In this document: positions 1-64,000 of the stretch, one piece after another
Layout: each line of letters starts with the position of its first letter
Position numbering within the stretch: the first letter of the stretch is position 1
Virus record (IMG/VR): IMGVR_UViG_3300046779_000717
Location: 4,197 to 68,196 of that record
Direction: 5' to 3' (one strand)
Source: a virus
Lineage: Duplodnaviria > Caudoviricetes
DNA: 64,000 nucleotides
Position numbers and translations under genes: made by a program
Notes under the pieces: generated by a model
Told to the model about the DNA's origin: nothing
Databases searched by the model: none
Seen by the model: only the letters and a program-made list of their open reading frames with translations

Positions 1-17
1 TACACAAAAGAAACATT

Positions 18-308
18 ATGAGTGCACTAATTAGTTTATCAATCGACGTGACCAAGATCACAAGAAGCAAAATCAAGGACGGCAAGTACCTTGAAGTAAC
101 CATCTCTGTAGATGACCAAACCAACCAATGGGGCAAGAACGCATCCATCTATGAGTCGCAGACAAAAGAGGAACGCGAATCTAAGGCCTCTAAGACGTAC
201 ATCGGAGGTGGAAAGGTAGTTTGGACTACCGGAACCATTTCAGTGGCTGAGAAAGCCTCTAATGAGCCCAAGAGGGCAAATCCTCCAACCGAGGAGTTAC
301 CATTCTAA
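18..308 (+). CDS. Putative ssDNA-binding protein (small Bacteroidota-phage type)
   Basis: 96 aa, beta-rich N-terminus, flexible C-terminus ending in acidic-aromatic EELPF like SSB tails; lies in the replication module. Confidence 0.5.
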   Translation: MSALISLSIDVTKITRSKIKDGKYLEVTISVDDQTNQWGKNASIYESQTKEERESKASKTYIGGGKVVWTTGTISVAEKASNEPKRANPPTEELPF

Positions 309-343
309 CAAACCAAGACACTGGCACGAGGGACCACCCCTTG

Positions 344-557
344 TGCCGATGTGTCGGTTTTTAGCCCCTCTATTCTCTATATATATTTTTATACTATTTA
401 CTTTTTTCTTTCAAAAAGTAATAAGAAGGGTAAAAATCGACACTAAAAAGCTAAGTAAAAGAAAATCAATGCGTTTGATTGTGTCGTTTTATTTTGAAAT
501 CGACACTAACTCGACACAAACGCCAAAAAATCGACACAAAATGAGAAAAATCGACAC
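344..557. repeat. Origin-like element A: iteron-like TCGACAC repeats with AT-rich tract
   Basis: TCGACAC at 437, 500, 511, 531, 551, usually preceded by an A-run; inverted GTGTCG at 351 and 481; AT/pyrimidine tract at about 368-420; near-IHF consensus AATCAATGCGTTT at 464-476. Confidence 0.6.
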
Positions 558-1170
558 AAATACAGTAATATTGCTGGGCCATTATGGATCCGACCAGGTC
601 ATTGCACAGTCCGCTTGGACATCTACATCAAGAGATTTAAGCGAGGAGAAGATAGCACGCATACCAAAGTTGATCGAGATGCTTTGGACAGAGGGACATG
701 AAAGTCCCTTTGAGAAAGGAAACGTACACTTCTTGGTTACATGTGACATTGCATCACACATTCATTTGTTGAAGCACCGGATCGCATCAATCAATGCAGA
801 GTCAGCAAGATATAAAGAGTTGAAAGAAGATAAGTATTACATACCGGACGATTGGAGTGATGAATGGGCTAATCGCCTTAAGTCTTTTACTGAAATGAGC
901 AATCAGCATTACCATCAGTGTTTGGAAGATCTAACTCCTTTGATAGGTCGTAAGCGTGCCAAGGAGAGTGCACGATTCTTCAAGACGTACAACTCACAGA
1001 TTACTGCTGACGTGCAATTCAACATGCGTTCCTTTGCCAACTTCCTTAAACTTAGGGCCTCAGAGCACGCACAAGTAGAGATAAGAGACATCGCATGGGA
1101 GATGTATAGACTAGTAGAGGGCATCGAGGGTAATCCATTCAAGCACACACTTAAAATGATTAAGCCATGA
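541..1170 (+). CDS. thyX: Flavin-dependent thymidylate synthase
   Basis: ThyX motif variant KHRIASINAESARY, plus N-terminal GSDQVIAQSAWTS, GHESPFE and FLKLRASEHAQVEIR; start moved to ATG 541 because the upstream part of the tracked ORF is the repeat region. Confidence 0.93.
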   Translation: MRKIDTNTVILLGHYGSDQVIAQSAWTSTSRDLSEEKIARIPKLIEMLWTEGHESPFEKGNVHFLVTCDIASHIHLLKHRIASINAESARYKELKEDKYYIPDDWSDEWANRLKSFTEMSNQHYHQCLEDLTPLIGRKRAKESARFFKTYNSQITADVQFNMRSFANFLKLRASEHAQVEIRDIAWEMYRLVEGIEGNPFKHTLKMIKP

Positions 1171-1343
1171 TAATAAGGGTAAAACACAAAGACACCGAGA
1201 TTGAGATTGATGACAAGGACAATGGGACAACCATCAAGTATTCAACTGGCGAATTGATTAAAGTGCTTGAAAAAATGTCACTAGAAATTCAAGCAATAGA
1301 AAACAACTATAATCAAACAACCTACGAAAATGAAACAAACTAG
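1167..1343 (+). CDS. Hypothetical protein (58 aa, not in ORF track)
   Basis: ATGA overlap with the thyX stop; open frame MIIRVKHKDTEIEID... to TAG 1341-1343. Confidence 0.7.
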   Translation: MIIRVKHKDTEIEIDDKDNGTTIKYSTGELIKVLEKMSLEIQAIENNYNQTTYENETN

Positions 1344-1548
1344 CAAAGAGTGGTTAGAAGACATAGAAGGAACCATCATACAACCAAAACCAAAAAAGGT
1401 AGTAGGATGGTATTGCTTATCCAGTAAGATTATGGTAAATACTATTGCATTTGCTACACATAGTAAGCCTAACTTTATTAAAAGATTCTTTATGAGAACT
1501 TTATTAGATTTTTATTGGGTTAAAGACACAAACCATGACAAACAATAA
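1330..1548 (+). CDS. Hypothetical protein
   Basis: 72 aa, overlaps neighbours in operon fashion; MKQTSKEWL start resembles the KQTAVEWL family. Confidence 0.65.
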   Translation: MKQTSKEWLEDIEGTIIQPKPKKVVGWYCLSSKIMVNTIAFATHSKPNFIKRFFMRTLLDFYWVKDTNHDKQ

Positions 1549-1819
1549 ACAACAGAAGGCAATGAAACTATACACAGAAGATCAAGTATTAAAAATGTTT
1601 GAAGTTTGTAGGGATACAGACTTATACGAACACGTTCTTACATTTGAAGACATCCTAAAAACTCAAAATCCCATTGAGCTAATGACGTATGATGAGTTAA
1701 TGTATATCATCGAGCCATTGCTAAACACAACGGACGAGTTCGACAAGGGGGTTAGACATGGTGTACAATGGATACTAGAAAAAATACAGGGCCATGACAA
1801 AGATCAAGATAGAGGTTGA
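1535..1819 (+). CDS. Hypothetical protein, MTNNKQQ-leader family
   Basis: Begins with the same ATGACAAACAATAAACAACA cassette as the genes at 63197, 63659 and 63883. Confidence 0.7.
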   Translation: MTNNKQQKAMKLYTEDQVLKMFEVCRDTDLYEHVLTFEDILKTQNPIELMTYDELMYIIEPLLNTTDEFDKGVRHGVQWILEKIQGHDKDQDRG

Positions 1820-2036
1820 GTTTGAAGTAGACGACTTCTGGTGTGCAAACTCTGAGGACCAAGAAGAAAGAGATTGGTTCTGGAAAGAGATTCTACCGAA
1901 TGCCACATTAATACTTCACAGCAACGAGGTTGGCGATGAAATAGCGTCAACAAATGAGTTAAAAATCAAATCATCCATAAACCCAGTCTTTTTTAAAGGT
2001 ATGGACAATAAACATTTTATAATCATAGACGAATGA
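1794..2036 (+). CDS. Hypothetical protein
   Basis: 80 aa, overlapping operon arrangement. Confidence 0.65.
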   Translation: MTKIKIEVEFEVDDFWCANSEDQEERDWFWKEILPNATLILHSNEVGDEIASTNELKIKSSINPVFFKGMDNKHFIIIDE

Positions 2037-2266
2037 ACGAACTACCAAGACTAGACAAGTGCTCCTTTACATTTAACCAAACGGGCAACTGCAATGGAAC
2101 AACTGATGACTACGAGGAGCTTATCATCGAGTGCGAATCGTCGCTTGGCATTGACAACGACGATGGATGCTTCTATGTTCTAAAGACGACCACCGGATGG
2201 AGCATGGATAGCGTAGATGAACTACAGAAATTATTTGACAGAATACAAAAAGCAATAAACAAATGA
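2033..2266 (+). CDS. Hypothetical protein
   Basis: 77 aa, ATGA overlaps at both ends. Confidence 0.7.
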   Translation: MNELPRLDKCSFTFNQTGNCNGTTDDYEELIIECESSLGIDNDDGCFYVLKTTTGWSMDSVDELQKLFDRIQKAINK

Positions 2267-2556
2267 GTAAATTGAACCAATCCAAAATACTACTGCATAC
2301 TTTCACGTACAAGCTAGTGAGAGAGCGGGACGGACTCGTTGTTTCCGGAAGGGACGTCGCGTGGATAGAATGGAACCAAGAAGGAAGGTTTGACAAAAAA
2401 CATGGGTCTCCTGCAGTTGGCCTATCTCTTATCGTAGATCCGCAAAGGATTAACTTCACGTGGCTGACCACGCCGATAACCGTGATAGTGGAAGAGAGAG
2501 ACGAATACGTCAAGTTCAAAACGGAAAACAGCACATACGAATTATTTAAATACTAA
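2263..2556 (+). CDS. Hypothetical protein
   Basis: 97 aa, ATGA overlap; beta-rich, ends FKTENSTYELF. Confidence 0.7.
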   Translation: MSKLNQSKILLHTFTYKLVRERDGLVVSGRDVAWIEWNQEGRFDKKHGSPAVGLSLIVDPQRINFTWLTTPITVIVEERDEYVKFKTENSTYELFKY

Positions 2557-2557
2557 C

Positions 2558-2761
2558 ATGCCGGACATAACTATGTGTAAAGGCATTGACTGCCCGATGA
2601 AGGAGTCATGCCATCGATTTACGTCGAAGCCAGACGAATACCAGTCTTACTTTACGGAGTCTCCAGTAAAAGACGGAAAGTGTAAAATGTATTGGGGAGA
2701 TGCCGCACAAGACATCTACGACGCATTAAAAGAGATAGTAAGTGGTTCTAGAAATACATAA
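2558..2761 (+). CDS. Small Cys-rich (possible metal-binding) protein
   Basis: MPDITMCKGIDCPMKESCHRF...CKMYW, four conserved-looking Cys. Confidence 0.7.
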   Translation: MPDITMCKGIDCPMKESCHRFTSKPDEYQSYFTESPVKDGKCKMYWGDAAQDIYDALKEIVSGSRNT

Positions 2762-2927
2762 GTGCACAGCAAGGCAGTACGCCATGCTGATCATGAAGGA
2801 CGACCTAAAGTATTCTTACCAGAAGTGTGGAATCAAGCTAGGAATATCTAGATACGCTGCATTTCAAATGTACAAACGAGCAAAAATTAAATTAAATGGG
2901 AAACATAACAATATTCAAGAGCATTAA
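2742..2927 (+). CDS. Small HTH DNA-binding protein
   Basis: YSYQKCGIKLGISRYAAFQMYKRA resembles a sigma-region-4/LuxR-type HTH. Confidence 0.55.
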   Translation: MVLEIHKCTARQYAMLIMKDDLKYSYQKCGIKLGISRYAAFQMYKRAKIKLNGKHNNIQEH

Positions 2928-5292
2928 AGATACCTCTGCTCCTTTCTACAGGTCGGTTGATTATATCATCCACCGTATCAGAGAGGGTAAGTCAAAGGAT
3001 ATCGTAAAGAGAATTAGAGAAGAGAAGGACAAGGACAAGCGAAATCAAATCAAGAAGGAGCTTCCTGCCATCTGTTTCTCCGGCGAGTTCACAAGACGTG
3101 AAGACTCGGCCCTGTTAAACCACTCTGGCGTCATCTGTCTTGACTTTGACGGGTTCGACAAAAAGAGCGACATGCTGGCCAAGAAGGACGAGTTCTCAAA
3201 GGACAAGTACACACTGTCTGTGTTTATCTCTCCATCTGGTGATGGACTCAAGGTTCTAGTAAAGATACCGGCCGATGAGAACAAGCACAAGACATACTTC
3301 AAGGCACTAGAGAAATACTACGCATGCGAGCAGTTTGACAAGACGTCAAAAAACGTGAGCCGTGTGTGCTACGAGTCTTACGACCCGTTGATATACCACA
3401 ACCCAGACTCAAAACTTTGGGACAAGTTAGCCGAGGAAGAGTTTGAGCCGATCGAAAGACCAGCAAATAGAAGCACAATTACGGTTACGGACCAGAACGA
3501 AATCATCAGACGCCTGCGTCTGTGGTGGGATCGAGAGTACGGCATTGTCGTTGGTGAGCGAAACCAGAACGTGTATATATTGGCTGCCGCCTTCAACGAC
3601 TTTGGCGTCAACAAGGAGCTAGCGAACTATGTACTTAACGAATTTGCCCATGACGGATTCCCGTTGTCAGAGATCAAGACCACGATCGACAGCGCTTACC
3701 GTAAGGACATGAACTTCGGCACCAAATTTTTTGAGGACCGCGATGCCATTGATGGTATACGCAGACAGATCAAGAAGGGCGTGCCAAAAAAGGACATACG
3801 TCACCAGCTGAGAGAGTCCGGCCTGAATGACGAGGTAACCGATGCCGTTATATCAAAGATCGAAGAGGACTCGTCAAACAAAGAGTTTTGGACCAAGTCA
3901 TCAAAGGGAGTTGTCTCTGTGGTGCACTATTTATTAAAAGAATTTTTAGAAGATAATGGCTATTTCAAGTATTCGCCGGAGGGCACAAAGAATTATATTT
4001 TTGTTAAGGTTACGAACAACCTTATCTCAAATACTACGGAAGATGAGATAAAGGACTTTGTCCTAGACTATCTGTTCAAGATGGACGACCTGTCTATCTA
4101 TAATCACTTTGCAGACAAGACACGCTACTTCAAGGAGGACTTCTTGTCAATGCTATCTCCTGTTGACGTGTACTTTGTGGAAGACGACAAGGAGAACGCC
4201 TATCTGTACTATCGCAACTGTGCCGTAAAGGTAACGTGCAGCGACATCACCATGATTGACTACGTTGACTTAGGTGGTTATGTATGGAAGGACCAGGTGA
4301 TTGACAGAGACTTCCAGATTTGTGACGACTACGACTGCGACTTTAAGGTGTTCATATCGAATGTCTCCGGTGGTGAAAAGGATCGTATCAGATCGGTAGA
4401 GAGCACAATAGGATTCTTGTTGCATAGCTACAAAAACCTAGGATACTGCCCGGCTGTTATTATTAACGACGAGGTCATCACTGACAATCCAGAGGGTGGA
4501 ACGGGTAAGGGTCTATTCATGAACGCCGTTTCCAGGATGAAGAAGTCAGCCGTTATCGATGGTAAGAGCTTCACCTTTGAGCGTAGCTTTGCGTATCAAA
4601 CCGTATCAACAGACACGCAAATTATCGTGTTTGACGACGTTAGAAGGAACTTTGACTTCGAGAGATTGTTCTCTATTGTAACAGAGGGAATAACGCTTGA
4701 GAAGAAGAACAAGGACGCAATTAAGATTCCTTTCCACAAGTCACCGAAGGTGGTTATCACAACCAACTACGCCATCAAGGGGAAGGGAAACTCTTTCGAG
4801 CGTCGCAAGTGGGAGCTTGAGTTTAAGCAGTACTACAGCAAGGACTTTACGCCACAGGTTGAGTTTGGTAGGTTGTTGTTTGAAGACTGGAACGAAGACG
4901 ACTGGTGCAAGTTTGACAACTACATGGTCAACAACTTGAAGAACTACCTGTGCTTTGGATTTGTACGATCAGATTTCAAGAACTTGAAGACTCGTAAGTT
5001 TATCGCTGAGACAGACCATAACTTCTGGGAGTGGATAACAGACAGAGAGAACAGGTACTTGAAAGTAAATGCCAAGATCTACAAAGAGGACGTACACAGA
5101 GACTTCGTGTTAGACAACCCTGACTACGGCCAGAGAGGTAAGACATCGATATCGTTGAACAAGTTCTACAAGTGGCTTGAAGCTTTCGGCATGTTCTACA
5201 CCGGAGAGACTCCAGAACAGGGACGTGACGGATCTGGTAGATGGATCAAGTTTGTAAAGAGTGAGCCAGAGCAATCAGAATTCGACTTCTAA
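2896..5292 (+). CDS. Primase-helicase (BT4734/VirE-N-like primase, PriCT, SF3/D5-like helicase)
   Basis: N-terminal KKELPAICFSGEF...SGVICLDFD...SPSGDGLK; PriCT-like GERNQNVYILAA; Walker A EGGTGKG, Walker B IIVFDD, motif C ITTN. Confidence 0.88.
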   Translation: MGNITIFKSIKDTSAPFYRSVDYIIHRIREGKSKDIVKRIREEKDKDKRNQIKKELPAICFSGEFTRREDSALLNHSGVICLDFDGFDKKSDMLAKKDEFSKDKYTLSVFISPSGDGLKVLVKIPADENKHKTYFKALEKYYACEQFDKTSKNVSRVCYESYDPLIYHNPDSKLWDKLAEEEFEPIERPANRSTITVTDQNEIIRRLRLWWDREYGIVVGERNQNVYILAAAFNDFGVNKELANYVLNEFAHDGFPLSEIKTTIDSAYRKDMNFGTKFFEDRDAIDGIRRQIKKGVPKKDIRHQLRESGLNDEVTDAVISKIEEDSSNKEFWTKSSKGVVSVVHYLLKEFLEDNGYFKYSPEGTKNYIFVKVTNNLISNTTEDEIKDFVLDYLFKMDDLSIYNHFADKTRYFKEDFLSMLSPVDVYFVEDDKENAYLYYRNCAVKVTCSDITMIDYVDLGGYVWKDQVIDRDFQICDDYDCDFKVFISNVSGGEKDRIRSVESTIGFLLHSYKNLGYCPAVIINDEVITDNPEGGTGKGLFMNAVSRMKKSAVIDGKSFTFERSFAYQTVSTDTQIIVFDDVRRNFDFERLFSIVTEGITLEKKNKDAIKIPFHKSPKVVITTNYAIKGKGNSFERRKWELEFKQYYSKDFTPQVEFGRLLFEDWNEDDWCKFDNYMVNNLKNYLCFGFVRSDFKNLKTRKFIAETDHNFWEWITDRENRYLKVNAKIYKEDVHRDFVLDNPDYGQRGKTSISLNKFYKWLEAFGMFYTGETPEQGRDGSGRWIKFVKSEPEQSEFDF

Positions 5293-6545
5293 TGGAAAAC
5301 AAAATAACATTACGACCATATCAGAAAGCCATAGTAGAGCAGACTTGCGAATTATTGAGGGGAGCCCCTCGTTTTGCATATCTTTCTATGGAGGTTAGGA
5401 CGGGCAAGACCTTAACGGCCTTGTCCGCTCTTGATCATATTGTTGACGTCAACGAAATGGTCTTTGTAACCAAGAAGAAGGCGATCGCTGGCATCCAAAA
5501 GGACTACAAAGCTCTAGCCCCGAAGTATAAGTGCACGTTTATCAACTACGAGAGCCTGCATAAACTCGACGTAAGCAAGATCGACGCCATTGTATTCGAT
5601 GAAGCACATGGCATGGGAGCGTTCCCAAAGCCAAGCAACAGGGCCAAAGAGGCCCGTGCCTTGGTGTTGAAGCACAACCCATATGTATTGTTCTTGTCTG
5701 GAACTCCAAGCCCAGAGTCTTACTCTCAGATGTACCATCAAATGTGGGTGCTTGGATCGAGGTCTCCGTTTACAGAGCCAACGTTCTACAAGTGGGCACA
5801 TACATACGTAAAGGTATGGGAGCGCATGATCAACGGATTTAGAGTGCACGACTACAGTAATGCTTATCAGGAGATGGTCATGGGAGCTTTAAAGCCATAC
5901 ATGATTAGCTACACGCAGAACGAAGCTGGCTTTACGTCAAAGGTTAACGAGCATGTGCTGATGGTAAAGATGAGCGATACTACGTACAAGATTGCAGACA
6001 AGCTGAAGCGTGATTTGGTGTTTGAGGGTAAGAACGACGTTATACTTGCAGACACGCCAGTAAAGCTGATGCAAAAGCTGCACCAGATCTACAGCGGAAC
6101 CATCATTTTGGAGTCGGGGAATAGGTTGGTGTTCGACAACACGAAGGCTGAATTTATAAAAGAAAGGTTTGCGGGTAAACGCATAGCTGTTTTCTACAAG
6201 TTTCAGGCTGAGCTAGAATGCTTGTTGTCTGTATTTCAAGAAGATATGACCACCGATTTAGGAAAATTTCATGCAGGTGAGTGTAACAATTTTGCTATAC
6301 AAATTGTCACTGGGCGTGAGGGAATCTCGCTAAAGGAGGCCGACTTCTTGGTGTACTTCAACATTGATTTCTCCGCCACGTCTTACTGGCAAAGCAGGGA
6401 TCGCCTAACTACGATGGACCGTCTTGAGAATAACGTCTACTGGGTATTTGCAGAGGGTGGCATTGAGGAAAAAATTTATCAAGTTGTGCAGAAAAAAAGA
6501 GCTTACACAGTAAGCCACTTCAAGAAAGATTTGTTAAATTTGTAG
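5292..6545 (+). CDS. Superfamily 2 (SNF2-like) helicase
   Basis: MEVRTGKT (Walker A), DEAH, LSGTP, GREGISL, QSRDR. Confidence 0.88.
   Translation: MENKITLRPYQKAIVEQTCELLRGAPRFAYLSMEVRTGKTLTALSALDHIVDVNEMVFVTKKKAIAGIQKDYKALAPKYKCTFINYESLHKLDVSKIDAIVFDEAHGMGAFPKPSNRAKEARALVLKHNPYVLFLSGTPSPESYSQMYHQMWVLGSRSPFTEPTFYKWAHTYVKVWERMINGFRVHDYSNAYQEMVMGALKPYMISYTQNEAGFTSKVNEHVLMVKMSDTTYKIADKLKRDLVFEGKNDVILADTPVKLMQKLHQIYSGTIILESGNRLVFDNTKAEFIKERFAGKRIAVFYKFQAELECLLSVFQEDMTTDLGKFHAGECNNFAIQIVTGREGISLKEADFLVYFNIDFSATSYWQSRDRLTTMDRLENNVYWVFAEGGIEEKIYQVVQKKRAYTVSHFKKDLLNL
6535..6542 (+). promoter_or_regulatory. Bacteroidota -7 promoter box
   Basis: TAAATTTG matches TAnnTTTG, 7 nt before ATG 6550. Confidence 0.6.
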
Positions 6546-6549
6546 CCCC

Positions 6550-6810
6550 ATGTTAGAATCCAAACTGCAATCGAAGATGATCAAGCTTGCAGAGGAGTCT
6601 GGCTGGTACGTCCTAAAACTTTTGAGTACAAACAAACCAGGGATACCCGATCTGTATATGTATCGGGCGGGAAGAACTGTCTTTGTTGAGGTCAAGAGAG
6701 AGGGCGGAAAGGCCAGGCCATTGCAAGAATATCGAATGAAAGAGCTGAGAGAGATAGGTGTCGAGGCATTAGTCTGCGACTCAATTGAAAAATTTAAAGA
6801 ACTACTATGA
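6550..6810 (+). CDS. VRR-NUC domain nuclease
   Basis: ESKLQSKMI...GIPDL...FVEVKREGGKARPLQ (PD-(D/E)xK). Confidence 0.9.
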   Translation: MLESKLQSKMIKLAEESGWYVLKLLSTNKPGIPDLYMYRAGRTVFVEVKREGGKARPLQEYRMKELREIGVEALVCDSIEKFKELL

Positions 6811-7205
6811 AAAAAATAATATCACAAGCACACGGAATGGCCAAGAGCAAAGGCTTTTGGGAAGGAGAAAGAAACAAGTCTGAATTGTTGATGCTGATCG
6901 TATCAGAATTAGCCGAAGCTATGGAGGCCTTGAGGAAGGATCACTTTGCAGACAAGGTTGCAGCAGAGAGTCTGTATCAAGACATACAGGTTAACCTGTG
7001 GGACGACGAGTACAATATTATGGATGGCCCATGGAAGGCTGGATTTGAAGCAAATATTAAGTCATCATTTGAGGATGAATTGGCTGACGTAGCTATCCGC
7101 TTGTTCGACCTATGCGGTGGTCTTGGTGTGGACCTTGAAAAGCACATCGAATTGAAAATGATGTATAACTCAATGCGTGGTTACAAACACGGTAAGAAAT
7201 TTTAA
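6807..7205 (+). CDS. MazG-like NTP pyrophosphohydrolase
   Basis: LIVSELAEAMEA...EDELADVAIRLFDL, all-alpha NTP-PPase pattern. Confidence 0.85.
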   Translation: MKKIISQAHGMAKSKGFWEGERNKSELLMLIVSELAEAMEALRKDHFADKVAAESLYQDIQVNLWDDEYNIMDGPWKAGFEANIKSSFEDELADVAIRLFDLCGGLGVDLEKHIELKMMYNSMRGYKHGKKF

Positions 7206-7209
7206 AACT

Positions 7210-9066
7210 ATGGAACTAGAAAAAGAAATATTGTCGGACCTCGTTGTGTGGTCAAAGTACGCACGATTCGTGCCTGAATTAAACAGACGTGAAACGTGGC
7301 AAGAGCTTGTTACAAGAAATAAGTCTATGCACTTGAAGAAGTTCCCGGACATGGAGAACGTAATCGAGAAGGCATACGAGTTGGTGTATGACAAGAAGAT
7401 TTTGCCATCAATGCGTTCATTGCAGTTTGGTGGAAGACCAATTGAAGTAAACAACAGTCGCCTGTTCAACTGCAGTTACTTGCATGTTGACGACTATCGT
7501 GCATTCTCTGAGACTATGTTCCTGCTTCTTTGTGGAACTGGTGTTGGATACTCTGTACAAAGCTTCAACATCAACAAGTTGCCAGCGATCTCGAAGGCTT
7601 CAAAGACTCGCAGATACTTGATCGGAGACTCTATCGAAGGATGGGCTGACGCAATCAAGGTGTTGATCAAAGGGTACTTGGGCCTAAGTGCAACTATTCC
7701 TACGTTTGACTTCCGTGCGATCAGAGCAAAGGGTGAGCGATTGATTACGTCTGGTGGTGTAGCTCCAGGACCTGAGCCATTGAAGATTTGCTTGGCACAC
7801 ATTCAGTCTATCTTGGATCGTAAGAAAGATGGAGACAGGCTTACATCTGTTGAGTGTCACGACATCATGTGCTTTATCGCTGACGCGGTATTGAGCGGTG
7901 GTATTAGAAGAAGTGCAATGATTGCTTTATTCGATATCGACGATGAAGACATGCTGACATGCAAGTTTGGCAACTGGTGGGAATTGAATCCACAGCGTGC
8001 ACGTGCAAATAACTCGGCTATCCTAAAGCGTGATAGTGTAAGTAAAGAAGAGTTCTTGGCACTTTGGAAAAAAATTGAGTTGAGCAATTCTGGTGAGCCA
8101 GGTTTTTACTTTAGCGACAACGAAACTATGGGAACCAACCCATGTGCGGAGATTGCCTTGAACCCATTCCAGTTCTGTAACTTGGTAGAAGTAAACGCTT
8201 CTGACGTTAAGAGTCAAGAAGACTTGAACGATCGCGTGTACTGGGCCTCTGTTATTGGAACATTGCAGGCTAGTTACACTGACTTCCATTACTTGCGCCC
8301 CATCTGGAAAGAAACCACAGAACGCGAGGCGTTACTTGGTATCGGCATGACCGGTATTGCTAGCGGAGCTGTTATGAATTTAGACTTGGAGCTTGCGGTT
8401 GGATACGCCTCTATGGCAAATGAAACAGTAAGTGAGCAGATCGGAATTAACAGAGCTGCACGTATTACATGCGTTAAGCCATCTGGCACGTCTTCTCTAG
8501 TATTGGGCACATCTTCTGGCATCCATGCATGGCACGATGACTACTATGTTCGTAGAATGCGTATTGGTAAGAACGAGGCGATCTACACGTACATGTCAAT
8601 CTACCATCCAGATATGTTGGAAGATGATGTGTTCAAGCCGACACAGCAAGCTGTTGTTTCTGTTCCGCAGATGGCACCAGCCGGTGCGATTACTAGAAGC
8701 AGGGAGAACGCAATTGAGTTCTTGGAGCGTGTAAAGTATTTCCATAAGCATTGGATCATGCCAGGCCACTGGACTGGAGACAACACACACAACGTCAGCG
8801 CTACTGTGACCATGAAGAATGACGAATGGCCTGCTGTTGGTGAGTGGTTGTGGGAGAACAAGAAGCACTTCAACGGTCTTTCTTTCTTGCCAGAGGATCT
8901 AGGAACGTATGTTCAAACTCCGTTCGAGACCATCACAAAAGAGAGATACGATCAACTCGTTACAAATCTTAACGCCTTGGACGTAAAAAGTATCGTTGAA
9001 ATGGCAGACAACACAAACTTGACTGACCAAGCTGCTTGTTCAGGTAGTGCTTGCGAAGTTCAATAA
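7210..9066 (+). CDS. nrdJ: Class II (adenosylcobalamin-dependent) ribonucleotide reductase
   Basis: PSMRSLQFGG, NPCAEI, FCNLVEVN, TCVKPSGT, C-terminal CSGSAC; no beta subunit nearby; start at ATG 7210. Confidence 0.9.
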   Translation: MELEKEILSDLVVWSKYARFVPELNRRETWQELVTRNKSMHLKKFPDMENVIEKAYELVYDKKILPSMRSLQFGGRPIEVNNSRLFNCSYLHVDDYRAFSETMFLLLCGTGVGYSVQSFNINKLPAISKASKTRRYLIGDSIEGWADAIKVLIKGYLGLSATIPTFDFRAIRAKGERLITSGGVAPGPEPLKICLAHIQSILDRKKDGDRLTSVECHDIMCFIADAVLSGGIRRSAMIALFDIDDEDMLTCKFGNWWELNPQRARANNSAILKRDSVSKEEFLALWKKIELSNSGEPGFYFSDNETMGTNPCAEIALNPFQFCNLVEVNASDVKSQEDLNDRVYWASVIGTLQASYTDFHYLRPIWKETTEREALLGIGMTGIASGAVMNLDLELAVGYASMANETVSEQIGINRAARITCVKPSGTSSLVLGTSSGIHAWHDDYYVRRMRIGKNEAIYTYMSIYHPDMLEDDVFKPTQQAVVSVPQMAPAGAITRSRENAIEFLERVKYFHKHWIMPGHWTGDNTHNVSATVTMKNDEWPAVGEWLWENKKHFNGLSFLPEDLGTYVQTPFETITKERYDQLVTNLNALDVKSIVEMADNTNLTDQAACSGSACEVQ

Positions 9067-9076
9067 TGAATGAATA

Positions 9077-9115
9077 ATCCGCCATTATTGTCTATTTTGT
9101 ACAGTAATGGCGGGT
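9077..9115. terminator. Long hairpin after nrdJ, probable terminator
   Basis: ATCCGCCATTATTGT (9077-9091) pairs with ACAGTAATGGCGGGT (9101-9115), 15 bp including G-U pairs. Confidence 0.65.
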
Positions 9116-9197
9116 TTATCATGCAAATTCCACGTATTAAATATCCAAAATTGTTAAAAAATCACAAAAATGGCAGATAAGGATTTTGCGAAATGTA

Positions 9198-9227
9198 TTG
9201 CTTTTTGATACTTTTCGCATATATTTG
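9198..9227 (+). promoter_or_regulatory. Bacteroidota promoter driving the ncRNA cluster
   Basis: TTG (9198-9200), 19 nt spacer, TATATTTG (9220-9227). Confidence 0.7.
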
Positions 9228-9240
9228 CTTTAAAATAATT

Positions 9241-9350
9241 AGCCCAAAGTACACGGGATCGAAAACAGGAGGGCATACCGTAAGATCTGCTCACTCGTCC
9301 TCTGAATCGTTAGTCAGCATAGTTATCGGGTTCTATGGTATGCGATAAGC
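9241..9350 (+). ncRNA. Candidate structured RNA with loop-loop pseudoknot
   Basis: Stems GAGGGC/GTCCTC (9269-74/9297-302) and TTATCG/CGATAA (9323-28/9343-48); loops ATACCGTA (9275-82) and TATGGTAT (9334-41) are complementary. Confidence 0.5.
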
Positions 9351-9365
9351 GAAAAACTCGGCAAT

Positions 9366-9475
9366 AGTCAGGTGGCGGAATGGTAGACGCTACAAGTAAG
9401 TCCAACGATGACCTAAGGCATGATGACCGAAGGAGTTACTGGTTGGTATTACAGGTTCGAATCCTGTCCTGACTA
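9366..9475 (+). ncRNA. tRNA-like element 1 (anticodon arm replaced by extended stem-loop)
   Basis: Acceptor AGTCAGG/CCTGACT, D arm TGGCGGAATGGTAGACGC, T arm ACAGG-TTCGAAT-CCTGT; 60-nt central domain with no 7-nt anticodon loop. Confidence 0.8.
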
Positions 9476-9480
9476 CAAAA

Positions 9481-9552
9481 GCATTGATAGCCTTCCACAC
9501 TGAGTGGCGGACTTTTAAGGAAGTGCCTTAATGACGGCTCGGAAAGACGAGC
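9481..9552 (+). ncRNA. Candidate structured spacer RNA between tRNA-like elements
   Basis: Nested GCATT/AGTGC, CCTT/AAGG and CCAC/GTGG stems, then GCTCG-GAAAGA-CGAGC hairpin preceded by TAATGACG. Confidence 0.4.
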
Positions 9553-9557
9553 AACAT

Positions 9558-9666
9558 AGCCAAGTGGCGAAAGGTTGGGGACGTCCCCGACGTGGTAGTC
9601 GCTATCCTGTAATAAGGAGATGCTGAGTTAAAAACGGCGTTCAAGGTTCGAGTCCTTGCTTGGCTA
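9558..9666 (+). tRNA. Atypical class II (Tyr-like) tRNA with hairpin inserted in the D loop
   Basis: Acceptor AGCCAAG/CTTGGCT, T arm CAAGG-TTCGAGT-CCTTG, long variable arm ATGCTG/CGGCGT; CTGTAA in a misregistered anticodon stem; GTTGGGG-ACGT-CCCCGAC inserted in the D loop. Confidence 0.7.
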
Positions 9667-9746
9667 CAAACTATATTTTGGCAAAATTGCTAACAATTGC
9701 CAGTTAATTGTGAAAAACTGGTTTACAACTATGCCGTGTTGTGAAT

Positions 9747-9754
9747 TAACTTTG
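9747..9754 (+). promoter_or_regulatory. Bacteroidota -7 promoter box
   Basis: TAACTTTG upstream of ATG 9818. Confidence 0.45.
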
Positions 9755-9817
9755 CTTTGTTCATATCTCGTTTGGGTGACATTGGGGTTCGGAACATCCG
9801 GCCCCATTGTTTTTAAG

Positions 9818-10003
9818 ATGAAGTCAGAGCATAAAAATATAGCAAACTACGTCAACCACGCCATGAGCGAGTTGAACGAACTGTCGACAGAGCTTTATGA
9901 AGCTATGATGGACCAGGAGAATGCGGAAGTGAAAAAGATTGTCGACAAAATGATTCCTATCCTTAAGGATATACAATCGACCCACACAAATGAAATCATA
10001 TAA
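9818..10003 (+). CDS. Small helical hypothetical protein
   Basis: MKSEHKNIANYVNHAMSEL..., 61 aa; the upstream extension in the ORF track overlaps the tRNA-like element. Confidence 0.7.
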   Translation: MKSEHKNIANYVNHAMSELNELSTELYEAMMDQENAEVKKIVDKMIPILKDIQSTHTNEII

Positions 10004-11102
10004 ACAAGAGGCTGTTGATCTTTTCTCAGAAGGAAAGATGAATAAGTCCCAGATTGCTCGCTTTTTAAAAGAGAAGCACAATTTGCCGATGTCTGTAGAG
10101 ACAGTGAGAAAGGAAGTTTGTAGGCAAGTAGGAAAACACAAGGCTCTTCTTGAAGAGTGTAACAAACTGGGAATACCAGCAGATCAAGTAAAACATTACT
10201 GGCACAAGGGAAAACACTTCTCTATTAACGTAAAGGGCTCTGAAGCTCCGTCATACGACGAGATTAGAGATGAGTTGATCGAGCAGATGTCTAAATACTC
10301 TCCTCAATACCAGTACATCCACAGAAGCCAAAGCAAGGACGGGCACTTGTTGGTGTTAGATCCGGCAGACGTTCACATTGGAAAGCTTGCTAGTTCTTTT
10401 GAGACTGGCGAAGATTACAACAATCAAATCGCAGTACAGCGAGTAAAGGAGGGCGTTAAAGGCATCCTAGACAAGACGGCAGGGTTCAATATCGACAAGA
10501 TACTTTTCATTGCCGGAAACGACATTCTACACATCGATACGCCACGCAGAACTACTACGTCTGGCACGTTCCAGGACACAGATGGTATGTGGTATGACAA
10601 CTTCTTGATCGCTAAGCAGCTGTATATTGAGGTTCTTGAGATGCTTGTTACTGTTGCTGATGTTCACTTCTGCTTCAACCCAAGTAATCACGATTACACA
10701 AACGGATTCTTTTTGGCCGACACGATTCAGTCATGGTTCTCTAAGTCTGAAAATATTACTTTCGACTGCTCTATTGCACACAGAAAGTACTACACTTACG
10801 GGGCCAACATGATTGGATCAACACATGGAGATGGTGCCAAGGCACAGGACTTGCCATTACTTATGGCTCAAGAGTCTCCAATGTCTTGGGCACAGACCAA
10901 ACATCGCTATGTGTATACACACCACGTACACCACAAGACGTCTAAGGACTTTATTGGTGTAACTGTGGAAAGCCTACGCTCACCATCTGGCACTGACAGC
11001 TGGCACGACCGTAATGGCTACAAGGGGGCTCCAAAGGCGGTGGAGGGATTCCTCCACCACCCAGAGCACGGACAGGTTGCCCGCATTACCCACTTATTCT
11101 GA
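9990..11102 (+). CDS. Calcineurin-like metallophosphoesterase with N-terminal HTH
   Basis: DPADVHIGK, AGNDILH, PSNHD, STHGD, HHVHH metal-binding motifs; N-terminal MNKSQIARFL...SVETVRK HTH. Confidence 0.82.
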   Translation: MKSYKQEAVDLFSEGKMNKSQIARFLKEKHNLPMSVETVRKEVCRQVGKHKALLEECNKLGIPADQVKHYWHKGKHFSINVKGSEAPSYDEIRDELIEQMSKYSPQYQYIHRSQSKDGHLLVLDPADVHIGKLASSFETGEDYNNQIAVQRVKEGVKGILDKTAGFNIDKILFIAGNDILHIDTPRRTTTSGTFQDTDGMWYDNFLIAKQLYIEVLEMLVTVADVHFCFNPSNHDYTNGFFLADTIQSWFSKSENITFDCSIAHRKYYTYGANMIGSTHGDGAKAQDLPLLMAQESPMSWAQTKHRYVYTHHVHHKTSKDFIGVTVESLRSPSGTDSWHDRNGYKGAPKAVEGFLHHPEHGQVARITHLF

Positions 11103-14100
11103 TTCTTCTACGTTTTCAGCGCGTTTCTGAATACGTTTGTTGATGTTTTTTGCGACTGTGGCTAAGTCAGAAGGCAGCACTCCGGCAAAGTTACCGGTAA
11201 TCAATAGTGCATTTAGCTTAGCCAAGTCTGCATCTTCTTCTAGTAGTTGTTTTTCTACTTCGTTACCTCTGATCTCTTTAGAGAACTTGCCATCTGCGGC
11301 CATTCTTCCGTAGTCTGAAACCTCTTTTGCTCTATCTATAGCAATACCAAGGGTCCCAAGAATCTTCATCCATGAAGCGTCCTCTCTATCGTAGAACTCA
11401 AACTTCTGATTTTCGTCCTCTATGTCAAACCACTTCTTAGGGATATCCTGTGACATTCCTGTGGCTTCCATTAGATCGTTAACATATCCGCTAACGAATG
11501 CGTCAACGCCTGGAATTGGAGGCAATACGAAATCTTTCATGAAGTTCTGAACTGTAGATGCAGACCTTCTCATGGTTCTTACTTTCTTTTCTTCCTCGTC
11601 ATCCTCCTCGCCCATTATCGCTAGAGCTGTAGCGTACATAACTTCAGAGAAGAACATGCTAAGTCCAGAGAATACAGCCATCTCCGCTAATGCACCAGCC
11701 AATGACTTAGATGCTTCTATCTTGTCTTCAACGCTAGCTACTTTATTAGACAGGATTCTAGAATCAGACCATATTCGTGTCTTCTGGTTCAACACAAATG
11801 TCATCAATGGGAATACACCTCTTCTAACAGCCGCTGTTAATGGGTCTTTACTTGCCAAGAAATCACCCTGCATGTCTGTGTCACTGATGTTTTGTTGTGA
11901 ATCAACCATCATCTGTGCATAGTCTGCAGCTTCTTTGTTTAGCTTGTGGGTATTCCAATCGATATTTGCAGTAGGCAGTCCTTGCTTTTTTAATCCCTGC
12001 TTATAGAAAGATATCCACGCAGCCCTGGCGCCAAATACGTCTGGGTTCTTAAGTGTTATCTCAAGTGCTTTGTTACTCCACTCCGCAATACCATCTATTG
12101 TTCTTAGCGCTAAAGCTTTTTCAGCCTCTACGAGCTTTCTGTTAATAGACTTCAACTCTCCTTGAGATCCTATACCACGATTAGCAATAGGATATCCAGA
12201 CTCGTCGATAAACTTCATGCCTCCGTTAAACAGCGTATGAATGTCTACACGGCCTGTTTGAATCAGCGTATTTACCAATGGTGGGATAAACTGTTTAAAC
12301 GGCTGTGCTATGCTAAACAAGGCCTTTGCAGTACCAAAAGCAGCAGCAGTATTTATAGCTCTGTTTACCTTTGCGAGTTCCCCTTGGTCTACATATTCTC
12401 CACCTTTGATTCTATTAACGTATCCGACAAGCCTCTTCTTGTATATGTTTTTGTCTTCGTTATTAGAAAACAACTTTGAGAAGTTGTTTGAGGTGACAAA
12501 TCCTTTCATTCTGGCAACAGAAGATGCTGTTTCTACATCAACCATTGATGAAGTCATAGCATTTACGTTGTTGGTGTCAAAGTCTAGATTTACAATACGT
12601 GTCCTTGTTCCATTCTTGTCTTTAGGAAGCTCTTTGATCCTGTTGTTTTCTTTTAAAGATCCAGACTTAGAGGTATTAACATATTCGAAGTTGCTAAAGA
12701 ATCCAGACTCAAAATCTTCTTCACTTGTAGAAGATATCTCTTTAGTTTGGAATCTGTCAGGTATAAAGTTGGCATCTCTAGAAAGAATTGTGTTATACAC
12801 GTTTCTAGAAACCTCGTCCATTCTGTCATACTTGCTAGCCCACTGAGATACCCACCAGTCAACAGCCTTTTGGTTTGTTTCGCTAACCTTTGACTTGACG
12901 TCTGCGACATTTTTAGATCCTTTTAAGATCTTGTCATACACATTTTTAATAGTCTCGCCTTTCTTAATTTCCGCTTCAGTGTTGGTGTTAGGATCTTTTA
13001 GCGCCTCAATTGTTTGCTCAATCAGTGTTTTGCGCCTATTAAATTCGTCTTGTACCTGGAATTCGTCACCAATCACAGTTCTTGACATAAAGGCAAGCAT
13101 ACCCCTTTCGATAATATTTTCTGCAGTTAAGAAGTCTTTGGCTTTTGAAAATTTAGAGATATACTCCTTAACTATTCCATCAACCATCTTAATTGCTTTC
13201 GCCTTCCCGTTAGATACTCCGGTAACTCCTGACGCATCCATTACTTCAAGAGCCCTAGAAGTGCTACCCCACATAATCTTATTGAGCATCGGAAGACTTG
13301 CAATGTTTTTAGACCACCAACGCCCGATAGACTTAGACTTATTCTTTTTGATAGGTATTGATTTTACCCCTTTCTTTTCTAGCTTGGCCGCACTTAAGCT
13401 TCCGTCATAAGTATTTACAAGGCCAACCACACCAGACGTAATACCGTTAGCGATAAAGTTGTTTGCATACTCTACGGCTTTAATGGCGTCTGTAAGAGAT
13501 AACTCATCCATGTCCATGTTGGCCAATGATGCTAGAGCCTTTCTTTCATCATAAGTCAAGTCAATAGGATCACCTGTGAATGGATCTTCTCCGGTCTTAA
13601 CAATTTGCTTAATGATTGGAGACATGGTAGCCATCATCTCCTTCACGGCGTCTCTAGCCTCTTTCATCTTATCCTCAGACTGCTCTTTTTCTCCTTCAAT
13701 TGCATCAACTACCTTTTTGATTTCGTTGATTGTCATCTTGTCAGACAAGATACCAGCATCTACCAAGTCTTGGTTCTGGCTAAGAAGCTCATTTTTGATT
13801 TGCTCTCTTTGCTTCTGTATTTGCTCGTCGATGTAGTTAATCATGCTTTCCAAGTTGGCAACATCTCTCATCAATGGAGTGCCAACCTTTCTAGCTACAG
13901 ACTTCAACAAGCTATCTGCTACCTCAATGTATTGGTCGATATCTTCAACCATTGATGGGCTGATCTCATTGAAAGCTTTCGCAATCTTCGCTACCTCTGC
14001 TTGGTTTGATTCAGACTTCGCTGCCTTGCTGATGGCGCGTCTTAGCTTAGAGGCCTGTGCCACCTTGTCTTTGTACTCTGCAGTTTGAAGAACGTTTGAC

Positions 14101-17100
14101 ATGTAGTCAATAAACCTATCTCTCATTACTGGATTCAAGATGTTCATCTTGTCGTAGCGAGAGATGATGGCTGTGGCTTGCTTAGCAGAGATTACGCCAC
14201 GCCCAGTCATAGAGCGAAGAGATGTTGAGATTTGCATCCTCAAGTCTTTCACATACGCAACAGCGTCCTTGGCAGCCTTAGCTTCCAGTTTGATTTGGTC
14301 CTTAAGTGCTGTCTTTTCTTTTACTGTTACTTCCTTGGTGTCCTTGATCTCACCCATGATACGAGCCACGGATGGAGCAGTCTTCATCTTCTCACCTCTC
14401 AATTTCTTGAAGTCTCGGATGATTTGCTCACGCTGAGAGTCGTCGGCCCTTTCGTATACTGCTGACTTTTGAATGTATCCAATTGCAGCTGCACTTGCCT
14501 GATTGTAGCTTCCGCCACGATTCATGCTCTTTTCTAGGATGCCTTCAACTTCACCCATCATTCTCTCGTATCCAGGGATTACGGTTACGTCTACCTTTTG
14601 AGAACGAGTAGTTACTGATGGCTTAGCCTTCTCGACCAACAAGATTTTATCTCTTGTAAAGTTTGTTACTTGAAACTTGCTTGTGTCAAATGAACCAAAT
14701 GCATTTTCAGACTCTATCGTCAACACATTCCCGTCAACGGCAACAATATTACCATATTTGCCATATACAAATACTTCGTCTCCAACCTCGAACACATCGT
14801 CTGGTAGTTGTTTGAACCCTTGGTACTCAGCCTCTGGAGTTAATTCCTTTACCGTCTGAGCTCTGTAACTCTTAGGTCCTCCCCAGTTAGTAACGACCAT
14901 GTCGTATCCATTCTCTGCGGCAACCTTGGTAACCCATGCTGCTGCGTTGTTTGAGTCGAATGCGTATTCTGTTGGTCTTGCTTCGTTTCCACGGTTCCTA
15001 TATTCCTGGAATCTACGGCGTGCTTCTGGCTCGAAGTTTTTAGGATCGTTAGAAACCTTACCTCTCTCAGTAGTTCCGTAGAAATATACCTTATCTTTTG
15101 GAACCAATACGGTGTGTGGAATGTCTCCAACACCTTGTTCTTTCTGTCCCTGCTTGGTGTAGTACATTGCAACACCACCAACAGATGAGATTGCAGCAAC
15201 CTCGTCACGTCCTGTGAAGTTCTTTTTGGAACCAGACATTGGCTTAATAGTGTCACGTTTCTCGTCAGAGTAGTGAACGAACAAATAGTTGCCCTTACCG
15301 TCGTCGGTAAGAACTTCGTCTACAACTGTTGGTACAGACTTCTGTGATTTAGATTTAATCACTGGCCCGCCTTCAGAGGCAATACGACCCATACCCATAC
15401 CCATTTGAGCAAGTCCTAGCTTAGCGTTAGACGCTTGCTCTCCAGACATTGTTCTGATGGCTTCTACGGCCTTTGGGCGATAGTTGAATACCTTGAGCAC
15501 TGGAGGCTTGCCGCTTTTCGTTACGATGCTAAAAGGATAGCTTGGGTGTTGATCGTCTTTCTTTACTTCAACGTCCTCATCTACCTCAACAATTGCATAT
15601 GCGTTTCCAGAGTCTAATCCGATCAACAATCTCTCAGTAAGTACTGTTCCAATTTGTTGGCGAATGCCACCCTTGGTGAAACGAATATTCTTATCAGCTC
15701 CTAAAGCTTTTTGAATTTGCTTTATATTTTTCTTGGCAGAATCAAGCTTGCCAATTTCGTCAACTAGTTTACTAAAGAAGTCTCCGCGTCTAGCAAATGT
15801 AGAGTCAGAGACATTCATAAACTTGTCTTCAATATCCTTTTGTATTTTCTTTGCAGAGTCGCTTCCAGAGAAGTCGATATCGTAAGCCTTCCCAGCTATG
15901 GTCAAAGCTTTCCTAAAGTCTGCTGTAGAAATCAAGTTGTCAAACACCAATTCCTCTAGAATACGCATTGCTGCCTTTACTCCCTGAACTGAGCTGATCA
16001 TTTTGTCTTGACTTCCGCGAACTAGAACCATACGTCCAATTCCGTCAGTAGATTCTTTTCTAGACTTATTGATGTATCCAGCAAGTGTCTTGGCACTAGA
16101 TTGCTTTCCAGAAGCCCATACGTTGCCAAATTTCAATACATAGTAAATACCGCCATTACCCTCCATAATTTGCTTGCCTTTGTAATTTACATTACCTACA
16201 AGCAAGTTATCTGGCTGGTGTGTAGCAACTGGTTGACCAGCAGCGTCATCAATAGATGCGTTTTGAACAACAAGTCCTCTATCTACCAAGTCCTTGAATT
16301 GGGCCTCGTCTTCAAAGTATTGAATATCAAAGTCTCCAATCTTCTGGCTTCTATTGCTAAATACCTTTTCAGTATTCTTAATAGTCTCTGTATTTTCTTT
16401 TGGCCTAAAGAACTCTTTAACGCTCTCTCCCTTAGATACCTTTTCAGATATCGTAGTCATGAAGCCAAGGATATCCTCTGGTGTTGCTTGGTCCAAGAAC
16501 TGCTTCTTGCCGGTAAACAACTGAGCAAACTTGTTGATGATGTCACCAATCTTCTGCAAAAGAGTCTTCTGTTGAGCCGTTAGTGGTCCCTTTCCAAAGC
16601 CTGAAGCTACCAACATACCACCAAGCTCAGCCATGTACTCTGAGTATTTAACGGCCTCGTAGCCACGCTGGCTAGCAAATGCGTCTAGCTTGTCTGCAAT
16701 ATCCTCAAATCCTTGAGCCCTTAGCTGTGCGTCAATGCTGTCAACAAACTCTTTCATTCGAGCTTGATCGTCAGCAAATGCATCGTTCAGCAAAATCTCC
16801 CACGCCTCGTGACCTACGGTAGTAGAGTCTGCAGTCTCTTTGTTGAATACCATGGCAAATGGCTTGCCGTTAACGAACACGGTCTGTCCTCTGGTCTCTG
16901 TGGTGAAGCCACCAGCAACCTCGCCAGCTTGGCTTGGAGCGACTGATGATAATGCCTCTGCTATCTGCATCTGTGCGTCATCTGTGTTCTCAGCAACGAT
17001 AATCTTCAGGTCTGGAGCCACCATATTCAATGACTGAGCAGACTTGTTTACGGCTTCGTTGATGCTTGGTTGTAGTGGGTACTCTGTCTTTGCCTGATCT

Positions 17101-19397
17101 ACAAGTTGATCACGGTATGCCATTGCCTCATCGTAATCTTCAAACTTGCGTTCTTCAATCTCAAGCTTGTTTTGTGGGTCGTACACCATCGCCACTACGT
17201 CAGGTGTTCCGTGCTTCTCTTTGTTCCAGCCCTCTGGAGCGTACTCCTCGTTGAACGGAACTCTAGACACAACTCTGAAACCGGCCTTCTCATAAACTGG
17301 AGTAAGGTAGTTGTCAAAGTTGTCTAACTTAATACCACCAGCCTCAACGGCTTTTTGAAGTAGCTTCTGAGCTACTCCCTTTGCTTTTGATGTAGCCTTC
17401 TTAAATAACCCTTTGATGTCTCCTTCTTTAGAAACCACAACACCACCATCTTCATCGGTAATAACAGTGCCTTCTTTTGCTGCTTCTTCTGTTACGGAAT
17501 CAACAGACCAGTACTGTTCTGGATCTGACTGCTTGGTTTCTTGCAGGTCGGCAACGTATTGCTTTACTACTTCTTCTTTGGCTTGACCTTCTTCGGCAAC
17601 GCCTTGAGGTTCTGGTTGGGGTTTTCCTTCGACCACTTCTTCGCCAACTCTGGCTTCTGGCTGTACAGGTACTTCACTTGTTGTTTGCTTTTGAATGGCA
17701 TCTTCTTCTATTTTTTTAATTTGTTTCTTTCGTGACTCAAGCTCTAGTTCTAAAGCTTCTCTTATGATTGGATCGGCTTCTCCATCAATCTCAACTTCCA
17801 AATCCATTGCGTCTTGCCTCAATGAGGCGTATAACGGCCTAGACTCTTCTGGTATTACACTTAGTTTTTCAAACGCTTTTCTTTGAAGAGTTTCATTTTC
17901 TTGAACCTTCTTGTTGATTAGCTGTTCTATTGCAGTTCTTTTTTCTTCTGTTAGATTTGGATCTGCAGCAATCTCCTTTGCACGTATAATGGCTTCTTGG
18001 TTTTTGGCAACCTGTTCTCTCTTGTCTTGCGGCAAAACAGTTTGAGCTAGCTTAACAACTCCACCAAGCCCCATACCCATGGCATTTCCAGCGATGAACG
18101 CATCGGCAGTTCCTGACAGCACGTCTCTTTCTGGATCAATCCCTCCGTATTTATCCGCAGCATTCTGTGCTATGGTTGTAGCTACCTCTGACAATCCTTC
18201 TGCTGAAGATCCAAATACCATTGGATACTTCATGGTAAGGTCGTCAACCATGTCAAGTATCCCCTTTTCTACAATCTTCTTTCCAACTTCTGGACCTTCT
18301 CTTTTTATGATATTTTTACTTACTCTAGCAATTGACCCTAGACCGAAAAGTTCAAACATAACTTCAGCGCCTCCATAGGCCAATGCGTTTGTATACTTTT
18401 GTTTTTCGGTTATGTCAGCACCTTCAAGATCTGCTACTCTTGTTTGAGCGCTGTTAAGGCCAAGCAATGTCATACCTGCAGGGCCACCTCCAGACATCAT
18501 AACAGCCAACATTTGAGGAGTTGATGAAGCTAATTCATTAGACAACAATCTAAAACCATCAGCATAATCACCTCTAGTAAATCTATCTGTAACATCACCC
18601 TCAACCTTCTGCATCTTAGACTCCATTTCCTGAGCCCTTTCTTTTAGCATTTTCGCTGGCAAGTTGCCCTCTTTAAACTTAGCCATTGTAGGCTCAAGAG
18701 CAGCCATGATTGTGGCTTTCTGGACTGGATCCATAAACGCCTTTGTCAAGTCATATGCAAAAGAAGGTGTGCCAGCAAGTTCGCCCAAGGCTTTAAAAGT
18801 AGTAGCTACTAATTTGTTGGTAATGTCCGTATCTACCTTTTCCCCCTTGTATTCCAGTTCGTATTTAGGGCCAGGTATTACAGCAGCCTTAGCTTCTTCT
18901 TCCGTGGCTCCGCCAGCCAGTATACGGCCAACTCCACCAAAGAATCCTTCGTCTTTTCTTGGCTCAACTACAGTAGATGTTTCAGCTACTTCTCCCATCA
19001 TAGGGGCCATAGCCATAGCTTCTTCTGGAGTAAGAGCTTCTGGCTTTATAGCTGCTTGCTTTGCGGTTACTCTTTTCTGAAGGTCGCTTTCTGCAGCAGA
19101 TACATTATACCTTTTTCTTGCAGAAGGCTCCGAAGGCCCAGCTTTCTGAGTCTCTCCAGAAACCGAAAAAGCATCTTTTGCTTTCGGTTGACCAAGAGAT
19201 TCCGTACTTTTTTTTTTAAATCCGTAAGCCTCTTCAAATTCGTCGATAGATCCTACTTCATATTCAGGAGCGATTACCTCTTTAAAAAACAACTGTCTCT
19301 TTTTAGGATCTGACAGATACTTTTGAAAGTCTTGAATCGATCCTACATCATAGGTCTTTGATACTTCTGAGTAAAGTGCGTCTAATTTATTTGGCAT
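11094..19397 (-). CDS. Giant internal virion / ejection protein, polyvalent type
   Basis: 2767 aa, last gene of the structural operon; GNAT-like, metallopeptidase-like and ART-like segments plus a long helical C-terminus. Confidence 0.75.
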   Translation of the reverse strand: MPNKLDALYSEVSKTYDVGSIQDFQKYLSDPKKRQLFFKEVIAPEYEVGSIDEFEEAYGFKKKSTESLGQPKAKDAFSVSGETQKAGPSEPSARKRYNVSAAESDLQKRVTAKQAAIKPEALTPEEAMAMAPMMGEVAETSTVVEPRKDEGFFGGVGRILAGGATEEEAKAAVIPGPKYELEYKGEKVDTDITNKLVATTFKALGELAGTPSFAYDLTKAFMDPVQKATIMAALEPTMAKFKEGNLPAKMLKERAQEMESKMQKVEGDVTDRFTRGDYADGFRLLSNELASSTPQMLAVMMSGGGPAGMTLLGLNSAQTRVADLEGADITEKQKYTNALAYGGAEVMFELFGLGSIARVSKNIIKREGPEVGKKIVEKGILDMVDDLTMKYPMVFGSSAEGLSEVATTIAQNAADKYGGIDPERDVLSGTADAFIAGNAMGMGLGGVVKLAQTVLPQDKREQVAKNQEAIIRAKEIAADPNLTEEKRTAIEQLINKKVQENETLQRKAFEKLSVIPEESRPLYASLRQDAMDLEVEIDGEADPIIREALELELESRKKQIKKIEEDAIQKQTTSEVPVQPEARVGEEVVEGKPQPEPQGVAEEGQAKEEVVKQYVADLQETKQSDPEQYWSVDSVTEEAAKEGTVITDEDGGVVVSKEGDIKGLFKKATSKAKGVAQKLLQKAVEAGGIKLDNFDNYLTPVYEKAGFRVVSRVPFNEEYAPEGWNKEKHGTPDVVAMVYDPQNKLEIEERKFEDYDEAMAYRDQLVDQAKTEYPLQPSINEAVNKSAQSLNMVAPDLKIIVAENTDDAQMQIAEALSSVAPSQAGEVAGGFTTETRGQTVFVNGKPFAMVFNKETADSTTVGHEAWEILLNDAFADDQARMKEFVDSIDAQLRAQGFEDIADKLDAFASQRGYEAVKYSEYMAELGGMLVASGFGKGPLTAQQKTLLQKIGDIINKFAQLFTGKKQFLDQATPEDILGFMTTISEKVSKGESVKEFFRPKENTETIKNTEKVFSNRSQKIGDFDIQYFEDEAQFKDLVDRGLVVQNASIDDAAGQPVATHQPDNLLVGNVNYKGKQIMEGNGGIYYVLKFGNVWASGKQSSAKTLAGYINKSRKESTDGIGRMVLVRGSQDKMISSVQGVKAAMRILEELVFDNLISTADFRKALTIAGKAYDIDFSGSDSAKKIQKDIEDKFMNVSDSTFARRGDFFSKLVDEIGKLDSAKKNIKQIQKALGADKNIRFTKGGIRQQIGTVLTERLLIGLDSGNAYAIVEVDEDVEVKKDDQHPSYPFSIVTKSGKPPVLKVFNYRPKAVEAIRTMSGEQASNAKLGLAQMGMGMGRIASEGGPVIKSKSQKSVPTVVDEVLTDDGKGNYLFVHYSDEKRDTIKPMSGSKKNFTGRDEVAAISSVGGVAMYYTKQGQKEQGVGDIPHTVLVPKDKVYFYGTTERGKVSNDPKNFEPEARRRFQEYRNRGNEARPTEYAFDSNNAAAWVTKVAAENGYDMVVTNWGGPKSYRAQTVKELTPEAEYQGFKQLPDDVFEVGDEVFVYGKYGNIVAVDGNVLTIESENAFGSFDTSKFQVTNFTRDKILLVEKAKPSVTTRSQKVDVTVIPGYERMMGEVEGILEKSMNRGGSYNQASAAAIGYIQKSAVYERADDSQREQIIRDFKKLRGEKMKTAPSVARIMGEIKDTKEVTVKEKTALKDQIKLEAKAAKDAVAYVKDLRMQISTSLRSMTGRGVISAKQATAIISRYDKMNILNPVMRDRFIDYMSNVLQTAEYKDKVAQASKLRRAISKAAKSESNQAEVAKIAKAFNEISPSMVEDIDQYIEVADSLLKSVARKVGTPLMRDVANLESMINYIDEQIQKQREQIKNELLSQNQDLVDAGILSDKMTINEIKKVVDAIEGEKEQSEDKMKEARDAVKEMMATMSPIIKQIVKTGEDPFTGDPIDLTYDERKALASLANMDMDELSLTDAIKAVEYANNFIANGITSGVVGLVNTYDGSLSAAKLEKKGVKSIPIKKNKSKSIGRWWSKNIASLPMLNKIMWGSTSRALEVMDASGVTGVSNGKAKAIKMVDGIVKEYISKFSKAKDFLTAENIIERGMLAFMSRTVIGDEFQVQDEFNRRKTLIEQTIEALKDPNTNTEAEIKKGETIKNVYDKILKGSKNVADVKSKVSETNQKAVDWWVSQWASKYDRMDEVSRNVYNTILSRDANFIPDRFQTKEISSTSEEDFESGFFSNFEYVNTSKSGSLKENNRIKELPKDKNGTRTRIVNLDFDTNNVNAMTSSMVDVETASSVARMKGFVTSNNFSKLFSNNEDKNIYKKRLVGYVNRIKGGEYVDQGELAKVNRAINTAAAFGTAKALFSIAQPFKQFIPPLVNTLIQTGRVDIHTLFNGGMKFIDESGYPIANRGIGSQGELKSINRKLVEAEKALALRTIDGIAEWSNKALEITLKNPDVFGARAAWISFYKQGLKKQGLPTANIDWNTHKLNKEAADYAQMMVDSQQNISDTDMQGDFLASKDPLTAAVRRGVFPLMTFVLNQKTRIWSDSRILSNKVASVEDKIEASKSLAGALAEMAVFSGLSMFFSEVMYATALAIMGEEDDEEEKKVRTMRRSASTVQNFMKDFVLPPIPGVDAFVSGYVNDLMEATGMSQDIPKKWFDIEDENQKFEFYDREDASWMKILGTLGIAIDRAKEVSDYGRMAADGKFSKEIRGNEVEKQLLEEDADLAKLNALLITGNFAGVLPSDLATVAKNINKRIQKRAENVEESE

Positions 19398-19400
19398 ATC

Positions 19401-20798
19401 TTATGTTCCTGGTAGTTTTTTCTTTTGTGGTGCATTGGCATTAGGTACAAACTCAGATGCTCCGAAAACGAAGTCGATAGGAATGTTTGCATCTCCACCT
19501 TGTGTATTCAATATTTGGTTCATAACAGAAATAGCTTGATCTCCTTTAGGAGCCCTAGCCTGTGGATTGATAACCTTTTCAACCAAATCTATATACTCTC
19601 CAGTTTTTTTATCTTTTTTCTTTGTAGTTCTCAAAGAATATGTTTGAAACTGAACGTGACCATCTGGAGTAAAAGTAACTCGTTCGATCTTCTCTTTAGT
19701 GCCAGGATATGTCAAGTCTTTCAAATAAGAAGTGGCTGAAGCTCCAGTTTTGTCATTAAACATAGAGTTCAAATTCCTTCTCCTATTCGCATATCTTTGT
19801 TGCTTCATTCCTTCAGAAACTTCTGCAGAACTTGGCCTCTCATACTTAACTGCTTCTGGCTTTTCTCTAAGCTTGTCTACTTCTGCGTCTATTTGCTTTT
19901 CTATTACAGTCTGAGCCTCTTTTAATTGAGCTGGCGTTAGCTTTGGAGTAGCAATACCATTGGGGCCCATAACTAACTGTATGCCCTTTCCTCCGGCTGC
20001 TTCAATCTCTTTCCTCTGCTGTTCTGTTTCGTAGAAATCATATCCACCAACATAGTCAGACAAAATACTAGCAGCAGATCTAGCGTTCTTTAATAAAGAT
20101 CCAGCAAAGTTTTGCTTTGCTTTTGTGTATGCTGGATTTAACGTAGCTGACTTTGTCCAGAATCCCTGGTCGTATCCGGTTACTGCACCAAGAGTTTTTG
20201 TGAAACCACCAATCTCTCCAAGCAAGTCTAACTTTTCTGGTGTTTGGTTTTCTGGAATAAGCAACGACTTAAAGTCTACAACCATTCCAGTAGTAGGATC
20301 TGTCATTAATACGTTATAGCTAGATGGATCAACTACTAACTGCTTATTGGCTACGTCGGCAAGCTTTGACTGTTTATCCAAGAAATACTCACCAAGCTTT
20401 GACGCTTTAGGATCGTTCAAGTATTCAATCTGCTTGTTAACAATATCGTTATAAGACTTTGTAAAGTCTCCGAAGTATTTCCAGTCTTCAGACATCTTAG
20501 CAACACGAGACTTGTATTCGGTTGGTGTAAGCTGTCCATTCATCAACTGCTTCTTAAGGTCCAGTGTGGTATTCCTAACACGGTCAGCACCTTGCAACAC
20601 CAAGTTATTCAGACTACCTGATTGTCCTGGCTTGTATTCTTTAGACGCAGCAACTAAGTCATCTGCCGACTTCTCAAGTGCGTCTCTTTGCTTTTGGCGA
20701 TCTGCTTCAATCGTGTCTATGTCAGAGATAGCTCCCTTAGCAATGCCCAACCAGTCTACTGGTTTTGGTCTTCCTGCGTAACCTATGTATTCTGCCAT
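19401..20798 (-). CDS. Internal virion (ejection) protein
   Basis: 465 aa, helical, second of three genes after the GNAT, the usual podovirus core-protein position. Confidence 0.6.
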   Translation of the reverse strand: MAEYIGYAGRPKPVDWLGIAKGAISDIDTIEADRQKQRDALEKSADDLVAASKEYKPGQSGSLNNLVLQGADRVRNTTLDLKKQLMNGQLTPTEYKSRVAKMSEDWKYFGDFTKSYNDIVNKQIEYLNDPKASKLGEYFLDKQSKLADVANKQLVVDPSSYNVLMTDPTTGMVVDFKSLLIPENQTPEKLDLLGEIGGFTKTLGAVTGYDQGFWTKSATLNPAYTKAKQNFAGSLLKNARSAASILSDYVGGYDFYETEQQRKEIEAAGGKGIQLVMGPNGIATPKLTPAQLKEAQTVIEKQIDAEVDKLREKPEAVKYERPSSAEVSEGMKQQRYANRRRNLNSMFNDKTGASATSYLKDLTYPGTKEKIERVTFTPDGHVQFQTYSLRTTKKKDKKTGEYIDLVEKVINPQARAPKGDQAISVMNQILNTQGGDANIPIDFVFGASEFVPNANAPQKKKLPGT

Positions 20799-20800
20799 AA

Positions 20801-21586
20801 TTATCGTTTAAATGGAGTTACAAGTCCTGGGAATACACCATATGGTGTGTATCCTGGGGCGTAAGACGCGTTTGAATATTGGCCAGTTCCTGCAGGGGCT
20901 AATGCTGGATTCATCATTGGCCCGTATTGTGTAGTTGGTACAATTGTTTCTGCGGTTTTTTGCAATATTGATGACGACGCTTGAAAAGGGCTTTTCGCTT
21001 GTTGTATGGTAACCGAAGGCAACCCTGTCTTTTTTGCATCATACAATGGCTTGGCCTGTAAATATTGACTATACCCCAACTGCAAAGCTCCCAGTCCACC
21101 AGAAATCGCATCATTTACGATCTGTCTGTTTTCAGAGGCTGCCATCTGTGCTCCGGCTACTTCTTGAGACGCAATATCCGCTTCTCTAGCAACTCTTCTT
21201 TGGTCGATAGCCTGTTGGTTTTGTGCCCTGAACAAATCTCTTTGGTATTCTTGCTGTTGAAGATCTGCGCCTAATTGCAAGTTTGCTTCGTTTACTTGCT
21301 GCTGAAGGTTTGGCATGCCGCCAATAACACCAGCTGCTCCGGCCTCTTGAAGGGCCTGAACTCCTGTTGCTGCTTGTTGTTGGATTCCCTGTTGAGCTAA
21401 GTCATAGCCCATAGTTGGCACCTGAAGACCAGCCGAAAAGTCGGTCTCGGAAATGCCTTTAAGCCTAGACGCTGCGTCCTTTGCGGCGAAATCGGCTTCT
21501 TTTCTCCGCTTGTTTGCGGCGATTGCTTGCCCAGCACTTGCTGCGGCTGAAGCTCCTGCGATTATTAATGAGGTTGCTGCTGGCAT
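20801..21586 (-). CDS. Internal virion (ejection) protein, Ala/Gln/Gly-rich
   Basis: N-terminal MPAATSLIIAGASAAASAGQAIAA typical of the smallest ejection proteins; Q/A-rich coiled region. Confidence 0.7.
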   Translation of the reverse strand: MPAATSLIIAGASAAASAGQAIAANKRRKEADFAAKDAASRLKGISETDFSAGLQVPTMGYDLAQQGIQQQAATGVQALQEAGAAGVIGGMPNLQQQVNEANLQLGADLQQQEYQRDLFRAQNQQAIDQRRVAREADIASQEVAGAQMAASENRQIVNDAISGGLGALQLGYSQYLQAKPLYDAKKTGLPSVTIQQAKSPFQASSSILQKTAETIVPTTQYGPMMNPALAPAGTGQYSNASYAPGYTPYGVFPGLVTPFKR

Positions 21587-21587
21587 G

Positions 21588-21995
21588 TTATAGTATTTTT
21601 ACAAGTTCTGTACACCCAACGCTTCCTTCTACAAAACCACACTCTTTGTACTTGTTGATCAGAGCTTGGTTTCTCAAAGAAACATAAGCGTACTTCGCTC
21701 CGTTTTCTTTTCCGTATTCTGATAGAGTGTCTATCAAGAACTTAATCGCTTCTTTACGATCTGGCTCCTTATAGTCAAAGCTAGATACAATAAACTCTAT
21801 CCATACAGCTTTCGAGTTGGTAAAGTAAATGTATCCAGCACAAATGTCAACACCGTCCTTTGAGACCATGATGCCACCTCTACCGTCATTTGGCAAGAAG
21901 TCTTTAGCTGGGGCTTCCCATCTCCACTGGTTCCACCACTTCGTTAACGTAGTGCTGTAGTCGTGATCTGTGAGTGGCCTTGGCGTAAAACTCAT
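21588..21995 (-). CDS. GNAT-fold acetyltransferase-like protein (T7 gp13-like position)
   Basis: 135 aa; ICAGYIYFT...WIEFIVSS...LINKYKECGF; lies directly upstream of the ejection genes. Confidence 0.7.
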   Translation of the reverse strand: MSFTPRPLTDHDYSTTLTKWWNQWRWEAPAKDFLPNDGRGGIMVSKDGVDICAGYIYFTNSKAVWIEFIVSSFDYKEPDRKEAIKFLIDTLSEYGKENGAKYAYVSLRNQALINKYKECGFVEGSVGCTELVKIL

Positions 21996-22016
21996 TGCTA
22001 CGCAAAGATAGCGAAG

Positions 22017-22766
22017 TTATGGGTAACTTTTGAATACTTGTGAAGAAACCGCAAATAATTCAACAGCAGTTGAACTTGTGTTTTCAAGAAGCACTTGCAT
22101 GTAATATCCACGAGCCCCGTAAGACTCTGCCACAGCATTTTTGACGAACATAATAAAGTTTCCAGTCAATGGAACTGTACCTCCAACAACCATAACAATA
22201 GTCACAGATGTTGATGTCACGTTTGTAACCTGTCCAGACACCAACGCTGTACCACTGGGCACAGTGTAAATCAAGTCGCCAATACTTACTGTTGATCCAA
22301 TGTCGAATGAAAAATCTATTCTGTATGTAGCAGCAGCAACGAGGGTAACGGCAGATGCGTTTCCAATACCTTGAGTAGACAAAGCTTTGTAGTCAACTGT
22401 GTCTGGGTTACGTCTGATGTATGTAAAGTAGTCTCCCTCCTTTAGCTCAAAGTAAGAAGCCTCCATAACGCCAGAGTTCAAGTCTGTAGTGATGGTTGTC
22501 TTCCATGGAGAATCGGTCTCACACGCGAGCGTCTTAAACATTTTTGACTCGCTAGGCGCATCGTTAAATACGATAGTCACTGTAGACGGATCTGAAGCAG
22601 CTCCATACCAACTATTGCGTGTAGCATTTGTGTTGTGCTTCCATAACTCACCACTTTTGAACGTGTACAAAAAATTGTTCATATTGGTCATCCATTCTGG
22701 ATAGTAAGAGTGGAACGATGTCCACCCTTCTAGCATTGGAGAGTATGTAAGAGTATAGTTAGCCAT
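22017..22766 (-). CDS. Tail protein (resembles the C-terminal part of tail stabilisation/nozzle proteins)
   Basis: TLTYS..LEGWTSFHSYYPEWM..MNNFLYTFKSGELWKHN and TIVFNDAPSESKMFKTL. Confidence 0.6.
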   Translation of the reverse strand: MANYTLTYSPMLEGWTSFHSYYPEWMTNMNNFLYTFKSGELWKHNTNATRNSWYGAASDPSTVTIVFNDAPSESKMFKTLACETDSPWKTTITTDLNSGVMEASYFELKEGDYFTYIRRNPDTVDYKALSTQGIGNASAVTLVAAATYRIDFSFDIGSTVSIGDLIYTVPSGTALVSGQVTNVTSTSVTIVMVVGGTVPLTGNFIMFVKNAVAESYGARGYYMQVLLENTSSTAVELFAVSSQVFKSYP

Positions 22767-22783
22767 TACACAAAGTTACGACA

Positions 22784-25700
22784 TTAGCAAGCTTCTGTTG
22801 ACGTCCAGGCCGTACCATTCCAGTAGTGTGCATTTGTTGGAGCTGCTTGATTCTTGTAGTATCCAGGAGACGCAACAGACGTTCCAGAAGAGTTCAAGTA
22901 CAATGTGCCGCTCACACCGATAGTTCCGTTGGTCCAGTACGCATAGTAGTTGGTGTCTGCACAAACGGCCGACTTAGTACCTGCATCTGTCAAGAACACC
23001 TCTGTAAGGCCTGGAGCCTCACCGGTGCATATAGCGCAGCTAGCAGATGTTACTAGCGTTGTAGGAACTGTGAATGTGTATGTCTGTGGCAACAAGTCAG
23101 CAGTCTTGGTCCAGCAGTTACCGTCTGTGGTCTTAAAGATAGTTCCGTTAGCGATTACTCTTGTTACAGCATCATAAAGAACCGCACTGTACGTGCTGTT
23201 ACACAATGTAGCTTGGTAGTATCCGCCAGCAGGAGGAGTCGGAGGAGTCGGGGGAGTTGAGCCACAGTTGAACACTGACTCTACAACTCCGTCATCACCA
23301 ACCAGAATTGACTGATTGTTGTTTATCTTATACCAAAGACCGCCGCCCTCGAATACATTTCCACCTCTAGACTGCAAATAAACAGTGTCCCCAACAATTG
23401 GGTAAGTGTAGTATCCATTGTGGTACAGGTAGTCCCACCCAAGAACTAGCAAAGCACAAGCTGATGCAGCAGTTGATTGACCGTTTATAAACACATCGAA
23501 TGAAGTTGCAGGAGAATCGTTCACAACAGACGATACGGTAACTTGAGTGGATGGGCTAGTGCCAACACAGTTTGTTGCAGTAAATGCTGCCTGATAGTCT
23601 CCAATGCCCTCTACTGTTCCGCTAATAACACCAGTTGCAGAGTCAAAGTTAAGACCAGCCGGCAATGAGAAGCCAGAGCATGGCCCATCAACTGTCAACG
23701 TAGCGTCGTCAGATCCAGAGATTTTGCTAACAGTTCCAGACGCGAAGCATGTTTCTGTGGTCTGCCCACCAGATACAACTACTGTTTGGTAGTATCCTGT
23801 TTCGCAATTAGCCCCGTAGAATACAGCACCCTCTGATCCTCCGAACAACTTAAAGTTGCTGCACGCAGAAATAAGATTGTAGCTAGTAGGATTGTTGGTG
23901 GCAGGAACCTTGATATTCACAACCTGTCCAGCAACGAACTCCATGTTAGAAGCTGTAACGATCGGAGGCGCTGTCTCTGCACAAACGCAAGTTGCGATTT
24001 CGGTAACAACACCAGATGAAGTAACAAACATCAAGTTTGTGCCTGTCTTGTGGTATGCGTTTCCTCCGTCATAAACAGAAGATCCAGTTGAGTCGTTGTA
24101 AATTGTGCAACCAACAGACACTACACCGCCATCAGCGTTGTGATACTTTGTGGTAGATGGTGTCTGAGAGCACACGTTATCGATCGTGCCATTTGCAGTA
24201 GCAAGTGTGAACGATGTCAAAGATGCACAAGCAGTAGTAGCTGTCCAGCTATTTGATGATAGTGGAGAGTAAACTGTAAGAACAGTTTCTGCACTTGAGT
24301 TTTTAACATAGCTCAAAGTCCCAGTGCTATTGTTTACTAAGCCATCGTATGGCTCAACCAAATTGATTTCGCTATCTGGAACGCCAGCTGCGATCAATGC
24401 GTTGTAGTTGGCCAAGCTGTTAAGACCAACATATCCAGAGTCTGCAACCACGTTGCCGCCTACAGAGATAGTAAATCTGTCAGGAGTTGACTGTGCGTCG
24501 TAGGTATAGGATACTTTACCATTGCTAGACCCCATGTTTACCACGACGGGCGTAGTAGCGGCAACTCCAGTGTAAGATACAGACGATCCACAGCTTATGG
24601 TGTTTCTGTAATCCCAGATAAGATACAGGTATTGTTCGTTAGATGGCGCATTGTACACAAAAGTTCCAGAGTACTCAGTACCAGACAATGTCATGGATAT
24701 AGGAGTAGCCAAGCCGATGACGGCTGCGTAATCCTCTTGCGTGTACTCTGTATTAGACACTAAGTAGTATACCTTGTTGCCGGCAGTTGGAATGAATGGA
24801 TTCAATTCAGCATCCAATGCAGATGTGGCATCCTTGTAAGCATACACAGTAACTGTATCTCCAGGTGCAGGAATTCCGTTTATTCCAGCCACGTCTGAAG
24901 CTGTGTCGTAAAGTGAAACTGGAGCTGGCTTGAATATTATGTCGTTAACCTCGTAGCCAGTGGTTCCTGAGCTTGTGTAGTTGTACTTCAAGCTGCTAAC
25001 CTTTCCTGTCTCCTTTGGAGCGCCTACAACGATCGTAGATCTTCTTTTAACGACTGTAGCAGTCTGTGTGATTGTGAAGGTCCTAACTACACCACAGCTA
25101 GCTGTGATTGTAAGTGTAGCCGTTCTAGATATGCCAGTGTTATTTGCAGCGATGTCTGCCTCTACGTCTTGGTTTCCTGTGCCACTTGATGGTGCAACAG
25201 TCATCCATGAAGGAATGTTGGTGATAACCCATCCAGAGTTAGACTGAATATCAAAGATGTTTTTGCTCTGAGATGTTTTATCTACAGTGATTGAAGATGG
25301 TGTTACAACGAGTTCACATGGTGATGCGGTATCGTCATTTGATGCAAGCACATACATTTGGTTGTATGGGTCAAACGTTCCAATCTTCTGCTTATTAATG
25401 CCAGAGATGAACAAGTCCTTGAACCAGTCACGCATGCCCTGCATAGAAATTTCTTGAACAGAGTTTCCAACAATTCTCAAAGCAACACCACGCCTAGCAT
25501 CTGTAAAGAACAAGTCGCTACCCCATACAGCAAAGCTTTCTGGGTTTAAGCTAATTCCATATTCGCCAGGGAAAGAGATTTGAGTTCCAAGAACCTCTGG
25601 AGTACTAGAGATTGTACCTCCACCAACAGAGTCGCTGATCAAGTTCTTTCCGTACAATACCACAGATATCTTGTTCTCTTGGAATACAACCAAGTCAGTA

Positions 25701-28639
25701 TCTCTAGCGTAAAGCTTTTGAATACTACCAAAGAATCTGTCTACGTACTTAAAGTTCGCAGTAGACAAGTTGAACTCATTCAATCTATTTGTTCCAGTAT
25801 CTTCACGGAAAACACCACTATATGTAAGCCCGTTTGTTACCTGCTCTTGCTCGTAGTTCTCTATGTTTGACAATACACGTGGGCTGTACTGCATCAAAGA
25901 ACCATTGAAGTCATCTCTGATACGGTCGCTTTCTACACCATTTCTGAAGCAGAATGCATTGTATAAGTTATCCAAGCTAACAACTGCAGACTTCTTAGAA
26001 GTTCCTGCACCTGCTCTTGTTTGGTTTGTTACGTTTCCAGAGTGAAGGCCATTGACTACGTCGAATGTAGCTGCTTCATGGTAGATATCCGCATCGCTAG
26101 AATCTGGAACTGTCTCAAGTACTGTTGGTCTTTCTACTTGTGTAATAGAGAAATCTACAGTCAATAAAGACCTTTCGCAATCAGTAGCCGATCCAGGAGT
26201 GTTACCATATCCAAGAATGTACATTCTGATGGCACCCTTATTGGCTTGAGCACTCGTATTGACGTTGTCGACCATCTGGAATAAGATAGACCTTCTGAAG
26301 AAGATGCTTCTATATCCCTTGTTACCATCGGCAATCATGACGAACTTAGTGTATGCCCCATCCTCAATAAACCACTCTTCAATGTTTGCGTAGTTTCTTG
26401 AAGACACAAATGTTTGAAGTGGCTGATCAGTTCCGCCAGCAACTCTAGTTTCGTTGATCTTGATCGTTATTACAGCTCCTGCCTTAATTTCCAAGTCGTC
26501 TTGGCTTATTGGACCAGTCGCGGTCAAATTTCCTGGAATTATAGCACAAGACCCAATAGCGTCGTTCTTTCCGTTAAACGCAGTTCTGTCGCCAAAGTAG
26601 TTAAGACCGTTTACTGATCGGCAGTTGATTCTCCAGCTGTCACCAATAGTGTGACCGGTTGTTGTAGCAAATTTGATGCTCGCAATATCCTTGCCAGTGT
26701 CATCTTTCAATATTTGTGCAGCCCCAGTAATAGGTATCTTAGAGCCCAGTACTTGAGACGACCCAAACATTGTGTACTTAAACGTGCCTACGCCATCGAT
26801 AGTTACGGTGTATCTAATGTCCTTTACGGTATTGTTAGATATCCATCCGTTGCTAGTCAATGCCAAGTTGTTCAACCCAGTTCCGTAGAAAATAGGGTCT
26901 TCGATTACCGCAAATCTATTTGTTAATGGATTTATGGTTTCTTTGCTGCACAACAATCTTCCAACCCCAGTGCGTCCTTTACCTATAGACTTGTAAACAA
27001 ATAGGTTATCTTCGTTAAAAGCACTGTTGTTTCCAATCTTAATCTTCAAGTAAACGCCAGGGATATTAGGTCTTGCTGGATTGTTTAAGAAGTCTTTTGG
27101 CTTAACAGCAACGTCAAGCACTTTGTATTGCTCTGCGCTATATGTTATCCCAAGTGGGTTTGCCTTGATTGTGATGTAGTCGTTTGCCTTTACTTTGTCA
27201 ACGTCTGACTCGTTGATCAGCATGTATACAAATGGCCCGTCTACATAGAACAGCGTTGGATAAATTGTATAGTAAGCACCCTTGTTTTGCTTAATCATGA
27301 CACGATACTTCGTGGCAAAAGCAGGAGCTTCGTTGTTAATTGTCAATACTAACTTGTTGCCGGTGTCAGAGTTATCTGGACCAATATAAACAGAGTTGTC
27401 TACAGAGGTAAGGACCGTACTCATTCTTCCATATGCGTCAACATAAGATATACCGATTTCGTAATCTCTGTCGCTACGCATGGTCTTCACTGGAGACCCA
27501 ACGACATAAGACGTAGACAGCTTACTTTCTGGAACAACATCGACGCCATAGTCCATGGTTATGCCCCTTGACGCAATGTCTACGATGTTGTAAAACTGCG
27601 TGTAGTTACCATATACCAATCGGCTACCAATGAGCTCCTGAGCCTTTGCTTTCAACGGAACGTTGTCAAACAGTCTTGTCAACTGGTTAGCGGCGAGAAC
27701 TCCGTATATCTTGTTATTTGAGAAAGACTGGAATGTAGCCGTAGTGCCAGAAAGACTGACAGAGCTAATGTTTCCAGACAGTATTGCTTCTCTAGAGAAG
27801 TTTTCAAGTACGTTTACATTTAGTCCAGAAGAGTCTCTGAACACCAACTGAATCTCCTTTACGTTCTCAGATCCGATATCGAATGAAACATCTACTGCGT
27901 TGTAGTTGTTCACCATCGACTTGTTTACGCCGGTTCCGTAGTCATACTGGAAATCTTTTGGAACAAACGCAACATCAGAGAAAGGAGCAAGTGAGCTATA
28001 CTCGTTGTTCTGGTACTTGTATCTGTAAGAGAAGTACAAGAACTTGTCTGTAATGTTGTTTGTGTCCGTGCCATCATTCTTCAACGCCAATGTTGGTGCC
28101 TTCAATGGTGGCTTCACAATCACATTGATGTCCTCTTCTGTGAATGCATTGTATGCGTAGTTTTGCTTTGTGTCTATTCTTCTTGGCTGGTTAAGGCCAT
28201 CAGTCCAGAAAAGCAAGTCGCTAATATAGTTTACTCCAGTAATTAAGTACTGAGTGTTGAAATTTAAGATGTTTGCAGCACCAACCCTTGTGTCCATGAC
28301 GTGAACAGTGGTCAATCCTGTAAGCTCGTTGTAAGAAGCGATAAGGTTTCCGCTTGCCGCCTTTATGAACCAGAATATTAAGAACTCAGAAGGAACCGCA
28401 ATTGACCCAATGGTCTTTGCTCCGGCCAAGGAGAATGCAGATCCAGAAAACGCAGTAGCTGCAGCAGCAAGGCTACTAACCTTGGTGTTACCCAATTCAT
28501 TCGACAAAGCTCCAACATCAGAACCCTCGGACGTGCCGACGGTTATGTTCATTGCATCTCTGTATTGTCCATCAGGGATCAGGCGCTCGTCCAGATCCTT
28601 GTTCATTATACCAGCTACTAAGCTTCTCTTTAATTCCAT
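22784..28639 (-). CDS. Tail stabilisation/nozzle protein with C-terminal Ig-like (BACON, He_PIG-like) extensions
   Basis: N-terminal GIMNKDLDERLIPDGQYRDAMNI; YKYQNNEYSSLAPFS; GEYGISLNPESFA; BACON-like segment at about 25070-25310 and LPAGLNFDSATGVISGT at about 23560-23690. Confidence 0.75.
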   Translation of the reverse strand: MELKRSLVAGIMNKDLDERLIPDGQYRDAMNITVGTSEGSDVGALSNELGNTKVSSLAAAATAFSGSAFSLAGAKTIGSIAVPSEFLIFWFIKAASGNLIASYNELTGLTTVHVMDTRVGAANILNFNTQYLITGVNYISDLLFWTDGLNQPRRIDTKQNYAYNAFTEEDINVIVKPPLKAPTLALKNDGTDTNNITDKFLYFSYRYKYQNNEYSSLAPFSDVAFVPKDFQYDYGTGVNKSMVNNYNAVDVSFDIGSENVKEIQLVFRDSSGLNVNVLENFSREAILSGNISSVSLSGTTATFQSFSNNKIYGVLAANQLTRLFDNVPLKAKAQELIGSRLVYGNYTQFYNIVDIASRGITMDYGVDVVPESKLSTSYVVGSPVKTMRSDRDYEIGISYVDAYGRMSTVLTSVDNSVYIGPDNSDTGNKLVLTINNEAPAFATKYRVMIKQNKGAYYTIYPTLFYVDGPFVYMLINESDVDKVKANDYITIKANPLGITYSAEQYKVLDVAVKPKDFLNNPARPNIPGVYLKIKIGNNSAFNEDNLFVYKSIGKGRTGVGRLLCSKETINPLTNRFAVIEDPIFYGTGLNNLALTSNGWISNNTVKDIRYTVTIDGVGTFKYTMFGSSQVLGSKIPITGAAQILKDDTGKDIASIKFATTTGHTIGDSWRINCRSVNGLNYFGDRTAFNGKNDAIGSCAIIPGNLTATGPISQDDLEIKAGAVITIKINETRVAGGTDQPLQTFVSSRNYANIEEWFIEDGAYTKFVMIADGNKGYRSIFFRRSILFQMVDNVNTSAQANKGAIRMYILGYGNTPGSATDCERSLLTVDFSITQVERPTVLETVPDSSDADIYHEAATFDVVNGLHSGNVTNQTRAGAGTSKKSAVVSLDNLYNAFCFRNGVESDRIRDDFNGSLMQYSPRVLSNIENYEQEQVTNGLTYSGVFREDTGTNRLNEFNLSTANFKYVDRFFGSIQKLYARDTDLVVFQENKISVVLYGKNLISDSVGGGTISSTPEVLGTQISFPGEYGISLNPESFAVWGSDLFFTDARRGVALRIVGNSVQEISMQGMRDWFKDLFISGINKQKIGTFDPYNQMYVLASNDDTASPCELVVTPSSITVDKTSQSKNIFDIQSNSGWVITNIPSWMTVAPSSGTGNQDVEADIAANNTGISRTATLTITASCGVVRTFTITQTATVVKRRSTIVVGAPKETGKVSSLKYNYTSSGTTGYEVNDIIFKPAPVSLYDTASDVAGINGIPAPGDTVTVYAYKDATSALDAELNPFIPTAGNKVYYLVSNTEYTQEDYAAVIGLATPISMTLSGTEYSGTFVYNAPSNEQYLYLIWDYRNTISCGSSVSYTGVAATTPVVVNMGSSNGKVSYTYDAQSTPDRFTISVGGNVVADSGYVGLNSLANYNALIAAGVPDSEINLVEPYDGLVNNSTGTLSYVKNSSAETVLTVYSPLSSNSWTATTACASLTSFTLATANGTIDNVCSQTPSTTKYHNADGGVVSVGCTIYNDSTGSSVYDGGNAYHKTGTNLMFVTSSGVVTEIATCVCAETAPPIVTASNMEFVAGQVVNIKVPATNNPTSYNLISACSNFKLFGGSEGAVFYGANCETGYYQTVVVSGGQTTETCFASGTVSKISGSDDATLTVDGPCSGFSLPAGLNFDSATGVISGTVEGIGDYQAAFTATNCVGTSPSTQVTVSSVVNDSPATSFDVFINGQSTAASACALLVLGWDYLYHNGYYTYPIVGDTVYLQSRGGNVFEGGGLWYKINNNQSILVGDDGVVESVFNCGSTPPTPPTPPAGGYYQATLCNSTYSAVLYDAVTRVIANGTIFKTTDGNCWTKTADLLPQTYTFTVPTTLVTSASCAICTGEAPGLTEVFLTDAGTKSAVCADTNYYAYWTNGTIGVSGTLYLNSSGTSVASPGYYKNQAAPTNAHYWNGTAWTSTEAC

Positions 28640-29538
28640 TACTTGATCCAGTTTCCTTGGTTTCTCAATACCATCAAAATACGTCCTGGCTTGATATTAG
28701 AAAGCCTGATCTTAGCGTTTCTAAGCATTGCAGACTTCTCTTCTCTTGCTCTACGTACAATGTACTCTTGCACTCCAACTTTGTTATTCAAGATAGCCCA
28801 CTTGATGTAGCTATAAATAAAGTCCTCTGCTAATTTGTTTACCTTAACTGCGTCGTCATCGCCATTTTCAAGACCATCAGAGATGTATTCAATGACAACC
28901 AACTTGTCGCTCATTCCTGAGCTGAAGTTAATTACACCAGATGCTTTGTCAATTCTGAACGTGGGGTTTACATTTGCAACCTCTGAGTTCAAACCAAAGA
29001 AGCCACCTAGGCTATAGTTGAAGTACCAGTAGTCATCAATGTTCCATCCCCATCGGCCATTGGCCCAGCCTTCTCCTGTGAACAATGTCTGTGGATAACC
29101 TTGAATTCTTTTGATATCTAACTCTGAAGTCCCGGTGATTACGCTACCATTCTGGTCATACAAAATGTTATCGCTAGAGTCTTTCAAGTACGCCTGAGCG
29201 TAGTTTACAGTCATGTTTTCGCTCAGAGTAAACAATACGCCGTCTACTTCCATAGAAATTCTAGCGTAGTTCACATAGTCTGGTGGCAAAACCAACTTAA
29301 GGTCTTGTCCAACATTCAGCTCTAACACCTTGACATTTCTAGCTGCATCATAGTTCAACTCCTGTATTGCACGCTTTGCGTGAAACAGGACATTGTACCT
29401 TTTAACTGTGCCTATTAATTTGTCATCGCCAACATACATTAGCATGAAGTTATTAACTATGTCAGACAAACTGACATATTGATAGTCTCCGCTATTGTTT
29501 GGGTCTGAGTAGTATGCTTGATTAGTTATGTATGCCAT
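28639..29538 (-). CDS. Virion structural protein (head-tail adaptor/ring)
   Basis: 299 aa in the structural operon; FHAKRAIQELNYD...LVLPPDYVNYARIS. Confidence 0.6.
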   Translation of the reverse strand: MAYITNQAYYSDPNNSGDYQYVSLSDIVNNFMLMYVGDDKLIGTVKRYNVLFHAKRAIQELNYDAARNVKVLELNVGQDLKLVLPPDYVNYARISMEVDGVLFTLSENMTVNYAQAYLKDSSDNILYDQNGSVITGTSELDIKRIQGYPQTLFTGEGWANGRWGWNIDDYWYFNYSLGGFFGLNSEVANVNPTFRIDKASGVINFSSGMSDKLVVIEYISDGLENGDDDAVKVNKLAEDFIYSYIKWAILNNKVGVQEYIVRRAREEKSAMLRNAKIRLSNIKPGRILMVLRNQGNWIK

Positions 29539-30230
29539 TAGCTTTGCTTAGTTTGTTCAGCGTTGTCAGATCCGGTAGCGAATTGAACAACCTCTGATTC
29601 ACGAATATTCACACCAGCGTATGACAGGATTTTATATACTAGGTCGTTTTGTGCGCTTTCCGGAAGCTCAAAGTCTTGATAGTCAAGAGCTGACTGGTTG
29701 AATATAGGCGAGCCTGCCACGACAGTATATGTCCACTTAGGATCAAGAGGGTAGCGAACATACATCGCACTGACGTTGCTCTGGATTGATGCGGGGTAAA
29801 CTTTAATATCATTGCCTTTTTGGTAGTATGCAGGGTATGCTACTGTTGGTGCAGTAATGTTAGAGTTTAGCAAATTCATGACCTTGTTTTGGGCCACAAA
29901 TTCAATTTCTTTAGTACCGTATAGTACAACATTAATGTAATACCAATCACTAGGAAGGGCAAACGATTCAGTAAGGCCTGAATACGATAAATTGCCAGAT
30001 GTAGAAAATGTATCAATTGTCTCTGCTATGTTTTTCTGAATGTCCGAATAACCGTCATTAGCCAATCTTGCATTTCTTTTGTTCACCCAGTTGGTGTAGT
30101 CGTAGAAGTACTGCTCAAATATCTCAAGCTGTGCTTGTTTGGCAAATAGGTTGAACTCTTCCGGTGTAATGTAACCGTTGTTATCCTTATTAAGGATAGC
30201 CATAACAGTATTTCTAACCGTGTTTATCAT
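29538..30230 (-). CDS. Virion structural protein (tail tubular/adaptor)
   Basis: 230 aa; MINTVRNTVMAILNKDNNGYITPEEFNLFAKQAQLEIF...FELP. Confidence 0.6.
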   Translation of the reverse strand: MINTVRNTVMAILNKDNNGYITPEEFNLFAKQAQLEIFEQYFYDYTNWVNKRNARLANDGYSDIQKNIAETIDTFSTSGNLSYSGLTESFALPSDWYYINVVLYGTKEIEFVAQNKVMNLLNSNITAPTVAYPAYYQKGNDIKVYPASIQSNVSAMYVRYPLDPKWTYTVVAGSPIFNQSALDYQDFELPESAQNDLVYKILSYAGVNIRESEVVQFATGSDNAEQTKQS

Positions 30231-30247
30231 GTCCTCACAAAGATAGC

Positions 30248-30277
30248 AAAAAAGAAGGGGACATTGCGTCCCCTCCT
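30248..30277 (-). terminator. Rho-independent terminator
   Basis: AGGGGAC/GTCCCCT stem with U-tract on the minus strand, just after the 246-aa gene. Confidence 0.75.
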
Positions 30278-30282
30278 ATTTG

Positions 30283-31023
30283 TTAAAGTTTAGATTGTAC
30301 CATCTCTGCGATCGGCTTGCCTTCCTCTGATTCAAAGAAGGTTGTCAATATAGACACCGGATCATCGCCTGGTTGAAGATTCATCAGCTTGCGCTTATTC
30401 CCTGGCATATTGAACCAGATCTCGCGGTTGTTGTTCCTCAATGCGAACAAGCCAGCTGACAATGCCTTAGAGGCCATAGCCGTCTCAGCCAGTCCTGGAT
30501 CGTTAATCATCTCCAAGAACTGAATTGGATAGTTTCTAGCGTAAAGCAAGATGTCTCTCTTAAGCTCAGGAGTGGTCATTGTATCAATAACGCCACCGTA
30601 AATCAAACGGCCTACAGACTCCATAGTCTCAAGGCTCATCTCTCTGGCTGCGATCTGTGCGTCAAGCTCGATGTTAAGCTCTTCGATATCCAATGTAGCT
30701 TCTTTCTCTGTGTTAAGCTCTTTGAATACGTCGCCATTCAATGGGTGCATGTCCAAGAACTTGCCAAGGATTGGGTTGCTAGAAGGTACTACCAATGTGC
30801 CATCCTCGAATACGATTGGCTCAAGGATTGCCTTGTCGTCCTGTTCATCCTCAAACACAGACTTTTGGTTTCTAGAATAACGCAATGCACGGTTTACTGT
30901 TCCGTCAAAGTAAAGCAAAGAAAAACGCTTTGTGTTTCTTGATGGCAAAGTGTAGCTCAATGGAGCTTTCTCTTTCGTAAGGATAAATACTCTGTCCTTA
31001 ATTTGGTTAGTTGGATTCTTCAT
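30283..31023 (-). CDS. Conserved hypothetical protein downstream of the capsid gene
   Basis: 246 aa with its own promoter (CAAATATA 31045-31052 on +). Confidence 0.7.
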   Translation of the reverse strand: MKNPTNQIKDRVFILTKEKAPLSYTLPSRNTKRFSLLYFDGTVNRALRYSRNQKSVFEDEQDDKAILEPIVFEDGTLVVPSSNPILGKFLDMHPLNGDVFKELNTEKEATLDIEELNIELDAQIAAREMSLETMESVGRLIYGGVIDTMTTPELKRDILLYARNYPIQFLEMINDPGLAETAMASKALSAGLFALRNNNREIWFNMPGNKRKLMNLQPGDDPVSILTTFFESEEGKPIAEMVQSKL

Positions 31024-31051
31024 AATTTGATTTAATTAACGGTGCAAATAT

Positions 31052-31088
31052 AAACAAAAAGGGTGAGTACAATTGTACCCACCCCTTT
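31052..31088 (-). terminator. Rho-independent terminator after the major capsid gene
   Basis: GGGTGAGTAC/GTACCCACCC stem with U-tract on the minus strand. Confidence 0.8.
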
Positions 31089-31107
31089 GTATAATCGATT
31101 GTTACGA

Positions 31108-32514
31108 TTAGGCGGTCTTGAACAAGAAGAAGTTGTTCGCGCCCAAGGTGCACAATGCACGCTCAGACAAGAAGTTAACTCTCATTGCATCCAAGTCGCT
31201 AGTAGCAGCACCACCGGCAGAACCAGTGATCCAAGTCTTGTAGCGACGGTTCTCAGTTTCGCTAGCGCGGTAACGAACGTGCAAGAAAGGACGCTTAGCG
31301 TTCTTACCCAACACCATGTCGTACACGTTAGTAGAACCAGCAGGAACCAACACACCATTAACCTCGCCGCCAGTGATACCACCACGCAAGGTTGCGTCGT
31401 TCAAGTATTTCCAGTCGGTCTTGTAGAAGTCATAGCCACGCTTGAAACCCTTGAAGCCCAAGTTCAAGGCCATAGTTTCGTCGTTGTTGAACACACCGTA
31501 GCTAGTACCGTTAGCACCGTAGCTGTTCTGAGAAGCCAACATATCGTCGATATCGAAACCGAAGTTACGGTTAACGAACAACATGTTCTCTTGGATAGCA
31601 CCTTGCTTGTCCAAACGCTGAATGATAGCGTCGAAGTCAGCCAAAGTACTTGGGTTGCCACCAGCCCATACGTTACCGCGTTGCTCGATGGTGTAGAACA
31701 AACCGTCTGTACCAGCAGCAGTAGTAGGAGAAGGAGACAAGTAAGCAATAGCTCCAGATGCTGCCTCAGCAGGAACACCTTCAATCATAGACATTTCCAA
31801 GTAGTCCTCGAAACGCAAACGAGTTTCGTGCTCAGACTTGATGTACCACAAGTAGCCAGTAGCACCATTCTCAGTAGTAACTTCTACCCATCCGATCTGA
31901 GCCATGTCAGAACCAGATACTTCGTAGTTGTCCTTGATGATGATAGGCTTGTTGTCGAAGATGTCGTCTTGAGCTTCCAAAGAACCTTCCATACCGTTAG
32001 ATCCTTTTCTGAATTCAGAACCGTAAACAAATGCAGTAGATGCAGTTGATACAGGGATAGTCTGACCACCAGCAGCGTAGTAAGCAACGGTGAAAGTCAA
32101 ACCAGAAACGGCAGTAATGATAGCTTTGTCGCTTTGAGTACCACCAGAGTTACGAGACAAGAACACAGTCTGACCTACACGGAAGTTACAAGCAGTGATA
32201 CCTGCGTCAGCAACAGTCCAAGTAGCGGTGTCAGAACCGGCAGCAGCAGCAGAAGTACAGCTTACATACTTGGTATGCAAACGACCTTGCTCTGCCCACT
32301 TGATCAAGTCAGAGTTAGAGGGCATCTCAGCACCAACCTGGCGCAAGAAAGATGCGATAGAGCGATTACCATAACGCTCGAATTCTTTCTCGTAGGTATC
32401 AGGAAGATACTGATTCAAGAAATCGAAGTTGGTAATGTAGTTTGTAGGCAAAGTTGCCTTGACGGACGAGGGAGTAATAGCATACCCGGGGCTCGTTTGA
32501 ACTGATCCAGCCAT
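31108..32514 (-). CDS. Major capsid protein
   Basis: 468 aa, strong codon bias, follows the scaffold gene, ends at a terminator; YLPDTYEKEFERYGNRS, HETRLRFEDYLEMSM. Confidence 0.85.
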   Translation of the reverse strand: MAGSVQTSPGYAITPSSVKATLPTNYITNFDFLNQYLPDTYEKEFERYGNRSIASFLRQVGAEMPSNSDLIKWAEQGRLHTKYVSCTSAAAAGSDTATWTVADAGITACNFRVGQTVFLSRNSGGTQSDKAIITAVSGLTFTVAYYAAGGQTIPVSTASTAFVYGSEFRKGSNGMEGSLEAQDDIFDNKPIIIKDNYEVSGSDMAQIGWVEVTTENGATGYLWYIKSEHETRLRFEDYLEMSMIEGVPAEAASGAIAYLSPSPTTAAGTDGLFYTIEQRGNVWAGGNPSTLADFDAIIQRLDKQGAIQENMLFVNRNFGFDIDDMLASQNSYGANGTSYGVFNNDETMALNLGFKGFKRGYDFYKTDWKYLNDATLRGGITGGEVNGVLVPAGSTNVYDMVLGKNAKRPFLHVRYRASETENRRYKTWITGSAGGAATSDLDAMRVNFLSERALCTLGANNFFLFKTA

Positions 32515-32543
32515 AGTTTTGTTTTTTTAGTTTTTTGTTTTTG

Positions 32544-33668
32544 TTATTTGTTACGCATTTTTATCTTTAGCCCGCTTCCGTGGTCACTGTCTAATGCTAC
32601 AACTTTAAACCCAGTAGTAGGTGTTAACTGAGGTGTTGACCGAACGTCCATTTGGATATTCTTTGACTCCTTAGCAACGCTGTCTACCGCTGCGGCCATG
32701 CCTTGCTCATAAAAGTGCTTGGCAAAACCATCGGGGTTCATAGCTACAGCAATAGCCCTGTGATATGCAGCAGCATCCTTCACGTATCCATTCTCATCCA
32801 AGAACGAACCAATGAACTTGCTAATATCAGATTGAGCTTTCTTCAGTTGTTCTGGATTGCCAGGCTTAAACGAGATTGCCTTGTCATCGACCTTAAATTC
32901 AAAACCTTTGAACTGGTCGCTGAAAAGCTCCTCCGTCTTCTTGGCAAAGAACTCTGAGCGCTCTAGCTGAGACTTCTGCACTTCCTCGGACTCTTTGGCA
33001 TATCTCTTAAAAGCCTCGTACTCACTCTTTTCTTCGTCAGAAACTAAGCCACCCCTTGACTCAAGAGGCACCCTGTATTGTTCCTTCAGTTTATTTAAGT
33101 GGTCCTTGGCCTTAGCAAGATCTTTTTTCATTGCTAGCTTCTTTCTCTTGATTTCCTTTGGGTCGTCAAGATCTTCATCAAACTCGTACCTGGTTTCGAT
33201 TTCAAACTTTACGTCTTCTTCGTCGAACTCTGGGTTCTCTTGCTTGATGTAATCAGCTAGCAGTTGATTTGCAGGAACTGAATCGTAGTCCTTATTCAAT
33301 TGAATAAAGTCTTCGATGCCTCGGCCTGTCTCCTTCTTATACTTCAAAAAGGCTGACACGTCCTCTGGTAGTTCCTCTGCATCTTTTCTCGCCTGAAACA
33401 AATCATCAACAGAGTTGATTTCTTTGTTGTACCGACTCTTTAAATATGTAAGAACGTCTTCGTCTCCGAGTTCTTTGGTGGCTGTCACCTCGGGCTCTTC
33501 GACCTTTTCTATTGTCCCATCAGATGCCACAATTGTGGTCTCTACTGGCGTTTCTTCTGAAGAGAGGCCATGCTTCTCTTCGTGTTCTTTCAGAAGTTGC
33601 TCTTCCACTTCTTGAACAGATTTCTGTTCCTGGAACGCAACCTCCTTCACTTTGAATTCAGTTTCCAT
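32544..33668 (-). CDS. Capsid scaffolding protein
   Basis: 374 aa, very acidic and helical, between portal and MCP. Confidence 0.7.
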   Translation of the reverse strand: METEFKVKEVAFQEQKSVQEVEEQLLKEHEEKHGLSSEETPVETTIVASDGTIEKVEEPEVTATKELGDEDVLTYLKSRYNKEINSVDDLFQARKDAEELPEDVSAFLKYKKETGRGIEDFIQLNKDYDSVPANQLLADYIKQENPEFDEEDVKFEIETRYEFDEDLDDPKEIKRKKLAMKKDLAKAKDHLNKLKEQYRVPLESRGGLVSDEEKSEYEAFKRYAKESEEVQKSQLERSEFFAKKTEELFSDQFKGFEFKVDDKAISFKPGNPEQLKKAQSDISKFIGSFLDENGYVKDAAAYHRAIAVAMNPDGFAKHFYEQGMAAAVDSVAKESKNIQMDVRSTPQLTPTTGFKVVALDSDHGSGLKIKMRNK

Positions 33669-33716
33669 ATTTTATTAGATTATTTTCGTCACAAATTTAC
33701 ACAAAATAGTGACACG

Positions 33717-36149
33717 CTATTTTGGCTCGAATCCAGCTAGGTCAAAGCCATCAAGAGTATCCTCGTTAGATTCAAAATCAATCGGAGGCAAATTGTTCTT
33801 TCTTTGATCAATCAACTTTGACTGTTGAGTGTTCTGAATAGAAACCCTTTTATCTTTAGCCTCCTCTTTCATCTTCTCCTTCTCGGTAATGAGTTGTGAG
33901 TCAATACCCTTCAACTGCATGTTCATCTGGAACTCTTGACGCATTAATTCTAGTTTTATTGCAGCTTCTTGTCTCATTGTTTCAACATCAAATTCAGCCT
34001 CGGCCTTTTTGATTTCAATCTTAGACTGAGTTTCTGCATCTATCTGCTGCATCTTAGCATCTGCCGCTGCCTGTGTAGCCGCAATGTTAGAATCAGACTG
34101 GAACTTAGATATCATTTGCTGCTTCTCCAAGTCTCTCTTCTCTTTGTCTTTGCGTTTAACCTTCAACAATTGATTGGCAAGCTTCAAGTTCTTGATCTCA
34201 CGGATGTCAATTGCGTCCTCCAATGCGATCTGGTCTCTGCTCAATGCCATCTGAATGTTAGCCTCAAGCTGTTGCTTTTCTTCTTCGTCAGGAGAAACCT
34301 CAATGAAGATACCAAAGTTGTGCAAGTAAAGCTCCTTGATGCTGTCCAGAATCTGGATGTTGTACTTACCGATTTGGTTTGCAAACTCGTCTCTGAAGTC
34401 AGCGTACTCCAAAATGTCAGAGATACGGCAAGACAAAGCCTCAGACAATCTGCGTGTGATAAAGATACCACCGTCTAGAATGTGTCTTGTTGCAGTATTT
34501 GAGTTAGCTGCAGCTAGCTTCTGTACGCCCACCAAAGCGTCCGAGCTAGGCATAGACCCATCTCGTGCTTCGTTAAGCCCTGTAACGTCACGCAGCATGC
34601 TCATGTATTGGTTGTATGCTGCGATCAGGCTAGATATTTTCCCTTGTGCGGCGCTAGAGTTTAATTCTTGGATTGGAACACGGGCATTGTTGAACTCGCC
34701 ATCCTGAGTGTAGCTTCTTCCGATTACGCTACCAGTCTGGAAGTACATGCGAAGTGCATCCTCTGGGTTGTATGCAGCACCATTGCCCAAGTCAACCTCG
34801 TTAAGACCATCAGCATCGATGAACACACCGTCTGGTACCATCTTAGACAATACCTGTTGCAACTTAAGGTGAGTCATTTGAATCAAGTCAGCGAACGCTG
34901 TCATGCGTCGGCCCAAAGACTCAATGGCACCCTTGTACATGCGAGGAGCAACCATCACGTAGTTAGAGTATGCAAACTGTGACGCAGACTTAGGTCTGGC
35001 CATGTTCTTAGACATCTCCCACTTTAGCAACTTGTTTGATCCCAACACCATGATACCTTCGTACCATACGTCGATGCGCTTCTCAACTTTCTCGAATCTC
35101 TCTTCTGTCTGGTCTGCTGGAGGATTGAAGCCTTCGTCCTTACGGATTACACGCTCTCCGCCATTGTCAAGAAACTTCTTCTTGTATACAAATGTCTTGT
35201 CGGTTTTATAGTTGAAGTACAACAGGGTAACAACGTCCTTGTCGAACAAGTCGTTTCTGTATGTACGCATTACACCATAGTAGTCCCACCATGCAGTTCC
35301 CAACTGAGAAACTTCTTCTAGTTCCTCCTTGGTGATGTCTGGCTTGATCTTGATTAACTCAGTGATTGGAACTTGCTTTACTTCGCCCCAGTAGAATACA
35401 TCGTCGAAATATGGTGACTCAGTGTAACTGTATACCACGTTGGCGGGGTCGACATACTCAACCTTGACTCCGGCTCCTGGGTAGAATGAGTGCTTAACAC
35501 CACCGATACCCAATGTGGTAAGGTCGTAGTCGACACGCTTTTTAGTGTCTGCATAGTTATTTTGTTCAAGTAAGGTATTAATTGCTTCTTCCTCTGCGAT
35601 CTCAATGCTTGGCTTGTACTTGAGCTGCATGTAAAGTTGCAACTCTTCATCGTTTGATGGAAGCTCTTCTACATTGGTATTAAACGCATCAACGCCAAAC
35701 TGCTCCTTTGTCTGGAGCAAAAAGTCCTTAGCGACCATGTCGCCCTCAATCATGTCCTGGAACTGATTGCGCTTCTCAGCGGCCATCGCATCTTGAGCAA
35801 CTGCCTTTACAGAGAAATTACGGTCTGCCATACCATTAACAACGATGTCAATGAACTTGGGCATGATTGGAACTGGCGTCCAAGAAAGGTTAAGGTACGA
35901 CAAGTCGCCATCGAATGACATCTCCTTCTTGTACTTTTCAACAGACTGTTCTCCACGTGCATACAATCGAAGACGATGAAACTCAATCCACTGATTGTAG
36001 AACCTGCACGAGCCAGCGTCCTTGCGGAACCACTCTGACTGAACAGCAAGTCCAACCTGAAGGCCAAACTCTTTAGATGCCTTTTGTGCATCTGTGGCCA
36101 ACTGACTTGGGAATGTCGTTGGGTTGATTACTATTTTCGGATCTGTCAT
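33717..36149 (-). CDS. Portal protein
   Basis: 810 aa after terminase; LRLYARGEQSVEKYK, LSWTPVPIMPKFIDIVVNGM, Q/E-rich coiled C-terminus. Confidence 0.85.
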   Translation of the reverse strand: MTDPKIVINPTTFPSQLATDAQKASKEFGLQVGLAVQSEWFRKDAGSCRFYNQWIEFHRLRLYARGEQSVEKYKKEMSFDGDLSYLNLSWTPVPIMPKFIDIVVNGMADRNFSVKAVAQDAMAAEKRNQFQDMIEGDMVAKDFLLQTKEQFGVDAFNTNVEELPSNDEELQLYMQLKYKPSIEIAEEEAINTLLEQNNYADTKKRVDYDLTTLGIGGVKHSFYPGAGVKVEYVDPANVVYSYTESPYFDDVFYWGEVKQVPITELIKIKPDITKEELEEVSQLGTAWWDYYGVMRTYRNDLFDKDVVTLLYFNYKTDKTFVYKKKFLDNGGERVIRKDEGFNPPADQTEERFEKVEKRIDVWYEGIMVLGSNKLLKWEMSKNMARPKSASQFAYSNYVMVAPRMYKGAIESLGRRMTAFADLIQMTHLKLQQVLSKMVPDGVFIDADGLNEVDLGNGAAYNPEDALRMYFQTGSVIGRSYTQDGEFNNARVPIQELNSSAAQGKISSLIAAYNQYMSMLRDVTGLNEARDGSMPSSDALVGVQKLAAANSNTATRHILDGGIFITRRLSEALSCRISDILEYADFRDEFANQIGKYNIQILDSIKELYLHNFGIFIEVSPDEEEKQQLEANIQMALSRDQIALEDAIDIREIKNLKLANQLLKVKRKDKEKRDLEKQQMISKFQSDSNIAATQAAADAKMQQIDAETQSKIEIKKAEAEFDVETMRQEAAIKLELMRQEFQMNMQLKGIDSQLITEKEKMKEEAKDKRVSIQNTQQSKLIDQRKNNLPPIDFESNEDTLDGFDLAGFEPK

Positions 36150-38359
36150 TATCTTATGAGCTCACTGTGAGAGCCTTTGTTGTCGTATTGTGCAAATTTA
36201 AGGCTTATTTTTGACTTCTTAACCTCTGGAACATACAAGTGCCTTTGCGTTGCCATAATGGCAAGACCAGAACTAATAGATGCGTCATGTTTGGTACGAT
36301 TGTTAATATCAAACCTGGCCCAGTCCTCAAGAGTACGTATGAAAGGCATCACGCCCATCTCGTCTGACGGACGATAAGTTCCCTCGAAATCTACGCCTAC
36401 GTACTTCTCAATATAACTCTCGATAGCTGCAGCGTGTGCTTGCTTTACGTCCTCCGAAGTGTTTGGAATACCACCCAGCTCTATCTCAGTCTTCGACAAC
36501 TTTGACACATGCTTGTCTGGTCTGTTCATCGCAAATGCACGATATCCCCTGTTCTTGAAGTGGTATAATAGTCGTGGCTTGTTATTCTCCACAAGGATCG
36601 GCATGCCATAAAAGAAACACGCCATCAATACATCCTCGAAGAATATCTCTGCCGTCTGTGGTCTTGCAATGTATTCCAGAAAGAACTCGTTCGTTGGTCC
36701 ATCGTCCATGTGGTACTTTGTCAATCCGTGAAGTGATCCGTTAGAACCACCACCACCTACGGCACCAGAGATGTCGTATGGGTCACATCCAAAACATCCC
36801 ATGTGCTCATTGCCTGGCTTGAACTTGCCGTTCACCCTAAGCACTTTGTTCCTCTTGTTTGCGTCTGGAACCCATGACACCAAGAAGCGTCCGTTACGGT
36901 CTGGAGTCCACACAACCTCCGAGTCCTTGACACCATCTCTCCAGTGGAATGACCCACGAGTCACAGACTGAATGCCAGCCATAGAGTCGTTGTAGTCGAT
37001 CTGTTGGTAGATCTTTGTTAAGTTGAACAGAGATGACTTAGACTCGTCCCTAAACGCATGCGACTCTGTGCGTGGAAACTGACGATAGAATTCGTTCAAT
37101 GCGTCAGCGTCTCCCTTAAGGGCCGCAACTTCATTGTCCCAGTAGTCAATAACGCTCTGATATATGTATCCGCCATCAATGCTCTTTACTGGCGTCTCTG
37201 GCTTTTCGAGTACAGGCCACCCATGCTCGTCAATAAACCCTTCAAAGTTCCACTCCATTGGAATGAACAATGAGTAAAGCCCACTCTTGGTCTGTCCGTT
37301 ATTGCTTCTTTTCTTTGGGTCTGAGTCGTAGTACAAGTCCTTGAACCCCGAACCACCCTTGTCAAGCGCGTTTGATGTAGAACCCATCATACACTTCCCG
37401 ATAATCCTAGAACCAAGACGAAGACATGTCTTTGTTACACGCCAGTTGTTCTCAATGTTGTTAGGAGGAAGCCACTTACCGCTTTCGTCATGGATCAACA
37501 GCCTCAACTTCTCACCGTCATAACTGTTGTCAGCCGTGTTCTTCCAGTCAATAGACGTATCAAGACCCTCGATGTCCTCATCGTTCTTGTCCATGTTCTT
37601 CCTGGTGATCTTAGACGCAGGAACACGATAGCCAAGCTCTGTCTTTGGCTTGTCCATACCATCCTGCACCGGCTTGAAGAAGAACGGATAGTTGCTAGAT
37701 ATCGGAACCACCTTGTCCGTAAACATGATCTTGGCGTCATTACCCGTCTTTGACAGGATGCCAAGCCTAGCATTCTTTGTAATTGTTGCCGTATTTACCA
37801 ATTCGGAACTGCTCATAAACGAGAATCCAGAACGCCGGTTCTTCAAGTAGCACATCCCAAAGCACCTAGTGTCGGCCTTGCAAGCCTCCCAGTAGATAAA
37901 GAATATCCTATTTGACTCACGGAACTCTGGAAGACCTACGTCAATCTTCGTCCACTGCAAGTACATGTAGTGAGTGCCAGTAATATACGTCTTCTGCTTT
38001 TTGTTTAGGAACCAGAATCCATTCTCACGCCTATCAAACTCGGTCTCGATGTAGTCAATCCACTTCGTCTTGAACTGGTTGTCGTACTTGTTCCAATCAA
38101 ACATGCTCTTAATCTTGGAGAGTTCTTTTGGATATTCCTGTGGCTGCCACTTGCCGCCTCTGTCTTCTATGTTCGACGGCTTAGGCAGTGCTATTCTTAG
38201 CCCGTTTATCTCATAGATAGGACCAATTGTCCCGTCTTTAGAGATAACGACAAAGTCATAGTTCGGATCGTAGCCATACTTCCACGACTTCTCAGCGTTC
38301 TTTTTGTTCAGAACGTCAGACTTTACTACCTCCTTGAGTACTTGGTATAGCTTTGTCAT
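36149..38359 (-). CDS. terL: Terminase large subunit
   Basis: Walker A KNRRSGFS, Walker B LIHDESGKW, motif MGST, nuclease GCDPYD and HDASISSGLA. Confidence 0.93.
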   Translation of the reverse strand: MTKLYQVLKEVVKSDVLNKKNAEKSWKYGYDPNYDFVVISKDGTIGPIYEINGLRIALPKPSNIEDRGGKWQPQEYPKELSKIKSMFDWNKYDNQFKTKWIDYIETEFDRRENGFWFLNKKQKTYITGTHYMYLQWTKIDVGLPEFRESNRIFFIYWEACKADTRCFGMCYLKNRRSGFSFMSSSELVNTATITKNARLGILSKTGNDAKIMFTDKVVPISSNYPFFFKPVQDGMDKPKTELGYRVPASKITRKNMDKNDEDIEGLDTSIDWKNTADNSYDGEKLRLLIHDESGKWLPPNNIENNWRVTKTCLRLGSRIIGKCMMGSTSNALDKGGSGFKDLYYDSDPKKRSNNGQTKSGLYSLFIPMEWNFEGFIDEHGWPVLEKPETPVKSIDGGYIYQSVIDYWDNEVAALKGDADALNEFYRQFPRTESHAFRDESKSSLFNLTKIYQQIDYNDSMAGIQSVTRGSFHWRDGVKDSEVVWTPDRNGRFLVSWVPDANKRNKVLRVNGKFKPGNEHMGCFGCDPYDISGAVGGGGSNGSLHGLTKYHMDDGPTNEFFLEYIARPQTAEIFFEDVLMACFFYGMPILVENNKPRLLYHFKNRGYRAFAMNRPDKHVSKLSKTEIELGGIPNTSEDVKQAHAAAIESYIEKYVGVDFEGTYRPSDEMGVMPFIRTLEDWARFDINNRTKHDASISSGLAIMATQRHLYVPEVKKSKISLKFAQYDNKGSHSELIR

Positions 38360-38643
38360 TTAGAGAACCTTTCAGCGAATCCCTTTTTAGTCTCAACGCT
38401 AGATGGTGCGGCCTTCGTTTCTGGAGCTTCCAGGATGTTTCTCTCCTCCTGTATGCGCTTTAAGATGTCAAACGCATCCATAACTGCAAGCTTCTTCGTG
38501 GCGGCCGCATTCTTCAGCTTGTCTGCTGCTATGTCGTTGTCTGGGCCGCTACCTATGATAGGCTCCTTAGCAACCAAGATGAGCTCATAGATGGCTTTCT
38601 CTGCCGCCTCGATAATCTTCTCTTTGAATTCCTTTTCGGTCAT
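38356..38643 (-). CDS. Putative terminase small subunit
   Basis: 95-aa helical protein immediately upstream of terL, ATGA-coupled at both ends (start ATG 38643). Confidence 0.5.
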   Translation of the reverse strand: MTEKEFKEKIIEAAEKAIYELILVAKEPIIGSGPDNDIAADKLKNAAATKKLAVMDAFDILKRIQEERNILEAPETKAAPSSVETKKGFAERFSK

Positions 38644-39197
38644 AGTGCTACGCATATGTTCTTGCTTAACATTCGGTACAACTTCTCTCCGTCCACGGTG
38701 AATGGGTATTCACTCTCTGGCTGAAAGCTTATCAAGTCTCCATCCTTAAGGCCTTTTGAGTAAAGATATTCATTGCCATACCTAAGAATTCCTAACAATG
38801 GCTGTTCTCTCTCTGGATCTACCAGAATACTCTCTTGTAGATTGTCAATTGGCTTCACCATGCAGTACGGATGTGGAGCTTTCCACTGGCCGTCATGCTT
38901 GTACAGGAAGTACTGGTCATGGTCAATCAAGAATGTCTTGTCTCTGAAATGCGATGGTCCGTACACCTCTTTACCACGCATGTCGAAATACTTACGAAAT
39001 ACGTTGTGGTGAACCATCAATGTGTCACCAGGGACAATTTCCCCAGTGTATCCAATCGGAGTGGCGATGACCGTGGCAAATCTGTTTGTTACCGTGTGGT
39101 CCTCCTTTGAGGCGCTCAATACGAGGCCGTAATCCGTTGTGTTGTCGTAAAGCTTGTCGCCAACAGGCTCTACCACAAAGTAGAGCGGTGATTTCAT
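38640..39197 (-). CDS. GroES-like co-chaperonin with two tandem cpn10-like halves
   Basis: FVVEPV...GLVL...ATVIATP...IVPGDTLMV, then CMVKPI...GILRYGN...LKDGDLISF...VDGEKLYRM. Confidence 0.65.
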   Translation of the reverse strand: MKSPLYFVVEPVGDKLYDNTTDYGLVLSASKEDHTVTNRFATVIATPIGYTGEIVPGDTLMVHHNVFRKYFDMRGKEVYGPSHFRDKTFLIDHDQYFLYKHDGQWKAPHPYCMVKPIDNLQESILVDPEREQPLLGILRYGNEYLYSKGLKDGDLISFQPESEYPFTVDGEKLYRMLSKNICVAL

Positions 39198-39202
39198 TTT
39201 AT

Positions 39203-39421
39203 TTAAAAGTCTATGTCGTATTCAATAGAGATTGGCATGTTGCTATTGAAGGACTTCCAAAGCATCACACCAGAAGAGTTCTTGATCCATATTTCTATAG
39301 ACCCTCCCTCACGCATGATAATAAGGTCAATGGTGTACTCACCACGCAGAACTTCCTGTCCATGAAGATAGTTCATGGCGTTCTTGTAGTCAGCTCCTAT
39401 TGATACCTTACGTATAATCAT
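39203..39421 (-). CDS. Hypothetical protein
   Basis: 72 aa MIIRKVSIGADYKNAMNY...; ATGA-coupled start at 39421. Confidence 0.7.
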   Translation of the reverse strand: MIIRKVSIGADYKNAMNYLHGQEVLRGEYTIDLIIMREGGSIEIWIKNSSGVMLWKSFNSNMPISIEYDIDF

Positions 39422-39678
39422 AATGCGAACCAGCCAGTTGACTTGTACTGATACAAGCCTTCTGTAGCGTCTGTTTGGTAAACAACCATACCAACGGTAG
39501 CAGTCAATGCCAATCGTTGAGCCTGGGTGTACTGTGGGGCTCCAGACAACCAAGTAAAGTCAGCAACTGCATCTACAGTTGTGTTCTTGGTCGCTCCACC
39601 TGATGGTGTGTCTGACATCAAAAGTTTTTCGGTGCCAACCAAGGCGTTGTCTGTTGCGTAGTTATTAATGTTGCCCAT
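39418..39678 (-). CDS. Small virion/fibre-associated protein
   Basis: YTQAQRLALTATVGMVVYQTDATEGLYQYKSTGW resembles the head-binding modules of phage fibres. Confidence 0.6.
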   Translation of the reverse strand: MGNINNYATDNALVGTEKLLMSDTPSGGATKNTTVDAVADFTWLSGAPQYTQAQRLALTATVGMVVYQTDATEGLYQYKSTGWFAL

Positions 39679-39913
39679 CTTTTATTTCTCCTGTGCTTAA
39701 ATCAATAGATACATCTCCGTACTTCTCGTACAACTCTGACTGGAACTTGCCCAACTCGTCAGCAGCTACCTCAATCTCGAACAGAGCGCTCTGTTTTTTT
39801 GTCTTCAATCTTGACATAGAAACTTCCATGTCTGCAATATCCTCTTTCAAAGAACGCACTTTTGTGCTGAGTCCCTTAAGAGTTTCTAATTCTGTAGATT
39901 CGAGTGATTTCAT
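39665..39913 (-). CDS. Coiled-coil protein (paralog of 41049-41327)
   Basis: Heptad pattern, ends LYEKYGDVSIDLSTGEI. Confidence 0.7.
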   Translation of the reverse strand: MKSLESTELETLKGLSTKVRSLKEDIADMEVSMSRLKTKKQSALFEIEVAADELGKFQSELYEKYGDVSIDLSTGEIKDGQH

Positions 39914-40320
39914 TTCAGTACAAATCTAAGTATAATAATTAACAATAACAATGTACCAATGCCAACTACCAATGATTTCCAAAATGGATCGTCCTTGTAA
40001 GATATTGTAGGAGGCAACTTGAATGGAATCTTCGTAGTAATTCTAACCGTATCTGACTTACACTTGGTGTAAACTTTAATGACATTGTCCTTTCTAATAA
40101 CTTGCGTATACACAAAGCTATCCTCAAGCGTGATAGTGTCATACTCTGTAGTCACAAAGCTATCGACAAGGATCTTTTCCTTTGTAACGATTTGGGTGTC
40201 ATGAACAAGCACAGTATCGCCACCCTTCAGCAGTGAGGGGTCTTTTTTAATTGCACGCTTAAGGTGCCAAGTGGCACTGCATGATGTGAAAAGAAGAATG
40301 GCGACAGCGTACTTAATCAT
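39910..40320 (-). CDS. Predicted lipoprotein (spanin-like lysis accessory)
   Basis: Lipobox LLFTSC, C-terminal transmembrane segment. Confidence 0.6.
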   Translation of the reverse strand: MIKYAVAILLFTSCSATWHLKRAIKKDPSLLKGGDTVLVHDTQIVTKEKILVDSFVTTEYDTITLEDSFVYTQVIRKDNVIKVYTKCKSDTVRITTKIPFKLPPTISYKDDPFWKSLVVGIGTLLLLIIILRFVLK

Positions 40321-40460
40321 TACTTTTTCTTTTTAGAAGCCATCATCTTCTCTTTCTTCTCAACTTTCTTGCCTTCTGACTTTTCGTGCTTCATCATAGC
40401 TTTCTTTGAGGTGTACTTTTCCATTCCACCATACTCGGAGATCATTTTTTTATTTTTCAT
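40320..40460 (-). CDS. Tiny Lys-rich protein (46 aa, not in ORF track)
   Basis: MKNKKMISEYGGMEKYTSKKAMMKHEKSEGKKVEKKEKMMASKKKK. Confidence 0.7.
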   Translation of the reverse strand: MKNKKMISEYGGMEKYTSKKAMMKHEKSEGKKVEKKEKMMASKKKK

Positions 40461-40464
40461 AGTT

Positions 40465-40755
40465 TTAACATTTCCATCTTTTACGGGCCTGTCTCAGGCG
40501 TGAATTCGGATCGGCAGCAGCAGCCGGGAACATTTTCATTTGTCCAGCACTACGAGCACAGAAAGACTTGCGTCTCTTTGCGTCAGCACTACCTGGCTTT
40601 ACCTTTCCAGTAACGGCAGTCTTCAACTTGCTTCCAGGATTGGCCCTTCTATAAGCAGCCACTCCCTTGGCAGTCATGCCGGCTCCCTTGCTCGTTGGCA
40701 AGTAGTTAGCACCTTTTCCGGTAGTAGTCTTTGGGATTGGCTTATCCTTCGGCAT
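40465..40755 (-). CDS. Small basic phage protein
   Basis: MPKDKPIPKTTTGKG...RRKSFCARSAGQMK...NSRLRQARKRWKC; start at ATG 40755. Confidence 0.75.
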   Translation of the reverse strand: MPKDKPIPKTTTGKGANYLPTSKGAGMTAKGVAAYRRANPGSKLKTAVTGKVKPGSADAKRRKSFCARSAGQMKMFPAAAADPNSRLRQARKRWKC

Positions 40756-40975
40756 TTGCTTTCTTTTTAAAGATCTTGTTTGCAGCTCCAAGACCCAACG
40801 CACCAAACGCAAGAGCGGTAACGCACTCTACCAATATAGCAGCTGGTGCTACATGCTCCTCTGAGAAAGAATTATGATACATGGTAACGCACAAAGAGAT
40901 GGCACACAAGATGCCAACGAAGCGATTAGATGACCACTGTTGGTTTTCGTCTTTGAATATCTGCAAGAATTTCAT
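40742..40975 (-). CDS. Holin-like two-TM protein
   Basis: WSSNRFVGILCAISLCV...ALAFGALGLGAANKIF; own promoter at 40983-40990. Confidence 0.55.
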   Translation of the reverse strand: MKFLQIFKDENQQWSSNRFVGILCAISLCVTMYHNSFSEEHVAPAAILVECVTALAFGALGLGAANKIFKKKANAEG

Positions 40976-40996
40976 ACTGTAGCAAAGATAATGAAT

Positions 40997-41025
40997 AAAA
41001 ACAAAAGGCGACCATGTGGCCGCCT
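40997..41025 (-). terminator. Rho-independent terminator
   Basis: AGGCGACC/GGCCGCCT stem, U-tract on the minus strand. Confidence 0.7.
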
Positions 41026-41048
41026 CTCGTGCTTTTAGTTGTTAGAGT

Positions 41049-41327
41049 TTACTTAACTACTTCCATTGTTGCTTCTGGCTCTTCAGCAGGAACGAACTCA
41101 AAAGTTTCTAAGTTCAATTGGCCTTTACCATAAGAAGACTCGATGCCCTTGAAGAATTCGTTTTGGTCGGTAGCCATTTTCACTTTGGCTTCTAATACCT
41201 TACCTTTAACTTCCTCAAGCTCAGCCATTTGAAAGCTGATCTTACCCAAGTCGCTGATGATGGCGTTTGATTGTTGTTGGAAACCTTTAATGGTTTCGAT
41301 CTCTTGTTCAGTTAATTTGATTGACAT
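41049..41327 (-). CDS. Coiled-coil protein (paralog of 39665-39913)
   Basis: KLTEQEIETIK...IESSYGKGQLNLETFEF. Confidence 0.7.
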   Translation of the reverse strand: MSIKLTEQEIETIKGFQQQSNAIISDLGKISFQMAELEEVKGKVLEAKVKMATDQNEFFKGIESSYGKGQLNLETFEFVPAEEPEATMEVVK

Positions 41328-41364
41328 ATTTTTCTAATTAGTGATGCGAATATAGGACAAAATT

Positions 41365-41847
41365 TTAACAATCCTCTACTTTTGACGCTCCGTACAAAGA
41401 AATTAATTTTTCTTTCAACTTGGCGTAACCAAAGGTAAAGATGTCTGTTGCTTGAGCTGGAGACAAGTCAACAACCATGCTCTTGCGAGTTCCTGTCATT
41501 TCCTTTTCTACTGGAACCATTTCTTTTACGGTCTCAGATACTTCTTCGCCAGCTTCGTTGGTGTAGGTCTTAACTACTTCTTTCTCCTCTTGAACTGTTT
41601 GAGTATATGTGTAAGTCTCTTCTACTTCGTGCATCAAAGAAACGCTCAAAGATTCTCCGATTTCAAAGTTCTGTGCTTGAGCACCCATCATAGGAGCGCT
41701 GCTTTTTGCGTCAGCTTCGCTCATGAACAATTGCAAGCGGAAGTTCGCACTACCAGACTTACTGATTTGATAATCAGCAATACGCACGTATGCTTCTGAT
41801 GTAATTCCACGGCTAGTACCGATAGATTTAGTTATTTTCAATGCCAT
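41365..41847 (-). CDS. Tail-fibre-associated protein (possible assembly chaperone)
   Basis: 160 aa downstream of the fibre genes; Glu/Val-rich central insert. Confidence 0.55.
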   Translation of the reverse strand: MALKITKSIGTSRGITSEAYVRIADYQISKSGSANFRLQLFMSEADAKSSAPMMGAQAQNFEIGESLSVSLMHEVEETYTYTQTVQEEKEVVKTYTNEAGEEVSETVKEMVPVEKEMTGTRKSMVVDLSPAQATDIFTFGYAKLKEKLISLYGASKVEDC

Positions 41848-41860
41848 GGTGCAAATATAA

Positions 41861-42430
41861 TTAATAAACCCGAATATATATACTTTGTCCGTTAGGAGTA
41901 TGATCTATTGCTCCAGAAGAAGCACTTGCTCCTGGGGTGACTTGGAACGGAGATCCAGGGAAAGCAGTCCATGAAGAACCATTATACGAGTACTCGACAT
42001 TTGCCGTTGGGAATGGTGGACTAGTTGGATTGGCGTTAAAGTTCACCTGTAGCGTTACTTGGTCCCAGTGCGGAACCCCTCCACCACCCTGTGTAGTATT
42101 TGGCGGAACCCCGTTAACCATGAATGGAGATACAGCTGGGTTTAGTCCAGACGTACCAGATCCACCAGACTCTTGCACCCAGAAGTCGCAGCTGATTAAG
42201 TTTGCTGGAACAGACGACTGAACTTGAAACGAGTAGCCAACTTTTGCCTCTAGATCGTAGAACCCGCTCATCTTTACAGTTGTCTGAGCGACATAACCGT
42301 AAGCATCAGCATACCCATCGAATAGCTTGTAGTCGTTAAACTGAGAGAATAGGGCGGGACTTGGAGTGCTTATGTCCAAGTCCGTTATCAAATCCCCTAC
42401 CAATATTACCCCTGATGTTGGTGTGCTCAT
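41861..42430 (-). CDS. Tail-associated protein
   Basis: 189 aa, ATGA-coupled to the fibre gene, Ser/Pro/Gly-rich and beta-rich. Confidence 0.6.
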   Translation of the reverse strand: MSTPTSGVILVGDLITDLDISTPSPALFSQFNDYKLFDGYADAYGYVAQTTVKMSGFYDLEAKVGYSFQVQSSVPANLISCDFWVQESGGSGTSGLNPAVSPFMVNGVPPNTTQGGGGVPHWDQVTLQVNFNANPTSPPFPTANVEYSYNGSSWTAFPGSPFQVTPGASASSGAIDHTPNGQSIYIRVY

Positions 42431-45400
42431 TTTTCGAGTTGCTTAATTCTATTCTCTAGTCTTTCAATCGTAGCTTGCTGCTCTTTCATTCCCTCGATCA
42501 ACAGTGCGATCATGTTAGAGTAAGCCACGTTTAGAGTGCCGTCTGGGTTAGCAGACACAACCTCTGGCAATACTTTCTGTACTTCCTGTGCGATAACACC
42601 CGCTCTTCTAGTGTTCGTCTCATCGTCTGTACGAACATAAGTGTAACCGTTCAACTCTTTTACCTTCTCGATAGCATTCTCAATCTTCTGTACGTCTTTC
42701 TTAACTGTAATATCAGAGAACGCTGCGATGTCATGAGACGCATAGATAGAGATTCCAGATGTATTCCCTTCTACGTGTAACTTATAGGATGGGCCCGTAG
42801 TGCCAATACCTACACTGCCCGTTGGTATAATAACATTTGGTGTATTGTTTGAGTCACCATACAGCACCCACGTATTACTCAATGAGTTATATATACCACC
42901 TTTTCTTGAATCTCCGGTGTTAGGGTAGTACTTTAGCCTAGTACTATAATCAGGTACGCCAGATGTTCTTGCTATGTCAAATCCCCAGTTTGTGTCAACA
43001 GATGTTGCGCTTGTATTAGCATATACACCACCATTGTATGTTCCTGCCCCAACTCCAATATTGCCTACAACTTGTAACTTTTCCGATGGGCTAGTGCTAC
43101 CAATACCTACATTTCCAGAGGACTTCATAACTACAGAATTCGAGAACCCTGGAGCAAAATAAATGTCAGTAGCTGATTTTAAAACTCCATAATTACCTCT
43201 AGTTCCATCTTCCCATACAAGAGAAAGTTTTTCGTTTCCAGAGTTTTTTATTATTAAAGCAGTTTGAAAGTTTGCGCCGTTAGACTCAATTACCTCATAG
43301 TTATGAGTAGAGTCATATAGGTGTAACTTAACCGACGGACTAGTAGTACCAATCCCTACGTTACCATTTCTTAAAAATGTTACAGTATCATAAAAAGTAG
43401 GTGTATTGTCTTGATATGATATATGAAGGTTGTCAGTTGCTGCATTATGTCTCAACGCCCATCCCCAATTAATACCATACTCAGTAAGCATCAATCCGCT
43501 ATAGTTTCCAGCTTGACCTCCAGCTTCTACCTTTATGTAGTTATCTGTTGATGCTCTACTTAATGTTAGTATTTCGCTTGGAGCAGTAGTACCTATTCCA
43601 ACATTACCACCTACTGGATTTAAATGCATATTCATGGCAGAGCCCCCAGCTCTAGCCTGCAAAGACGCCTTCCCTCCCTGGTTTTCTATATTAATGCTAT
43701 TGCTATTTCCTCCATACACAAAAGAAGCAATGGTTTGGGTATATGGTGCTGAATTTGCGGCTATAACATACAACCCTCCTCCATCAGCATGTACTTGCAA
43801 TTTGTAAGAAGGACTAGTAGTACCAATGCCTACACTGCCTGCCGCAGATATAACTAATCTTTGAGTACCATTTTGTGCTATTTCAAGACCTCCATTTGAT
43901 ACACCTGAAATATATGGATTTATGTCAATATAATTACCGCCCCCAAAGTTTGTGTTTAATCTTAAGGCATTTCCACCACCCGAAGTTACATACGCTTGGA
44001 TTAATCCATTAGAATTAGACCCATCAACTTGTAGTTTAGCAGACGGACTGGTAGTGCCAATACCTACATTGCCATCACCCTTTATTGCCAATTTAGTACT
44101 CCAACTTCCTCCATAATAAGTTTGAAAAGAAAAATCTACGTTATTACCACCAGTCCAACTTCCGGCTCTAAAGGCCATCCCTGTAGAATTGTCGTAGAAG
44201 TTTGTTATATAGTTATAGTAAAATCCGTTATCATAAGCCCAAGCAAGATTTTCTTGATTTCCAAGTTGTATAGTTCCTTCAACATGAAGTTTTTGTTCTG
44301 GTGACGTAGTACCAATACCTACGTTGCCTTGACCATCAAGAGTCATTCCTTGTTGCAGGCTATATCCACTTCCAGAGGGGTTATTAAAGTAATAAAACTT
44401 TAACCCGCCAGCATAGTAATTTGTTCCATTTGCTCCCTGAGTCCAGAAACCTTGAACTGCGCCACCAATATCTGAGTTTGAATCAAATGGAAAATGCATC
44501 AATCCAGCAACGCTCAGTTTTGCTGAGTGGAATATTGTTGTAGTACCAATACCTACGTTACCACCAGAAGTGATACGCATGCGTTCGGCATTATTAGTAC
44601 CAATAGCTACATATCCGGCTTTTGAGTTCCAAACCAACATATCTGTACCTGTGTGATACAAATACCCAGAATCAACTCCTCCAGTTGTCAATCCTAATAT
44701 AGCATTTGAAGCTCCATTTATTTGAATTACACCCCTGTTAGAAAATGCATAAGTTGATGTTGTAGCCCCTATAAGTAAATCTCCGCTTGAGGTGATGCGC
44801 ATTCTTTCTAATCCGGTTCCCCCTGTTGAAAAAACAGTATTGTTAATAGATTGAAATCCAAAATCAGTAGCACTTCCACCACCAACTACTCCTATTCCAT
44901 TACCTACATAGCCAACATCTGTACCGTTAGCCCTATAAGTGACATATAAATTAGTATTGCTAGATCTAAATACAGATACCTCTCCAGTACTTAAAACATC
45001 AAGTCTTGCTCCTGGACTAGCAGTACCAATACCCACTCTTTGACTGTCATCAATAGTCATAGCGGTCGTAGCACCATTTGTTTGAACCTGAAATTTTAGT
45101 CCTCCAATTGTAGGCCCCACACCAGCTTGGTTCCAAAAATATGCTGCGGTGCCATCTGCTGTTACTGATGGATTTGAAGTTAATCGTAAAGCACCATCTA
45201 CTTGAAGTTTTTGAGATGGGCTAGTAGTGCCAATACCTACGTTGCCATCACCACGGACATAAACACGAGTAGACCCATTAGATATTAGTTCAAGTATATA
45301 TGTGCTTGAACTTGCATTAGATCCTGCATTTATATATCCTCCATATCCGCCACCATGTGCAAAATAAGCTGATGCTCCAGCATTAGATGAAAATCTTGCC

Positions 45401-48400
45401 GCCCAGTCACCAGCCGCTCCAGCAACGTCAATCTTATACCCAGGACTAGTAGTGCCAATACCTACGTTTCCTGTAGCTGGTTCTATCTCTACAGCATTTA
45501 ATGCATAGCTAGATATTCTAAAGTTTCCACTATTTGCAGGTCTACTAACTGTCCAATAAGCTGTTCCTGAATCACCTAGTATAAGAGATGCCGCATTATT
45601 AAAGGCAACACCAATTCTAATTGAAGAGTTAGCATTTATATCTGATCCTAAGTTTGTAGTAGTTCCAACAAGTACGTTTCCACCAGGTGTGATACGCATT
45701 TTTTCGGTAAATACATTACTAGAACCGTTATAGTAATTTGTCCAAAATGTAAGATACCCATTCCCGGTACTTGCAGATTCATCCCAGCTACGAATCATAG
45801 CCATTTTGTTGTCTACATACCCTTTAAAATTAAGATCTAGGTTAAGAGGGCTTCCATTAGTCCCTGCTACTTGATTTGTTGAAATAGAAATTGAAGTTCC
45901 TATAGATTTTCCAACATAAAGATGGTCAGACGGACTAGTAGTACCAACCCCTACGTTACCATCATTTTGAATAAACATTCTGATGGTCTGAGATTGTATA
46001 TTGGTTGTACTTGATCTAAAATTAATTCCTGAATATCCCGAAATATTTGTTACATTGCTATTAAAAAACAATCCTGCAGAATCTGCAGCAGAACCATTGT
46101 ATAGTCTATTTCCTGCATTTCCTATATTTATGTTTCCTGATACATCTAATTTGTCCGTTGGACTAGTAGTGCCAATACCTACGTTTCCACCATATGGCTG
46201 AAGAGATAAGTTTCTATACGAAACGGCCTGCTCTACTGCTTGTATAGTTGCAAAATTGCTACTGTGATATCCAATTATTAATTGCTTGTTACTATCTGAA
46301 TACCTTCTTATCCTAAATTGTTCGTTAGCTCCATCAGCTGTCAAAGTAAAAGACGTGGCATTAGTAGTGTCTACAATTTCAAACTTTGATGAAGGGTTGC
46401 TAGTATTAATACCTACATTACCACTTGCTACTACATAAATTGCAGCATTGTTATAAGATGTTCCGCCTATAGCCAACCATTGTTGGTCTGTTCCAAATCC
46501 AAAATTCCATATTCCACTAAGAGCTGTTCCGCCTTCTTGACTATTGAATCTTATTCCTACTGCATAAGCGGATCCATCACCATTTATATCAATTCTACCT
46601 GCTCCGCCACCCTCTAAAATAACGCTTCTTCCTCCAGACCCAGTGAATTTGCCTATGCCAGTTACTTCTAATTTGCCAGACGGGCTAGCAGTACCAATAC
46701 CTACGTTTCCGCCATTAAAATGAGTCACTCCATTAGATCGAATAGCAATTGTTGTTGATCCAGCTGCTGAGCTTGCAAATAATCCAGCATCTATTCCACC
46801 AGCAGCATAAGCGTGAACATTTCCAGCTACGTGAAGCTTTTCATTTGGACTACTAGTGCCAATACCTACTCTAACGTCTTTTGTGTCAAATCCTGGAGTG
46901 ACAACTGTAAGACCTGTAGTCAATCCGTAGTCAGATCCAGTTCCCCAAGTCTGAACCATAAGATCAAGTCTACCGCCACCAGAAACTTGAGAGTATTGTA
47001 GTCCAGTTAGCGGATTGCTATCATAAGCAGAAGCACCTATAGATAAAGCTGTAGTTGGGTTTGAAACCCCAATACCTACATTCCCTCCACTTGTCAACCT
47101 CATTTTCTCAGAGTACGTCAACCCTGTAGGGTCGCTACCATAAGGTACGCTATTGGTAGATACCTCCCAACTCATGTCTACTCCTGAACTACCGCTAAAT
47201 CTTGCCCAAGTTCTCCAGCTTTTTTGGTTAGCCCCAGCATCTCCAGACATAATCAATGCAGTTCCGTAGTATGGATTACCACTTTTAAAGAACGTGTTGT
47301 AGTAAGTGTCAACCCAAGATAATTTACCTGCTGGGCTAATAGTTCCAACGCCTAAGCCTGTTGGGGTAAATGCTCCGTAGTTAGTAGATCCAGCTGCGCT
47401 TCTGAAATAATGATATGTATTATCGTAGTAGTTTCCTGGATCAGCATTTCCTCCAAGATACATCGATATTGAGTTCGATGCGTTGTATATTATATTGTAT
47501 GTTCCACTATTTTGAGCTATAGATATACCTCTTGACGATATTACTCCGTTAACGTCAAGTGGAGATACTGGACTAGTAGTGCCAATACCTACATTTCCAT
47601 CTGCGGTGATACGCATCCGTAGATTTGTGTTGGTGTAAAAATCCATTGGAGCATTAGTCATACCATAAAAAAACGGCCTGCTGCTATCTACTCCTACTCT
47701 AAGTAACCCTGTAGTACCTTGCCTATACTCAGTAAATGTACCATTAACAGCATCAAGAGCCAATGTTACGTAACCAGGATAACTTGTTGGGCTAGCAGTC
47801 CCAATGCCCACGCTCGTTCCATTGTCAAAAATCTGACTATTGCCAAGAGAATTGGCGCCTGTAAACTTGCTTACATAGTTGGTTGTACCAGATATGTCTA
47901 AACTGGTCATGTACTTTTGCCAAGCACCGAAAGATGAAGCATAAGAAGCAGTTCTATACCAAGACCCACCAGAAGCATCAAAGTATACCTGCGAGTCAAC
48001 GTGTCCATCACGGCTGTAATACTCTAACACAGTTCCATAGTCACTACCTAATCCAGTGCCATTGAAGTAGTTCTGCCACATCTTAATAGACATGGGATCT
48101 GTCGTAGTCCTTGCTCCAGCAGATGGATCAAACGCTACGAATGGGAATATGTATTGATTAGAGCGAGTATTTCCATTAACGTCAAGCTTGTATGCTGGAC
48201 CGGTAGTTCCAATTCCTATGTTCCCAGTAGAACCAGAAATATACATTCTTATTGCCTGGCTACCAAGAGCAGCGGCTGAAGTGGTAAATACTAGTCCTTC
48301 GTATGATCCTATATGAAGCGTATTTCCAGAAGAGGTTATAGAATTTAACTCACCTCTGAATATTCCGTTATCATAATATCCAGACCCGTTAGCGTAATTT

Positions 48401-49449
48401 CCAAACGCAAGTACTCCGCTATCATTAACTCCGCTACGAGAAACTCTAACAATTCCTCTTACATCTAGCACTTCCGTTGGGCTAGTAGTACCAATACCAA
48501 CGTTGCCTCCAGATGTTATGTAAAACTGATGTCCAGACGTTGTCAACCCGCTAACTCCAGTTCTTACTCCAAATCCGCTTAATGCATTTACGTTTAAGTC
48601 ATTTGCATTTGTGTCCGTGTATCTTGTTAGCGCCCATATGAAAGACCCGCCAGATGGAGCATCGTATGCAAATAATCCTCCAAGCGTTGGTGTTACTATA
48701 CGAGTATTCCCGTTTACAGTTAATTTATTTCCAGGACTGTCAGTACCAATACCTACATTACCACCGCTTGGATTTATTGATAGCCACTTGTTAGAAGTAT
48801 TACCTAATGCCCTAGAATCTATTGTGCTTATATCAGAATCAGAATATAACTGAAGTTCACTAGACGCTCCAGCAACAACTAGTTTTTTAGCTGGGCTACT
48901 AGTTCCAATACCTACATTGCCATTAGTATCAATCGTCATGTCTGGAGAAGCACCATTAGACGCTAGATACAACTTATTTCCACTTGTTGCATAAACTGTT
49001 GCTTGCCCCGTGTCCCAAGTCAGTCCCCCGTATGCTGTCGAATATGGTCCCCAAAGTGTAATTGCTGAACTAGTAGTCCATATCGCATTTGATGAGAAAG
49101 TTCCATTAACACTTAGTTTTTCAGATGGGCTACTAGTTCCAATACCTACATTTCCAGTAGTTCCAATCCACACCAAGTCTCCATTCCCATTGCCAAAAAC
49201 AAGCTTTCCAGTGCTAGCTTGATTTGTCATGTACCACTGAATAACTCCAGATTGGTTTAATAATAGTGATGTGTTATACCCAGCCGTCTGGTCAACTACC
49301 AAATAACTCCCATATACTCTAGTATTCCCTATGACATCAAGTTTGTATGCTGGGCTACTAGTTCCAATCCCTACTGTACCTAAAACATAGGCATTCTGTT
49401 CCACGCCAAGGGATGCCTTGACAAGTATATCACTTAAAAATTTTCTCAT
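42427..49449 (-). CDS. Long repeat tail fibre with C-terminal peptidase S74 intramolecular chaperone
   Basis: About 28 GNVGIGTTSP-type repeats; C-terminal SDITVKKDV...GVIAQEVQKVLPEVV...VAYSNMIALLIEGMKEQQ. Confidence 0.9.
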   Translation of the reverse strand: MRKFLSDILVKASLGVEQNAYVLGTVGIGTSSPAYKLDVIGNTRVYGSYLVVDQTAGYNTSLLLNQSGVIQWYMTNQASTGKLVFGNGNGDLVWIGTTGNVGIGTSSPSEKLSVNGTFSSNAIWTTSSAITLWGPYSTAYGGLTWDTGQATVYATSGNKLYLASNGASPDMTIDTNGNVGIGTSSPAKKLVVAGASSELQLYSDSDISTIDSRALGNTSNKWLSINPSGGNVGIGTDSPGNKLTVNGNTRIVTPTLGGLFAYDAPSGGSFIWALTRYTDTNANDLNVNALSGFGVRTGVSGLTTSGHQFYITSGGNVGIGTTSPTEVLDVRGIVRVSRSGVNDSGVLAFGNYANGSGYYDNGIFRGELNSITSSGNTLHIGSYEGLVFTTSAAALGSQAIRMYISGSTGNIGIGTTGPAYKLDVNGNTRSNQYIFPFVAFDPSAGARTTTDPMSIKMWQNYFNGTGLGSDYGTVLEYYSRDGHVDSQVYFDASGGSWYRTASYASSFGAWQKYMTSLDISGTTNYVSKFTGANSLGNSQIFDNGTSVGIGTASPTSYPGYVTLALDAVNGTFTEYRQGTTGLLRVGVDSSRPFFYGMTNAPMDFYTNTNLRMRITADGNVGIGTTSPVSPLDVNGVISSRGISIAQNSGTYNIIYNASNSISMYLGGNADPGNYYDNTYHYFRSAAGSTNYGAFTPTGLGVGTISPAGKLSWVDTYYNTFFKSGNPYYGTALIMSGDAGANQKSWRTWARFSGSSGVDMSWEVSTNSVPYGSDPTGLTYSEKMRLTSGGNVGIGVSNPTTALSIGASAYDSNPLTGLQYSQVSGGGRLDLMVQTWGTGSDYGLTTGLTVVTPGFDTKDVRVGIGTSSPNEKLHVAGNVHAYAAGGIDAGLFASSAAGSTTIAIRSNGVTHFNGGNVGIGTASPSGKLEVTGIGKFTGSGGRSVILEGGGAGRIDINGDGSAYAVGIRFNSQEGGTALSGIWNFGFGTDQQWLAIGGTSYNNAAIYVVASGNVGINTSNPSSKFEIVDTTNATSFTLTADGANEQFRIRRYSDSNKQLIIGYHSSNFATIQAVEQAVSYRNLSLQPYGGNVGIGTTSPTDKLDVSGNINIGNAGNRLYNGSAADSAGLFFNSNVTNISGYSGINFRSSTTNIQSQTIRMFIQNDGNVGVGTTSPSDHLYVGKSIGTSISISTNQVAGTNGSPLNLDLNFKGYVDNKMAMIRSWDESASTGNGYLTFWTNYYNGSSNVFTEKMRITPGGNVLVGTTTNLGSDINANSSIRIGVAFNNAASLILGDSGTAYWTVSRPANSGNFRISSYALNAVEIEPATGNVGIGTTSPGYKIDVAGAAGDWAARFSSNAGASAYFAHGGGYGGYINAGSNASSSTYILELISNGSTRVYVRGDGNVGIGTTSPSQKLQVDGALRLTSNPSVTADGTAAYFWNQAGVGPTIGGLKFQVQTNGATTAMTIDDSQRVGIGTASPGARLDVLSTGEVSVFRSSNTNLYVTYRANGTDVGYVGNGIGVVGGGSATDFGFQSINNTVFSTGGTGLERMRITSSGDLLIGATTSTYAFSNRGVIQINGASNAILGLTTGGVDSGYLYHTGTDMLVWNSKAGYVAIGTNNAERMRITSGGNVGIGTTTIFHSAKLSVAGLMHFPFDSNSDIGGAVQGFWTQGANGTNYYAGGLKFYYFNNPSGSGYSLQQGMTLDGQGNVGIGTTSPEQKLHVEGTIQLGNQENLAWAYDNGFYYNYITNFYDNSTGMAFRAGSWTGGNNVDFSFQTYYGGSWSTKLAIKGDGNVGIGTTSPSAKLQVDGSNSNGLIQAYVTSGGGNALRLNTNFGGGNYIDINPYISGVSNGGLEIAQNGTQRLVISAAGSVGIGTTSPSYKLQVHADGGGLYVIAANSAPYTQTIASFVYGGNSNSINIENQGGKASLQARAGGSAMNMHLNPVGGNVGIGTTAPSEILTLSRASTDNYIKVEAGGQAGNYSGLMLTEYGINWGWALRHNAATDNLHISYQDNTPTFYDTVTFLRNGNVGIGTTSPSVKLHLYDSTHNYEVIESNGANFQTALIIKNSGNEKLSLVWEDGTRGNYGVLKSATDIYFAPGFSNSVVMKSSGNVGIGSTSPSEKLQVVGNIGVGAGTYNGGVYANTSATSVDTNWGFDIARTSGVPDYSTRLKYYPNTGDSRKGGIYNSLSNTWVLYGDSNNTPNVIIPTGSVGIGTTGPSYKLHVEGNTSGISIYASHDIAAFSDITVKKDVQKIENAIEKVKELNGYTYVRTDDETNTRRAGVIAQEVQKVLPEVVSANPDGTLNVAYSNMIALLIEGMKEQQATIERLENRIKQLEK

Positions 49450-49460
49450 TTTCTATTCAA

Positions 49461-50891
49461 TTATGCAACTTTAATCAATAAGATACGTAAGGTGTTGGCC
49501 GTAACTGGCTGAGCAAACATTAATGTCATCTGCGTCAAAGACGTCCTTATACAGTCGCACTCGACTGTATCTCCTGTAGCTATTTCGTAAACTTGCACGA
49601 TTATATCTTTTGTATTTAAGTTGTGTGTGATTGTCATGTTCGTTGACGTAGTCAACGGACCGGTCGTTACGTACCTTAAAGCAGCCAAATTTGACGGAGT
49701 GACAGCTCTTGTGGTGTCTACCATCAAGTTTGCCTCTGCGTCTGTTGCTAACTCTACGATACCCTCGTTTGTTGTTGATGCTGTCTCTGCCGAAATGGTT
49801 ACAGTAGATCCAGATACAGAGATGTCAATGCCGTTACCCTCTACGAACGTCATCGCTCCGGTAACATCGATTGCCAGCTCTGCCGCTGTCAAGTACTTAA
49901 CTACGCCGTTGTCAGACACCAAGTACTTGTTGCCAGAGTAGGCGCCGCCTGCATCTGCGATCGATCCGATCTGCAATGGCTTGTCAACTGTCGACCAGTA
50001 TCCACCAGACTCAATCCACAAGAAGGAGACGTTTGGCGATGTGCCACGCTCAATCTCGATACCCGCGTTCATTGATGGCGTTCCAGTCTCGTTCTTGTTC
50101 AGTACGATGATATTGTCGCCAATCTCAAGCGTGGTAGAGTTGATGTATGTAACCGTTCCGTTTACGGTCAAGTTACCTCCGATGATTACGGTTGTACCGT
50201 CATCAGTAATGGTGCTATTTGAGAATCCGCTTCCGTTCCACTTAACTACAGCGTTTGTATTAAGCGATCCAGCTCCGGTAATTGCAACGTTGTCTGCGTT
50301 TACAGTAATACCCGTTCCTGCCCCAACGTCAAACGTTCGAGAGGCTGTAATGTCTCCTCCGCCAGTTAAACCTGCACCAGCTGTAAGAACTACAGAAGCG
50401 TGGTCAGTGTTGCGTGTAGAAGCAGTGTCCAACTGAACACTGTCGGCATTTACAGTAATACCTGTACCTGCTCCAATATTCAGCGTGGCAGATCCTCCCA
50501 AAGAGATGGTCCCGCCACCAGAAAGACCGGACCCAGCAGTTACTGTCAAAGAAGAGTTTACCAACATGGCATTGGTGATTCCTCCTGCCTTTACGTACAG
50601 CTGGTTTGACCCGTTAACTCCGATAGACGAGTCGTCATATACTGTGTTTACGGTAATGTCCCTAGTTCCGGTAACAGATATACCCATACCAGCGACGATC
50701 GACCGCAAGTCACCACCCACGTCAACCCATGTAGATCCGTCCCAGAAGTAGATAGACTTGTCGCCTACAGACGAGTCGTAGTATATCTGACCCTCTAACG
50801 GGGAAGACGGTGCAGTGGCTAGGTTTTGAATCCTAGCGTTTAGTAATTCGTTCTGGTTTAAGTCTAAGGAGACTAAAAATTTTCTTGCCAT
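49461..50891 (-). CDS. Fibre-like structural protein
   Basis: AGxGLTGGG / GAGTGITVNAD repeats, fibre repeat ASTTNEGIVELAT. Confidence 0.7.
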   Translation of the reverse strand: MARKFLVSLDLNQNELLNARIQNLATAPSSPLEGQIYYDSSVGDKSIYFWDGSTWVDVGGDLRSIVAGMGISVTGTRDITVNTVYDDSSIGVNGSNQLYVKAGGITNAMLVNSSLTVTAGSGLSGGGTISLGGSATLNIGAGTGITVNADSVQLDTASTRNTDHASVVLTAGAGLTGGGDITASRTFDVGAGTGITVNADNVAITGAGSLNTNAVVKWNGSGFSNSTITDDGTTVIIGGNLTVNGTVTYINSTTLEIGDNIIVLNKNETGTPSMNAGIEIERGTSPNVSFLWIESGGYWSTVDKPLQIGSIADAGGAYSGNKYLVSDNGVVKYLTAAELAIDVTGAMTFVEGNGIDISVSGSTVTISAETASTTNEGIVELATDAEANLMVDTTRAVTPSNLAALRYVTTGPLTTSTNMTITHNLNTKDIIVQVYEIATGDTVECDCIRTSLTQMTLMFAQPVTANTLRILLIKVA

Positions 50892-50892
50892 G

Positions 50893-51765
50893 TTAGTTTA
50901 AAAATGCCTTTCCTGAAAAAGACGATGCGAAATTAAGCGTTATGTTATTCTGGTCCACATAGTTTATGTCTCCGTCAACTTCGTTGTTTGCAGAGTCCAC
51001 GATGCTTACCGATGGGTACTTGTTTAGTGTGTGTGTTATGTTCCACGTACTAGCCGGAGCTGACTGCACGAACACAAATGTCTCTGGAGGCTGCGTTTGG
51101 TTGACCCATAACTGAGTGGTGCTGTCATAAACTAACACCTGGTCGTCCTGCGGAGACGTAATGCTTACGTTATGAAGCTCCTCTAGCTCGTACCCGTTCT
51201 GGATCTTCACCTCGATCACGCCCTGTGTAGGATGCGATCTGACCACGATGCCAACATACACCAAGTGTGCTGGTGCAAGCTGCTTTACGGTTGTATATCC
51301 GCCTGGAACTGTCGAACTTAGATACAGCTGTGCTCCTTCTGGAATAGCTTGAGTGTCTAGCCCTGACAACTTACCTACAACAACCAAAAATCCGTTGTTG
51401 TTGTTGGTAATGTCATCTCTTACAAACCCGAATGTCTGTGCAGATGTAGCGTCGCCAGTAGCTAACGCCTTTGTTACCGTAGGAAGGTTTCCGTGAGCTC
51501 CGTTGATATACACAATAGTGCCACGTGTAAGCGTAGCACCTGTTTGGTTGTATACCTCGGTGATTAATGTTGTTGAACTTGATGCAGGAACCGGGCCGAT
51601 AAGAGATATCGTTACGTCACCCTGTCCAGTTGCTGGACTGATCGTGATGTTTTCGCCGGCGATTATTTTAGATACATATTTTGCGTTTACACGCTTCAAT
51701 ATATAGTCTATAGACTTCCTTACGTCAACTAGGTACTCGGAATATTTGGTAGGCGGCCTAAACAC
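50893..51765 (-). CDS. Fibre/structural protein
   Basis: GTG start 4 nt after TATATTTG; LEELHNVSITSPQDDQVLVYD fibre motif; C-terminal WNITHTLNKYPSV. Confidence 0.65.
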   Translation of the reverse strand: MFRPPTKYSEYLVDVRKSIDYILKRVNAKYVSKIIAGENITISPATGQGDVTISLIGPVPASSSTTLITEVYNQTGATLTRGTIVYINGAHGNLPTVTKALATGDATSAQTFGFVRDDITNNNNGFLVVVGKLSGLDTQAIPEGAQLYLSSTVPGGYTTVKQLAPAHLVYVGIVVRSHPTQGVIEVKIQNGYELEELHNVSITSPQDDQVLVYDSTTQLWVNQTQPPETFVFVQSAPASTWNITHTLNKYPSVSIVDSANNEVDGDINYVDQNNITLNFASSFSGKAFLN

Positions 51766-51782
51766 CCTACAAATATACGGCT

Positions 51783-52052
51783 TTACTTTTTAGTTGACTT
51801 GCCGTTTGATCCTTGTCTGGCGCGATTTTTTGACTTATTTTCCAAAACCATCTTACCGTTCTTGGTATGAGATAGGTCCATGGACTTTGCACTACGCTTT
51901 CCGTAAATGCCCCTTTCTCTCGCCTCTGCGTTCAGTTCTGCACGATATCTTCTGCGTTCTGGACTAGACTGGTACGCCTTTTCCTTAGAATAGTCACGAC
52001 CAGTAGCCTTGTTGCTTCCTGCTCTAGTGTTTTTTCCTATAATCTTTGCCAT
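51783..52052 (-). CDS. Small Arg/Lys-rich protein (degenerate HNH-like DLSH..N motif)
   Basis: RDYSKEKAYQSSPERRRYRAELN...MDLSHTKNGKMVLENKSKNRAR. Confidence 0.7.
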   Translation of the reverse strand: MAKIIGKNTRAGSNKATGRDYSKEKAYQSSPERRRYRAELNAEARERGIYGKRSAKSMDLSHTKNGKMVLENKSKNRARQGSNGKSTKK

Positions 52053-52127
52053 CCAAATACTCTCCTATAACGTAAGAAATACCTATCGTAAAAGTCACAA
52101 ATATAAGACCGAACAAGAAGCCTTCCA

Positions 52128-52265
52128 TCATTTCTTCTTGGCGGATTGCTTGAAAGCCTTCGCTGTTGGAGCGCCCTTTGTTCCGGGCTTTCTCATCTTC
52201 TCGCCACTACCTTCCTCTATCCGCTTTCTCTTGGCGTGTATGTTTGCGTATAGTCCCTTTTTCAT
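52128..52265 (-). CDS. Tiny basic phage protein (45 aa, not in ORF track)
   Basis: MKKGLYANIHAKRKRIEEGSGEKMRKPGTKGAPTAKAFKQSAKKK; ATGA-coupled. Confidence 0.8.
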   Translation of the reverse strand: MKKGLYANIHAKRKRIEEGSGEKMRKPGTKGAPTAKAFKQSAKKK

Positions 52266-52411
52266 CGTCCTTGCCCTTTGTATTTCTTAACGTAGTTTTT
52301 GCTAGTCTTCAATGAAGAGCTTTTCTTCTTTGACACGACGCCTGGACGCTTGATGGATGCCTTTGGCTTCCACTTCGCTGCCTCTTTTGTGCTTTTTACT
52401 TTTGCTGCCAT
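52262..52411 (-). CDS. Tiny basic protein (49 aa, not in ORF track)
   Basis: MAAKVKSTKEAAKWKPKASIKRPGVVSKKKSSSLKTSKNYVKKYKGQGR. Confidence 0.75.
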   Translation of the reverse strand: MAAKVKSTKEAAKWKPKASIKRPGVVSKKKSSSLKTSKNYVKKYKGQGR

Positions 52412-52800
52412 AGGTACATTCTGAAATAGTCAAATTCTTCTTTACCGCCTTCCTCTACATAGTTTAAGTAAGCGTCGTATGCAGGTCCGGTCATTTTTAC
52501 TTCTACAAACGATGTGTCAATTCCGTTGGCGATCATCTTGGCTGAAAGCATCTCTGATTTTTTCTCAGCCGCAACAACAGCCTCCTTCAACTCCTCTTTC
52601 TCCTGTACCTTTTGGGCAACAAGTGTTGCACTTTTCTCCTGTGCCAACTTTGTTACCTGAGAGGCCATACGCAAGTTGCTGTTGATCTTTGCCATCATCA
52701 TCTCGACCTCGTCAACTGGAGGTGCCGAAATAGCCCCAACAGGAAACGCAATCTCTATGGCGAACAAAAACGCAAATAAGGCGATTAGAACGTACCTCAT
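52396..52800 (-). CDS. Exported/membrane-anchored coiled-coil protein (lysis accessory candidate)
   Basis: N-terminal hydrophobic signal, central coiled coil. Confidence 0.6.
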   Translation of the reverse strand: MRYVLIALFAFLFAIEIAFPVGAISAPPVDEVEMMMAKINSNLRMASQVTKLAQEKSATLVAQKVQEKEELKEAVVAAEKKSEMLSAKMIANGIDTSFVEVKMTGPAYDAYLNYVEEGGKEEFDYFRMYLWQQK

Positions 52801-53054
52801 AGCTTTTTTACGGTATTTATAATCCGAAGCTCAGTTATTGCAGCAGAGAGCGCAGAATCGCTTTTTTTGAGGGCATACGCCATCTTATCGATCTTCACTT
52901 CTAACGCGTCAATCTTTTTATTGGCTTTGTCGATCTGGTCTGTGTATCCAGAACGTAGATCAACGTACAAATATCCAACAACCACCAGCATGCAGAAAGC
53001 TACTGCAGCTACTGGATTTTTTTGGAACTGTTCAAAGCTAACAGGTAGTTTCAT
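52797..53054 (-). CDS. Membrane protein with coiled coil (holin/spanin candidate)
   Basis: FQKNPVAAVAFCMLVVVGYLYVD followed by heptads. Confidence 0.6.
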   Translation of the reverse strand: MKLPVSFEQFQKNPVAAVAFCMLVVVGYLYVDLRSGYTDQIDKANKKIDALEVKIDKMAYALKKSDSALSAAITELRIINTVKKL

Positions 53055-53227
53055 TTCTTAATAATTCCTTTCACGTAGTAAATACAAGCTAAAATCCCAG
53101 ACACTATACCAATCATACCAACAACCATAGAGATTATTGGCTGCCAAGCGGTAGCAAAAGACGTTACCGCTGCCACGCCTGTCATAGTAGCAAGCGTGTT
53201 TGCTGCTGTGTCAGTTTGTTGCATCAT
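53051..53227 (-). CDS. Small holin-like membrane protein
   Basis: 58 aa, two hydrophobic segments, basic C-terminus; TAATG-coupled start at 53227. Confidence 0.55.
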   Translation of the reverse strand: MMQQTDTAANTLATMTGVAAVTSFATAWQPIISMVVGMIGIVSGILACIYYVKGIIKK

Positions 53228-53484
53228 TACCAGAGGGCAAGAATGTTTGTTGCTGTAGTTCCGGTTGACCAAACCTTAACGACTTGGGTGCTCATGAATG
53301 TTCCAGCTGGAACGGCACTGAAGGTAACCTCGTCGCCACCAACAGTAGTTACTTTAACGTCGCCAGTTCCGCCGATGTAAAGCAAGCATCCGTTGTTGCT
53401 TGTTCCGCCTGTAATGCTTGGAATATTGGCGCTGTCTGACTTAGTTACTGCTGCAGCACGCCCTGTTTGTAGTTTCTGATACAT
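53227..53484 (-). CDS. Head-spike base protein homolog (RcGTA Rcc01079-like)
   Basis: AAAVTKSD...LYIGGTGDVKV...VTFSAVPAG...VVKVWSTGTTATNILAL. Confidence 0.7.
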   Translation of the reverse strand: MYQKLQTGRAAAVTKSDSANIPSITGGTSNNGCLLYIGGTGDVKVTTVGGDEVTFSAVPAGTFMSTQVVKVWSTGTTATNILALW

Positions 53485-53502
53485 AATACTACAAATATAA
53501 CA

Positions 53503-53661
53503 CTAATCTTTTTTCTTCTTGTAAGGCACCAGCTTGTTCAAAGTCTCTTGCCTGGCGTCACATCCGCAGTTTTCTCCGAAGATAGATTTCACCAATGCCT
53601 CGATCCCGGTCGCCTTTGTGATGACCGCAACGGTGTCTCCTAAGCCCTTTTGTTTGCTCAT
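53503..53661 (-). CDS. Small CGC-motif protein (52 aa, not in ORF track)
   Basis: MSKQKGLGDTVAVITKATGIEALVKSIFGENCGCDARQETLNKLVPYKKKKD; promoter 4 nt upstream. Confidence 0.8.
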   Translation of the reverse strand: MSKQKGLGDTVAVITKATGIEALVKSIFGENCGCDARQETLNKLVPYKKKKD

Positions 53662-53701
53662 GTAGCAAAATTAGTCTATTTTTGTTACAGAATTCAATCA
53701 A

Positions 53702-54169
53702 ATGGACTACAAAGAACTGGCCGACTGCCTGAGATATCTCACGCCGGCCAAAAAAATGATGTGCGAGCGGTATAATTTCACTCGGTCACACATGGAATTG
53801 CTTATTTTTATCTACTCAAAGCGTGAATTTCAGCTGAAACGCCTGTACGAGTATGCCGCATTGACACACTGGGAGTCAAAACTGTTCTCGGACCTAAAAG
53901 CTCAACGGTTTATTAAGATCGTAAGACCACACAAGCGGTCTTTGGGCACTGTTTATGGCTCCACAAAGAAGACCGACAAGATTGTCGAGGAGCTTTTTGC
54001 CATTATTACTGGTCAGGCCCCCTTCTCAGACGATCCAAAAGTGAATCCGATGTTCAAGAAGGAGACCTACACGCAGCGTTACCACTCTAAGTACATGCTT
54101 AGAGCGAATCTAGAACGAGAACAACGTCCCGCTCCTGGATTATATGATACGGAAGACGATGAATTCTAA
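53702..54169 (+). CDS. Putative winged-helix regulator, antisense to the late module
   Basis: MELLIFIYSKREF...LFSDLKAQRFIKIV...VYGSTKK wHTH-like; + strand TATTTTTG at 53677-53684. Confidence 0.6.
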   Translation: MDYKELADCLRYLTPAKKMMCERYNFTRSHMELLIFIYSKREFQLKRLYEYAALTHWESKLFSDLKAQRFIKIVRPHKRSLGTVYGSTKKTDKIVEELFAIITGQAPFSDDPKVNPMFKKETYTQRYHSKYMLRANLEREQRPAPGLYDTEDDEF

Positions 54170-54368
54170 CGCCATGGCCGGCGCGTCGATCATAGTATAT
54201 GACAGATGATTCGGCTATGTCAGATATTACGTCACCACCAACATAAACGACACGAGCCTTGCCGTAGCGTAGCTCGTTCTCGTCCGTGTTTGTCATGATC
54301 AGCCCAGAGGCAGCGGTTGTCTCCTCCTTGATGGGCTCTACTACGATATATTTACCGATTGCTCTCAT
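54099..54368 (-). CDS. groES: Co-chaperonin GroES
   Basis: IGKYIVVEPIKEETTAASGLIM...ARVVYVG...IIQERDVVLV; ATGA-coupled to groEL. Confidence 0.88.
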   Translation of the reverse strand: MRAIGKYIVVEPIKEETTAASGLIMTNTDENELRYGKARVVYVGGDVISDIAESSVIYYDRRAGHGVRIHRLPYHIIQERDVVLVLDSL

Positions 54369-55933
54369 GCTCTTACGTTAGTGATGATACAGTTTGTGCT
54401 TAAGATGGTCGTGGCAACGCTCACCGCGTTCTCCAACGCACTCTTGGTTACTTTCAGTGGGTCGATGATGCCCATCTCGATCATGTTGCCTACCTTTCCG
54501 TCTTTCACGTCGTAGCCATACCCGAACTTACCTTGGTATCCCAAAGCGATCTCGCCCTTGATCTCGTTCGCGTCGTATCCGCCGTTCTCCAAGATCGTGT
54601 TGAAAGGCTGTTGCATTGCGTGCTTGATGATGCTCTTTGCAGTAGAGCAACCGCAGATCTCTCCGGCGATGTTCAACAGTGCAATACCACCACCAGGAAG
54701 AATACCTCCCTCCATAGCGGCCTTGGTCGCGTATACCGCGTCCTCGACCCGGTCTTTCTTTTCTTTCAGCTCAACGTCGCTCTGCGCTCCAACGTAGATA
54801 ACACCAACACCCCCCGCAAGGTTCGCCAAGCGCTCCTCTAAGTGTTTTTTCACGTACTCGTTTGTCTCGTCGGCCAACTTTGCACGGATACCCTCCACGC
54901 GGCTGTCGACACGCTGCGATACCTCGTCGTCTGTCATGATAACAGTGCTGGTAGAGCTAACCACTACTTTCTGTGCGTGACCCAGGTCAGCGAAAGAGAT
55001 CGTGTACAGGTTGTCCCCCGTTCCGTCAGAGATGAACTTTGCACCTGTTGCAGCTGCGATGTCCTCCATGATCTCGGAGCGGTTAGCACCGAAACTAGGT
55101 GGAACGATAGCACAAACCTTGATCACGCCCTTCAGCCTGTTCAAGTTTAAGCTGTTCAATGCGTTCTCGGCCAGCTCAGCAATGATTAATATACTCTTTC
55201 CACTCTGAACTACCGGCGCCAGTAGGTGCTCGATAGAGTTCAAGCTCTGGATCTCCTGGTCAGACACCAACACGTAGCAGTCCTCAAGGATCGCTTCGTT
55301 CTTTTTCTGGTCTGTAACGAAGTACTTGCTGGTCCATCCCCTGTCAAGTTTCATCCCGGAAACAACCTCAGAATAGGTTGTTGCATTGTTTGAGTTCTCG
55401 ACAGTCACAACGCCGTCTTTGCCGACCATTGAGTAGGCGTCAGAGATGATTTGCCCCAGCTCGGGGTCGTTGTTGGCAGAAATGGTAGCCACAGACGCCA
55501 AAGACTCGTCGGTAACTGGTATCGCCATTACGTCCAACGACTGAGCGACAGCTGCTGCAAGCTCCTTGATCTCTCTCAAGACCTTTGTCTTGTTGTCCTC
55601 TGGCTTCATGAACTGCTGAGCGCCATGGATCAGGCCCTGTGTCAGCACAATGCTGGTAGTTGTGCCGTCTCCGGCCGCTGTTGCGGTCCTCTCAGAGGCC
55701 TCACGCATCATCTGCACAGCCAAGTTCTCTGTGGGATCGCTCAAAATGATGGATCTTGCCACACTTACACCGTCTTTTGTGATGTGAAGGCCATGAGTAA
55801 ACTGGTCAGACTCAATCAAAACTGTTTGTCCTCGTGCTCCGAGGGTGCTCTTTACTGCATTCGCGATGGTGTCAATACCAGACACCAGCTTTGCACGGGC
55901 GTCAGCCCCAAATTCAACTTGTTTTACGATCAT
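54365..55933 (-). CDS. groEL: Chaperonin GroEL
   Basis: ITKDGVSVA, AGDGTTTS, KDRVEDAVYATKAA, ILPGGG, GIIDPLKV; start ATG 55933; no GGM tail. Confidence 0.96.
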   Translation of the reverse strand: MIVKQVEFGADARAKLVSGIDTIANAVKSTLGARGQTVLIESDQFTHGLHITKDGVSVARSIILSDPTENLAVQMMREASERTATAAGDGTTTSIVLTQGLIHGAQQFMKPEDNKTKVLREIKELAAAVAQSLDVMAIPVTDESLASVATISANNDPELGQIISDAYSMVGKDGVVTVENSNNATTYSEVVSGMKLDRGWTSKYFVTDQKKNEAILEDCYVLVSDQEIQSLNSIEHLLAPVVQSGKSILIIAELAENALNSLNLNRLKGVIKVCAIVPPSFGANRSEIMEDIAAATGAKFISDGTGDNLYTISFADLGHAQKVVVSSTSTVIMTDDEVSQRVDSRVEGIRAKLADETNEYVKKHLEERLANLAGGVGVIYVGAQSDVELKEKKDRVEDAVYATKAAMEGGILPGGGIALLNIAGEICGCSTAKSIIKHAMQQPFNTILENGGYDANEIKGEIALGYQGKFGYGYDVKDGKVGNMIEMGIIDPLKVTKSALENAVSVATTILSTNCIITNVRA

Positions 55934-55957
55934 AGTAGATTTTATTGGTGCAAATAT

Positions 55958-55983
55958 AAACAAAAATGGGGCCGTAGCCCCAC
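55958..55983 (-). terminator. Rho-independent terminator
   Basis: TGGGGC/GCCCCA stem with U-tract on the minus strand, adjoining the groEL promoter at 55951-55958. Confidence 0.7.
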
Positions 55984-55999
55984 TTTCTGTCAAATTGTC

Positions 56000-56170
56000 T
56001 TACTTTGATTTTGCTTTCTTCAAGAACTCGTCCTTGGAGAAGCTCACTCCCTCGCGTATAAACTGCGATACCATGCCCTTGGCGATAGCCTTGCGGTTGG
56101 CCGGGCTCTTGACCTTGCGTAGGATCGATGCCACACCAGACACCATAGCCTTGTCGTTCTTGTTTGCCAT
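56000..56170 (-). CDS. Small basic protein (56 aa, not in ORF track)
   Basis: MANKNDKAMVSGVASILRKVKSPANRKAIAKGMVSQFIREG...; TAATG-coupled to the endolysin. Confidence 0.75.
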   Translation of the reverse strand: MANKNDKAMVSGVASILRKVKSPANRKAIAKGMVSQFIREGVSFSKDEFLKKAKSK

Positions 56171-56748
56171 TATAAGTCCCTGCTTTCAATTAACGTGTAT
56201 GTCCACTTCTCGCCCTTGTCCAACTGCACGATCCGCATGAACTCATCAAAGTCCTTGACCCGCTTGAACACCTGGCAACCCTCTGACCAGTTCTCTACCA
56301 CCGCCGAGTCAGCACCCGCGTGGTGGATGTTAATGCCAAAGATCCCCGTCTCTATCTTGGTCTCGTCGAACACCATGTCCTTGTTAGCGTCCCTGTATAC
56401 TTTCACCGGCCCGCATTGTTTCAACGCCTTGTACTTGCCCTGGTGCAAACCAACAAAGTGTGAGCCAGGATACTGGCCTGGTACTACGCGTGCAACGCCA
56501 CCCGCATTGTGGAACTGCTTCACCGCTTTTGTTCCTGGGTCAGTTGTGCATGCCCACTTGTGGAACTGCCAAATACCCTTGTCGTCTTTGTACGACAATG
56601 TCATCCAGTCGTCGAAGATGTTCGTTACCTTTTTTCCAGGAGATGAGTTTCTAACTCCAATTACATTCATGTTGTACGATCCGTTGTCGAAATACTTGTA
56701 TCCAAGTTTGGCGCAAGCCGCCATGACCGTTTCTCTAGTTACTTCCAT
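56170..56748 (-). CDS. Putative endolysin, L,D-transpeptidase (YkuD)-like peptidase
   Basis: GINIHHAG...NWSEGCQV (HxxG...SxGC), TTDPG, PGQY. Confidence 0.7.
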   Translation of the reverse strand: MEVTRETVMAACAKLGYKYFDNGSYNMNVIGVRNSSPGKKVTNIFDDWMTLSYKDDKGIWQFHKWACTTDPGTKAVKQFHNAGGVARVVPGQYPGSHFVGLHQGKYKALKQCGPVKVYRDANKDMVFDETKIETGIFGINIHHAGADSAVVENWSEGCQVFKRVKDFDEFMRIVQLDKGEKWTYTLIESRDL

Positions 56749-56808
56749 ACAACGAAGATAATAATCTTTGTTGACAACATAGGCTATAATCTCACTTTGC
56801 GAGTTTAT

Positions 56809-57021
56809 GCCGTTGTGTCGTTTTTTGGGTTCCCTATTCTCTTTATATATTTTACTACTCTTTATATATTTTTTTAAATCCTTATTTAAAGTAAAAAAAT
56901 CGACACAAATAAAGTAATATAATAGAAATCAATGAGTTAGAGTATGCCGCTTCAAGTGTCACTTTAAGTAGAAGCGACACATGTCCACAAAAAATCGACA
57001 CTTATCAACAAAAATCGACAC
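56809..57021. repeat. Origin-like element B, homologous to 344-557
   Basis: GTGTCG at 56815; TCGACAC at 56900, 56995, 57015; GCGACAC at 56974; AT tract; exact IHF consensus AATCAATGAGTTA at 56927-56939. Confidence 0.6.
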
Positions 57022-57076
57022 AAGACAAGCCGTATTTTCGGCTTGTTGTTGATGCCCGTTGTTATTGTACACAATA

Positions 57077-57101
57077 CAAAAAGCCACCCTTTTGAGGTGG
57101 C
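57077..57101 (-). terminator. Rho-independent terminator
   Basis: GCCACC/GGTGGC stem, U-tract on the minus strand, after the 57130-57309 gene. Confidence 0.7.
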
Positions 57102-57129
57102 CTTCATGAATAAGGTTAGATACTAGTTG

Positions 57130-57309
57130 TTACTTACAGCTTCTTTTGACCCTCATTGTCATCGGCATGTCTTTCATTTTAGATGCCATTGACATGGCTT
57201 CGGCCATCTGCATGGTCTTTTTCATCTGCTTCATCTGACTCTTGGTCTCAAGCAATTTTGCGATGCCAGTCGACTGAGGAGGCATAGGATTGTTTAATGG
57301 TCTTTTCAT
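57130..57309 (-). CDS. Small Met/Lys-rich protein (59 aa, not in ORF track)
   Basis: MKRPLNNPMPPQSTGIAKLLETKSQMKQMKKTMQMAEAMSMASKMKDMPMTMRVKRSCK; promoter 4 nt upstream. Confidence 0.75.
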   Translation of the reverse strand: MKRPLNNPMPPQSTGIAKLLETKSQMKQMKKTMQMAEAMSMASKMKDMPMTMRVKRSCK

Positions 57310-57351
57310 GTAGCAAAGATAGCTAAACTATGTTTAGTTATGTTGGAAGCG

Positions 57352-57486
57352 TCACCATATAAACGTAACACGGATCAAACCAAGGTTGATGTCAAGCTCC
57401 TGATGCTCGCCAGGATAGTTAGACTCAAAGTACTCGACGCCTACCAGAAAGGCGGAGGGAAACAGTAATGCAATTTCAATGCCCAT
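57352..57486 (-). CDS. Small hypothetical protein (44 aa, not in ORF track)
   Basis: MGIEIALLFPSAFLVGVEYFESNYPGEHQELDINLGLIRVTFIW; TACATTTG 4 nt upstream. Confidence 0.7.
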   Translation of the reverse strand: MGIEIALLFPSAFLVGVEYFESNYPGEHQELDINLGLIRVTFIW

Positions 57487-57687
57487 AAGGCAAATGTAAA
57501 CCTAAAAGTTGAGAGTTTCAAGATGTGTTTGTACCTATAGGTATAATACCGGGGAGTATCAGATAAGGGGACTCTTTGGGTTATCCCCCCACATTCTGCG
57601 CCCGGCCCCCGATCGGAAAGTCGATTATTTTGACCCATGCCCCTTGCGTTTTGAAAGTTCGGCCCGAAATTTCTACCTTTTTGGGCG

Positions 57688-57721
57688 GTGCTACCTGTCC
57701 GCCCCTGTGCTACCTGTCCGC
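57688..57721. repeat. 15-bp direct repeat in the GC-rich divergent intergenic region
   Basis: GTGCTACCTGTCCGC at 57688-57702 and 57707-57721. Confidence 0.8.
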
Positions 57722-57877
57722 GCCCGTCAACACGCGGGAAACTGCGGAAACACTGAGGGTTTCCTCTGCATCCTCACACACACGCCTAGATAAACTTTTG
57801 TCCCTGTATCTCGTTGACTGATTTGCGATTTCTTTTAAAAATATTTTGAAAATAATTCAATTATTTTTGTGAAAATG

Positions 57878-57908
57878 TTTGTAGGTATCAACATAAGTAG
57901 TATATTTG
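57878..57908 (+). promoter_or_regulatory. Consensus Bacteroidota early promoter
   Basis: TTTG (57878-81), 19 nt spacer, TATATTTG (57901-08), preceded by an AT-rich UP-like tract. Confidence 0.85.
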
Positions 57909-57931
57909 TGTACCCTTAAGAATTAAACGAC

Positions 57932-58207
57932 ATGAACACACAAATCAACCTAACCGAACTAGAGCAGACCTTGCTCACCGAATTCATTGGAAGTCTTTAT
58001 GCCGAGGAAGGCTATTCAGACGTCGACGCAAAAGACCTTGCACAGGGAACAGGTATCGACATTAAGATAGTACGAGGCGCACTAGGCAGTCTAGTTAAGA
58101 AAGGCATTGTATCAATTGAGACTATGCAAAATTGGGGCGAGAAGGCCTATGAAATTATCTATCTGAACGAGGATTATTGGTACATGCATCCAAGATGGGG
58201 CAAATAG
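57932..58207 (+). CDS. Winged-helix DNA-binding protein, first early gene
   Basis: LTELEQTLL...DAKDLAQGTGIDIKIVRGALGSLVKKGIV. Confidence 0.7.
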   Translation: MNTQINLTELEQTLLTEFIGSLYAEEGYSDVDAKDLAQGTGIDIKIVRGALGSLVKKGIVSIETMQNWGEKAYEIIYLNEDYWYMHPRWGK

Positions 58208-58260
58208 GTTAACTGACGAGTCCTTAATGGACGAAACGGGCAGAGATGCCCGTCTTAACC
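58207..58260 (+). ncRNA. Type I hammerhead ribozyme
   Basis: GGTTAA-CTGACGA-GTCC(TTAAT)GGAC-GAAA-CGGGCA(GAGA)TGCCCG-TC-TTAACC: complete catalytic core and three perfect stems; GUC cleavage after 58254. Confidence 0.95.
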
Positions 58261-58274
58261 AAACCAACAAAGAC

Positions 58275-58457
58275 ATGGAATTCTTATTAATCAACGACGG
58301 CAGAATTGTAAAGGCCAAAAACAAGGTAGAAGCGCTAAGGTCATCGGGCTATGATTTTATCTATTGGGAAGGCAACACACCATATGGTGTAGAATATCCC
58401 GCTAGCAAGCGTAAGGCATACGCCATCAGAAAGCCCAAGAATGCAATTTGGAAATAA
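58275..58457 (+). CDS. Hypothetical protein
   Basis: Start moved to ATG 58275; the tracked start 58227 lies inside the ribozyme. Confidence 0.7.
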   Translation: MEFLLINDGRIVKAKNKVEALRSSGYDFIYWEGNTPYGVEYPASKRKAYAIRKPKNAIWK

Positions 58458-58469
58458 ACACACAAAGAC

Positions 58470-58742
58470 ATGAAAATCTATTCAGTAAAACTCAGCGAAG
58501 ACGGAACTGCTCGTCAAGTTTACACCAACGTCAAGGCGTTGTACAATGGAATCGAGACCTACGGGTACACCCCGAAATCAATACACATTGATGCCAACAA
58601 CGACATGCCTTACAACTACAACAATTTGCTCAAGGCAATCAAGGACTCGTCAAACGATGGTCAGTACTACGCAATCGCATTCATCAACTGCGACAACGGA
58701 AGTGATATAACCATAGTAGAACACGAAATCATATCAAAATAA
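58470..58742 (+). CDS. Hypothetical protein
   Basis: 90 aa early gene. Confidence 0.7.
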   Translation: MKIYSVKLSEDGTARQVYTNVKALYNGIETYGYTPKSIHIDANNDMPYNYNNLLKAIKDSSNDGQYYAIAFINCDNGSDITIVEHEIISK

Positions 58743-58792
58743 ATTTGGTAGACTCAGAAATAATAACTAAAATCGTGAACAATTTAATCAAC

Positions 58793-59191
58793 ATGAATAC
58801 ACTTATGCAAACCCCAAGAAATTTAGTTGCCTTGTTGCGCAACGCGGAGACAAACAACGAAGGTTTCTCCTACAACATCAACAACGGAGACGTAAACCCC
58901 GACAAAGGATTTATGGTATCGCGTATCGGTCACGAAGAGATTGTGCCACAAGGCGCAGACCTAATGGCCTATGGCAAACACTACTTCTATCGCCATGCCG
59001 AGGCATTGGCCGAGAGCAACGCCTACATGGGATGTTGGTACAACGGCAGTCAGTTTGTATTTGACGTATCAGACAACGTACAAACCAAAGAGGTAGCCAT
59101 CGCATTGGGCGAACTGAACAACCAAGAGGCGATTTGGGATTGCGCATCGGGCTCTGAGTACCGATTGATGAGAGAGGGGGACGCGATATGA
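58793..59191 (+). CDS. Conserved-looking early protein (possible SAM-lyase-like fold)
   Basis: EGFS...GFMVS...YMGCW...FDVSD...ALGELNNQEAIWD; start ATG 58793. Confidence 0.6.
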   Translation: MNTLMQTPRNLVALLRNAETNNEGFSYNINNGDVNPDKGFMVSRIGHEEIVPQGADLMAYGKHYFYRHAEALAESNAYMGCWYNGSQFVFDVSDNVQTKEVAIALGELNNQEAIWDCASGSEYRLMREGDAI

Positions 59192-59520
59192 AATACAATT
59201 TAGTAATCAGCAGAACTTACGCCACCGAGATTGAGGTGACCGCAGACAACATGGCAGAGGCATGGGATTGGGTAAACCAAAACAGCGACGCCATCTACGA
59301 AGCAGAGATGGAGCAGTGCAACGTCATCAGCGAGGAGACGGACATGAGAGAGATAGGGCCATCATTGAACGAGGCTGAGGAACTTCTCGACCTTGCTCAG
59401 CACATCGGCCGATATCTTGACAAGTACATTCACGTCTCAAGTTATGTCCCAAAGGAGATGAGAGACATCTTGTCACAAATGGCATCACACGCACAAGAAT
59501 ACTACAACGACGAGGATTAA
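59188..59520 (+). CDS. Hypothetical acidic protein
   Basis: YNLVISRTYATEIEVTADNMAEAWD N-terminal motif. Confidence 0.7.
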   Translation: MKYNLVISRTYATEIEVTADNMAEAWDWVNQNSDAIYEAEMEQCNVISEETDMREIGPSLNEAEELLDLAQHIGRYLDKYIHVSSYVPKEMRDILSQMASHAQEYYNDED

Positions 59521-59527
59521 ATCCTCA

Positions 59528-59572
59528 TCCCAAGCCAAAGGAATGCAGTCAGTTCGAGTCTGACCTTGGGAG
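59528..59572 (+). ncRNA. tRNA-like minihelix 1 (acceptor stem and T arm only)
   Basis: TCCCAAG/CTTGGGA, GTCAG-TTCGAGT-CTGAC, 13-nt linker; intergenic. Confidence 0.8.
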
Positions 59573-59591
59573 CAAATTAATAACACAACAT

Positions 59592-59861
59592 ATGAACATT
59601 CGAACAATTTACGCAAGACAAAAGTCAGCAGGTGTTGACTACATGCAACGACTCATCAACAACGGATCGGTTTGGCAGATGGAAGGGTCAATGGGACGCG
59701 AGGCAATGCGCCTACTAGAGGCAGGCATCTGCATGCTACCAAAGAAATCATTCACCGACCACTACGGCAATCGTGTTCCATCACGTGACGAACTGAAAGG
59801 TTGCACAAAGGGAACATACGCCAATGCGGTTAGGTATTGGTCTAATGGATGGGAGGACTAA
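59592..59861 (+). CDS. Hypothetical protein
   Basis: 89 aa; QRLINNGSVWQMEGSMGREAMRLLEAGICML. Confidence 0.7.
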   Translation: MNIRTIYARQKSAGVDYMQRLINNGSVWQMEGSMGREAMRLLEAGICMLPKKSFTDHYGNRVPSRDELKGCTKGTYANAVRYWSNGWED

Positions 59862-59863
59862 TC

Positions 59864-60052
59864 ATGACATTCGACGAAAGAGTAGACATACTGAAAAGAA
59901 TTGGTTTCACAGAGACCCGTGTTGGGATGACAAATGGAACATATGCATTCCTATGGTATCAGATAGACACGGGTGCGATGAGCGACAAAGAATTTAAAGA
60001 ATATTACAATTCAATGACAAATAAATTAGGTTATCAACAAGATAGTAACTAA
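59864..60052 (+). CDS. Hypothetical protein
   Basis: 62 aa from ATG 59864. Confidence 0.6.
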   Translation: MTFDERVDILKRIGFTETRVGMTNGTYAFLWYQIDTGAMSDKEFKEYYNSMTNKLGYQQDSN

Positions 60053-60080
60053 TATTGCATACCCAAACAAACAAAAAGAT

Positions 60081-60650
60081 ATGGCTAACCATTGTTACAA
60101 TTCAGCAACTATCGAGGGCTCAGAGCAGATGCTCAACCTATTCGAGCAACGCCTCAATGAGGCAACTAAAAGACACCAAGGTTTCTTGTTCCATGCATCA
60201 TTTTACGAAGTGCTTGGTATGGAATCGACTGACGAAGAAACATGGGCAGACTCATATTTCGACCTTGGGTCTAGGTGGTTCTACCCGTTGTGGGAGAGAC
60301 AATCGCCAACCACTGGCGTATTGAGCGGTGACTCTGCGTGGTCGCCAGTATCTGAGTTCTTTCGCAAACTATCTGAGGCATACGAACTGAAGATTGAGTC
60401 AACATACGAAGAATGCGGAGAAAACTTCGGTGGATGGTATGACTGCGTCAACGGAGAGGTAACACGTGACGTAACAACATCATACTTCGCATTCAGATAC
60501 ATGGACGAGGGCGACTACTACATTCAGAACCTAATCGAGGATGCAGAGGATGGATATTGGGAGAGCGCAGATGAACTAGACGAGGACTTGCTCGAGGTGA
60601 TGAGTGACGAGGACAAACAAAGTTTAATTAACGCAATAAACAAGATATGA
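60081..60650 (+). CDS. DUF1281/YubB ferredoxin-like family protein
   Basis: MANHCYNSATIEG...LGSRW...DSAWSPV...YEECGENFGG. Confidence 0.7.
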   Translation: MANHCYNSATIEGSEQMLNLFEQRLNEATKRHQGFLFHASFYEVLGMESTDEETWADSYFDLGSRWFYPLWERQSPTTGVLSGDSAWSPVSEFFRKLSEAYELKIESTYEECGENFGGWYDCVNGEVTRDVTTSYFAFRYMDEGDYYIQNLIEDAEDGYWESADELDEDLLEVMSDEDKQSLINAINKI

Positions 60651-61048
60651 AATACACAACACAAGACAACTTCACGTGGTACACAATTGAACCACACGTG
60701 GCTAGAATCCTACACGACGCAGACTACTGCGTGTATGAACTGCATGACGACGACTCAGAGTCATTGTGTGTAGATGGTCACGAGTTCAGTAACGCTAGCG
60801 GTGTGCGCTACGCCATCGAGACTCCGTCAAACGACGTTATCCATTGCTTGTGCGGAGAGAATGCAATTGCTCCATTCATTGATGGTAATCTTGAGAACTG
60901 CTTTGACGCCATCTTTAGTTATCGCACTGCTGACATCACGTTCTTTGGTCACAACGACGAACTGACAAGTGTGTTGAAGAAATTGTCAAAGTGTGGTGCT
61001 ACCATGTCAATTTCGCCAGCAGAGTTCTTGAGTATAATTGAATTGTAA
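60647..61048 (+). CDS. Hypothetical protein
   Basis: 133 aa, ATGA-coupled. Confidence 0.65.
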   Translation: MKYTTQDNFTWYTIEPHVARILHDADYCVYELHDDDSESLCVDGHEFSNASGVRYAIETPSNDVIHCLCGENAIAPFIDGNLENCFDAIFSYRTADITFFGHNDELTSVLKKLSKCGATMSISPAEFLSIIEL

Positions 61049-61257
61049 TCAACTAGACGTGGCTTGACCGCCACCCTAGTTCAAGCACCGCTATCAGCCC
61101 GATAGCACAAGCCAAGGTGGATCACTTGGGGTGACAAAGTTCTTTGACATATTGGACGATTGTTTGGTGGTCGAATGACCGACCAACTATGTACGCACAC
61201 TTCACTGAGTCTCAGTGATTGAATTGGTATGGAACAGCCAAGGTGATGCGGTGAACA
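61049..61257 (+). ncRNA. Hairpin-dense candidate ncRNA segment
   Basis: Successive hairpins GCTTGA/TCAAGC, GCTATC/GATAGC, TTGGTGGTC/GACCGACCAA, TCACTGAG/CTCAGTGA; no credible + strand ORF. Confidence 0.5.
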
Positions 61258-61304
61258 GCACGGGATATGAACGGATATATGGGGTTCAAATCCCCACCCG
61301 TGCG
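61258..61304 (+). ncRNA. tRNA-like minihelix 2
   Basis: GCACGGG/CCCGTGC, TGGGG-TTCAAAT-CCCCA, 15-nt linker ATATGAACGGATATA. Confidence 0.8.
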
Positions 61305-61308
61305 CAAA

Positions 61309-61382
61309 GGTCAGCCAGCACTGACCCTCAACGATAGGTTGAAAAGTCATGATATTGAAAACGGGTGACTGCTGGGTCACCC
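61309..61382 (+). ncRNA. Kissing-loop RNA
   Basis: GGTCAG-CCAGCA-CTGACC and GGGTGAC-TGCTGG-GTCACCC; the two loops are exact complements. Confidence 0.7.
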
Positions 61383-61387
61383 TATAT

Positions 61388-61509
61388 AGCAGAGTGGCGA
61401 CATGGTTGTCGCATGAGAGATGATGGACTAATTGCCATCCCTGTTGCATAGCAGAAAGTAGCTTAAATAAAGCGCTCATTTGCAGGTTCGAGTCCTGCCT
61501 CTGCTACCA
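61388..61509 (+). ncRNA. tRNA-like element with branched 57-nt insert replacing the anticodon loop, CCA encoded
   Basis: AGCAGAG/CTCTGCT+ACCA, D arm GCGAC-ATGGTT-GTCGC, ATGAG/CTCAT stem, T arm GCAGG-TTCGAGT-CCTGC. Confidence 0.8.
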
Positions 61510-61511
61510 CT

Positions 61512-61880
61512 ATGAGATTGACAAATGGTAAGTTCTACGATGGGGACAAGGAAGTCCCTCTAGAGTTCGGAAATCGGGAGCAGATTGAACTGCTCAAGAC
61601 GGCTATCGCCGAGGCCGAGAAAGGCCACAAAGTTAATGTCAACACAAACGAGAAGGTAACTTATAAGTTATCAATGGATTGGAAGTGTTGCAAATGTTTC
61701 AAGTTAAACGTGGATGACGATTGGAATGAGTACGAAGACTGGGAGCCAGACTTTGACGACATCCAGTGCTTCATTGAAGACAACATAGAATGCTCACATT
61801 GTGGGCAGGAACACAAACTAGTAGTAGACAAGACAAATAGATTTAGCCCACAATATTATGTTCAAGCAGAAACTGACTAA
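61512..61880 (+). CDS. Zinc-ribbon-containing protein
   Basis: CCKC...CSHC. Confidence 0.7.
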   Translation: MRLTNGKFYDGDKEVPLEFGNREQIELLKTAIAEAEKGHKVNVNTNEKVTYKLSMDWKCCKCFKLNVDDDWNEYEDWEPDFDDIQCFIEDNIECSHCGQEHKLVVDKTNRFSPQYYVQAETD

Positions 61881-62091
61881 CGAATTCCCCTCCATCGTGA
61901 TAGTGGAGGATGCCTGCACAAAGGGTTACGGAGATTGCTTTTGTGTAGAGTCGACTGGCCGTGACAAAAACGGATTTCCCATCATTAGTAGGAGCGTTGG
62001 AAACTCTGAGAGTTTCGATAGTTTCCTATTTAACAACGACTACTTCTGCGAGTTTATAGAAGAGAACAGAGTAATGATTTGTAAAGAATGA
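61858..62091 (+). CDS. Hypothetical protein
   Basis: 77 aa, overlapping operon. Confidence 0.55.
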   Translation: MFKQKLTNEFPSIVIVEDACTKGYGDCFCVESTGRDKNGFPIISRSVGNSESFDSFLFNNDYFCEFIEENRVMICKE

Positions 62092-62270
62092 TATACTATG
62101 CAAGACATTCTTGGGAGGCCAAAGACATACTTCTCAAGGCCAACGGATGCCAATCGGAGACACTTACGCTTGACGTAAAAGAGGACGGCTACACATTGTG
62201 TGACCCAGTTAATGACGAAAATATTGTAATAATTTGCGACAATGAATACCCGACTATTAAAGAAGATTAA
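62088..62270 (+). CDS. Hypothetical protein
   Basis: 60 aa, ATGA-coupled. Confidence 0.6.
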   Translation: MIYYARHSWEAKDILLKANGCQSETLTLDVKEDGYTLCDPVNDENIVIICDNEYPTIKED

Positions 62271-62454
62271 AAAAAGATATGTATACTTTTGGCACAAAAA
62301 CCAACTACATTCTTACGACAAGAAGAAGCAAGAGGTTGTGCATAAGAACATGTCGACCCAGTACTGGATGATACGCAATGCGTGTGGCCCATTCACAGCA
62401 GAGAAATTTCTAAAGAGAGTATATGAACAAGCAACTAAAAGACCTGTGCATTAA
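62242..62454 (+). CDS. Hypothetical basic protein
   Basis: MNTRLLKKIKKRY N-terminus. Confidence 0.6.
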   Translation: MNTRLLKKIKKRYVYFWHKNQLHSYDKKKQEVVHKNMSTQYWMIRNACGPFTAEKFLKRVYEQATKRPVH

Positions 62455-62626
62455 TTTGGTGCATCGGTATCAAACGGGAGACATTGAATTGTTTGAGGAA
62501 GCAGTTCAGATGTTACAAGAGGCGGTCGAGGACTACATGGACTCACACCCAAGGCTAAAGCAAGACACCACAGAGTGGGACTTTGAGCAACTATTTTTAA
62601 ACATATTAAGAGATGAACAAGACTAA
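62423..62626 (+). CDS. Hypothetical protein
   Basis: 67 aa, helical. Confidence 0.6.
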   Translation: MNKQLKDLCINLVHRYQTGDIELFEEAVQMLQEAVEDYMDSHPRLKQDTTEWDFEQLFLNILRDEQD

Positions 62627-62783
62627 AGCATTATTGATGACAGCCATCACGTTATTGCTGGCCATCGCATTTGTTGTGCTGTGTATTTACAGCCCGTTAT
62701 TTTTCATGTGGTTCGTGCTTGTATTGAGCGCAACTATTTTCACTTACTCAGCATTCAAGGTATGGTATACACGTGGGTCTTAA
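62613..62783 (+). CDS. Small two-TM membrane protein (56 aa, not in ORF track)
   Basis: MNKTKALLMTAITLLLAIAFVVLCIYSPLFFMWFVLVLSATIFTYSAFKVWYTRGS. Confidence 0.65.
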   Translation: MNKTKALLMTAITLLLAIAFVVLCIYSPLFFMWFVLVLSATIFTYSAFKVWYTRGS

Positions 62784-62968
62784 CTGAGGACGGGCAGATC
62801 GTTTGTGGGTTCACACAGAAGCCAACAGAGGACGAGATGCTTGACACAATAAACGCCGTCACTGGATACGAGGGCAAGTTCTTGGACAGACTGACGGAGA
62901 GTACGTATGTCTGGGCATACGACGACATGACAACAGAGGTATCACTATTTCAAACAGAACTAATATGA
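62762..62968 (+). CDS. Hypothetical protein
   Basis: MVYTWVLTEDGQIVCG...; start moved to 62762. Confidence 0.6.
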   Translation: MVYTWVLTEDGQIVCGFTQKPTEDEMLDTINAVTGYEGKFLDRLTESTYVWAYDDMTTEVSLFQTELI

Positions 62969-63012
62969 CAAACAATAAACAAAAAACGGCAGTAGAAAAA
63001 ATAAAATTATGA
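62965..63012 (+). pseudogene. 15-codon remnant of the MTNNKQ-TAVE family
   Basis: MTNNKQKTAVEKIKL-stop, ATGA-coupled to 63009. Confidence 0.55.
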
Positions 63013-63191
63013 TAGATTTAGATAAAGCAAAATTCATCGGAGAAGGTGAATGGGTTAAAGATTCCGCATACCAAGTGTATGAATTGGATGGTAAGTATTA
63101 TTCCGTTATAGTAATTGGACATAGTAATAAAGAAATTATGAATGATTCTATAACTGAAATAAAATTTGAAGACATAAATTTTTATATTTAA
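63009..63191 (+). CDS. Hypothetical protein
   Basis: 60 aa, AT-rich. Confidence 0.6.
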   Translation: MIDLDKAKFIGEGEWVKDSAYQVYELDGKYYSVIVIGHSNKEIMNDSITEIKFEDINFYI

Positions 63192-63196
63192 AAGCA

Positions 63197-63478
63197 ATGA
63201 CAAACAATAAACAACAAACGGCAGTGGAGTGGTATCGTATAAAAATAAGCAGTTTGACTAGTGATTTATTTAAGGAAAAAATCAGTGGCGAACAATTTCG
63301 CAATCTAGAAAAAGAGGCATACGAACAAGCCAAAGAAATGGAGAAGGAAATAATAATTGATGCAATAATTACTTGTGAAAAAGAACACTATGTACATAGT
63401 AAAGTTTATCCACCACAATTTGTAATTAATAAAGCAGAACAATATTATAATAATAAATACGAAAATGAAAAACAATAA
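63197..63478 (+). CDS. MTNNKQQTAVEW family protein
   Basis: QTAVEWY...EQAKEMEKEIIIDA...AEQYYN. Confidence 0.75.
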   Translation: MTNNKQQTAVEWYRIKISSLTSDLFKEKISGEQFRNLEKEAYEQAKEMEKEIIIDAIITCEKEHYVHSKVYPPQFVINKAEQYYNNKYENEKQ

Positions 63479-63656
63479 AAAACAAACTAATAGATTTTTA
63501 ACATTTTTTCTGTCATTAATATTGATTTACTTAATGGCATCTGCTTCAATGTGGGATTTTAATCCATCTCACTGGAACAAAGCATTTACAAGTATGTTGG
63601 CAATATTTTCGTGTTGCATAATTATGCTTATTGTTCAATTTAAAAAATTAAATTAA
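63465..63656 (+). CDS. Small membrane protein
   Basis: Two hydrophobic segments flanking WDFNPSHW. Confidence 0.65.
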   Translation: MKNNKKQTNRFLTFFLSLILIYLMASASMWDFNPSHWNKAFTSMLAIFSCCIIMLIVQFKKLN

Positions 63657-63658
63657 TC

Positions 63659-63886
63659 ATGACAAACAATGAACAACAAACCGCGGTTGAGTGGTTGATT
63701 GGACAATTACACCGTAAATACGGCGGTACTGATTTTTTTTGGACTAATATGGATGAAATTGAACAAGCAAAAGAAATGGAAAAGCAACAAATCATTGATG
63801 CTTATCATACAAATCCTTTGGAAGCAAAGTGGAAAAATATAGGCGTTAACTACTACAACGAAACCTACGGAGGAGGTGAGCAATGA
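63659..63886 (+). CDS. MTNNKQQTAVEW family protein
   Basis: QTAVEWL...EQAKEMEKQQIIDAY...YYNETY. Confidence 0.75.
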   Translation: MTNNEQQTAVEWLIGQLHRKYGGTDFFWTNMDEIEQAKEMEKQQIIDAYHTNPLEAKWKNIGVNYYNETYGGGEQ

Positions 63887-64000
63887 CAAACAATAAACAA
63901 CAAACGGCAGTGGAGTGGTTGGTTGAGCAATTTAAAGAATATGATTTTGCTGATGTAAAAGACACAGAAAATTACATTATTAAAATGCAATCTTTTGTAT
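63883..64000 (+). CDS. MTNNKQQTAVEW family protein, truncated by the window end
   Basis: ATGACAAACAATAAACAACAAACGGCAGTGGAGTGGTTG, open to 64000. Confidence 0.7.
   Translation, partial: MTNNKQQTAVEWLVEQFKEYDFADVKDTENYIIKMQSFV

Follow-up and report, generated by a model that had tools for sequence, protein, structure and literature searches.

Anticodon-less stable RNAs that resemble tRNA-Leu have been known in phages as a kind since the 1980s and are still unexplained. RNA1 of phage T5 (NC_005859, 30501-30644) lies among tRNA genes and is annotated as 'tRNA-like stable RNA with unknown functions'. It has a 6-bp acceptor-like pairing, and about 80 nt replace its anticodon and variable arms. The tRNA-like domain of tmRNA and RNAs of the mascRNA type keep an acceptor and a T arm, have lost the anticodon arm and are substrates of RNase P. 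An engineered 'tRNA scaffold' for the expression of recombinant RNA carries a cargo in place of the anticodon loop, and tRNA enzymes process and stabilise the chimera (PMC3401473, PMC3753655). The TMERs of murine gammaherpesvirus 68, several copies of which are found per genome, express and process small RNAs by means of a tRNA-like unit that is not aminoacylated (PMC4337559).

The element described here, E1, is a complete tRNA-framed RNA gene of 110 nt including the discriminator A73 (9366-9475, plus strand), and belongs to a large RNA family found in uncultured freshwater phages. Its phage genome of 68,196 bp is rated complete in IMG/VR; the window, the whole stretch of DNA that was analysed, comprises 64 kb of it. 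The phage is a podophage-like relative of the Flavobacterium 'elemo' and Cellulophaga phages; the RNA family is absent from the elemo-type phages. Three tRNA-framed RNA genes (E1, E2 and E3) and no genuine tRNA are present in the whole genome, which also encodes three giant minus-strand proteins of 2767, 1951 and 2340 amino acids (11094-19397, 22784-28639 and 42427-49449). A blastn search of the 1-kb region around the element against cultured phages gave no match, and E1 alone, searched against cultured phages with E up to 1, matched only T-arm pieces of ordinary tRNAs.

The tRNA frame of E1

E1 reads AGTCAGG-TG-GCGGAATGGTAGACGC-(60 nt)-ACAGGTTCGAATCCTGT-CCTGACT-A from 9366 to 9475 on the plus strand. 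The 5' strand of the 7-bp acceptor stem, AGTCAGG (9366-9372), pairs with CCTGACT (9468-9474), and the latter is followed by the discriminator A at 9475. The D arm (9375-9390) is of the tRNA-Leu type, GCG(G)-AATGGTAG(A)-CGC, with A14, A15 and G18G19, and is read as GCGG-AATGGTAGA-CGC; the T arm, ACAGG-TTCGAAT-CCTGT (9451-9467), is perfect. Between the two arms a 60-nt centre or 'cargo' (9391-9450), whose last base is U48, replaces both the anticodon arm and the variable arm. All acceptor, D-arm and T-arm features of the original prediction were found in place, as were the pairing of TAC (9391-9393) with GTA (9446-9448) and a TT linker before the T arm (9449-9450), as at 61388. The 'Leu/Tyr' type that had been assigned to the frame was too wide, the frame being specifically like that of tRNA-Leu(CAA).

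In a local E-value search, RF00005 matched E1 with 39.6 bits (E 1e-6), a score above the gathering score of 29, and skipped 49 nt in the anticodon region. By this model the acceptor stem, the D arm and the T arm with its conserved loop are those of a tRNA, and the tRNA frame of E1 is far beyond chance. Rfam at gathering thresholds gave no matches in the whole 64-kb window because the filters of Rfam hide the element, and ARAGORN found 0 tRNAs in the whole window. Neither ARAGORN nor the Rfam alignment yields a 5-bp anticodon stem with a 7-nt loop (U33, purine 37) or an anticodon for E1, and the alignment places only three weak pairs in the anticodon region. E1 is neither a decoding tRNA nor an intron-bearing tRNA. 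Two other classes were rejected: tmRNA, for which ARAGORN and Rfam find no candidate in the window and 110 nt is too short, and YrlA or bacterial Y RNA, for which RF02553 has no match in the window, the 5' and 3' ends of E1 forming an acceptor stem and not the Ro-binding stem of a Y RNA.

One of the two cases named in the original prediction as overturning it was a functional tRNA with an intron, the removal of which yields a normal tRNA. With introns allowed, ARAGORN calls an Arg-CCG tRNA with a 29-nt intron, and 802 of 1596 artificial deletions are called as tRNA, the program being permissive once the frame is present; one RNA run also contains contigs in which 9390 is joined to 9451. Against this, the three elements give unrelated, low-grade calls (Arg, Tyr and Phe) and no consistent anticodon, a 5-bp stem with a U33 loop is missing, and a group I intron, the only type of tRNA intron known in bacteria, needs far more than 60 nt. 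The Rfam introns gave no match in E1 or the window, and E1 was rejected as an intron-bearing tRNA of the group I or bulge-helix-bulge (BHB) type. Metatranscriptome contigs hold the insert intact and unspliced, and the joints of 9390 to 9451 most likely come from other family members with different centres, for example record 12 of X18, which has 79 other letters between the same two points. Family centres of 17-20 nt, finally, cannot hold an anticodon arm. Excision of an intron is judged very unlikely.

The family and the origin of its frame

A 24-mer composed of the T arm and the 3' acceptor strand of E1 occurs in at least 119 IMG/VR contigs of 4 to 246 kb, with up to 6 copies per contig, and up to six within 5 kb. 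Upstream of nearly all copies stand AGTCAGG and the same leucine-type D arm, and the two halves of the frame enclose centres of very different length and unrelated sequence, sometimes with an extra hairpin in the D loop. A pattern search alone yields at least 130 distinct elements with this frame and unrelated centres. The 143 unique centres are A-rich, fall into about 128 unrelated types and are roughly 17 to over 110 nt long; the short members carry only small hairpins, for example a GNRA tetraloop hairpin. No motif beyond helix-forming words is common to the 143 unique centres, and no Rfam family was found inside the centres of ten member-rich loci. With a mean folding z of -0.61 the centres are mildly more structured than their shuffles. 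The novelty is a very large RNA family of Bacteroidota phages, with one constant shell and swapped centres, and no description of it was found in the catalogues and literature searched, which held few subscription journals.

A covariance model of the frame, R1 (AGUCAGG-UG-GCGGAAU(U)GGUAGACGC ... U-ACAGGUUCGAAUCCUGU-CCUGACU-A), was used with 55 bits or more as the mark of a family member. Exactly three members were found in the window, namely E1 (76.3 bits, by construction, since E1 is in the seed of R1), E3 (55.5 bits) and E2 (55.3 bits). One frame model matches all three, which fits the proposal that E1 is of the same design as the element at 61388. Over the fetched loci R1 gave 213 matches in 100 loci, and genuine tRNAs scored below about 52 bits. 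In the best 150 members 98.5% of the cells are paired and 12 of 15 pairs have double changes, mostly in the D stem, whose pairs show 6, 15 and 13 of them. The acceptor helix is paired in 99.5% of the cells, with double changes in 6 of its 7 pairs; the near invariance of the acceptor and T stems in the 150 is partly owing to how members were collected. The T loop is invariant or nearly so in these members, 138 of which have A73, and U8, A14, A15, G18G19 and U48 are retained in the family.

No constant protein neighbour was found, the best cluster being DUF932 in 17 of 135 loci. In one phage (L258, 3357-4004) a frame of about 125 amino acids, named methylglyoxal-synthase-like by eye from its translation, lies between two family members. 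Both of these are preceded by the same flank of about 22 nt (AGTAGTTGGTAATTAAAA...), and the frame resembles a cassette that entered at the constant 5' end. Other RNAs were noted inside tRNA/TLE arrays, namely a freshwater-1 RNA (RF02979) at L113 4124-4186, with 70.1 bits just below the gathering score of 72, and, in another phage, a weak YrlA-like match of 35.3 bits at L172 11258-11367. The 'tRNA-Undet' genes of Tenacibaculum phage pT24, which score 36.6 bits or less, were rejected as members. They form a near-identical pair (L272, 5790-5868 and 6157-6235) with an oversized hairpin in the anticodon region (UCGCGGGUAUAUUACCCUCGA), and represent another sort of unusual tRNA, here from a cultured Bacteroidota phage.

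Genuine phage tRNA-Leu(UAA) genes that stand in arrays with family members differ from them in acceptor stem (GCCNGGG) and T arm, and the frame is therefore a lineage of its own. A search of 185,579 species genomes gave 16 occurrences of the 24-mer, each in a metagenome bin and each with an insert, with a leaning towards Bacteroidota. When R1 was applied to 81 genomes from the class to which one of these bins belongs, only normal tRNA-Leu of 80-86 nt (47-61 bits) were found, the exception being the bin's own, phage-like contig. The best-scoring host tRNA is tRNA-Leu(CAA), ACCCAGG-TG-GCGGAATCGGTAGACGC...CCTGGGT-A. E1 matches it in the unusual A1-U72 pair, in 5 of 7 acceptor pairs, in the D arm (GCGGAATCGGTAGACGC in this tRNA), in A73 and in C74 with an A-rich trailer, and the tRNA-Leu(CAA) of another host has the T arm GCAGGTTCGATTCCTGT. 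Unlike this tRNA, E1 is without the anticodon arm and the long variable arm, and pairs 2:71 and 3:70 differ. By these sequence likenesses the frame derives from Bacteroidota tRNA-Leu(CAA).

Leucine determinants present in E1 are A73, the leucine-type D arm and the tertiary elements A15-U48 and G18G19. Bacterial LeuRS does not read the anticodon, and the identity of E. coli tRNA-Leu lies instead in a tertiary set such as the bases retained in the frame. The constant frame might itself be the working part, a mimic of the top half of tRNA-Leu that sequesters, or competes for, a host factor that binds tRNA. Such a factor could be leucyl-tRNA synthetase, a processing enzyme, or a toxin or defence enzyme that attacks acceptor ends or elbows; the centre would then be filler that is tolerated, drifts and is swapped. 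This alternative accounts for a frame whose letters hardly change from one phage to another, however different the phages, while the genuine tRNA-Leu genes next to it vary, for the retention of A1-U72 along with A73, A15-U48 and G18G19, for the indifference of LeuRS to the anticodon, and for centres that are hyperdiverse, weakly structured and as short as about 17 nt. It fits poorly with the centres that recur across phages with compensatory changes, with the E1 centre of L248, which is as conserved as its frame, and with the several copies with different centres per genome, which a pure frame function does not need. Ranked second, it is considered possible but doubtful.

The locus and the exchange of inserts

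L235, L269 and L271 carry copies of the E1 element with 100% identity, and the copy in L258 has 98%. For the copy in L248 the identity is 92% in the centre and 88% in the 3' frame, and its D loop holds a 37-nt insert. The copies occupy different arrays with different neighbours, and since their 100-nt flanks are at background identity (53-63%), identity begins and ends at the tRNA ends. The pattern AGTAAGTCC..GGAGTTACT gave 37 matches in viral contigs, of which 4 are true relatives and the rest chance occurrences in coding sequence. The insert of E1 is counted as real because it is conserved in other phages, and the data argue that inserts are units under selection, and mobile; recent transfer without selection may explain the identical copies in different phages. 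Other centre types also show compensatory changes, such as C-G to U-A, or a stem around a fixed GCUGGGUAA loop in L108 and L141. The D-loop insert of about 37 nt (TTGCTCT..AAGC..GGAGTTG) is common to L248 12862-13008 and L091 1501-1624, the centres of which differ, so there are two independently exchangeable sites.

With at least 130 elements having a common frame and unrelated centres, and the E1 centre conserved at 92-100% in unrelated contexts, the proposal of a tRNA scaffold with a cargo domain has gained support. Homologues unconstrained in length and sequence, which had been named as evidence against it, do exist across the family; within the E1 cargo type, at 92-100% identity, they do not.

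E1 and E2 lie between the ribonucleotide reductase gene and the exonuclease gene. The gap there is a slot for RNA genes, and its payload differs in each of the relatives L007, L008 and L011. A putative -7 promoter element of the Bacteroidota type, TATATTTG (9220-9227, plus strand), stands at the head of the RNA cluster; the surrounding CATAT(A/C)TTTGC is kept before the different payloads of these three relatives and is gone in L004. The promoter-like motif alone is not enriched in the window. A leader RNA (9241-9350, plus strand) with the core GCATACCGTAAGATCTGCTC lies between the promoter and E1. This core is common to L008 and L011, where it is part of a CCCC...GGGG hairpin, behind which a T run follows. 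The closest relative, L004, with an exonuclease 95% identical, is without the whole 516-bp RNA block, which is therefore dispensable. A family member near the exonuclease was seen in 3 of 80 related loci.

E2 (9558-9666, plus strand; RF00005 28.6 bits) has an interior made up of a pseudo-anticodon hairpin of 4 bp and 6 nt and a variable-arm-like hairpin, and its centre folds with a z of -3.2. The D loop of E2 holds the palindromic hairpin GGGGACGTCCCC (9577-9588); at the equivalent place the relative L096 has the D-loop hairpin AGGGATATCCCT, changed on both sides and covarying. Directly 5' of E2 a conserved hairpin, GACGGCTCGGAAAGACGAGCAACAT (9533-9557, plus strand), may be a processing signal, and hairpins of this type, with compensatory changes in the stem, precede members in L159 (GCTTG...CAAGC) and L235 (GCTG...CAGC). 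At the position of E2, L008 (2550-2660) and L009 (2551-2655) keep the E2 acceptor AGCCAAG/CTTGGCT and the trailer around a different interior, which is without the Leu D arm and has the T arm GAGGG-TTCAAAT-CCCTC. E3 (61388-61506, plus strand) has a 70-nt centre; RF00005 matches it with 33.1 bits and skips 57 nt, and it is the only member in the window with an encoded CCA (61507-61509). A mini tRNA-like element (61258-61303) consists of a 7-bp acceptor GCACGGG/CCCGTGC, a 4-bp hairpin and the T arm TGGGG-TTCAAAT-CCCCA, followed by G-CAAA. It gave a weak mascRNA-like match of 21.3 bits and is not matched by R1.

The sharp borders of the elements would also fit a role at the level of DNA, in which recombination or insertion at the constant 25-nt ends reshuffles cassettes of RNA inserts and small genes between phages, the RNA being a by-product. 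Identity stops exactly at the element borders, the payload of the ribonucleotide reductase-exonuclease slot varies in relatives and is empty in L004, the E2 orthologue of L008 combines the E2 acceptor stem with a different interior, and in L258 the methylglyoxal-synthase-like gene stands between two members with a duplicated 5' flank. A DNA site, however, has no need of a covarying D stem, an intact T loop and the U(-1) and C74 signals described below; the element is present in RNA libraries, and no recombinase was found as a regular neighbour of family members. A purely DNA-level role is therefore thought improbable, and cassette shuffling is probably how the family evolves, not its purpose.

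The absence of the element from the closest relative, L004, together with the missing anticodon, might also suggest a functionless, decaying tRNA-Leu pseudogene. This is highly improbable, as the frame is perfectly preserved, identical copies exist in several phages, hundreds of relatives show covariation and the genes have a promoter slot of their own. Nor is E1 read as a remnant of a decayed array, because the complete phage has three such genes and no genuine tRNA, and hence no tRNA array to decay from. The intron and pseudogene readings are nearly excluded.

The internal details of the E1 insert are weaker than the frame. Pairing of AGTAAGTCC (9395-9403) with GGAGTTACT (9432-9440) in 8 of 9 positions was confirmed, as was the 28-nt loop (9404-9431) with GATGACC at 9407-9413 and 9422-9428 and ATGATGA at 9420-9426. 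Shuffles of the 60 nt produce such an 8-of-9 helix in 5.5% and a repeated 7-mer in 5.1% of cases, the folding energy of the insert is ordinary (z -0.36), and the proposed 9-bp stem is not thermodynamically special. RNAfold and RNAalifold favour a pairing of CCAAC with GUUGG, so that the insert has two candidate folds, the AGUAAGUCC/GGAGUUACU stem and CCAAC/GUUGG. The few natural variants fall on loop positions in one fold and on wobble-compatible or improved pairs in the other, and both folds are compatible with these variants, which are too few for covariation within the cargo type. In view of the shuffle frequency of about 5%, the z value and the alternative pairing, the 'elongated stem' is one possible fold only and not the settled structure it had been taken for.

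The hint of a box C in ATGATGA likewise did not hold, as a matching box D is absent from any fixed place. AUGAUGA is present and CUGA absent in E1, CUGA occurs at differing places in relatives (before it in L258, after it in L248), and the best snoRNA match to E1 has E 5.3. E1 was thus rejected as a box C/D (k-turn) guide RNA, which has RUGAUGA and CUGA boxes in conserved register. The longest runs of complementarity between the inserts and the phage's own genome are 9-12 nt and not above those of shuffles.

Processing, proposed role and comparison with known systems

The borders of family members carry signals of the tRNA type. U stands at -1 in 128 of 149 members (86%) and A at -2 in 74%; C follows at +74 in 147 of 149 (99%), then an A-rich stretch, and CCA is encoded in 4 of 149. 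The U(-1) and C74 signals are also those of genuine tRNAs in these arrays, which, like a host tRNA-Leu, have the same type of 3' trailer. E1 conforms, with T at 9365 and C74 at 9476 followed by AAA, and without an encoded CCA. No phage CCA-adding enzyme (PF01743) was found in this genome.

Part of the region 9150-9750 is contained in 20 public runs from 17 studies, all of fresh water or similar, and four RNA libraries from four studies were compared with it. One holds a contig of 112 nt that equals 9363-9474 without mismatch, and two more hold pieces of the E1 element of 96 and 95 nt; the local flanks of E1 are uncovered in these three libraries. A contig of the fourth covers the leader (9179-9377) and continues into a D loop of the E2 type. 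Uncovered parts of 9150-9750 and the joints of 9390 to 9451 were given no weight. As these are assembled contigs, which may include DNA and in which true ends are not visible, they are a hint, not proof, that E1 is expressed as a discrete RNA.

The reading preferred here, with a probability of roughly 55%, is that E1 is a tRNA-processed, stable scaffold RNA whose exchangeable 60-nt insert is a specific effector. E1 would be transcribed with the leader and E2 from a dedicated promoter in the ribonucleotide reductase-exonuclease gap. Host tRNA enzymes would then excise it, as the conserved signals suggest, by RNase P cleavage at U(-1)/A1, 3' trimming and CCA completion at A73-C74, and it would accumulate as a stable L-shaped RNA of about 110 nt, for which the RNA-library contigs give a hint. 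The constant frame would serve processing, stability and possibly recognition by leucyl-tRNA synthetase, and the insert would do the specific work, as a decoy, sponge or aptamer that binds a partner from the host or the phage. Inserts may be swapped between phages by recombination in the constant 25-nt ends, to which the sharp identity boundaries point.

A wider generalisation is put forward tentatively, as possible rather than probable. Bacteroidota phages would possess a natural modular 'tRNA chassis', a Leu shell processed and protected by host tRNA enzymes, carrying a large, fast-turning set of RNA modules that phages exchange at its ends, each neutralising or hijacking a different host factor, for example as decoys against defence. 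To our knowledge, Hfq and ProQ are absent from the phylum.

If the scaffold-and-cargo reading of E1 is true, the family would amount to a large and so far unexploited collection of small phage RNAs, with hundreds of different modules, in a phylum whose RNA biology is poorly known. Gene callers overlook the family or label its members as odd tRNAs (ARAGORN calls other members Glu, Pro, Cys or Leu), by which censuses of phage tRNAs are distorted.

Among the known systems, tmRNA differs from E1 in its reduced D arm, alanine identity, pseudoknots and tag reading frame. The TMERs have no sequence relation to E1 and carry their cargo hairpins 3' of the tRNA-like unit, with release by RNase Z, a eukaryotic host and transcription by Pol III (PMC4337559). 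The engineered tRNA scaffold has the same architecture and presumed logic as E1 (PMC3401473, PMC3753655). It is man-made, whereas E1 occurs naturally, is of the leucine type and is one member of an evolving family; the processing of E1 is predicted from sequence signals. TMERs and engineered scaffold can be regarded as functional analogies only; if scaffold and cargo hold true, the family would be the natural counterpart of the latter.

The closest known relative of E1 is probably T5 RNA1, which has the same architecture and a weak sequence relation (24.7 bits). Like E1 it has a leucine-type D arm (CCGGAATTGGTAGACGG) and a T arm (GAAGG-TTCAACT-CCTTC); the T arm of T5 RNA2 (GCAGGTTCGAATCCTGT) is almost identical to that of E1, and RNA2 is without the Leu D arm. 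With R1 the two T5 RNAs score 24.7 and 27.8 bits, weak values beside the 55 or more of members, and with RF00005 24 bits. They differ from E1 in acceptor sequence, in their enterobacterial host and in being single genes without a family of swapped inserts. Should E1 be a scaffold with a cargo, it would provide a first way into the old problem of the 'tRNA-like stable RNAs' of T5 and T4.

Follow-up and report, generated by a model that had tools for sequence, protein, structure and literature searches.

The question raised by this locus is how the early genes of a phage, set closely one behind another, might each come by the beginning of a message. The window, by which we mean the whole stretch of 64,000 nucleotides analysed, is best explained as deriving from an uncultured, crAss-related podovirus of Flavobacteriia type from freshwater, and positions 57878-61880 as its early-gene module. 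A preliminary description saw here one early polycistron punctuated by RNA-encoded cut sites, and the elements it listed (a hammerhead ribozyme, a tRNA minihelix and a structured cluster with two more tRNA mimics) are all indeed present; the two mimics are a second minihelix and a tRNA-like element ending in ACCA. We favour, at a probability of roughly 0.55, a reading in which the early RNA would carry built-in processing modules, the hammerhead cutting itself and the tRNA shapes being cut by host RNase P and RNase Z.

The module opens with a promoter of Bacteroidota type on the plus strand (57878-57908; TTTG, 19 nt, TATATTTG), identified by pattern search and from its sequence. The motif is weak on its own, since TTTG-N19-TATATTTG has three full matches in the 64 kb and 1.7 would be expected by chance. 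From the end of its box to the first ATG there are 23 nt, and the predicted leader is about 19-20 nt. Behind it, all on the plus strand, lie ORF 1 (57932-58207; 91 aa, belonging to a PHROG with unknown function) and then, from the ORF calls, ORF 2 (58275-58457), ORF 3 (58470-58742; homologues in relatives L002 and L097), ORF 4 (58793-59191), ORF 5 (59188-59520), ORF 6 (59592-59861; 91-93% identical to the closest relatives and 61% to L132), ORF 7 (59864-60052), ORF 8 (60081-60650) and ORF 9 (60647-61048). ORF 10 (61512-61880; 122 aa) starts with an ATG placed 2 nt past the CCA of the tRNA-like element described below.

The element between ORFs 1 and 2 (58207-58260, plus strand) is, by its fold, our own pattern scan and homologues with compensatory stem changes, a genuine type I hammerhead ribozyme for which self-cleavage is predicted. 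Its core reads CUGACGA...GAAA with GUC as the cleavage triplet, in agreement with the CUGANGA/GAAA/NUH consensus, and it is the sole match to the hammerhead pattern on either strand of the window. The minimum free energy and centroid folds of 58200-58265 are both a three-way junction (z = -4.34) with an open stem I of only 6 bp (GGTTAA/TTAACC) and loop-capped stems II (GUCC/GGAC) and III (CGGGCA/UGCCCG). Cleavage is predicted after C58254, which would create a new 5' end at 58255 and an A/C-rich leader of 20 nt (58255-58274, plus strand) before the ATG of ORF 2 at 58275; upstream, the last G of the ORF 1 TAG stop is shared with stem I. The ribozyme lies under the Rfam gathering scores of both Hammerhead_1 (RF00163; 17.1 against 34 bits) and RAGATH-1-hammerhead (RF03152; 23.7 against 56.3), and divergent sub-threshold hammerheads are known from other work (bioRxiv 10.64898/2026.10.21.760802). 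A gathering score is a score cut-off and contains no structural criterion.

This hammerhead, first suspected from the single sequence, is borne out by its complete core and three stems and by its membership of a large phage subfamily, present in at least 120 viral contigs. The pattern used to collect the subfamily fixed stem I, the core and CGAAA only; nearly all of its matches, which number at least 144, have the complete hammerhead fold, and the different hairpins among them number 70 for stem II and at least 89 for stem III. Every catalytic-core position is kept, the variable stem II positions show every type of Watson-Crick pair and so covary, and outside the pattern there is an A at -1 in 153 of 154 copies and a loop II of the form U-N-A-N-U. 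Seven related phage contigs carry one to three hammerheads each of the same subfamily, again with compensatory changes. Without exception the copies are fitted in between the stop codon of one gene and the start codon of the following one: the upstream stop is inside the ribozyme or at most 9 nt away in 115 of 143 cases, and in 101 of 123 the cut site precedes the start of the following ORF by 15-29 nt, while random positions give a flat distribution. That the catalytic core has been kept in at least 144 copies bears on one alternative, namely that the elements of this region act uncut, as stable folds whose effect would be to insulate cistrons, to hold off exonucleases, to make the polymerase or the ribosome pause, or to adjust translational coupling. 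In favour of this alternative, every element is a strong local fold (z between -1.1 and -4.3) and sits exactly between stop and start, yet a mere hairpin has no need of a catalytic core, and for this and the further reasons given below we consider it highly improbable.

Minihelix A (59528-59572, plus strand), recognised by its fold, by pattern search and through orthologues in L003 and L132, consists of a 7-bp acceptor, a 13-nt linker, a 5-bp T stem with a compensatory change in those orthologues, a UUCGAGU loop and a discriminator G; it begins 7 nt past a stop codon and ends 19 nt short of the next ATG. Minihelix C (61258-61304, plus strand), identified by fold, Rfam and alignment, has compensatory changes in its acceptor among relatives, and its linker, a 15-nt hairpin in this phage, measures 6 nt in L128 and is missing in L131. 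Both combine a 7-bp acceptor and a 5-bp T stem with a UUCRANY loop and the G53-C61 pair, both lack an anticodon arm, and neither obtains a score against the Rfam tRNA model (RF00005). The acceptor/T-arm architecture is thus complete at 59528 and 61258, and related loci totalling 1.18 Mb contain 12 strict minihelices, where five shuffles gave none. In the slot after ORF 5 a minihelix is kept in seven relatives; version A occupies it in three phages and a version B of unrelated sequence in four.

The minimal substrate of bacterial RNase P is a coaxial helix of 12 bp with a canonical T loop. An acceptor on a T stem totalling 12 bp, with UUCRANY, G53-C61 and a single-stranded discriminator, is present at 59528, 61258 and 61388, and minihelices have been described as RNase P substrates (PMC6614837). 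It is plausible that RNase P and RNase Z would cut at the tRNA mimics. Retention of the T-loop consensus and of G53-C61, which are specific to tRNA-recognising enzymes, likewise argues against elements that act uncut. Version B is harder to accommodate: its acceptor strand overlaps the TAA stop of the upstream ORF, so that an RNase P cut would leave the upstream message without a stop codon. This is a poor fit to a simple RNase P cut, and the overlap is easier to understand if the 5' side is left intact.

The third tRNA-like element of the early module (61388-61509, plus strand), a gene with an encoded ACCA end found through Rfam, folding and the intron mode of ARAGORN, has an acceptor, a D arm and a T arm, the anticodon arm being replaced by a 57-nt domain of three hairpins. 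Positions 61388-61506 score 33.1 bits against RF00005 (gathering score 29) with an insert of 57 nt at the anticodon loop; ARAGORN makes no tRNA call here by default and gives forced solutions in intron mode only, and the element lacks a 5-bp anticodon stem with a 7-nt loop (U33, anticodon, purine 37). Since none has a proper anticodon arm, we class this element and the minihelices as tRNA-like elements and not as tRNAs. All are intergenic and on the same strand as the ORFs, and a single transcript covering them is what we infer. Where such elements bear a CCA, an ATG follows 1-2 nt downstream in three of three, and a start codon so close to a 12-bp helix would be occluded unless the RNA were cut, which is a further difficulty for the idea of uncut elements. 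Metagenome contigs jump from 61383 to 61872 and relatives lack the element, which, on this comparison, is together with ORF 10 a strain-specific insert.

Between ORF 9 and this insert lies a conserved structured ncRNA module (61049-61383, plus strand), delimited by alignment, RNAalifold and its fold (z = -3.95). It comprises Y-shaped elements at about 61085-61134 and 61194-61250, a nearly invariant block at 61137-61190, minihelix C, hairpins at 61309-61326 and 61328-61343, and an end hairpin at 61363-61382; RNAalifold returns 60 pairs, and double compensatory changes are seen at 13 of these. The preliminary description had taken 61049-61509 for a structured cluster of cut sites with two tRNA mimics, and the structure and the mimics are there, but 61049-61383 is a covarying ncRNA module that goes beyond mere cut sites. 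In six phages 61137-61345 is nearly invariant while the flanking proteins are only 45-65% identical, which is more conservation than a cut site needs and counts against a plain cut-site role.

Such conservation would be expected if the tRNA-shaped RNAs were themselves the products, acting in trans as small RNAs, whether as regulators or, for instance, as decoys or sponges that occupy host enzymes or defence nucleases reading the acceptor/T-arm half of tRNAs, excision being simply how they are made and the hammerhead a separate, ordinary phage feature. Five tRNA mimics occur in the genome and none has a usable anticodon arm; two long ones similar to 61388 (9366-9475 and 9558-9666) occupy a protein-free stretch preceded by a terminator and a -7 box of their own and look like a dedicated ncRNA locus, where the RNAs rather than the cuts may be the point. 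Furthermore, over 24 nt the acceptor and T arm of 61388 are identical to those of an initiator-type tRNA-Met(CAU) in ten records, nine of them cellular and one viral (typed with ARAGORN for seven of the nine cellular records, the viral one being read by eye). That match could nevertheless be due to chance, given that some ten million tRNAs were searched and the T loop is constrained, and of 41 Bacteroidota sampled only 2 have a sequence within two mismatches. Searches with the 3' half of minihelix A gave no match in 185,579 species genomes and, in 301 Bacteroidota, nothing within three mismatches, nor was there a match for minihelix C in 61; the unrelated versions A and B in one slot imply that shape is selected and not identity, and the regular distance to the next ATG suggests a role in cis. 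On balance we think it unlikely that the RNAs as products account for the arrangement.

Whether one transcript spans the region also bears on the processing reading. It was first described as free of internal terminators and second promoters, and literally this is so in the window, where no plus-strand terminator or second full-consensus promoter was found between the elements. However, a strict -7 box (TAAATTTG, 58740-58747, plus strand), lacking the -33 TTTG, is a candidate internal promoter before ORF 4 and sits in an intergenic block conserved among relatives, and a second transcript may begin from it; in relatives, moreover, a T-rich run (TTTTGT or TTTAATT) comes after the end hairpin at 61363-61382, which is then terminator-like. 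Some transcript ends could arise from these two features rather than from processing, and with both present a single early polycistron is not established. In its full form this alternative would have internal promoters and terminators split the region, with the tRNA-like pieces being decaying relics of phage tRNAs that have no present role, and the absence of the 61388 element and ORF 10 from related strains agrees with it. Relics would not be expected to show compensatory changes or to recur in unrelated phages, and the lack of any match in shuffled sequence likewise speaks against them; the 14-40 nt between the end hairpin and the next ORF in relatives are too few for a new promoter, and no further full-consensus promoter was found, all of which makes it a remote prospect.

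Under the processing reading, the hammerhead would cut after C58254; gene 1 would retain its stop and finish in a structured 3' terminus bearing a cyclic phosphate, and gene 2 would be provided with an unstructured 20-nt leader that begins with a 5'-hydroxyl. The minihelices and the ACCA element would be processed by host enzymes, RNase P on the 5' side and RNase Z or an equivalent on the 3' side, and their excision would free small tRNA-like or non-coding RNAs. The next cistron would then have a leader of about 20 nt after the CCA-less elements and a near-leaderless start after those with CCA, so that the ribozyme and the tRNA look-alikes together probably give each early gene its own short message start. 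What favours this reading is the agreement between leader lengths (23 nt from promoter box to ATG, 20 nt after the hammerhead, 19 nt after minihelix A), the spacing rule, the conserved slot and a precedent from 2011; counting against it are the short open stem I and sub-threshold Rfam scores of the hammerhead, and the fact that none of eight relatives has exchanged a hammerhead for a minihelix in any slot.

Several known systems resemble parts of this scheme. The early polycistron of T7 is cut between genes at RNase III sites, which are long irregular hairpins; none of that kind was seen here, where the proposed cutters are a ribozyme and the enzymes of tRNA maturation. Nor does either strand of the window contain a run of four or more GGYNN units such as would indicate a VIPR guide-RNA array, a kind of array built of alternating GGY/NN units and interspersed with hammerheads or minihelices. 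Co-transcripts of tRNA and mRNA, in which RNase P excision separates the neighbours, include the thrU-tyrU-glyT-thrT-tufB operon of E. coli and the T4 tRNA cluster with its stable RNAs C and D, but those tRNAs decode, whereas the phage elements have no anticodon arm. In mitochondria tRNAs are said to punctuate transcripts, a model that reportedly goes back to Ojala in 1981. The t-elements of plant mitochondria are tRNA shapes between coding regions whose processing by RNase P and RNase Z makes mRNA ends, as set out in Forner et al. 2007 (PMC1920247). Both of these are organellar systems with experimentally mapped ends, while here we have phage DNA known from its sequence, with elements cut down to acceptor and T arm and combined with a ribozyme. 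The mascRNA of MALAT1 and its MEN-beta counterpart (RF01684) also have a tRNA-like fold within a long transcript, from which RNase P and RNase Z liberate it as a small RNA. This family is the best Rfam match of 61258-61303 (21.3 bits, E = 0.58), although the likeness is architectural only, the score being far under the gathering score of 42.5 and these being vertebrate nuclear RNAs.

The closest precedent concerns the hammerhead. Intergenic type I hammerheads of phages, often several to an operon, were proposed in 2011 to cut polycistrons into gene-length mRNAs, and tandem copies were shown to cleave polycistronic transcripts of about 2 kb in vitro (Perreault et al., PMC3088659). Ours differ in a fixed stem I (GGUUAA), a 13-nt stem-loop II, an A at -1 and scores below those of Rfam, as well as in the start-codon spacing of about 20 nt and the stops built into stem I or the core, which are absent from the passages of that paper compared here (PMC3088659). 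The view that the scheme matches no described phage consequently holds for the tRNA look-alikes, which have not been described, but not for the hammerhead half, already known since 2011 (PMC3088659).

A more far-reaching version of these ideas, which we hold only as a doubtful possibility, is that in phages whose hosts are Shine-Dalgarno-independent translation starts might be made by RNA processing instead of by promoters, following a simple code, with hammerheads and CCA-less minihelices setting leaders of about 20 nt and CCA-bearing mimics leaders of 1-2 nt, one mimic copying the top half of initiator tRNA-Met and the freed mimics, which lack an anticodon, working in addition as small RNAs to counter the tRNA-directed enzymes of the host. 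On the processing reading itself, the rapidly exchanged early cassettes would each be given a constant and insulated translation start, in a host phylum where initiation does not depend on Shine-Dalgarno pairing. The use of ribozymes by phages is already known; the conserved, stripped-down tRNA look-alikes are the new part.

The early genes of this phage were read in the preliminary description as one polycistron, cut by a hammerhead ribozyme and, at tRNA-shaped elements, by host RNase P and RNase Z. The elements themselves are present, as judged by sequence, predicted folds and Rfam tRNA score: a hammerhead at 58207, a minihelix at 59528 and two further tRNA mimics within 61049-61509. The promoter proposed upstream of them, at 57878-57908, is a full match to the Bacteroidota type. 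Our analysis supports the processing reading in part; a genuine hammerhead and regular spacing at gene boundaries favour it, but a candidate internal promoter box and the overlap of one minihelix type with a stop codon do not.

The window spans positions 4197-68196 of an IMG/VR virus record of 68,196 bp, rated complete by CheckV; the ends of this record overlap, and + strand genes run on across them. It encodes a portal, a large terminase, ribonucleotide reductase, a primase/helicase, GroEL and ThyX; the terminase shares 70% identity with that of an uncultured freshwater phage and 42% with those of Flavobacterium and Cellulophaga podoviruses. An ORF matching the C-terminal domain of the crAss 'muzzle' protein (22017-22766, - strand), together with ORFs of 2767, 2340 and 1951 aa, points to a crAss-related virion that may carry a packaged RNA polymerase; this would affect which enzyme transcribes the early genes. 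The early genes are a series of small ORFs without an assigned function, on the + strand and close to the record's right end. Their products match nothing but function-unknown PHROGs and, in ORF 8, a DUF1281_C-like domain; the region has no blastn match in 50,697 phage records. A scan of the 20 larger ORFs turned up no phage-encoded RNA ligase, RNase or CCA-adding enzyme.

A type I hammerhead (58207-58260, + strand) occupies the space between ORF 1 and ORF 2. It has a complete core, three stems and a GUC triplet, is predicted to cut after 58254 and is the sole match of its kind in 64 kb. A search pattern specifying no more than the core, CGAAA and the 5' strand of stem I matched at least 120 loci in viral contigs. 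Stem II has at least 4 bp in 140 of the 144 unique matches; stem III is complete in essentially all of them, as are the UH triplet and the 3' side of stem I, and there are 70 stem II and at least 89 stem III variants; 38 copies with tetraloops were judged complete by eye. Conservation extends to positions left free by the pattern: 153 of 154 copies have an A at -1, and loop II follows U-N-A-N-U. This suggests a tertiary contact. In 101 of 123 copies the next ORF begins 15-29 nt (mode 20-24) downstream of the cut site, against a flat distribution for random positions. The upstream ORF stops inside the ribozyme or within 9 nt of it in 115 of 143; these include stops formed by a TAA within stem I (n=44), a TGA within the core (n=19) or, as in the window, a TAG sharing the first G (n=19). 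Since both cut-to-start spacing and stop placement are regular, the subfamily hammerhead amounts to a compact module of stop, cut and leader. The window hammerhead is a member of this very large phage subfamily, and we consider its self-cleavage very likely.

This half of the scheme is already known in kind. The study of Perreault et al. 2011 (PMC3088659) reports several hammerheads flanking genes in prophages, proposes that gene-length mRNAs are processed from long phage transcripts, and describes cleavage of ~2-kb polycistronic fragments in vitro. The suggestion that the scheme is unrecognised among phages can thus be kept for the tRNA mimics, but not for the ribozyme. A literature search of incomplete coverage found nothing relevant on minihelices or tRNA punctuation in phages, and the nearest known counterparts are hammerhead arrays of phages (PMC3088659) and organellar t-elements and tRNA punctuation (PMC1920247). 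Separately, we observed an unannotated type I hammerhead (L148 6004-6052) between gp051 and gp050 of Cellulophaga phage phi19:3 (KC821608), with stem I AGAUUAA, an AUC triplet and a 31-nt leader to gp050. This is a cultured marine phage, its hammerhead is related to that of the window, and it is a possible laboratory model.

The region recurs in three metagenome contigs of related strains, and one metatranscriptome gave no match to it. Comparison with these contigs indicates that gene cassettes are swapped precisely at hammerhead borders. In two of the contigs (X1 and X3) the genes corresponding to window 57936-58206 and 58264-58835 have been replaced with ribozyme and leader retained, and in one related strain a hammerhead stands immediately ahead of ORF 1. 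The hammerheads therefore mark cassette junctions.

The tRNA mimics include two acceptor/T-arm minihelices, A (59528-59572) in the 71-nt gap after ORF 5 and C (61258-61304) in the 463-nt gap after ORF 9. We considered whether they might be host tRNA copies or attP-like half-tRNAs, and rejected both. Protein and motif searches identified seven related early operons (L097/L002, L003/L126, L127, L128, L131, L132 and L144/L145); six carry one to three subfamily hammerheads each among their first early genes, and every one has a minihelix after its ORF 5 homologue. This takes one of two forms: version A, in the window, L003 and L132, with a compensatory A-U to G-C change in the T stem; and version B, unrelated in sequence, in L097 (10799-10847), L128 (4729-4775), L131 (4728-4776) and L127 (- strand). 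The strongest argument for selection on the shape is that two unrelated sequences adopt it at a single syntenic slot. Across 1.18 Mb of phage loci that bear hammerheads there are 12 strict minihelices, whereas five shuffles gave none. The unrelated phage L119 carries at least four, in consecutive intergenic gaps and adjoining a hammerhead. No exchange of hammerhead for minihelix within one slot was seen among the eight relatives of this phage, and no VIPR-type GGY/NN arrays were found.

The positions of these elements relative to start codons bear on whether they are cut. The promoter box ends 23 nt from the ATG at 57932, the hammerhead would leave a leader of 20 nt and minihelix A one of 19 nt, and CCA-less elements in general cluster 16-24 nt ahead of the next start. 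By contrast, the ACCA-encoding elements (that at 61388, and version A in L003 and L132) have an ATG 1-2 nt downstream in three of three cases. An ATG placed against a 12-bp coaxial helix is hardly usable, so that its use would need a cut in the RNA at that point; this is the main, though indirect, argument for cleavage, and comprises two independent cases. Near-leaderless starts are already in use elsewhere in the same phage: the Bacteroidota -7 box, TAnnTTTG, precedes many start codons by 4 nt (22766, 41847, 51765, 56748, 57309, 57486) or 7 nt (6550, 21995, 30230, 39913, 40975), implying that the mRNAs of many middle and late genes have a leader of 3 nt or none. Two features weigh against processing of a single transcript. 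A strict -7 box sits within a conserved intergenic block at 58740-58747, and a second transcript may start there; and the acceptor 5' strand of version B (AACCACG) shares bases with the TAA stop of the upstream ORF, so that a canonical RNase P cut would strip the stop codon from the message, recalling the incomplete stop codons of mitochondrial mRNAs. On balance, processing by RNase P and RNase Z at the tRNA mimics is plausible, with a probability of perhaps 0.5-0.6. In an unrelated phage (L045 1952-2029 and 2439-2527), each of two acceptor-stem elements has a CCA after it and then a mini-ORF of three codons (ATG CAA TAA; ATG CGA TAA), ahead of a conserved leader.

The ACCA-ended element (61388-61509, 122 nt), in the gap after ORF 9, scores above threshold with the Rfam tRNA model, with a 57-nt insert in place of the anticodon loop; its CCA is followed by 2 nt and the next ATG. 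ARAGORN with its defaults reported neither tRNA nor tmRNA, and at gathering thresholds Rfam matched nothing in the whole window, which is why routine annotation would miss such elements. Over 24 nt, the T arm and acceptor 3' strand of the 61388 element are identical to initiator-type tRNA-Met(CAU) in nine cellular records and one viral one (L133-L141, L149), from Chloroherpeton, Cytophagales, Kapabacteria, Bacteroidetes MAGs and one viral contig; ARAGORN typed seven of the nine cellular matches, finding no tRNA at the other two (a Bacteroidales MAG and Treponema berlinense), and the viral record was typed by eye. Position 1 is an A paired with U72 rather than a mismatched C, only two of 41 sampled Bacteroidota have a close initiator-tRNA match, and with some ten million tRNAs searched the match may be due to chance.

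The 463-nt gap itself holds more than cut sites. The preliminary description had treated 61049-61509 as a structured cluster serving cleavage; the tRNA mimics are there, but so is a conserved, covarying module. Its central part (61137-61345) is near-invariant across six phages whose neighbouring proteins are 45-65% identical, and RNAalifold predicts 60 pairs, 13 with double compensatory changes. The module contains two Y-shaped elements, both with the hairpin loop G-N-GGA-N-CA, minihelix C, whose linker varies from 15 to 0 nt among phages, and several hairpins. A terminator-like T-run comes after the last hairpin in relatives, where the next ORF is only 14-40 nt away; in the window this T-run is displaced by an insert, the 61388 element plus ORF 10, that is missing from related strains in metagenomes. 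We also noted that hairpin loops at 61309-61326 (CCAGCA) and 61363-61382 (UGCUGG) are complementary over six bases each, which is retained in L127 and L128 and partly in L144, making a loop-loop contact possible. The block at 61137-61170, GTTCTTTGACATATTGG, does not vary even in L132, the most distant relative; it fits neither Bacteroidota promoter spacing nor an obvious helix, and could be a protein or polymerase binding site.

A function for tRNA-shaped RNAs in their own right is favoured by a second locus. The protein-free stretch at 9067-9820, with a terminator-like hairpin after the ribonucleotide reductase gene, has a -7 box (TATATTTG, 9220-9227) ahead of two long tRNA-like elements (9366-9475 and 9558-9666) with class II-type D arms and canonical T arms, lacking a normal anticodon arm. 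By its sequence, the stretch resembles a locus devoted to ncRNA.

The anticodon-less tRNA mimics form an RNA class not yet listed, of interest in its own right. If the cuts do occur, bacterial viruses would be pairing organelle-style 'tRNA punctuation' with a ribozyme to divide a single early transcript into messages of one gene each, all with standard leaders, a scheme that the cultivable phage phi19:3 makes directly testable. This would explain the abundance of hammerheads in phages, a question dating from 2011, the constant expression context of quickly swapped early or anti-host gene cassettes, and the translation of internal cistrons in hosts without Shine-Dalgarno pairing, and it would supply compact natural insulator parts for Bacteroidota genetics.

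Follow-up and report, generated by a model that had tools for sequence, protein, structure and literature searches.

A probable self-cleaving type I hammerhead ribozyme at the boundary of early genes 1 and 2 in an uncultured podophage of Flavobacteriia type

We analyzed a window of 64,000 nucleotides, which spans bases 4197-68196 of an IMG/VR virus record; the record is 68,196 bp long and is classified as complete by CheckV. Its phage genes include those for a portal protein, the large terminase (TerL), GroEL, a primase-helicase and giant structural proteins. The phage is an uncultured, podovirus-like virus of 68 kb and of Flavobacteriia type, with kin among Flavobacterium and Cellulophaga phages. 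The best GenBank matches of its terminase are to an uncultured podovirus (MW202828.1, 70% amino acid identity) and then to the Flavobacterium elemo phages (42%), and identity to Cellulophaga and Tenacibaculum phages is 31-38%. Small plus-strand ORFs run from position 57932 to the end of the record.

A match to a Bacteroidota-type promoter sits 24 nt upstream of the ATG of gene 1, the first ORF of this run (Table 1). The pattern TTTG-N17-23-TAnnTTTG has three matches in the window, of which this one alone is near the early genes. On the basis of the Bacteroidota consensus we take it to be a promoter, and the early transcript likely starts there. We found no terminator-like site on the plus strand between gene 1 and gene 2. 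The product of gene 1 had been annotated initially as a winged helix-turn-helix regulator. Matches to winged-helix families are indeed seen, but all are sub-threshold: Pfam DnaD_N reaches 26.5 bits (E = 7e-6) against a cut-off of 27, and TrmB, GntR and MarR match weakly. In PHROGs, gene 1 matches families of unknown function.

Table 1. Coordinates of the hammerhead, its gene context and selected relatives. Positions are those of the window unless another record is named.
Feature	Position	Strand	Basis
Presumed Bacteroidota-type promoter, TTTG / 19-nt spacer / TATATTTG	57878-57908	+	pattern match
Gene 1 (P0001), 91 aa, winged-helix-like	57932-58207	+	ORF list, translation, weak Pfam matches
Type I hammerhead, whole element	58207-58260	+	sequence reading, fold, covariance model
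Stem I, 5' strand GGUUAA	58207-58212	+	sequence reading, fold, model R1
Catalytic core C3-A9, CUGACGA, N7 = C	58213-58219	+	sequence reading
Stem II hairpin GUCC/GGAC, 4 bp, loop UUAAU	58220-58232	+	reading and fold
Core G12 A13 A14	58233-58235	+	sequence reading
Stem III hairpin, 7 bp from A15.1-U16.1 outward	58236-58253	+	reading and fold
GNRA tetraloop GAGA capping stem III	58243-58246	+	reading and fold
C17, predicted scissile bond 58254/58255	58254	+	hammerhead numbering applied to sequence
Stem I, 3' strand UUAACC; predicted 5' end of downstream product	58255-58260	+	reading, fold, model R1
Predicted post-cleavage leader, 20 nt, A/C-rich	58255-58274	+	fold and motif search
Gene 2 (P0002), 60 aa, no recognizable family	58275-58457	+	ORF list, family searches
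AAAGACATG sites	58269-58277, 58464-58472	+	
AAAGACATG sites	37425-37433, 57166-57174	-	
Seven hammerheads of G002 (contig of L145), 3.1 kb	G002:C1:763-3836		model R1
Nine hammerheads of G003 (contig of L040), 4.3 kb	G003:C1:4448-8718		model R1
Type I hammerhead of vB_FspP_elemoE_6-9C, 48.4 bits	NC_055854.1 16304-16361	-	model R1
Predicted cut in elemoE_6-9C, after C16310	NC_055854.1 16310	-	
Type I hammerhead of phi18:3, 49.3 bits	NC_021794.1 21904-21958 (L175 ~1501-1555)	-	model R1
Predicted cut in phi18:3, after C21910	NC_021794.1 21910	-	

The two genes are separated by a type I hammerhead. The initial annotation had called this motif perfect, with the last base of the upstream TAG as the first G of stem I and the downstream ATG 20 nt past a cut after C58254. 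Our reading agrees: every listed element lies where it had been placed, the stop occupies 58205-58207 and shares its final base with stem I, and the distance from cut to ATG is as given. The placement between the first two early genes also holds, and the adjoining genes are co-directional. From 5' to 3' the element consists of one strand of stem I, the core, hairpin II, the string GAAA (58233-58236, plus strand), hairpin III, C17 and the other strand of stem I. Stem I is open and carries both ends, while stems II and III are closed by loops, which is the type I topology.

Judged by published core criteria (C3 U4 G5 A6 N7 G8 A9 G12 A13 A14 A15.1 U16.1 H17; Perreault et al., 2011, PMC3088659), all 13 core nucleotides are present, at 58213-58219, 58233-58236, 58253 and 58254. 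The core-adjacent Watson-Crick pairs 10.1-11.1, 1.1-2.1 and 15.1-16.1 are all formed (G58220-C58232, U58255-A58212 and A58236-U58253, respectively), and the helices of 6, 4 and 7 bp contain standard pairs throughout, with zero mispairs or bulges, again in agreement with the 2011 study. The three-way junction is both the minimum free energy (MFE) and the centroid structure computed with ViennaRNA for 58195-58275 (-21.9 kcal/mol, z = -2.5), and the same holds when 254 nt of context are folded. At 58207-58260 we identified neither a bulge in stem I nor a helix extension or pseudoknot that could provide the contacts for fast cleavage at physiological Mg2+. Unpaired A's lie beside stem I, at the positions where related hammerheads carry them (-1 in 61%, +1 in 64% and +2 in 59%).

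A strict descriptor combining CUGANGA, hairpin II, GAAA, an A-U-closed hairpin III, H17 and stem I returns a single site in the full 68,196-bp record, 58207-58260, and no second copy was found in that record even with relaxed stems. As a null set we used 300 first-order Markov random 68-kb genomes, searched on both strands; four sites appeared with loose stems (at least 4/3/3 bp) and none with stems of at least 6/4/5 bp. A simple linear pattern was uninformative, with 8 matches against 14 expected.

Rfam responds poorly to this element. A scan of the whole window in gathering mode gave no match at all, and in evalue mode the hammerhead matches were all sub-threshold. Hammerhead_1 (RF00163), the model that had been proposed as a check on the initial annotation, missed its gathering threshold of 34, scoring 17.1 bits (E = 0.72) in a permissive search. 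RAGATH-1 (RF03152), the best-scoring family, reached 23.7 bits (E = 0.25) against a threshold of 56.3. Among about 25 hammerheads in 14 related loci only two reach the Hammerhead_1 threshold, at 35.9 bits. Most relatives thus miss it too, and we attribute the low score in the window to model coverage. We therefore turn to R1, a covariance model from 48 type I hammerheads on other viral contigs, with the window excluded. Its sole match in the window is 58207-58260 on the plus strand, at 63.3 bits (E = 3e-20) and over model positions 1-52 of 52. Other ribozyme families gave no match at E <= 1 between 57300 and 64000.

The class that R1 delimits consists of phage type I hammerheads with a 6-bp stem I and a 4-bp stem II. 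The core and stem II string occurs at no fewer than 120 loci (at least) in IMG/VR viral contigs. The regular expression behind this class test covers only CUGANGA, GUCC, a loop and GGAC-GAAAC, and nothing 3' thereof. Among the matches listed, 116 of 127 distinct sites (91%) have the full remaining hammerhead features, namely a stem I of at least 4 bp, a stem III of at least 3 bp closed by A15.1-U16.1, and H17. The test is not circular, because the sites were selected without regard to stem I, stem III or H17. In alignment A1, 100% of cells are paired and 13 of 15 pairs covary, a count that is illustrative only, as the rows were picked by a pairing descriptor. The variants seen in the window (N7 = C, H17 = C, loop II UUAAU, loop III GAGA) are all common in the class: N7 is C in 58 of 170 related hammerheads, UUAAU ranks second among loop II variants, and a GNRA or UNCG loop caps stem III in 71 of 152. 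The exact string of stem I, core and stem II is shared with two other viral contigs only (L120 and L169). The element at 58207-58260 belongs to a conserved phage ribozyme class.

Members of this class show a recurrent position at gene boundaries. In a set of 152 unique ribozymes, 78 of 139 have their next ATG 15-35 nt past the cut, compared with 14% at random positions, and 85 of 146 have an upstream stop no more than 8 nt from the 5' edge. The latter figure is partly automatic, since UUAA-type stem I sequences and the CUGA core contain stop codons, but it still shows that ORFs reach right to the ribozyme. In the closest group, 28 ribozymes on contigs with protein-level kinship or the same stem I, the next ORF-opening ATG is 19-37 nt past the cut in 25, and the upstream stop is within about 15 nt of the ribozyme 5' end in most cases in which an upstream ORF was found. 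The window fits this layout, with a 1-nt overlap of stop and stem I, both genes on the strand of the ribozyme, and an ATG 20 nt past the cut. The median distance from cut to ATG is 24 nt in low-GC contigs, where a Shine-Dalgarno-like motif is found in 9 of 39, and 27 nt in higher-GC contigs, where it is found in 50 of 84. The idea of a device specific to hosts that do not use Shine-Dalgarno motifs is weakened by this, as the spacing is the same in contigs that have such motifs.

In the window, no Shine-Dalgarno-like motif was found in the leader at 58255-58274, and the start codons of the phage are without such motifs. When 58255-58330 is folded, its first 21 nt stay single-stranded, and shuffled sequences give a stronger fold than the predicted MFE of -4.8 kcal/mol. 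Other early genes of the window follow 12-nt gaps that hold no ribozyme; internal initiation therefore does not depend on the ribozyme. Four copies of the start context AAAGACATG are present in the window against 1.1 expected, and two of them stand at consecutive early genes, which suggests a preferred initiation context independent of Shine-Dalgarno motifs. Loop II also contains an ATG (58227-58229) from which the gene 2 reading frame runs without a stop up to 58275. This is the start chosen for the gene 2 ORF by the ORF lister (58227-58457), and gene callers may add 16 codons in this way. Because predicted cleavage removes this ATG, 58275 would be the functional start of gene 2.

We further examined how the locus and the ribozyme are distributed among relatives. 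A blastn search of 57000-60000 against GenBank phages gave no match, and synteny and sequence searches found no close relative of the exact locus. Homologs of gene 1 occur in 32 viral loci at 46-59% identity, and neither the descriptor nor Rfam found a hammerhead in any of these; relatives of gene 2 were not found in viral contigs. Thus, the ribozyme is not tied to these two genes. Many hammerhead-bearing contigs nonetheless share GroEL, TerL and the primase-helicase with the window phage at 45-57% amino acid identity, and their hammerheads lie, as in the window, in a region of small genes that diverges from the GroEL side.

Whole-record searches with R1 gave one copy each in G001 and G008, three each in G004, G005 and G007, four in G006, seven in G002 and nine in G003. 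The copies of one record are clustered and all on one strand. The arrays of G002 and G003 are co-directional throughout, with roughly one hammerhead per small gene. Of the named phages, Flavobacterium phages elemoE_6-9C and elemoA_7-9A and Cellulophaga phage phi18:3 have one copy each. No copy was found in MW202828.1, the closest GenBank relative by TerL, in Cellulophaga phages phi13:2 and phi38:1, or in Tenacibaculum phage Gundel_1, and the ribozyme is therefore dispensable in this phage group.

None of the hammerheads in the three cultured phages is annotated. As in the window, the G of the preceding TAG in elemoE_6-9C is at the same time part of stem I, and in phi18:3 the ribozyme occupies the 90-nt gap between gp050 and gp049. 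KNV12_gp65, a 35-aa RefSeq CDS on the plus strand (NC_055854.1 16289-16396; L168 2790-2897), runs antisense over the elemoE_6-9C hammerhead; as it stands amid a run of minus-strand genes, it is probably a spurious ORF call. In two contigs, the hammerheads at L135 3533-3629 (minus strand) and L138 7026-7119 (plus strand) carry an insert of 40-60 nt in stem III, which contains a twice-repeated GAGTCCGCAAA-like unit.

Taken from the sequence, the element at 58207-58260 is with high probability a functional type I hammerhead in the early transcript of a Flavobacteriia-type podophage. The best reading of the locus is that the early polycistron would be cleaved in cis between gene 1 and gene 2, because there is one promoter, no terminator was found, and relatives have the same layout. 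Transcription from 57878-57908 would pass through gene 1 into the ribozyme, and the three-way junction would fold as soon as transcription has completed stem I with its 3' strand (58255-58260). The 2'-OH of C58254 would then attack its own 3' phosphate and break the bond between C58254 and U58255. The predicted upstream product is the mRNA of gene 1, in which the still complete stop codon would lie 47 nt short of a newly formed 3' end consisting of the compact body of stems II and III and bearing a 2',3'-cyclic phosphate. The downstream product would begin with 5'-OH-UUAACC and comprise the unstructured, A/C-rich leader of 20 nt, the ATG of gene 2 and the remaining early genes. The computed association of the two products is only about -6 to -7 kcal/mol, so they should separate, and the cut should be effectively irreversible because a 6-bp stem I is too weak to keep them joined. 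Trans cleavage was rejected as a function: substrate-like GTCTTAACC sites occur at chance frequency, with 14 observed and 14.4 expected.

Such a cut would uncouple gene 1 from the other early genes, leaving decay and translation of both parts independent, and would give the downstream message a standard, context-free 5' leader. From general bacterial RNA biology, an RNA with a 5'-OH end would be expected to escape 5'-monophosphate-dependent decay, and one whose structured 3' end bears a cyclic phosphate to withstand tailing and attack by 3' exonucleases. With these end properties the two halves of the transcript could differ in lifetime, as the initial annotation had suggested for the downstream mRNA. 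An insulating role, in which cleavage supplies the standard short leader, appears equally plausible beside different lifetimes, and the two are not exclusive.

Whether insulation of translation, and not differential decay, might be the main job of a real ribozyme is a separate question, to which we give a tentative answer: possible, but somewhat unlikely. Here the leader of gene 2 would be short, standard, unstructured and about as long as one 30S footprint regardless of the preceding sequence, and the ribozyme would be a natural counterpart to RiboJ-like synthetic insulators, allowing small early genes to be swapped between phages. The narrow spacing from cut to ATG (class medians of 24-27 nt; a range of 19-37 nt for 25 of the closest 28 ribozymes) fits this, as do the predicted lack of structure in the leader of the 3' product, the stem I and leader sequences that ribozymes of one contig share while the flanked genes differ, and a gene content near ribozymes that is not conserved among relatives. 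However, the window has other internal early genes that initiate after gaps of 12 nt lacking a ribozyme, the distance from cut to ATG does not change with the presence of Shine-Dalgarno-like motifs and so has no tie to one mode of initiation, and insulation is in any case compatible with cleavage of the polycistron as the main explanation. Alternatively, the ribozyme could chiefly be a mobile or recombination module, a repeated 50-nt boundary sequence that moves along with gene cassettes or favors their exchange and whose cleavage is incidental. The patchy presence in related phages (0 to 9 copies), the identical stem I GGUUAA/UUAACC in several contigs with differing flanking genes, and the frequent link of hammerheads to selfish elements (PMC3088659) are consistent with such a module. 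Against it, the stems covary and the core is invariant, which indicates selection on the RNA fold and not on DNA identity alone; the copies of each record lie on one strand between co-directional ORFs; and the single copy in the window genome leaves no local recombination partner. We regard this explanation as improbable.

That the motif arose by chance, or is an inactive relic that does not cleave, is very unlikely, and we give it hardly any credence. Scores below the Rfam gathering thresholds would fit this origin, as would the failure to identify a tertiary contact between stem I and loop II and the occurrence of a single copy with no close relative showing conservation at the locus. On the other side, a comparable motif was found in 0 of 300 random genomes, the independent class model R1 scores the element at 63.3 bits (E = 3e-20), there is zero deviation at core positions or core-adjacent pairs, and loops II and III are among the commonest variants of the class.

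Hammerheads of all three types are known from bacteria in the hundreds (Perreault et al., 2011; PMC3088659). The same study described prophage clusters of hammerheads that flank single genes, with native transcripts of about 2 kb that cleave in vitro and in E. coli, and proposed processing of long phage transcripts as a role. In haloviruses HF1/HF2, a hammerhead lies 13 nt upstream of an early-gene start, compared with 20 nt in the window, and the 5' end mapped there is no more than 3 nt away from the site of cleavage (PMC3088659). A 2019 review still considered the function of hammerheads encoded in bacterial and phage genomes unproven (PMC6765202). In the literature searched, no paper joins hammerheads with Cellulophaga phages or links them to Flavobacterium phages. 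The window element has the same consensus core and three-helix junction as the phage hammerheads of Perreault et al. (2011), lies likewise between co-directional phage genes of a polycistronic unit, and has the same proposed role, here predicted, of cutting long phage transcripts to gene-length mRNAs. It differs in its host group (Flavobacteriia podophages), in being a single copy and not part of a cluster, and in a stem I of only 6 bp that is open-ended and directly at a stop codon. Phage hammerheads are thus already known, and 58207-58260 is a clean further example, not a new kind.

Rfam RF00163, whose consensus derives from Schistosoma and newt satellites, has the type I topology in common with the window element, and the core and stem II string (CUGACGA-GUCC...GGAC-GAAAC) is identical. 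Stem I of the Schistosoma hammerhead likewise runs for 6 bp until it is interrupted, matching the 6 bp of the window. In the window, however, stem III is longer than in the model and stem I is not continued past an internal loop. For RF03152, the hammerhead part is aligned end to end, but the 5' accessory hairpin is unformed in the window, with mismatched pairs and a gap in the alignment. Insulators of the RiboJ type are synthetic constructs with a hammerhead between promoter and coding sequence, where cis-cleavage strips off the RNA ahead of the cut so that the message opens with a short, defined leader carrying a 5'-OH, an outcome comparable to that predicted for the window. Unlike these, the window element is natural, lies between two genes and not after a promoter, has no added hairpin that exposes a ribosome-binding site, and has a putative insulating role.

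A single element adds little alone; the layout statistics, the poor coverage by Rfam and the cultured examples add modest value. They describe a class of type I hammerheads that Rfam mostly misses, with a common order of stop, ribozyme, leader of about 20-30 nt and ATG, and with copies that vary from 0 to 9 among related Flavobacteriia podophages. As elemoE_6-9C, elemoA_7-9A and phi18:3 have known hosts (Flavobacterium sp. BAL314 for elemoE_6-9C and Cellulophaga baltica #18 for phi18:3), their unannotated copies make the function directly testable. Annotation can also be corrected, at the antisense RefSeq CDS of elemoE_6-9C and at a possibly mis-called start of gene 2 in loop II. A bolder and doubtful proposal is that ribozyme and fixed-length leader form a transferable expression unit of phage early regions. 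If so, cleavage would set the 5'-OH end ahead of the next start codon by roughly the length of a 30S footprint, and every small early gene would then have a separate message with a short leader, translated independently of its neighbors and protected against 5'-end-dependent decay. The stop abutting stem I would couple ribozyme folding to release of the ribosome from the upstream gene, and the early transcript would be divided into more or fewer parts according to copy number (0-9 in this phage group).

Several other RNA matches were observed. In the window, 61388-61506 (plus strand, 119 nt) matches the Rfam tRNA model at 33.1 bits (threshold 29) with permissive filters only; neither ARAGORN nor the whole-window scan in gathering mode reported it. 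Positions 61258-61303 give a weak mascRNA-like match. One hammerhead-bearing contig also has the DUF805b RNA motif (RF02914) at L118 250-282 on the minus strand (38.9 bits, threshold 35.6). Two large phage contigs that encode a gene 1 homolog have a GOLLD RNA, at L016 1424-1834 (284 bits) and L032 984-1391 (289 bits), in both cases directly 5' of a long tRNA array.

Follow-up and report, generated by a model that had tools for sequence, protein, structure and literature searches.

A tRNA-like acceptor/T-arm minihelix between early genes of a crAss-like phage as a candidate t-element-like processing site

Anatomy and setting of minihelix 1

What does the top half of a tRNA, lacking the parts that decode, do between two protein-coding genes of a phage? 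The question arises in the window, that is, the whole stretch of DNA analysed here, which makes up 64 kb of an IMG/VR virus record that is 68,196 bp long and was judged complete. The original prediction described an element of acceptor and T arm only, in which a 13-nt linker replaces the D and anticodon arms, and placed it between a stop codon (59520) and a start codon (59592). The sequence and its RNAfold structure bear out this anatomy, and the coordinates of the ORFs agree with the placement. The features of the locus are as follows.

58745–59191, + strand: 148-aa ORF
59188–59520, + strand: upstream 110-aa ORF of no family, with the stop codon TAA at 59518–59520
59521–59527, + strand: 7-nt spacer ATCCTCA, the presumed 5′ leader of minihelix 1
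59528–59534, + strand: 5′ strand of the acceptor stem, TCCCAAG, beginning with U1; 7/7 paired with 59565–59571
59535–59547, + strand: 13-nt linker CCAAAGGAATGCA, in place of D stem, anticodon arm and variable loop
59548–59564, + strand: T arm, with stem GTCAG/CTGAC and loop TTCGAGT
59565–59571, + strand: 3′ strand of the acceptor stem, CTTGGGA
59572, + strand: discriminator G73, with a predicted RNase Z cut just 3′ of it
59573–59591, + strand: 19-nt A/C-rich trailer of minihelix 1, which is also the leader of the 89-aa ORF
59592–59861, + strand: downstream 89-aa ORF, phrog_3908

Minihelix 1 (59528–59572) is 45 nt long, with a 7-bp acceptor stem, the linker, a 5-bp T stem closed by a 7-nt loop and the discriminator G, after which CAAA follows. 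The minimum-free-energy fold given by RNAfold is identical to the proposed tRNA top half (−13.6 kcal/mol). Since the z-score of the fold energy is only −1.66 and 12 of 200 shuffled sequences were equally stable, thermodynamics alone is not distinctive for minihelix 1. On the other hand, a strict shape search (acceptor stem 7/7 and T stem 5/5 paired, loop TTYRA.., gap of 6–30 nt) found two occurrences in the genome, at 59528–59572 and 61258–61304, against 0.06 expected per shuffled genome. The excess over chance lies in the motif and its conservation, not in the fold energy.

ARAGORN at default settings called 0 tRNA genes and no tmRNA in the window, Rfam at gathering thresholds gave no match in the window, and the Rfam tRNA model (RF00005) had no match at E ≤ 10 in 59400–59700, where the E-value mode of Rfam returned noise only. 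A canonical tRNA cloverleaf (RF00005) was rejected on these results and because only 13 nt separate the acceptor and T stems. The features of a partial tRNA are all present, namely the 7-bp acceptor stem, the 5-bp T stem, a loop of the form TTCRANY and an unpaired discriminator. The shape of an RNase P minihelix substrate is present as well, with about 12 stacked base pairs, a T loop and a 5′ leader that does not pair with position 73; A(−1) and G73 are unpaired, but the 3′ end is CAA, not CCA. A 'perfect type I hammerhead' that had also been proposed, at 58207–58260, did not hold up, as no Rfam hammerhead family matched at E ≤ 1 within 57400–64000.

The genome encodes a portal, a terminase, major virion proteins, a crAss 'muzzle' domain, a BT4734-type primase and three very large proteins of 1,951–2,767 aa, together with a full-length phage GroEL of 542 aa (54365–55993, − strand; E 3.5e-124 to an ancestral Fibrobacteres-Chlorobi-Bacteroidetes chaperonin). 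This gene content, including the muzzle domain, the primase and GroEL, marks the phage as crAss-like and makes a Bacteroidota host probable. The phage GroEL is a useful host hint. An archaeal host with bulge-helix-bulge introns was rejected, since the GroEL is bacterial and nearest to the Fibrobacteres-Chlorobi-Bacteroidetes chaperonin. Sequencing runs containing DNA of this phage were mostly freshwater metagenomes. No integrase, reverse transcriptase or tRNA-processing enzyme was found by Pfam among 63 small and medium and 9 larger ORFs, and YrlA/Ro and tRNA-enzyme partners were rejected because no such domain occurs in the scanned ORFs.

Minihelix 1 is set in a block of small + strand early ORFs, and PHROGs and Pfam gave no function for the two that flank it. 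The Bacteroidota −7 motif TAnnTTTG does not occur on the + strand of 58748–62283, nor was a terminator-like site found on the + strand; because promoter motif and nearby terminator are both absent, minihelix 1 most likely lies inside an early polycistronic mRNA.

Conservation, covariation and likeness to tRNA-Asn

Eleven distinct homologues of minihelix 1 were found, and the structure is kept in all of them. Five related contigs were retrieved through the downstream ORF; two keep minihelix 1, one has another minihelix in the slot and two are without. A metagenome pattern scan in which the T stem was left free added 13 further copies, and scans with linker and T loop, both stems being free, found one copy in the crAss-like relative G007 and one in the unrelated phage G006. 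A covariance model (R1) of minihelix 1 was built from nine distinct sequences. The homolog search with a covariance model, as the original prediction had proposed, turned up one more copy each in G007 and contig L043. On the + strand R1 scores 72 bits, on the − strand 12 bits.

In the nine aligned sequences, 100% of the cells hold standard pairs, a value that is partly due to selection, since the acceptor stem was fixed in the metagenome pattern and matches to the linker pattern were kept only if paired. Seven of the 12 pairs changed on both sides; 0 of 500 shuffles reached the observed values, and slid controls gave 0–1. The covarying acceptor pairs are 1, 5 and 6 (acceptor variants TCCCAAG, TCCCGTG and CCCCATG). 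In the T stem, whose covariation in the metagenome set was unconstrained by the search pattern, four of the five pairs changed on both sides (GTCAG/CTGAC, GTCGG/CCGAC, GTATG/CATAC, GTCTG/CAGAC and ACCCG/CGGGT), and the T loop TTCGAGT is invariant in the aligned relatives. Furthermore, identity across five syntenic loci was 96.4% in minihelix 1, versus 61.8% in the upstream coding flank (last 150 nt of the upstream ORF), 50.8% in the leader and 89.2% in the downstream coding flank (first 150 nt of the downstream ORF). Minihelix 1 is the best-conserved stretch of its neighbourhood. The original prediction was to be given up if related phages did not conserve the element; they conserve it, with compensatory changes.

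The 3′ end is encoded as A73-CCA, or as T73- or C73-CCA, in most relatives, and a G73-CAA end is found in the window copy and four others. In G007 and L043, one genome holds multiple copies with different acceptor stems. A pair between positions −1 and 73 is possible in three copies (L043b, G007b and G006). Conservation, compensation and the N73-CCA end of most relatives support a selected tRNA-mimic RNA, to judge from these alignments, which may be a processing site, a small RNA or both.

The surroundings of the copies are constant in some respects and variable in others. In 12 of 15 copies a spacer of exactly 7 nt separates stop codon and minihelix; the last four bases of the spacer are mostly CCCA, CCAA or CACA, with A at −1 in nearly all copies. 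After the discriminator, an A/C-rich leader runs to the next ATG, which lies 2–5 nt away in three copies and 17–24 nt away in 11. The gene 5′ of the minihelix is the 110-aa ORF or a homologue of the 148-aa ORF: the 110-aa ORF has homologues in L039 and L041 (a pattern scan of IMG/VR found no relative of the protein), and in G005, L036, L043 and G007 it is absent and the 148-aa ORF homologue lies directly 5′. The gene on the 3′ side varies, with at least five unrelated ORFs. Since the flanking genes differ and G006 has no common neighbour, no protein partner travels with the minihelix; a conserved partner gene was rejected because none is common with G006. A recurring trailer, CCAACTTAA(n)AAC..., was observed 3′ of the CCA end of both minihelix types and before the next ATG, downstream of copies in L036, L043, L047, L048, G007 and L003; it may serve as leader, processing site or promoter for the phage polymerase.

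Among 50,697 phage records, neither megablast with the early region nor blastn with minihelix 1 revealed a cultured phage that carries minihelix 1, and the sole blastn matches to it were T arms of phage tRNA-Leu genes. R1 had no match at E ≤ 0.001 among 151 genomes sampled from the phylum to which a Bacteroidota MAG belongs, and it gave no convincing match in four genomes that carry a matching tRNA-Asn. Scanning the linker motif with the T-loop variant TTCAANT returned unpaired chance matches only, and six of the matches of the TTCGANT linker scan were also due to chance.

The origin of the acceptor stem was traced with a scan for TCCCAAG, T loop and CTTGGGA at normal tRNA spacing in one genome for each of 185,579 species. 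The 40 genomic matches include 36 tRNAs, 30 of which are tRNA-Asn(GUU), nearly all with G73. The matching tRNA-Asn genes of Bacteroidota, Ignavibacteriota and Kapaibacteria have G73 followed by CAA or CTA and no encoded CCA. Minihelix 1 shares with bacterial tRNA-Asn(GUU) an identical UCCCAAG/CUUGGGA stem, U1-A72, G73 and a UUCGAGU-type T loop; it differs in lacking the D stem, anticodon arm and variable loop and so cannot decode. [quoted passage not shown] AsnRS requires the anticodon, and charging of minihelix 1 is for that reason not expected.

Further minihelices, tRNA-like RNAs and the conserved linker

Minihelix 1 has company, both in the window and at the same slot in relatives. The features concerned are as follows.

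61258–61304, + strand: minihelix 2, GCACGGG / 15 nt / TGGGG TTCAAAT CCCCA / CCCGTGC / G, then CAAA
61388–61509: tRNA-like gene ending ACCA; 33.1 bits with the Rfam tRNA model (gathering threshold 29), in E-value mode only
9366–9475 and 9558–9666: two tRNA frames, with 7-bp acceptor stems, class-II-like D arms and T arms
G002, 61365–61406 (L003); G001, 4508–4468; G004, 4366–4325: 6+6-bp minihelix
G006 (L064), 1104–1148, − strand: copy of minihelix 1

Minihelix 2 has the same design as minihelix 1 and an unrelated sequence. It is kept in four relatives (G001–G004), with a compensatory change from C-G to T-A in the acceptor stem, and its linker measures 15, 6 or 0 nt among the copies; the mascRNA model gave a weak, sub-threshold match to it (21.3 bits, E 0.96). 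In G002, the slot of minihelix 1 is occupied by a minihelix of unrelated sequence with 6+6 bp, ACCACG / 11 nt / GAGGGG TTCAATT CCCCTC / CGTGGT / T. The 6+6-bp minihelix begins at the last A of the upstream stop codon. Since an unrelated minihelix fills this slot and minihelix 2 tolerates linkers of 15, 6 and 0 nt, the shape rather than the sequence is kept. The compared sequences point to the minihelices being a class and not a single sequence, in which a 12-bp stack with a T loop persists.

The region 61049–61509 is an ORF-free cluster of structured RNAs that comprises hairpins, minihelix 2 and the tRNA-like gene, and its hairpins show compensatory changes between relatives, for example GGTCAG...CTGACC versus GGCTAG...CTAGCC. 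A 132-aa ORF called at 61081–61479 on the − strand, over the minihelix 2 region, is probably spurious. The tRNA-like gene carries a 57-nt insert in place of the anticodon loop; in contigs from another sample, 61406–61480 is swapped for 37 different bases and the acceptor, D and T frame is kept. The two tRNA frames have oversized centres of 77–78 nt, are both followed by ACAAA and were called by ARAGORN only as 'intron' tRNAs. The G005 homologue of the frame at 9366–9475 is an 88-nt tRNA with an 8-nt anticodon loop.

In the minihelix 1 family the linker is far less free. Its motif, CCAnnGGnATGC, has ten invariant positions in nine distinct sequences, G006 among them, including C8, C9, A10, G13, G14, A16, T17, G18 and C19. 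G006 is a 51%-GC fragment with Shine-Dalgarno sites and four ordinary tRNA genes; tblastx against the window genome gave no match, so that protein similarity between the two is not detectable, and none of the proteins neighbouring the minihelix copies is common to G006 and the other carriers. The G006 copy has G(−1) opposite C73, followed by CCA, a hallmark of the tRNA-His acceptor; it is seen in this copy only and may be chance. Histidine identity through a −1:73 pair was rejected as a family feature on the same ground.

The central GG of the linker may stand in for G18-G19 of the D loop, dock on the T loop and rebuild the tRNA elbow. No copy varies at this GG, which leaves covariation without a handle on the elbow contact. 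As minihelix 2 has bare hairpin versions, the conservation of the linker exceeds what a bare RNase P site needs, and such strict conservation, extending to G006, hints at an additional or different ligand. The original prediction had the anatomy right; the tRNA-Asn origin, the conservation of the linker and the reach to an unrelated phage had escaped it.

Possible roles of the minihelix

The reading that we favour, to which we give a probability of about one half, is by analogy with t-elements: minihelix 1 may be a cut site for host RNase P and for RNase Z with the CCA-adding enzyme, whose cutting would also release a small CCA-ended RNA. An early polycistronic mRNA of the phage would contain minihelix 1 in its interior, and host tRNA maturation enzymes would treat the minihelix as a pre-tRNA, as with the t-elements of plant mitochondria. 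RNase P would cut at 59527/59528, leaving an upstream message that ends 7 nt past its stop codon, and RNase Z would cut 3′ of G59572; in relatives that encode CCA, trimming by an endonuclease and an exonuclease would take the place of RNase Z. After the 3′ cut the downstream gene would be free, behind a short A/C-rich leader without structure, and the released RNA, about 45–48 nt long, would be completed by the CCA-adding enzyme. These enzymes read the D-loop/T-loop elbow, which the conserved linker with its GG probably rebuilds. We infer transcription as a single unit, each of the cleavage steps, the elbow contact and the benefit to the phage. The G-CAA end of minihelix 1 resembles, in its sequence, the tRNA genes of the host group, which need RNase Z and CCA addition.

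Plant-mitochondrial t-elements set mRNA ends through RNase P and RNase Z (Forner et al. 2007, PMC1920247), and they are CCA-tailed, base-modified and not aminoacylated (PMC11658184). Like them (also Hanic-Joyce 1990), minihelix 1 is apparently tRNA-derived and non-decoding, would lie in mRNA beside coding regions and has a conserved T arm and acceptor stem, whereas t-elements are mostly near-complete cloverleaves of an organelle and minihelix 1 is a 45-nt top half with a 13-nt linker from a phage. The t-element search motif GGTTCRANYCC is matched at only 9 of 11 positions, because the 52–62 pair is A-U. What makes minihelix 1 t-element-like is a tRNA-derived fold of acceptor and T arm beside a coding region, with its structure under selection.

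Minihelices suffice for RNase P and the CCA-adding enzyme, and McClain, Guerrier-Takada and Altman reportedly established in 1987 that acceptor/T-arm minihelices are RNase P substrates. Minihelix 1 has in common with such laboratory substrates the 12-bp coaxial helix, the T loop and the single-stranded N73(CCA) end; they are constructs, whereas minihelix 1 is natural, conserved and equipped with an extra conserved linker. The comparison with mascRNA made in the original prediction stands as an analogy and fails as family membership. Both mascRNA/MEN-beta and minihelix 1 are tRNA-like modules, and RNase P and RNase Z release mascRNA from a longer transcript before it is CCA-tailed; it is, however, eukaryotic, folds into a cloverleaf that includes an anticodon-like arm, and sets the 3′ end of a lncRNA. 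Membership of mascRNA-menRNA (RF01684; gathering score 42.5 bits) was rejected because the Rfam model had no match to 59528–59572. The tRNA-like domain of tmRNA likewise joins its acceptor stem and T arm to a D-loop analogue that lacks a stem, but it has the alanine identity pair G3:U70 and several hundred nucleotides between its halves; it was rejected for minihelix 1, which has C3-G70, is contiguous over 45 nt and drew no tmRNA call from ARAGORN. Among phage RNAs, the C4 antisense RNA of P1/P7 and the M3 RNA of phi80 are matured by host RNase P by way of a tRNA-like acceptor end. They differ in being regulatory RNAs with other bodies, and we know of no intergenic family of T-arm/acceptor minihelices described among phage RNase P substrates of this type.

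With only about two sites among about 20 early genes, the minihelices are not general punctuation. Such scarcity per genome, like the strong conservation of the linker, is not accounted for by simple punctuation and leaves room for a released RNA that acts in trans. The released CCA-ended minihelix might itself be the product, a decoy or sponge in trans for a factor that reads the acceptor end or the elbow, with mRNA cutting merely its biogenesis; we hold this to be unlikely, though worth keeping in view. Its target could be an antiphage toxin that alters or cleaves the 3′ CCA or the acceptor stem, such as a toxSAS toxin (FaRel2/CapRel), a nucleotidyltransferase of the MenT/AbiEii kind or a tRNase that cuts acceptors, or else a host tRNA enzyme. 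The position in an early, mosaic region of accessory genes would suit such a role, as would the specific tRNA-Asn-like acceptor stem with G73, the encoded CCA end of most copies, the several copies with different acceptor stems in G007 and in L043, and a linker conserved beyond the need of a cut site even in the unrelated G006. Toxins that read acceptor stems exist, and minihelices have been used to study FaRel2 (PMC11559606, PMC10435456). However, acceptor stems and discriminators (A, G, T and C) vary freely between copies, a poor fit to one target; a single-copy gene within an mRNA would be at low stoichiometry against the cellular tRNA pool, and no defence system or partner gene is linked. 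We are slightly more doubtful of a wider form, a horizontally mobile family of CCA-ended 'half-tRNAs' that act in trans and titrate a host factor reading acceptor ends, such as an antiphage toxin. Here the conserved GG linker would supply a genuine tRNA elbow, and the acceptor end of tRNA-Asn type would allow binding of that factor. If it were true, the half-tRNA would act as an anti-defence decoy of RNA, and the host itself would produce it with its tRNA-processing enzymes.

An uncleaved structure in the mRNA, serving as a 3′ cap against exonucleases or tuning termination and re-initiation between the two ORFs, would account for the 7-nt spacing in 12 of 15 copies, which puts the minihelix at the mouth of a terminating ribosome, and for a downstream start 2–5 or 17–24 nt away. 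A plain hairpin would suffice for this, however, whereas recognition by tRNA enzymes is suggested by a T loop that never varies, stems of 7+5 bp, a free N73-CCA and the identity as tRNA-Asn. The constant spacing may be inherited with a module of stop codon, spacer and minihelix; we rate this alternative as improbable. Lower still stands a role at the DNA level. The minihelix could mark a recombination hotspot or the border of a module, derive in the manner of attP from the 3′ end of a host tRNA-Asn, or form a hairpin that signals to the phage polymerase. Downstream genes differ between strains, 59572 is the precise breakpoint of a DNA contig from another sample, and the 3′ strand with G-CAAA resembles the ends of tRNA-Asn genes in the host group; yet any conserved intergenic sequence can be expected to acquire mosaic borders as a side effect. 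The T arm with the 3′ half of the acceptor stem had 0 matches in the genomes of the 185,579 species, and minihelix 1 was for that reason not copied from a known host gene end. Together with the lack of an integrase domain among 63 ORFs in the Pfam scan, this led us to reject an attP copy of a host tRNA 3′ end. In addition, the 5′ acceptor strand and the compensatory changes would have no function in an att core, and the model strongly favours the + strand. Finally, minihelix 1 could be a functionless relic of a phage tRNA-Asn gene after internal deletion, as its acceptor stem and discriminator, the odd tRNA-like genes of the same genome, which suggest decay of tRNA genes, and the two relatives without it at the slot might suggest. 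But it is the most conserved segment of the region, seven pairs are doubly compensated and none is broken, and the same deletion product with the same linker recurs in the unrelated G006. The covariation largely refutes a relic, which we consider scarcely credible.

For the favoured t-element-like cut site, precedents come from elsewhere: to our knowledge, the demonstrated cases of message cutting through a tRNA mimic are limited to organelles (t-elements) and a few nuclear lncRNAs. No account of acceptor/T-arm minihelices lying between genes of phages came up in full-text literature searches, and a large survey of structured RNAs in viruses holds only 'tRNA or tRNA-like' candidates that overlap ARAGORN calls (PMC10690425). 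Minihelices are missed by tRNA finders and by Rfam and hence go unannotated, and ORF callers may overcall across them, as with the 132-aa minus-strand ORF across minihelix 2. Minihelix 1 is a clean test object, with a traceable tRNA-Asn origin, variants with and without encoded CCA and natural compensatory mutants, and its conserved linker may reveal how little it takes to rebuild a tRNA elbow. Should minihelices of this kind be cut by host RNase P and RNase Z, tRNA mimicry would be a compact, protein-free punctuation of phage messages.
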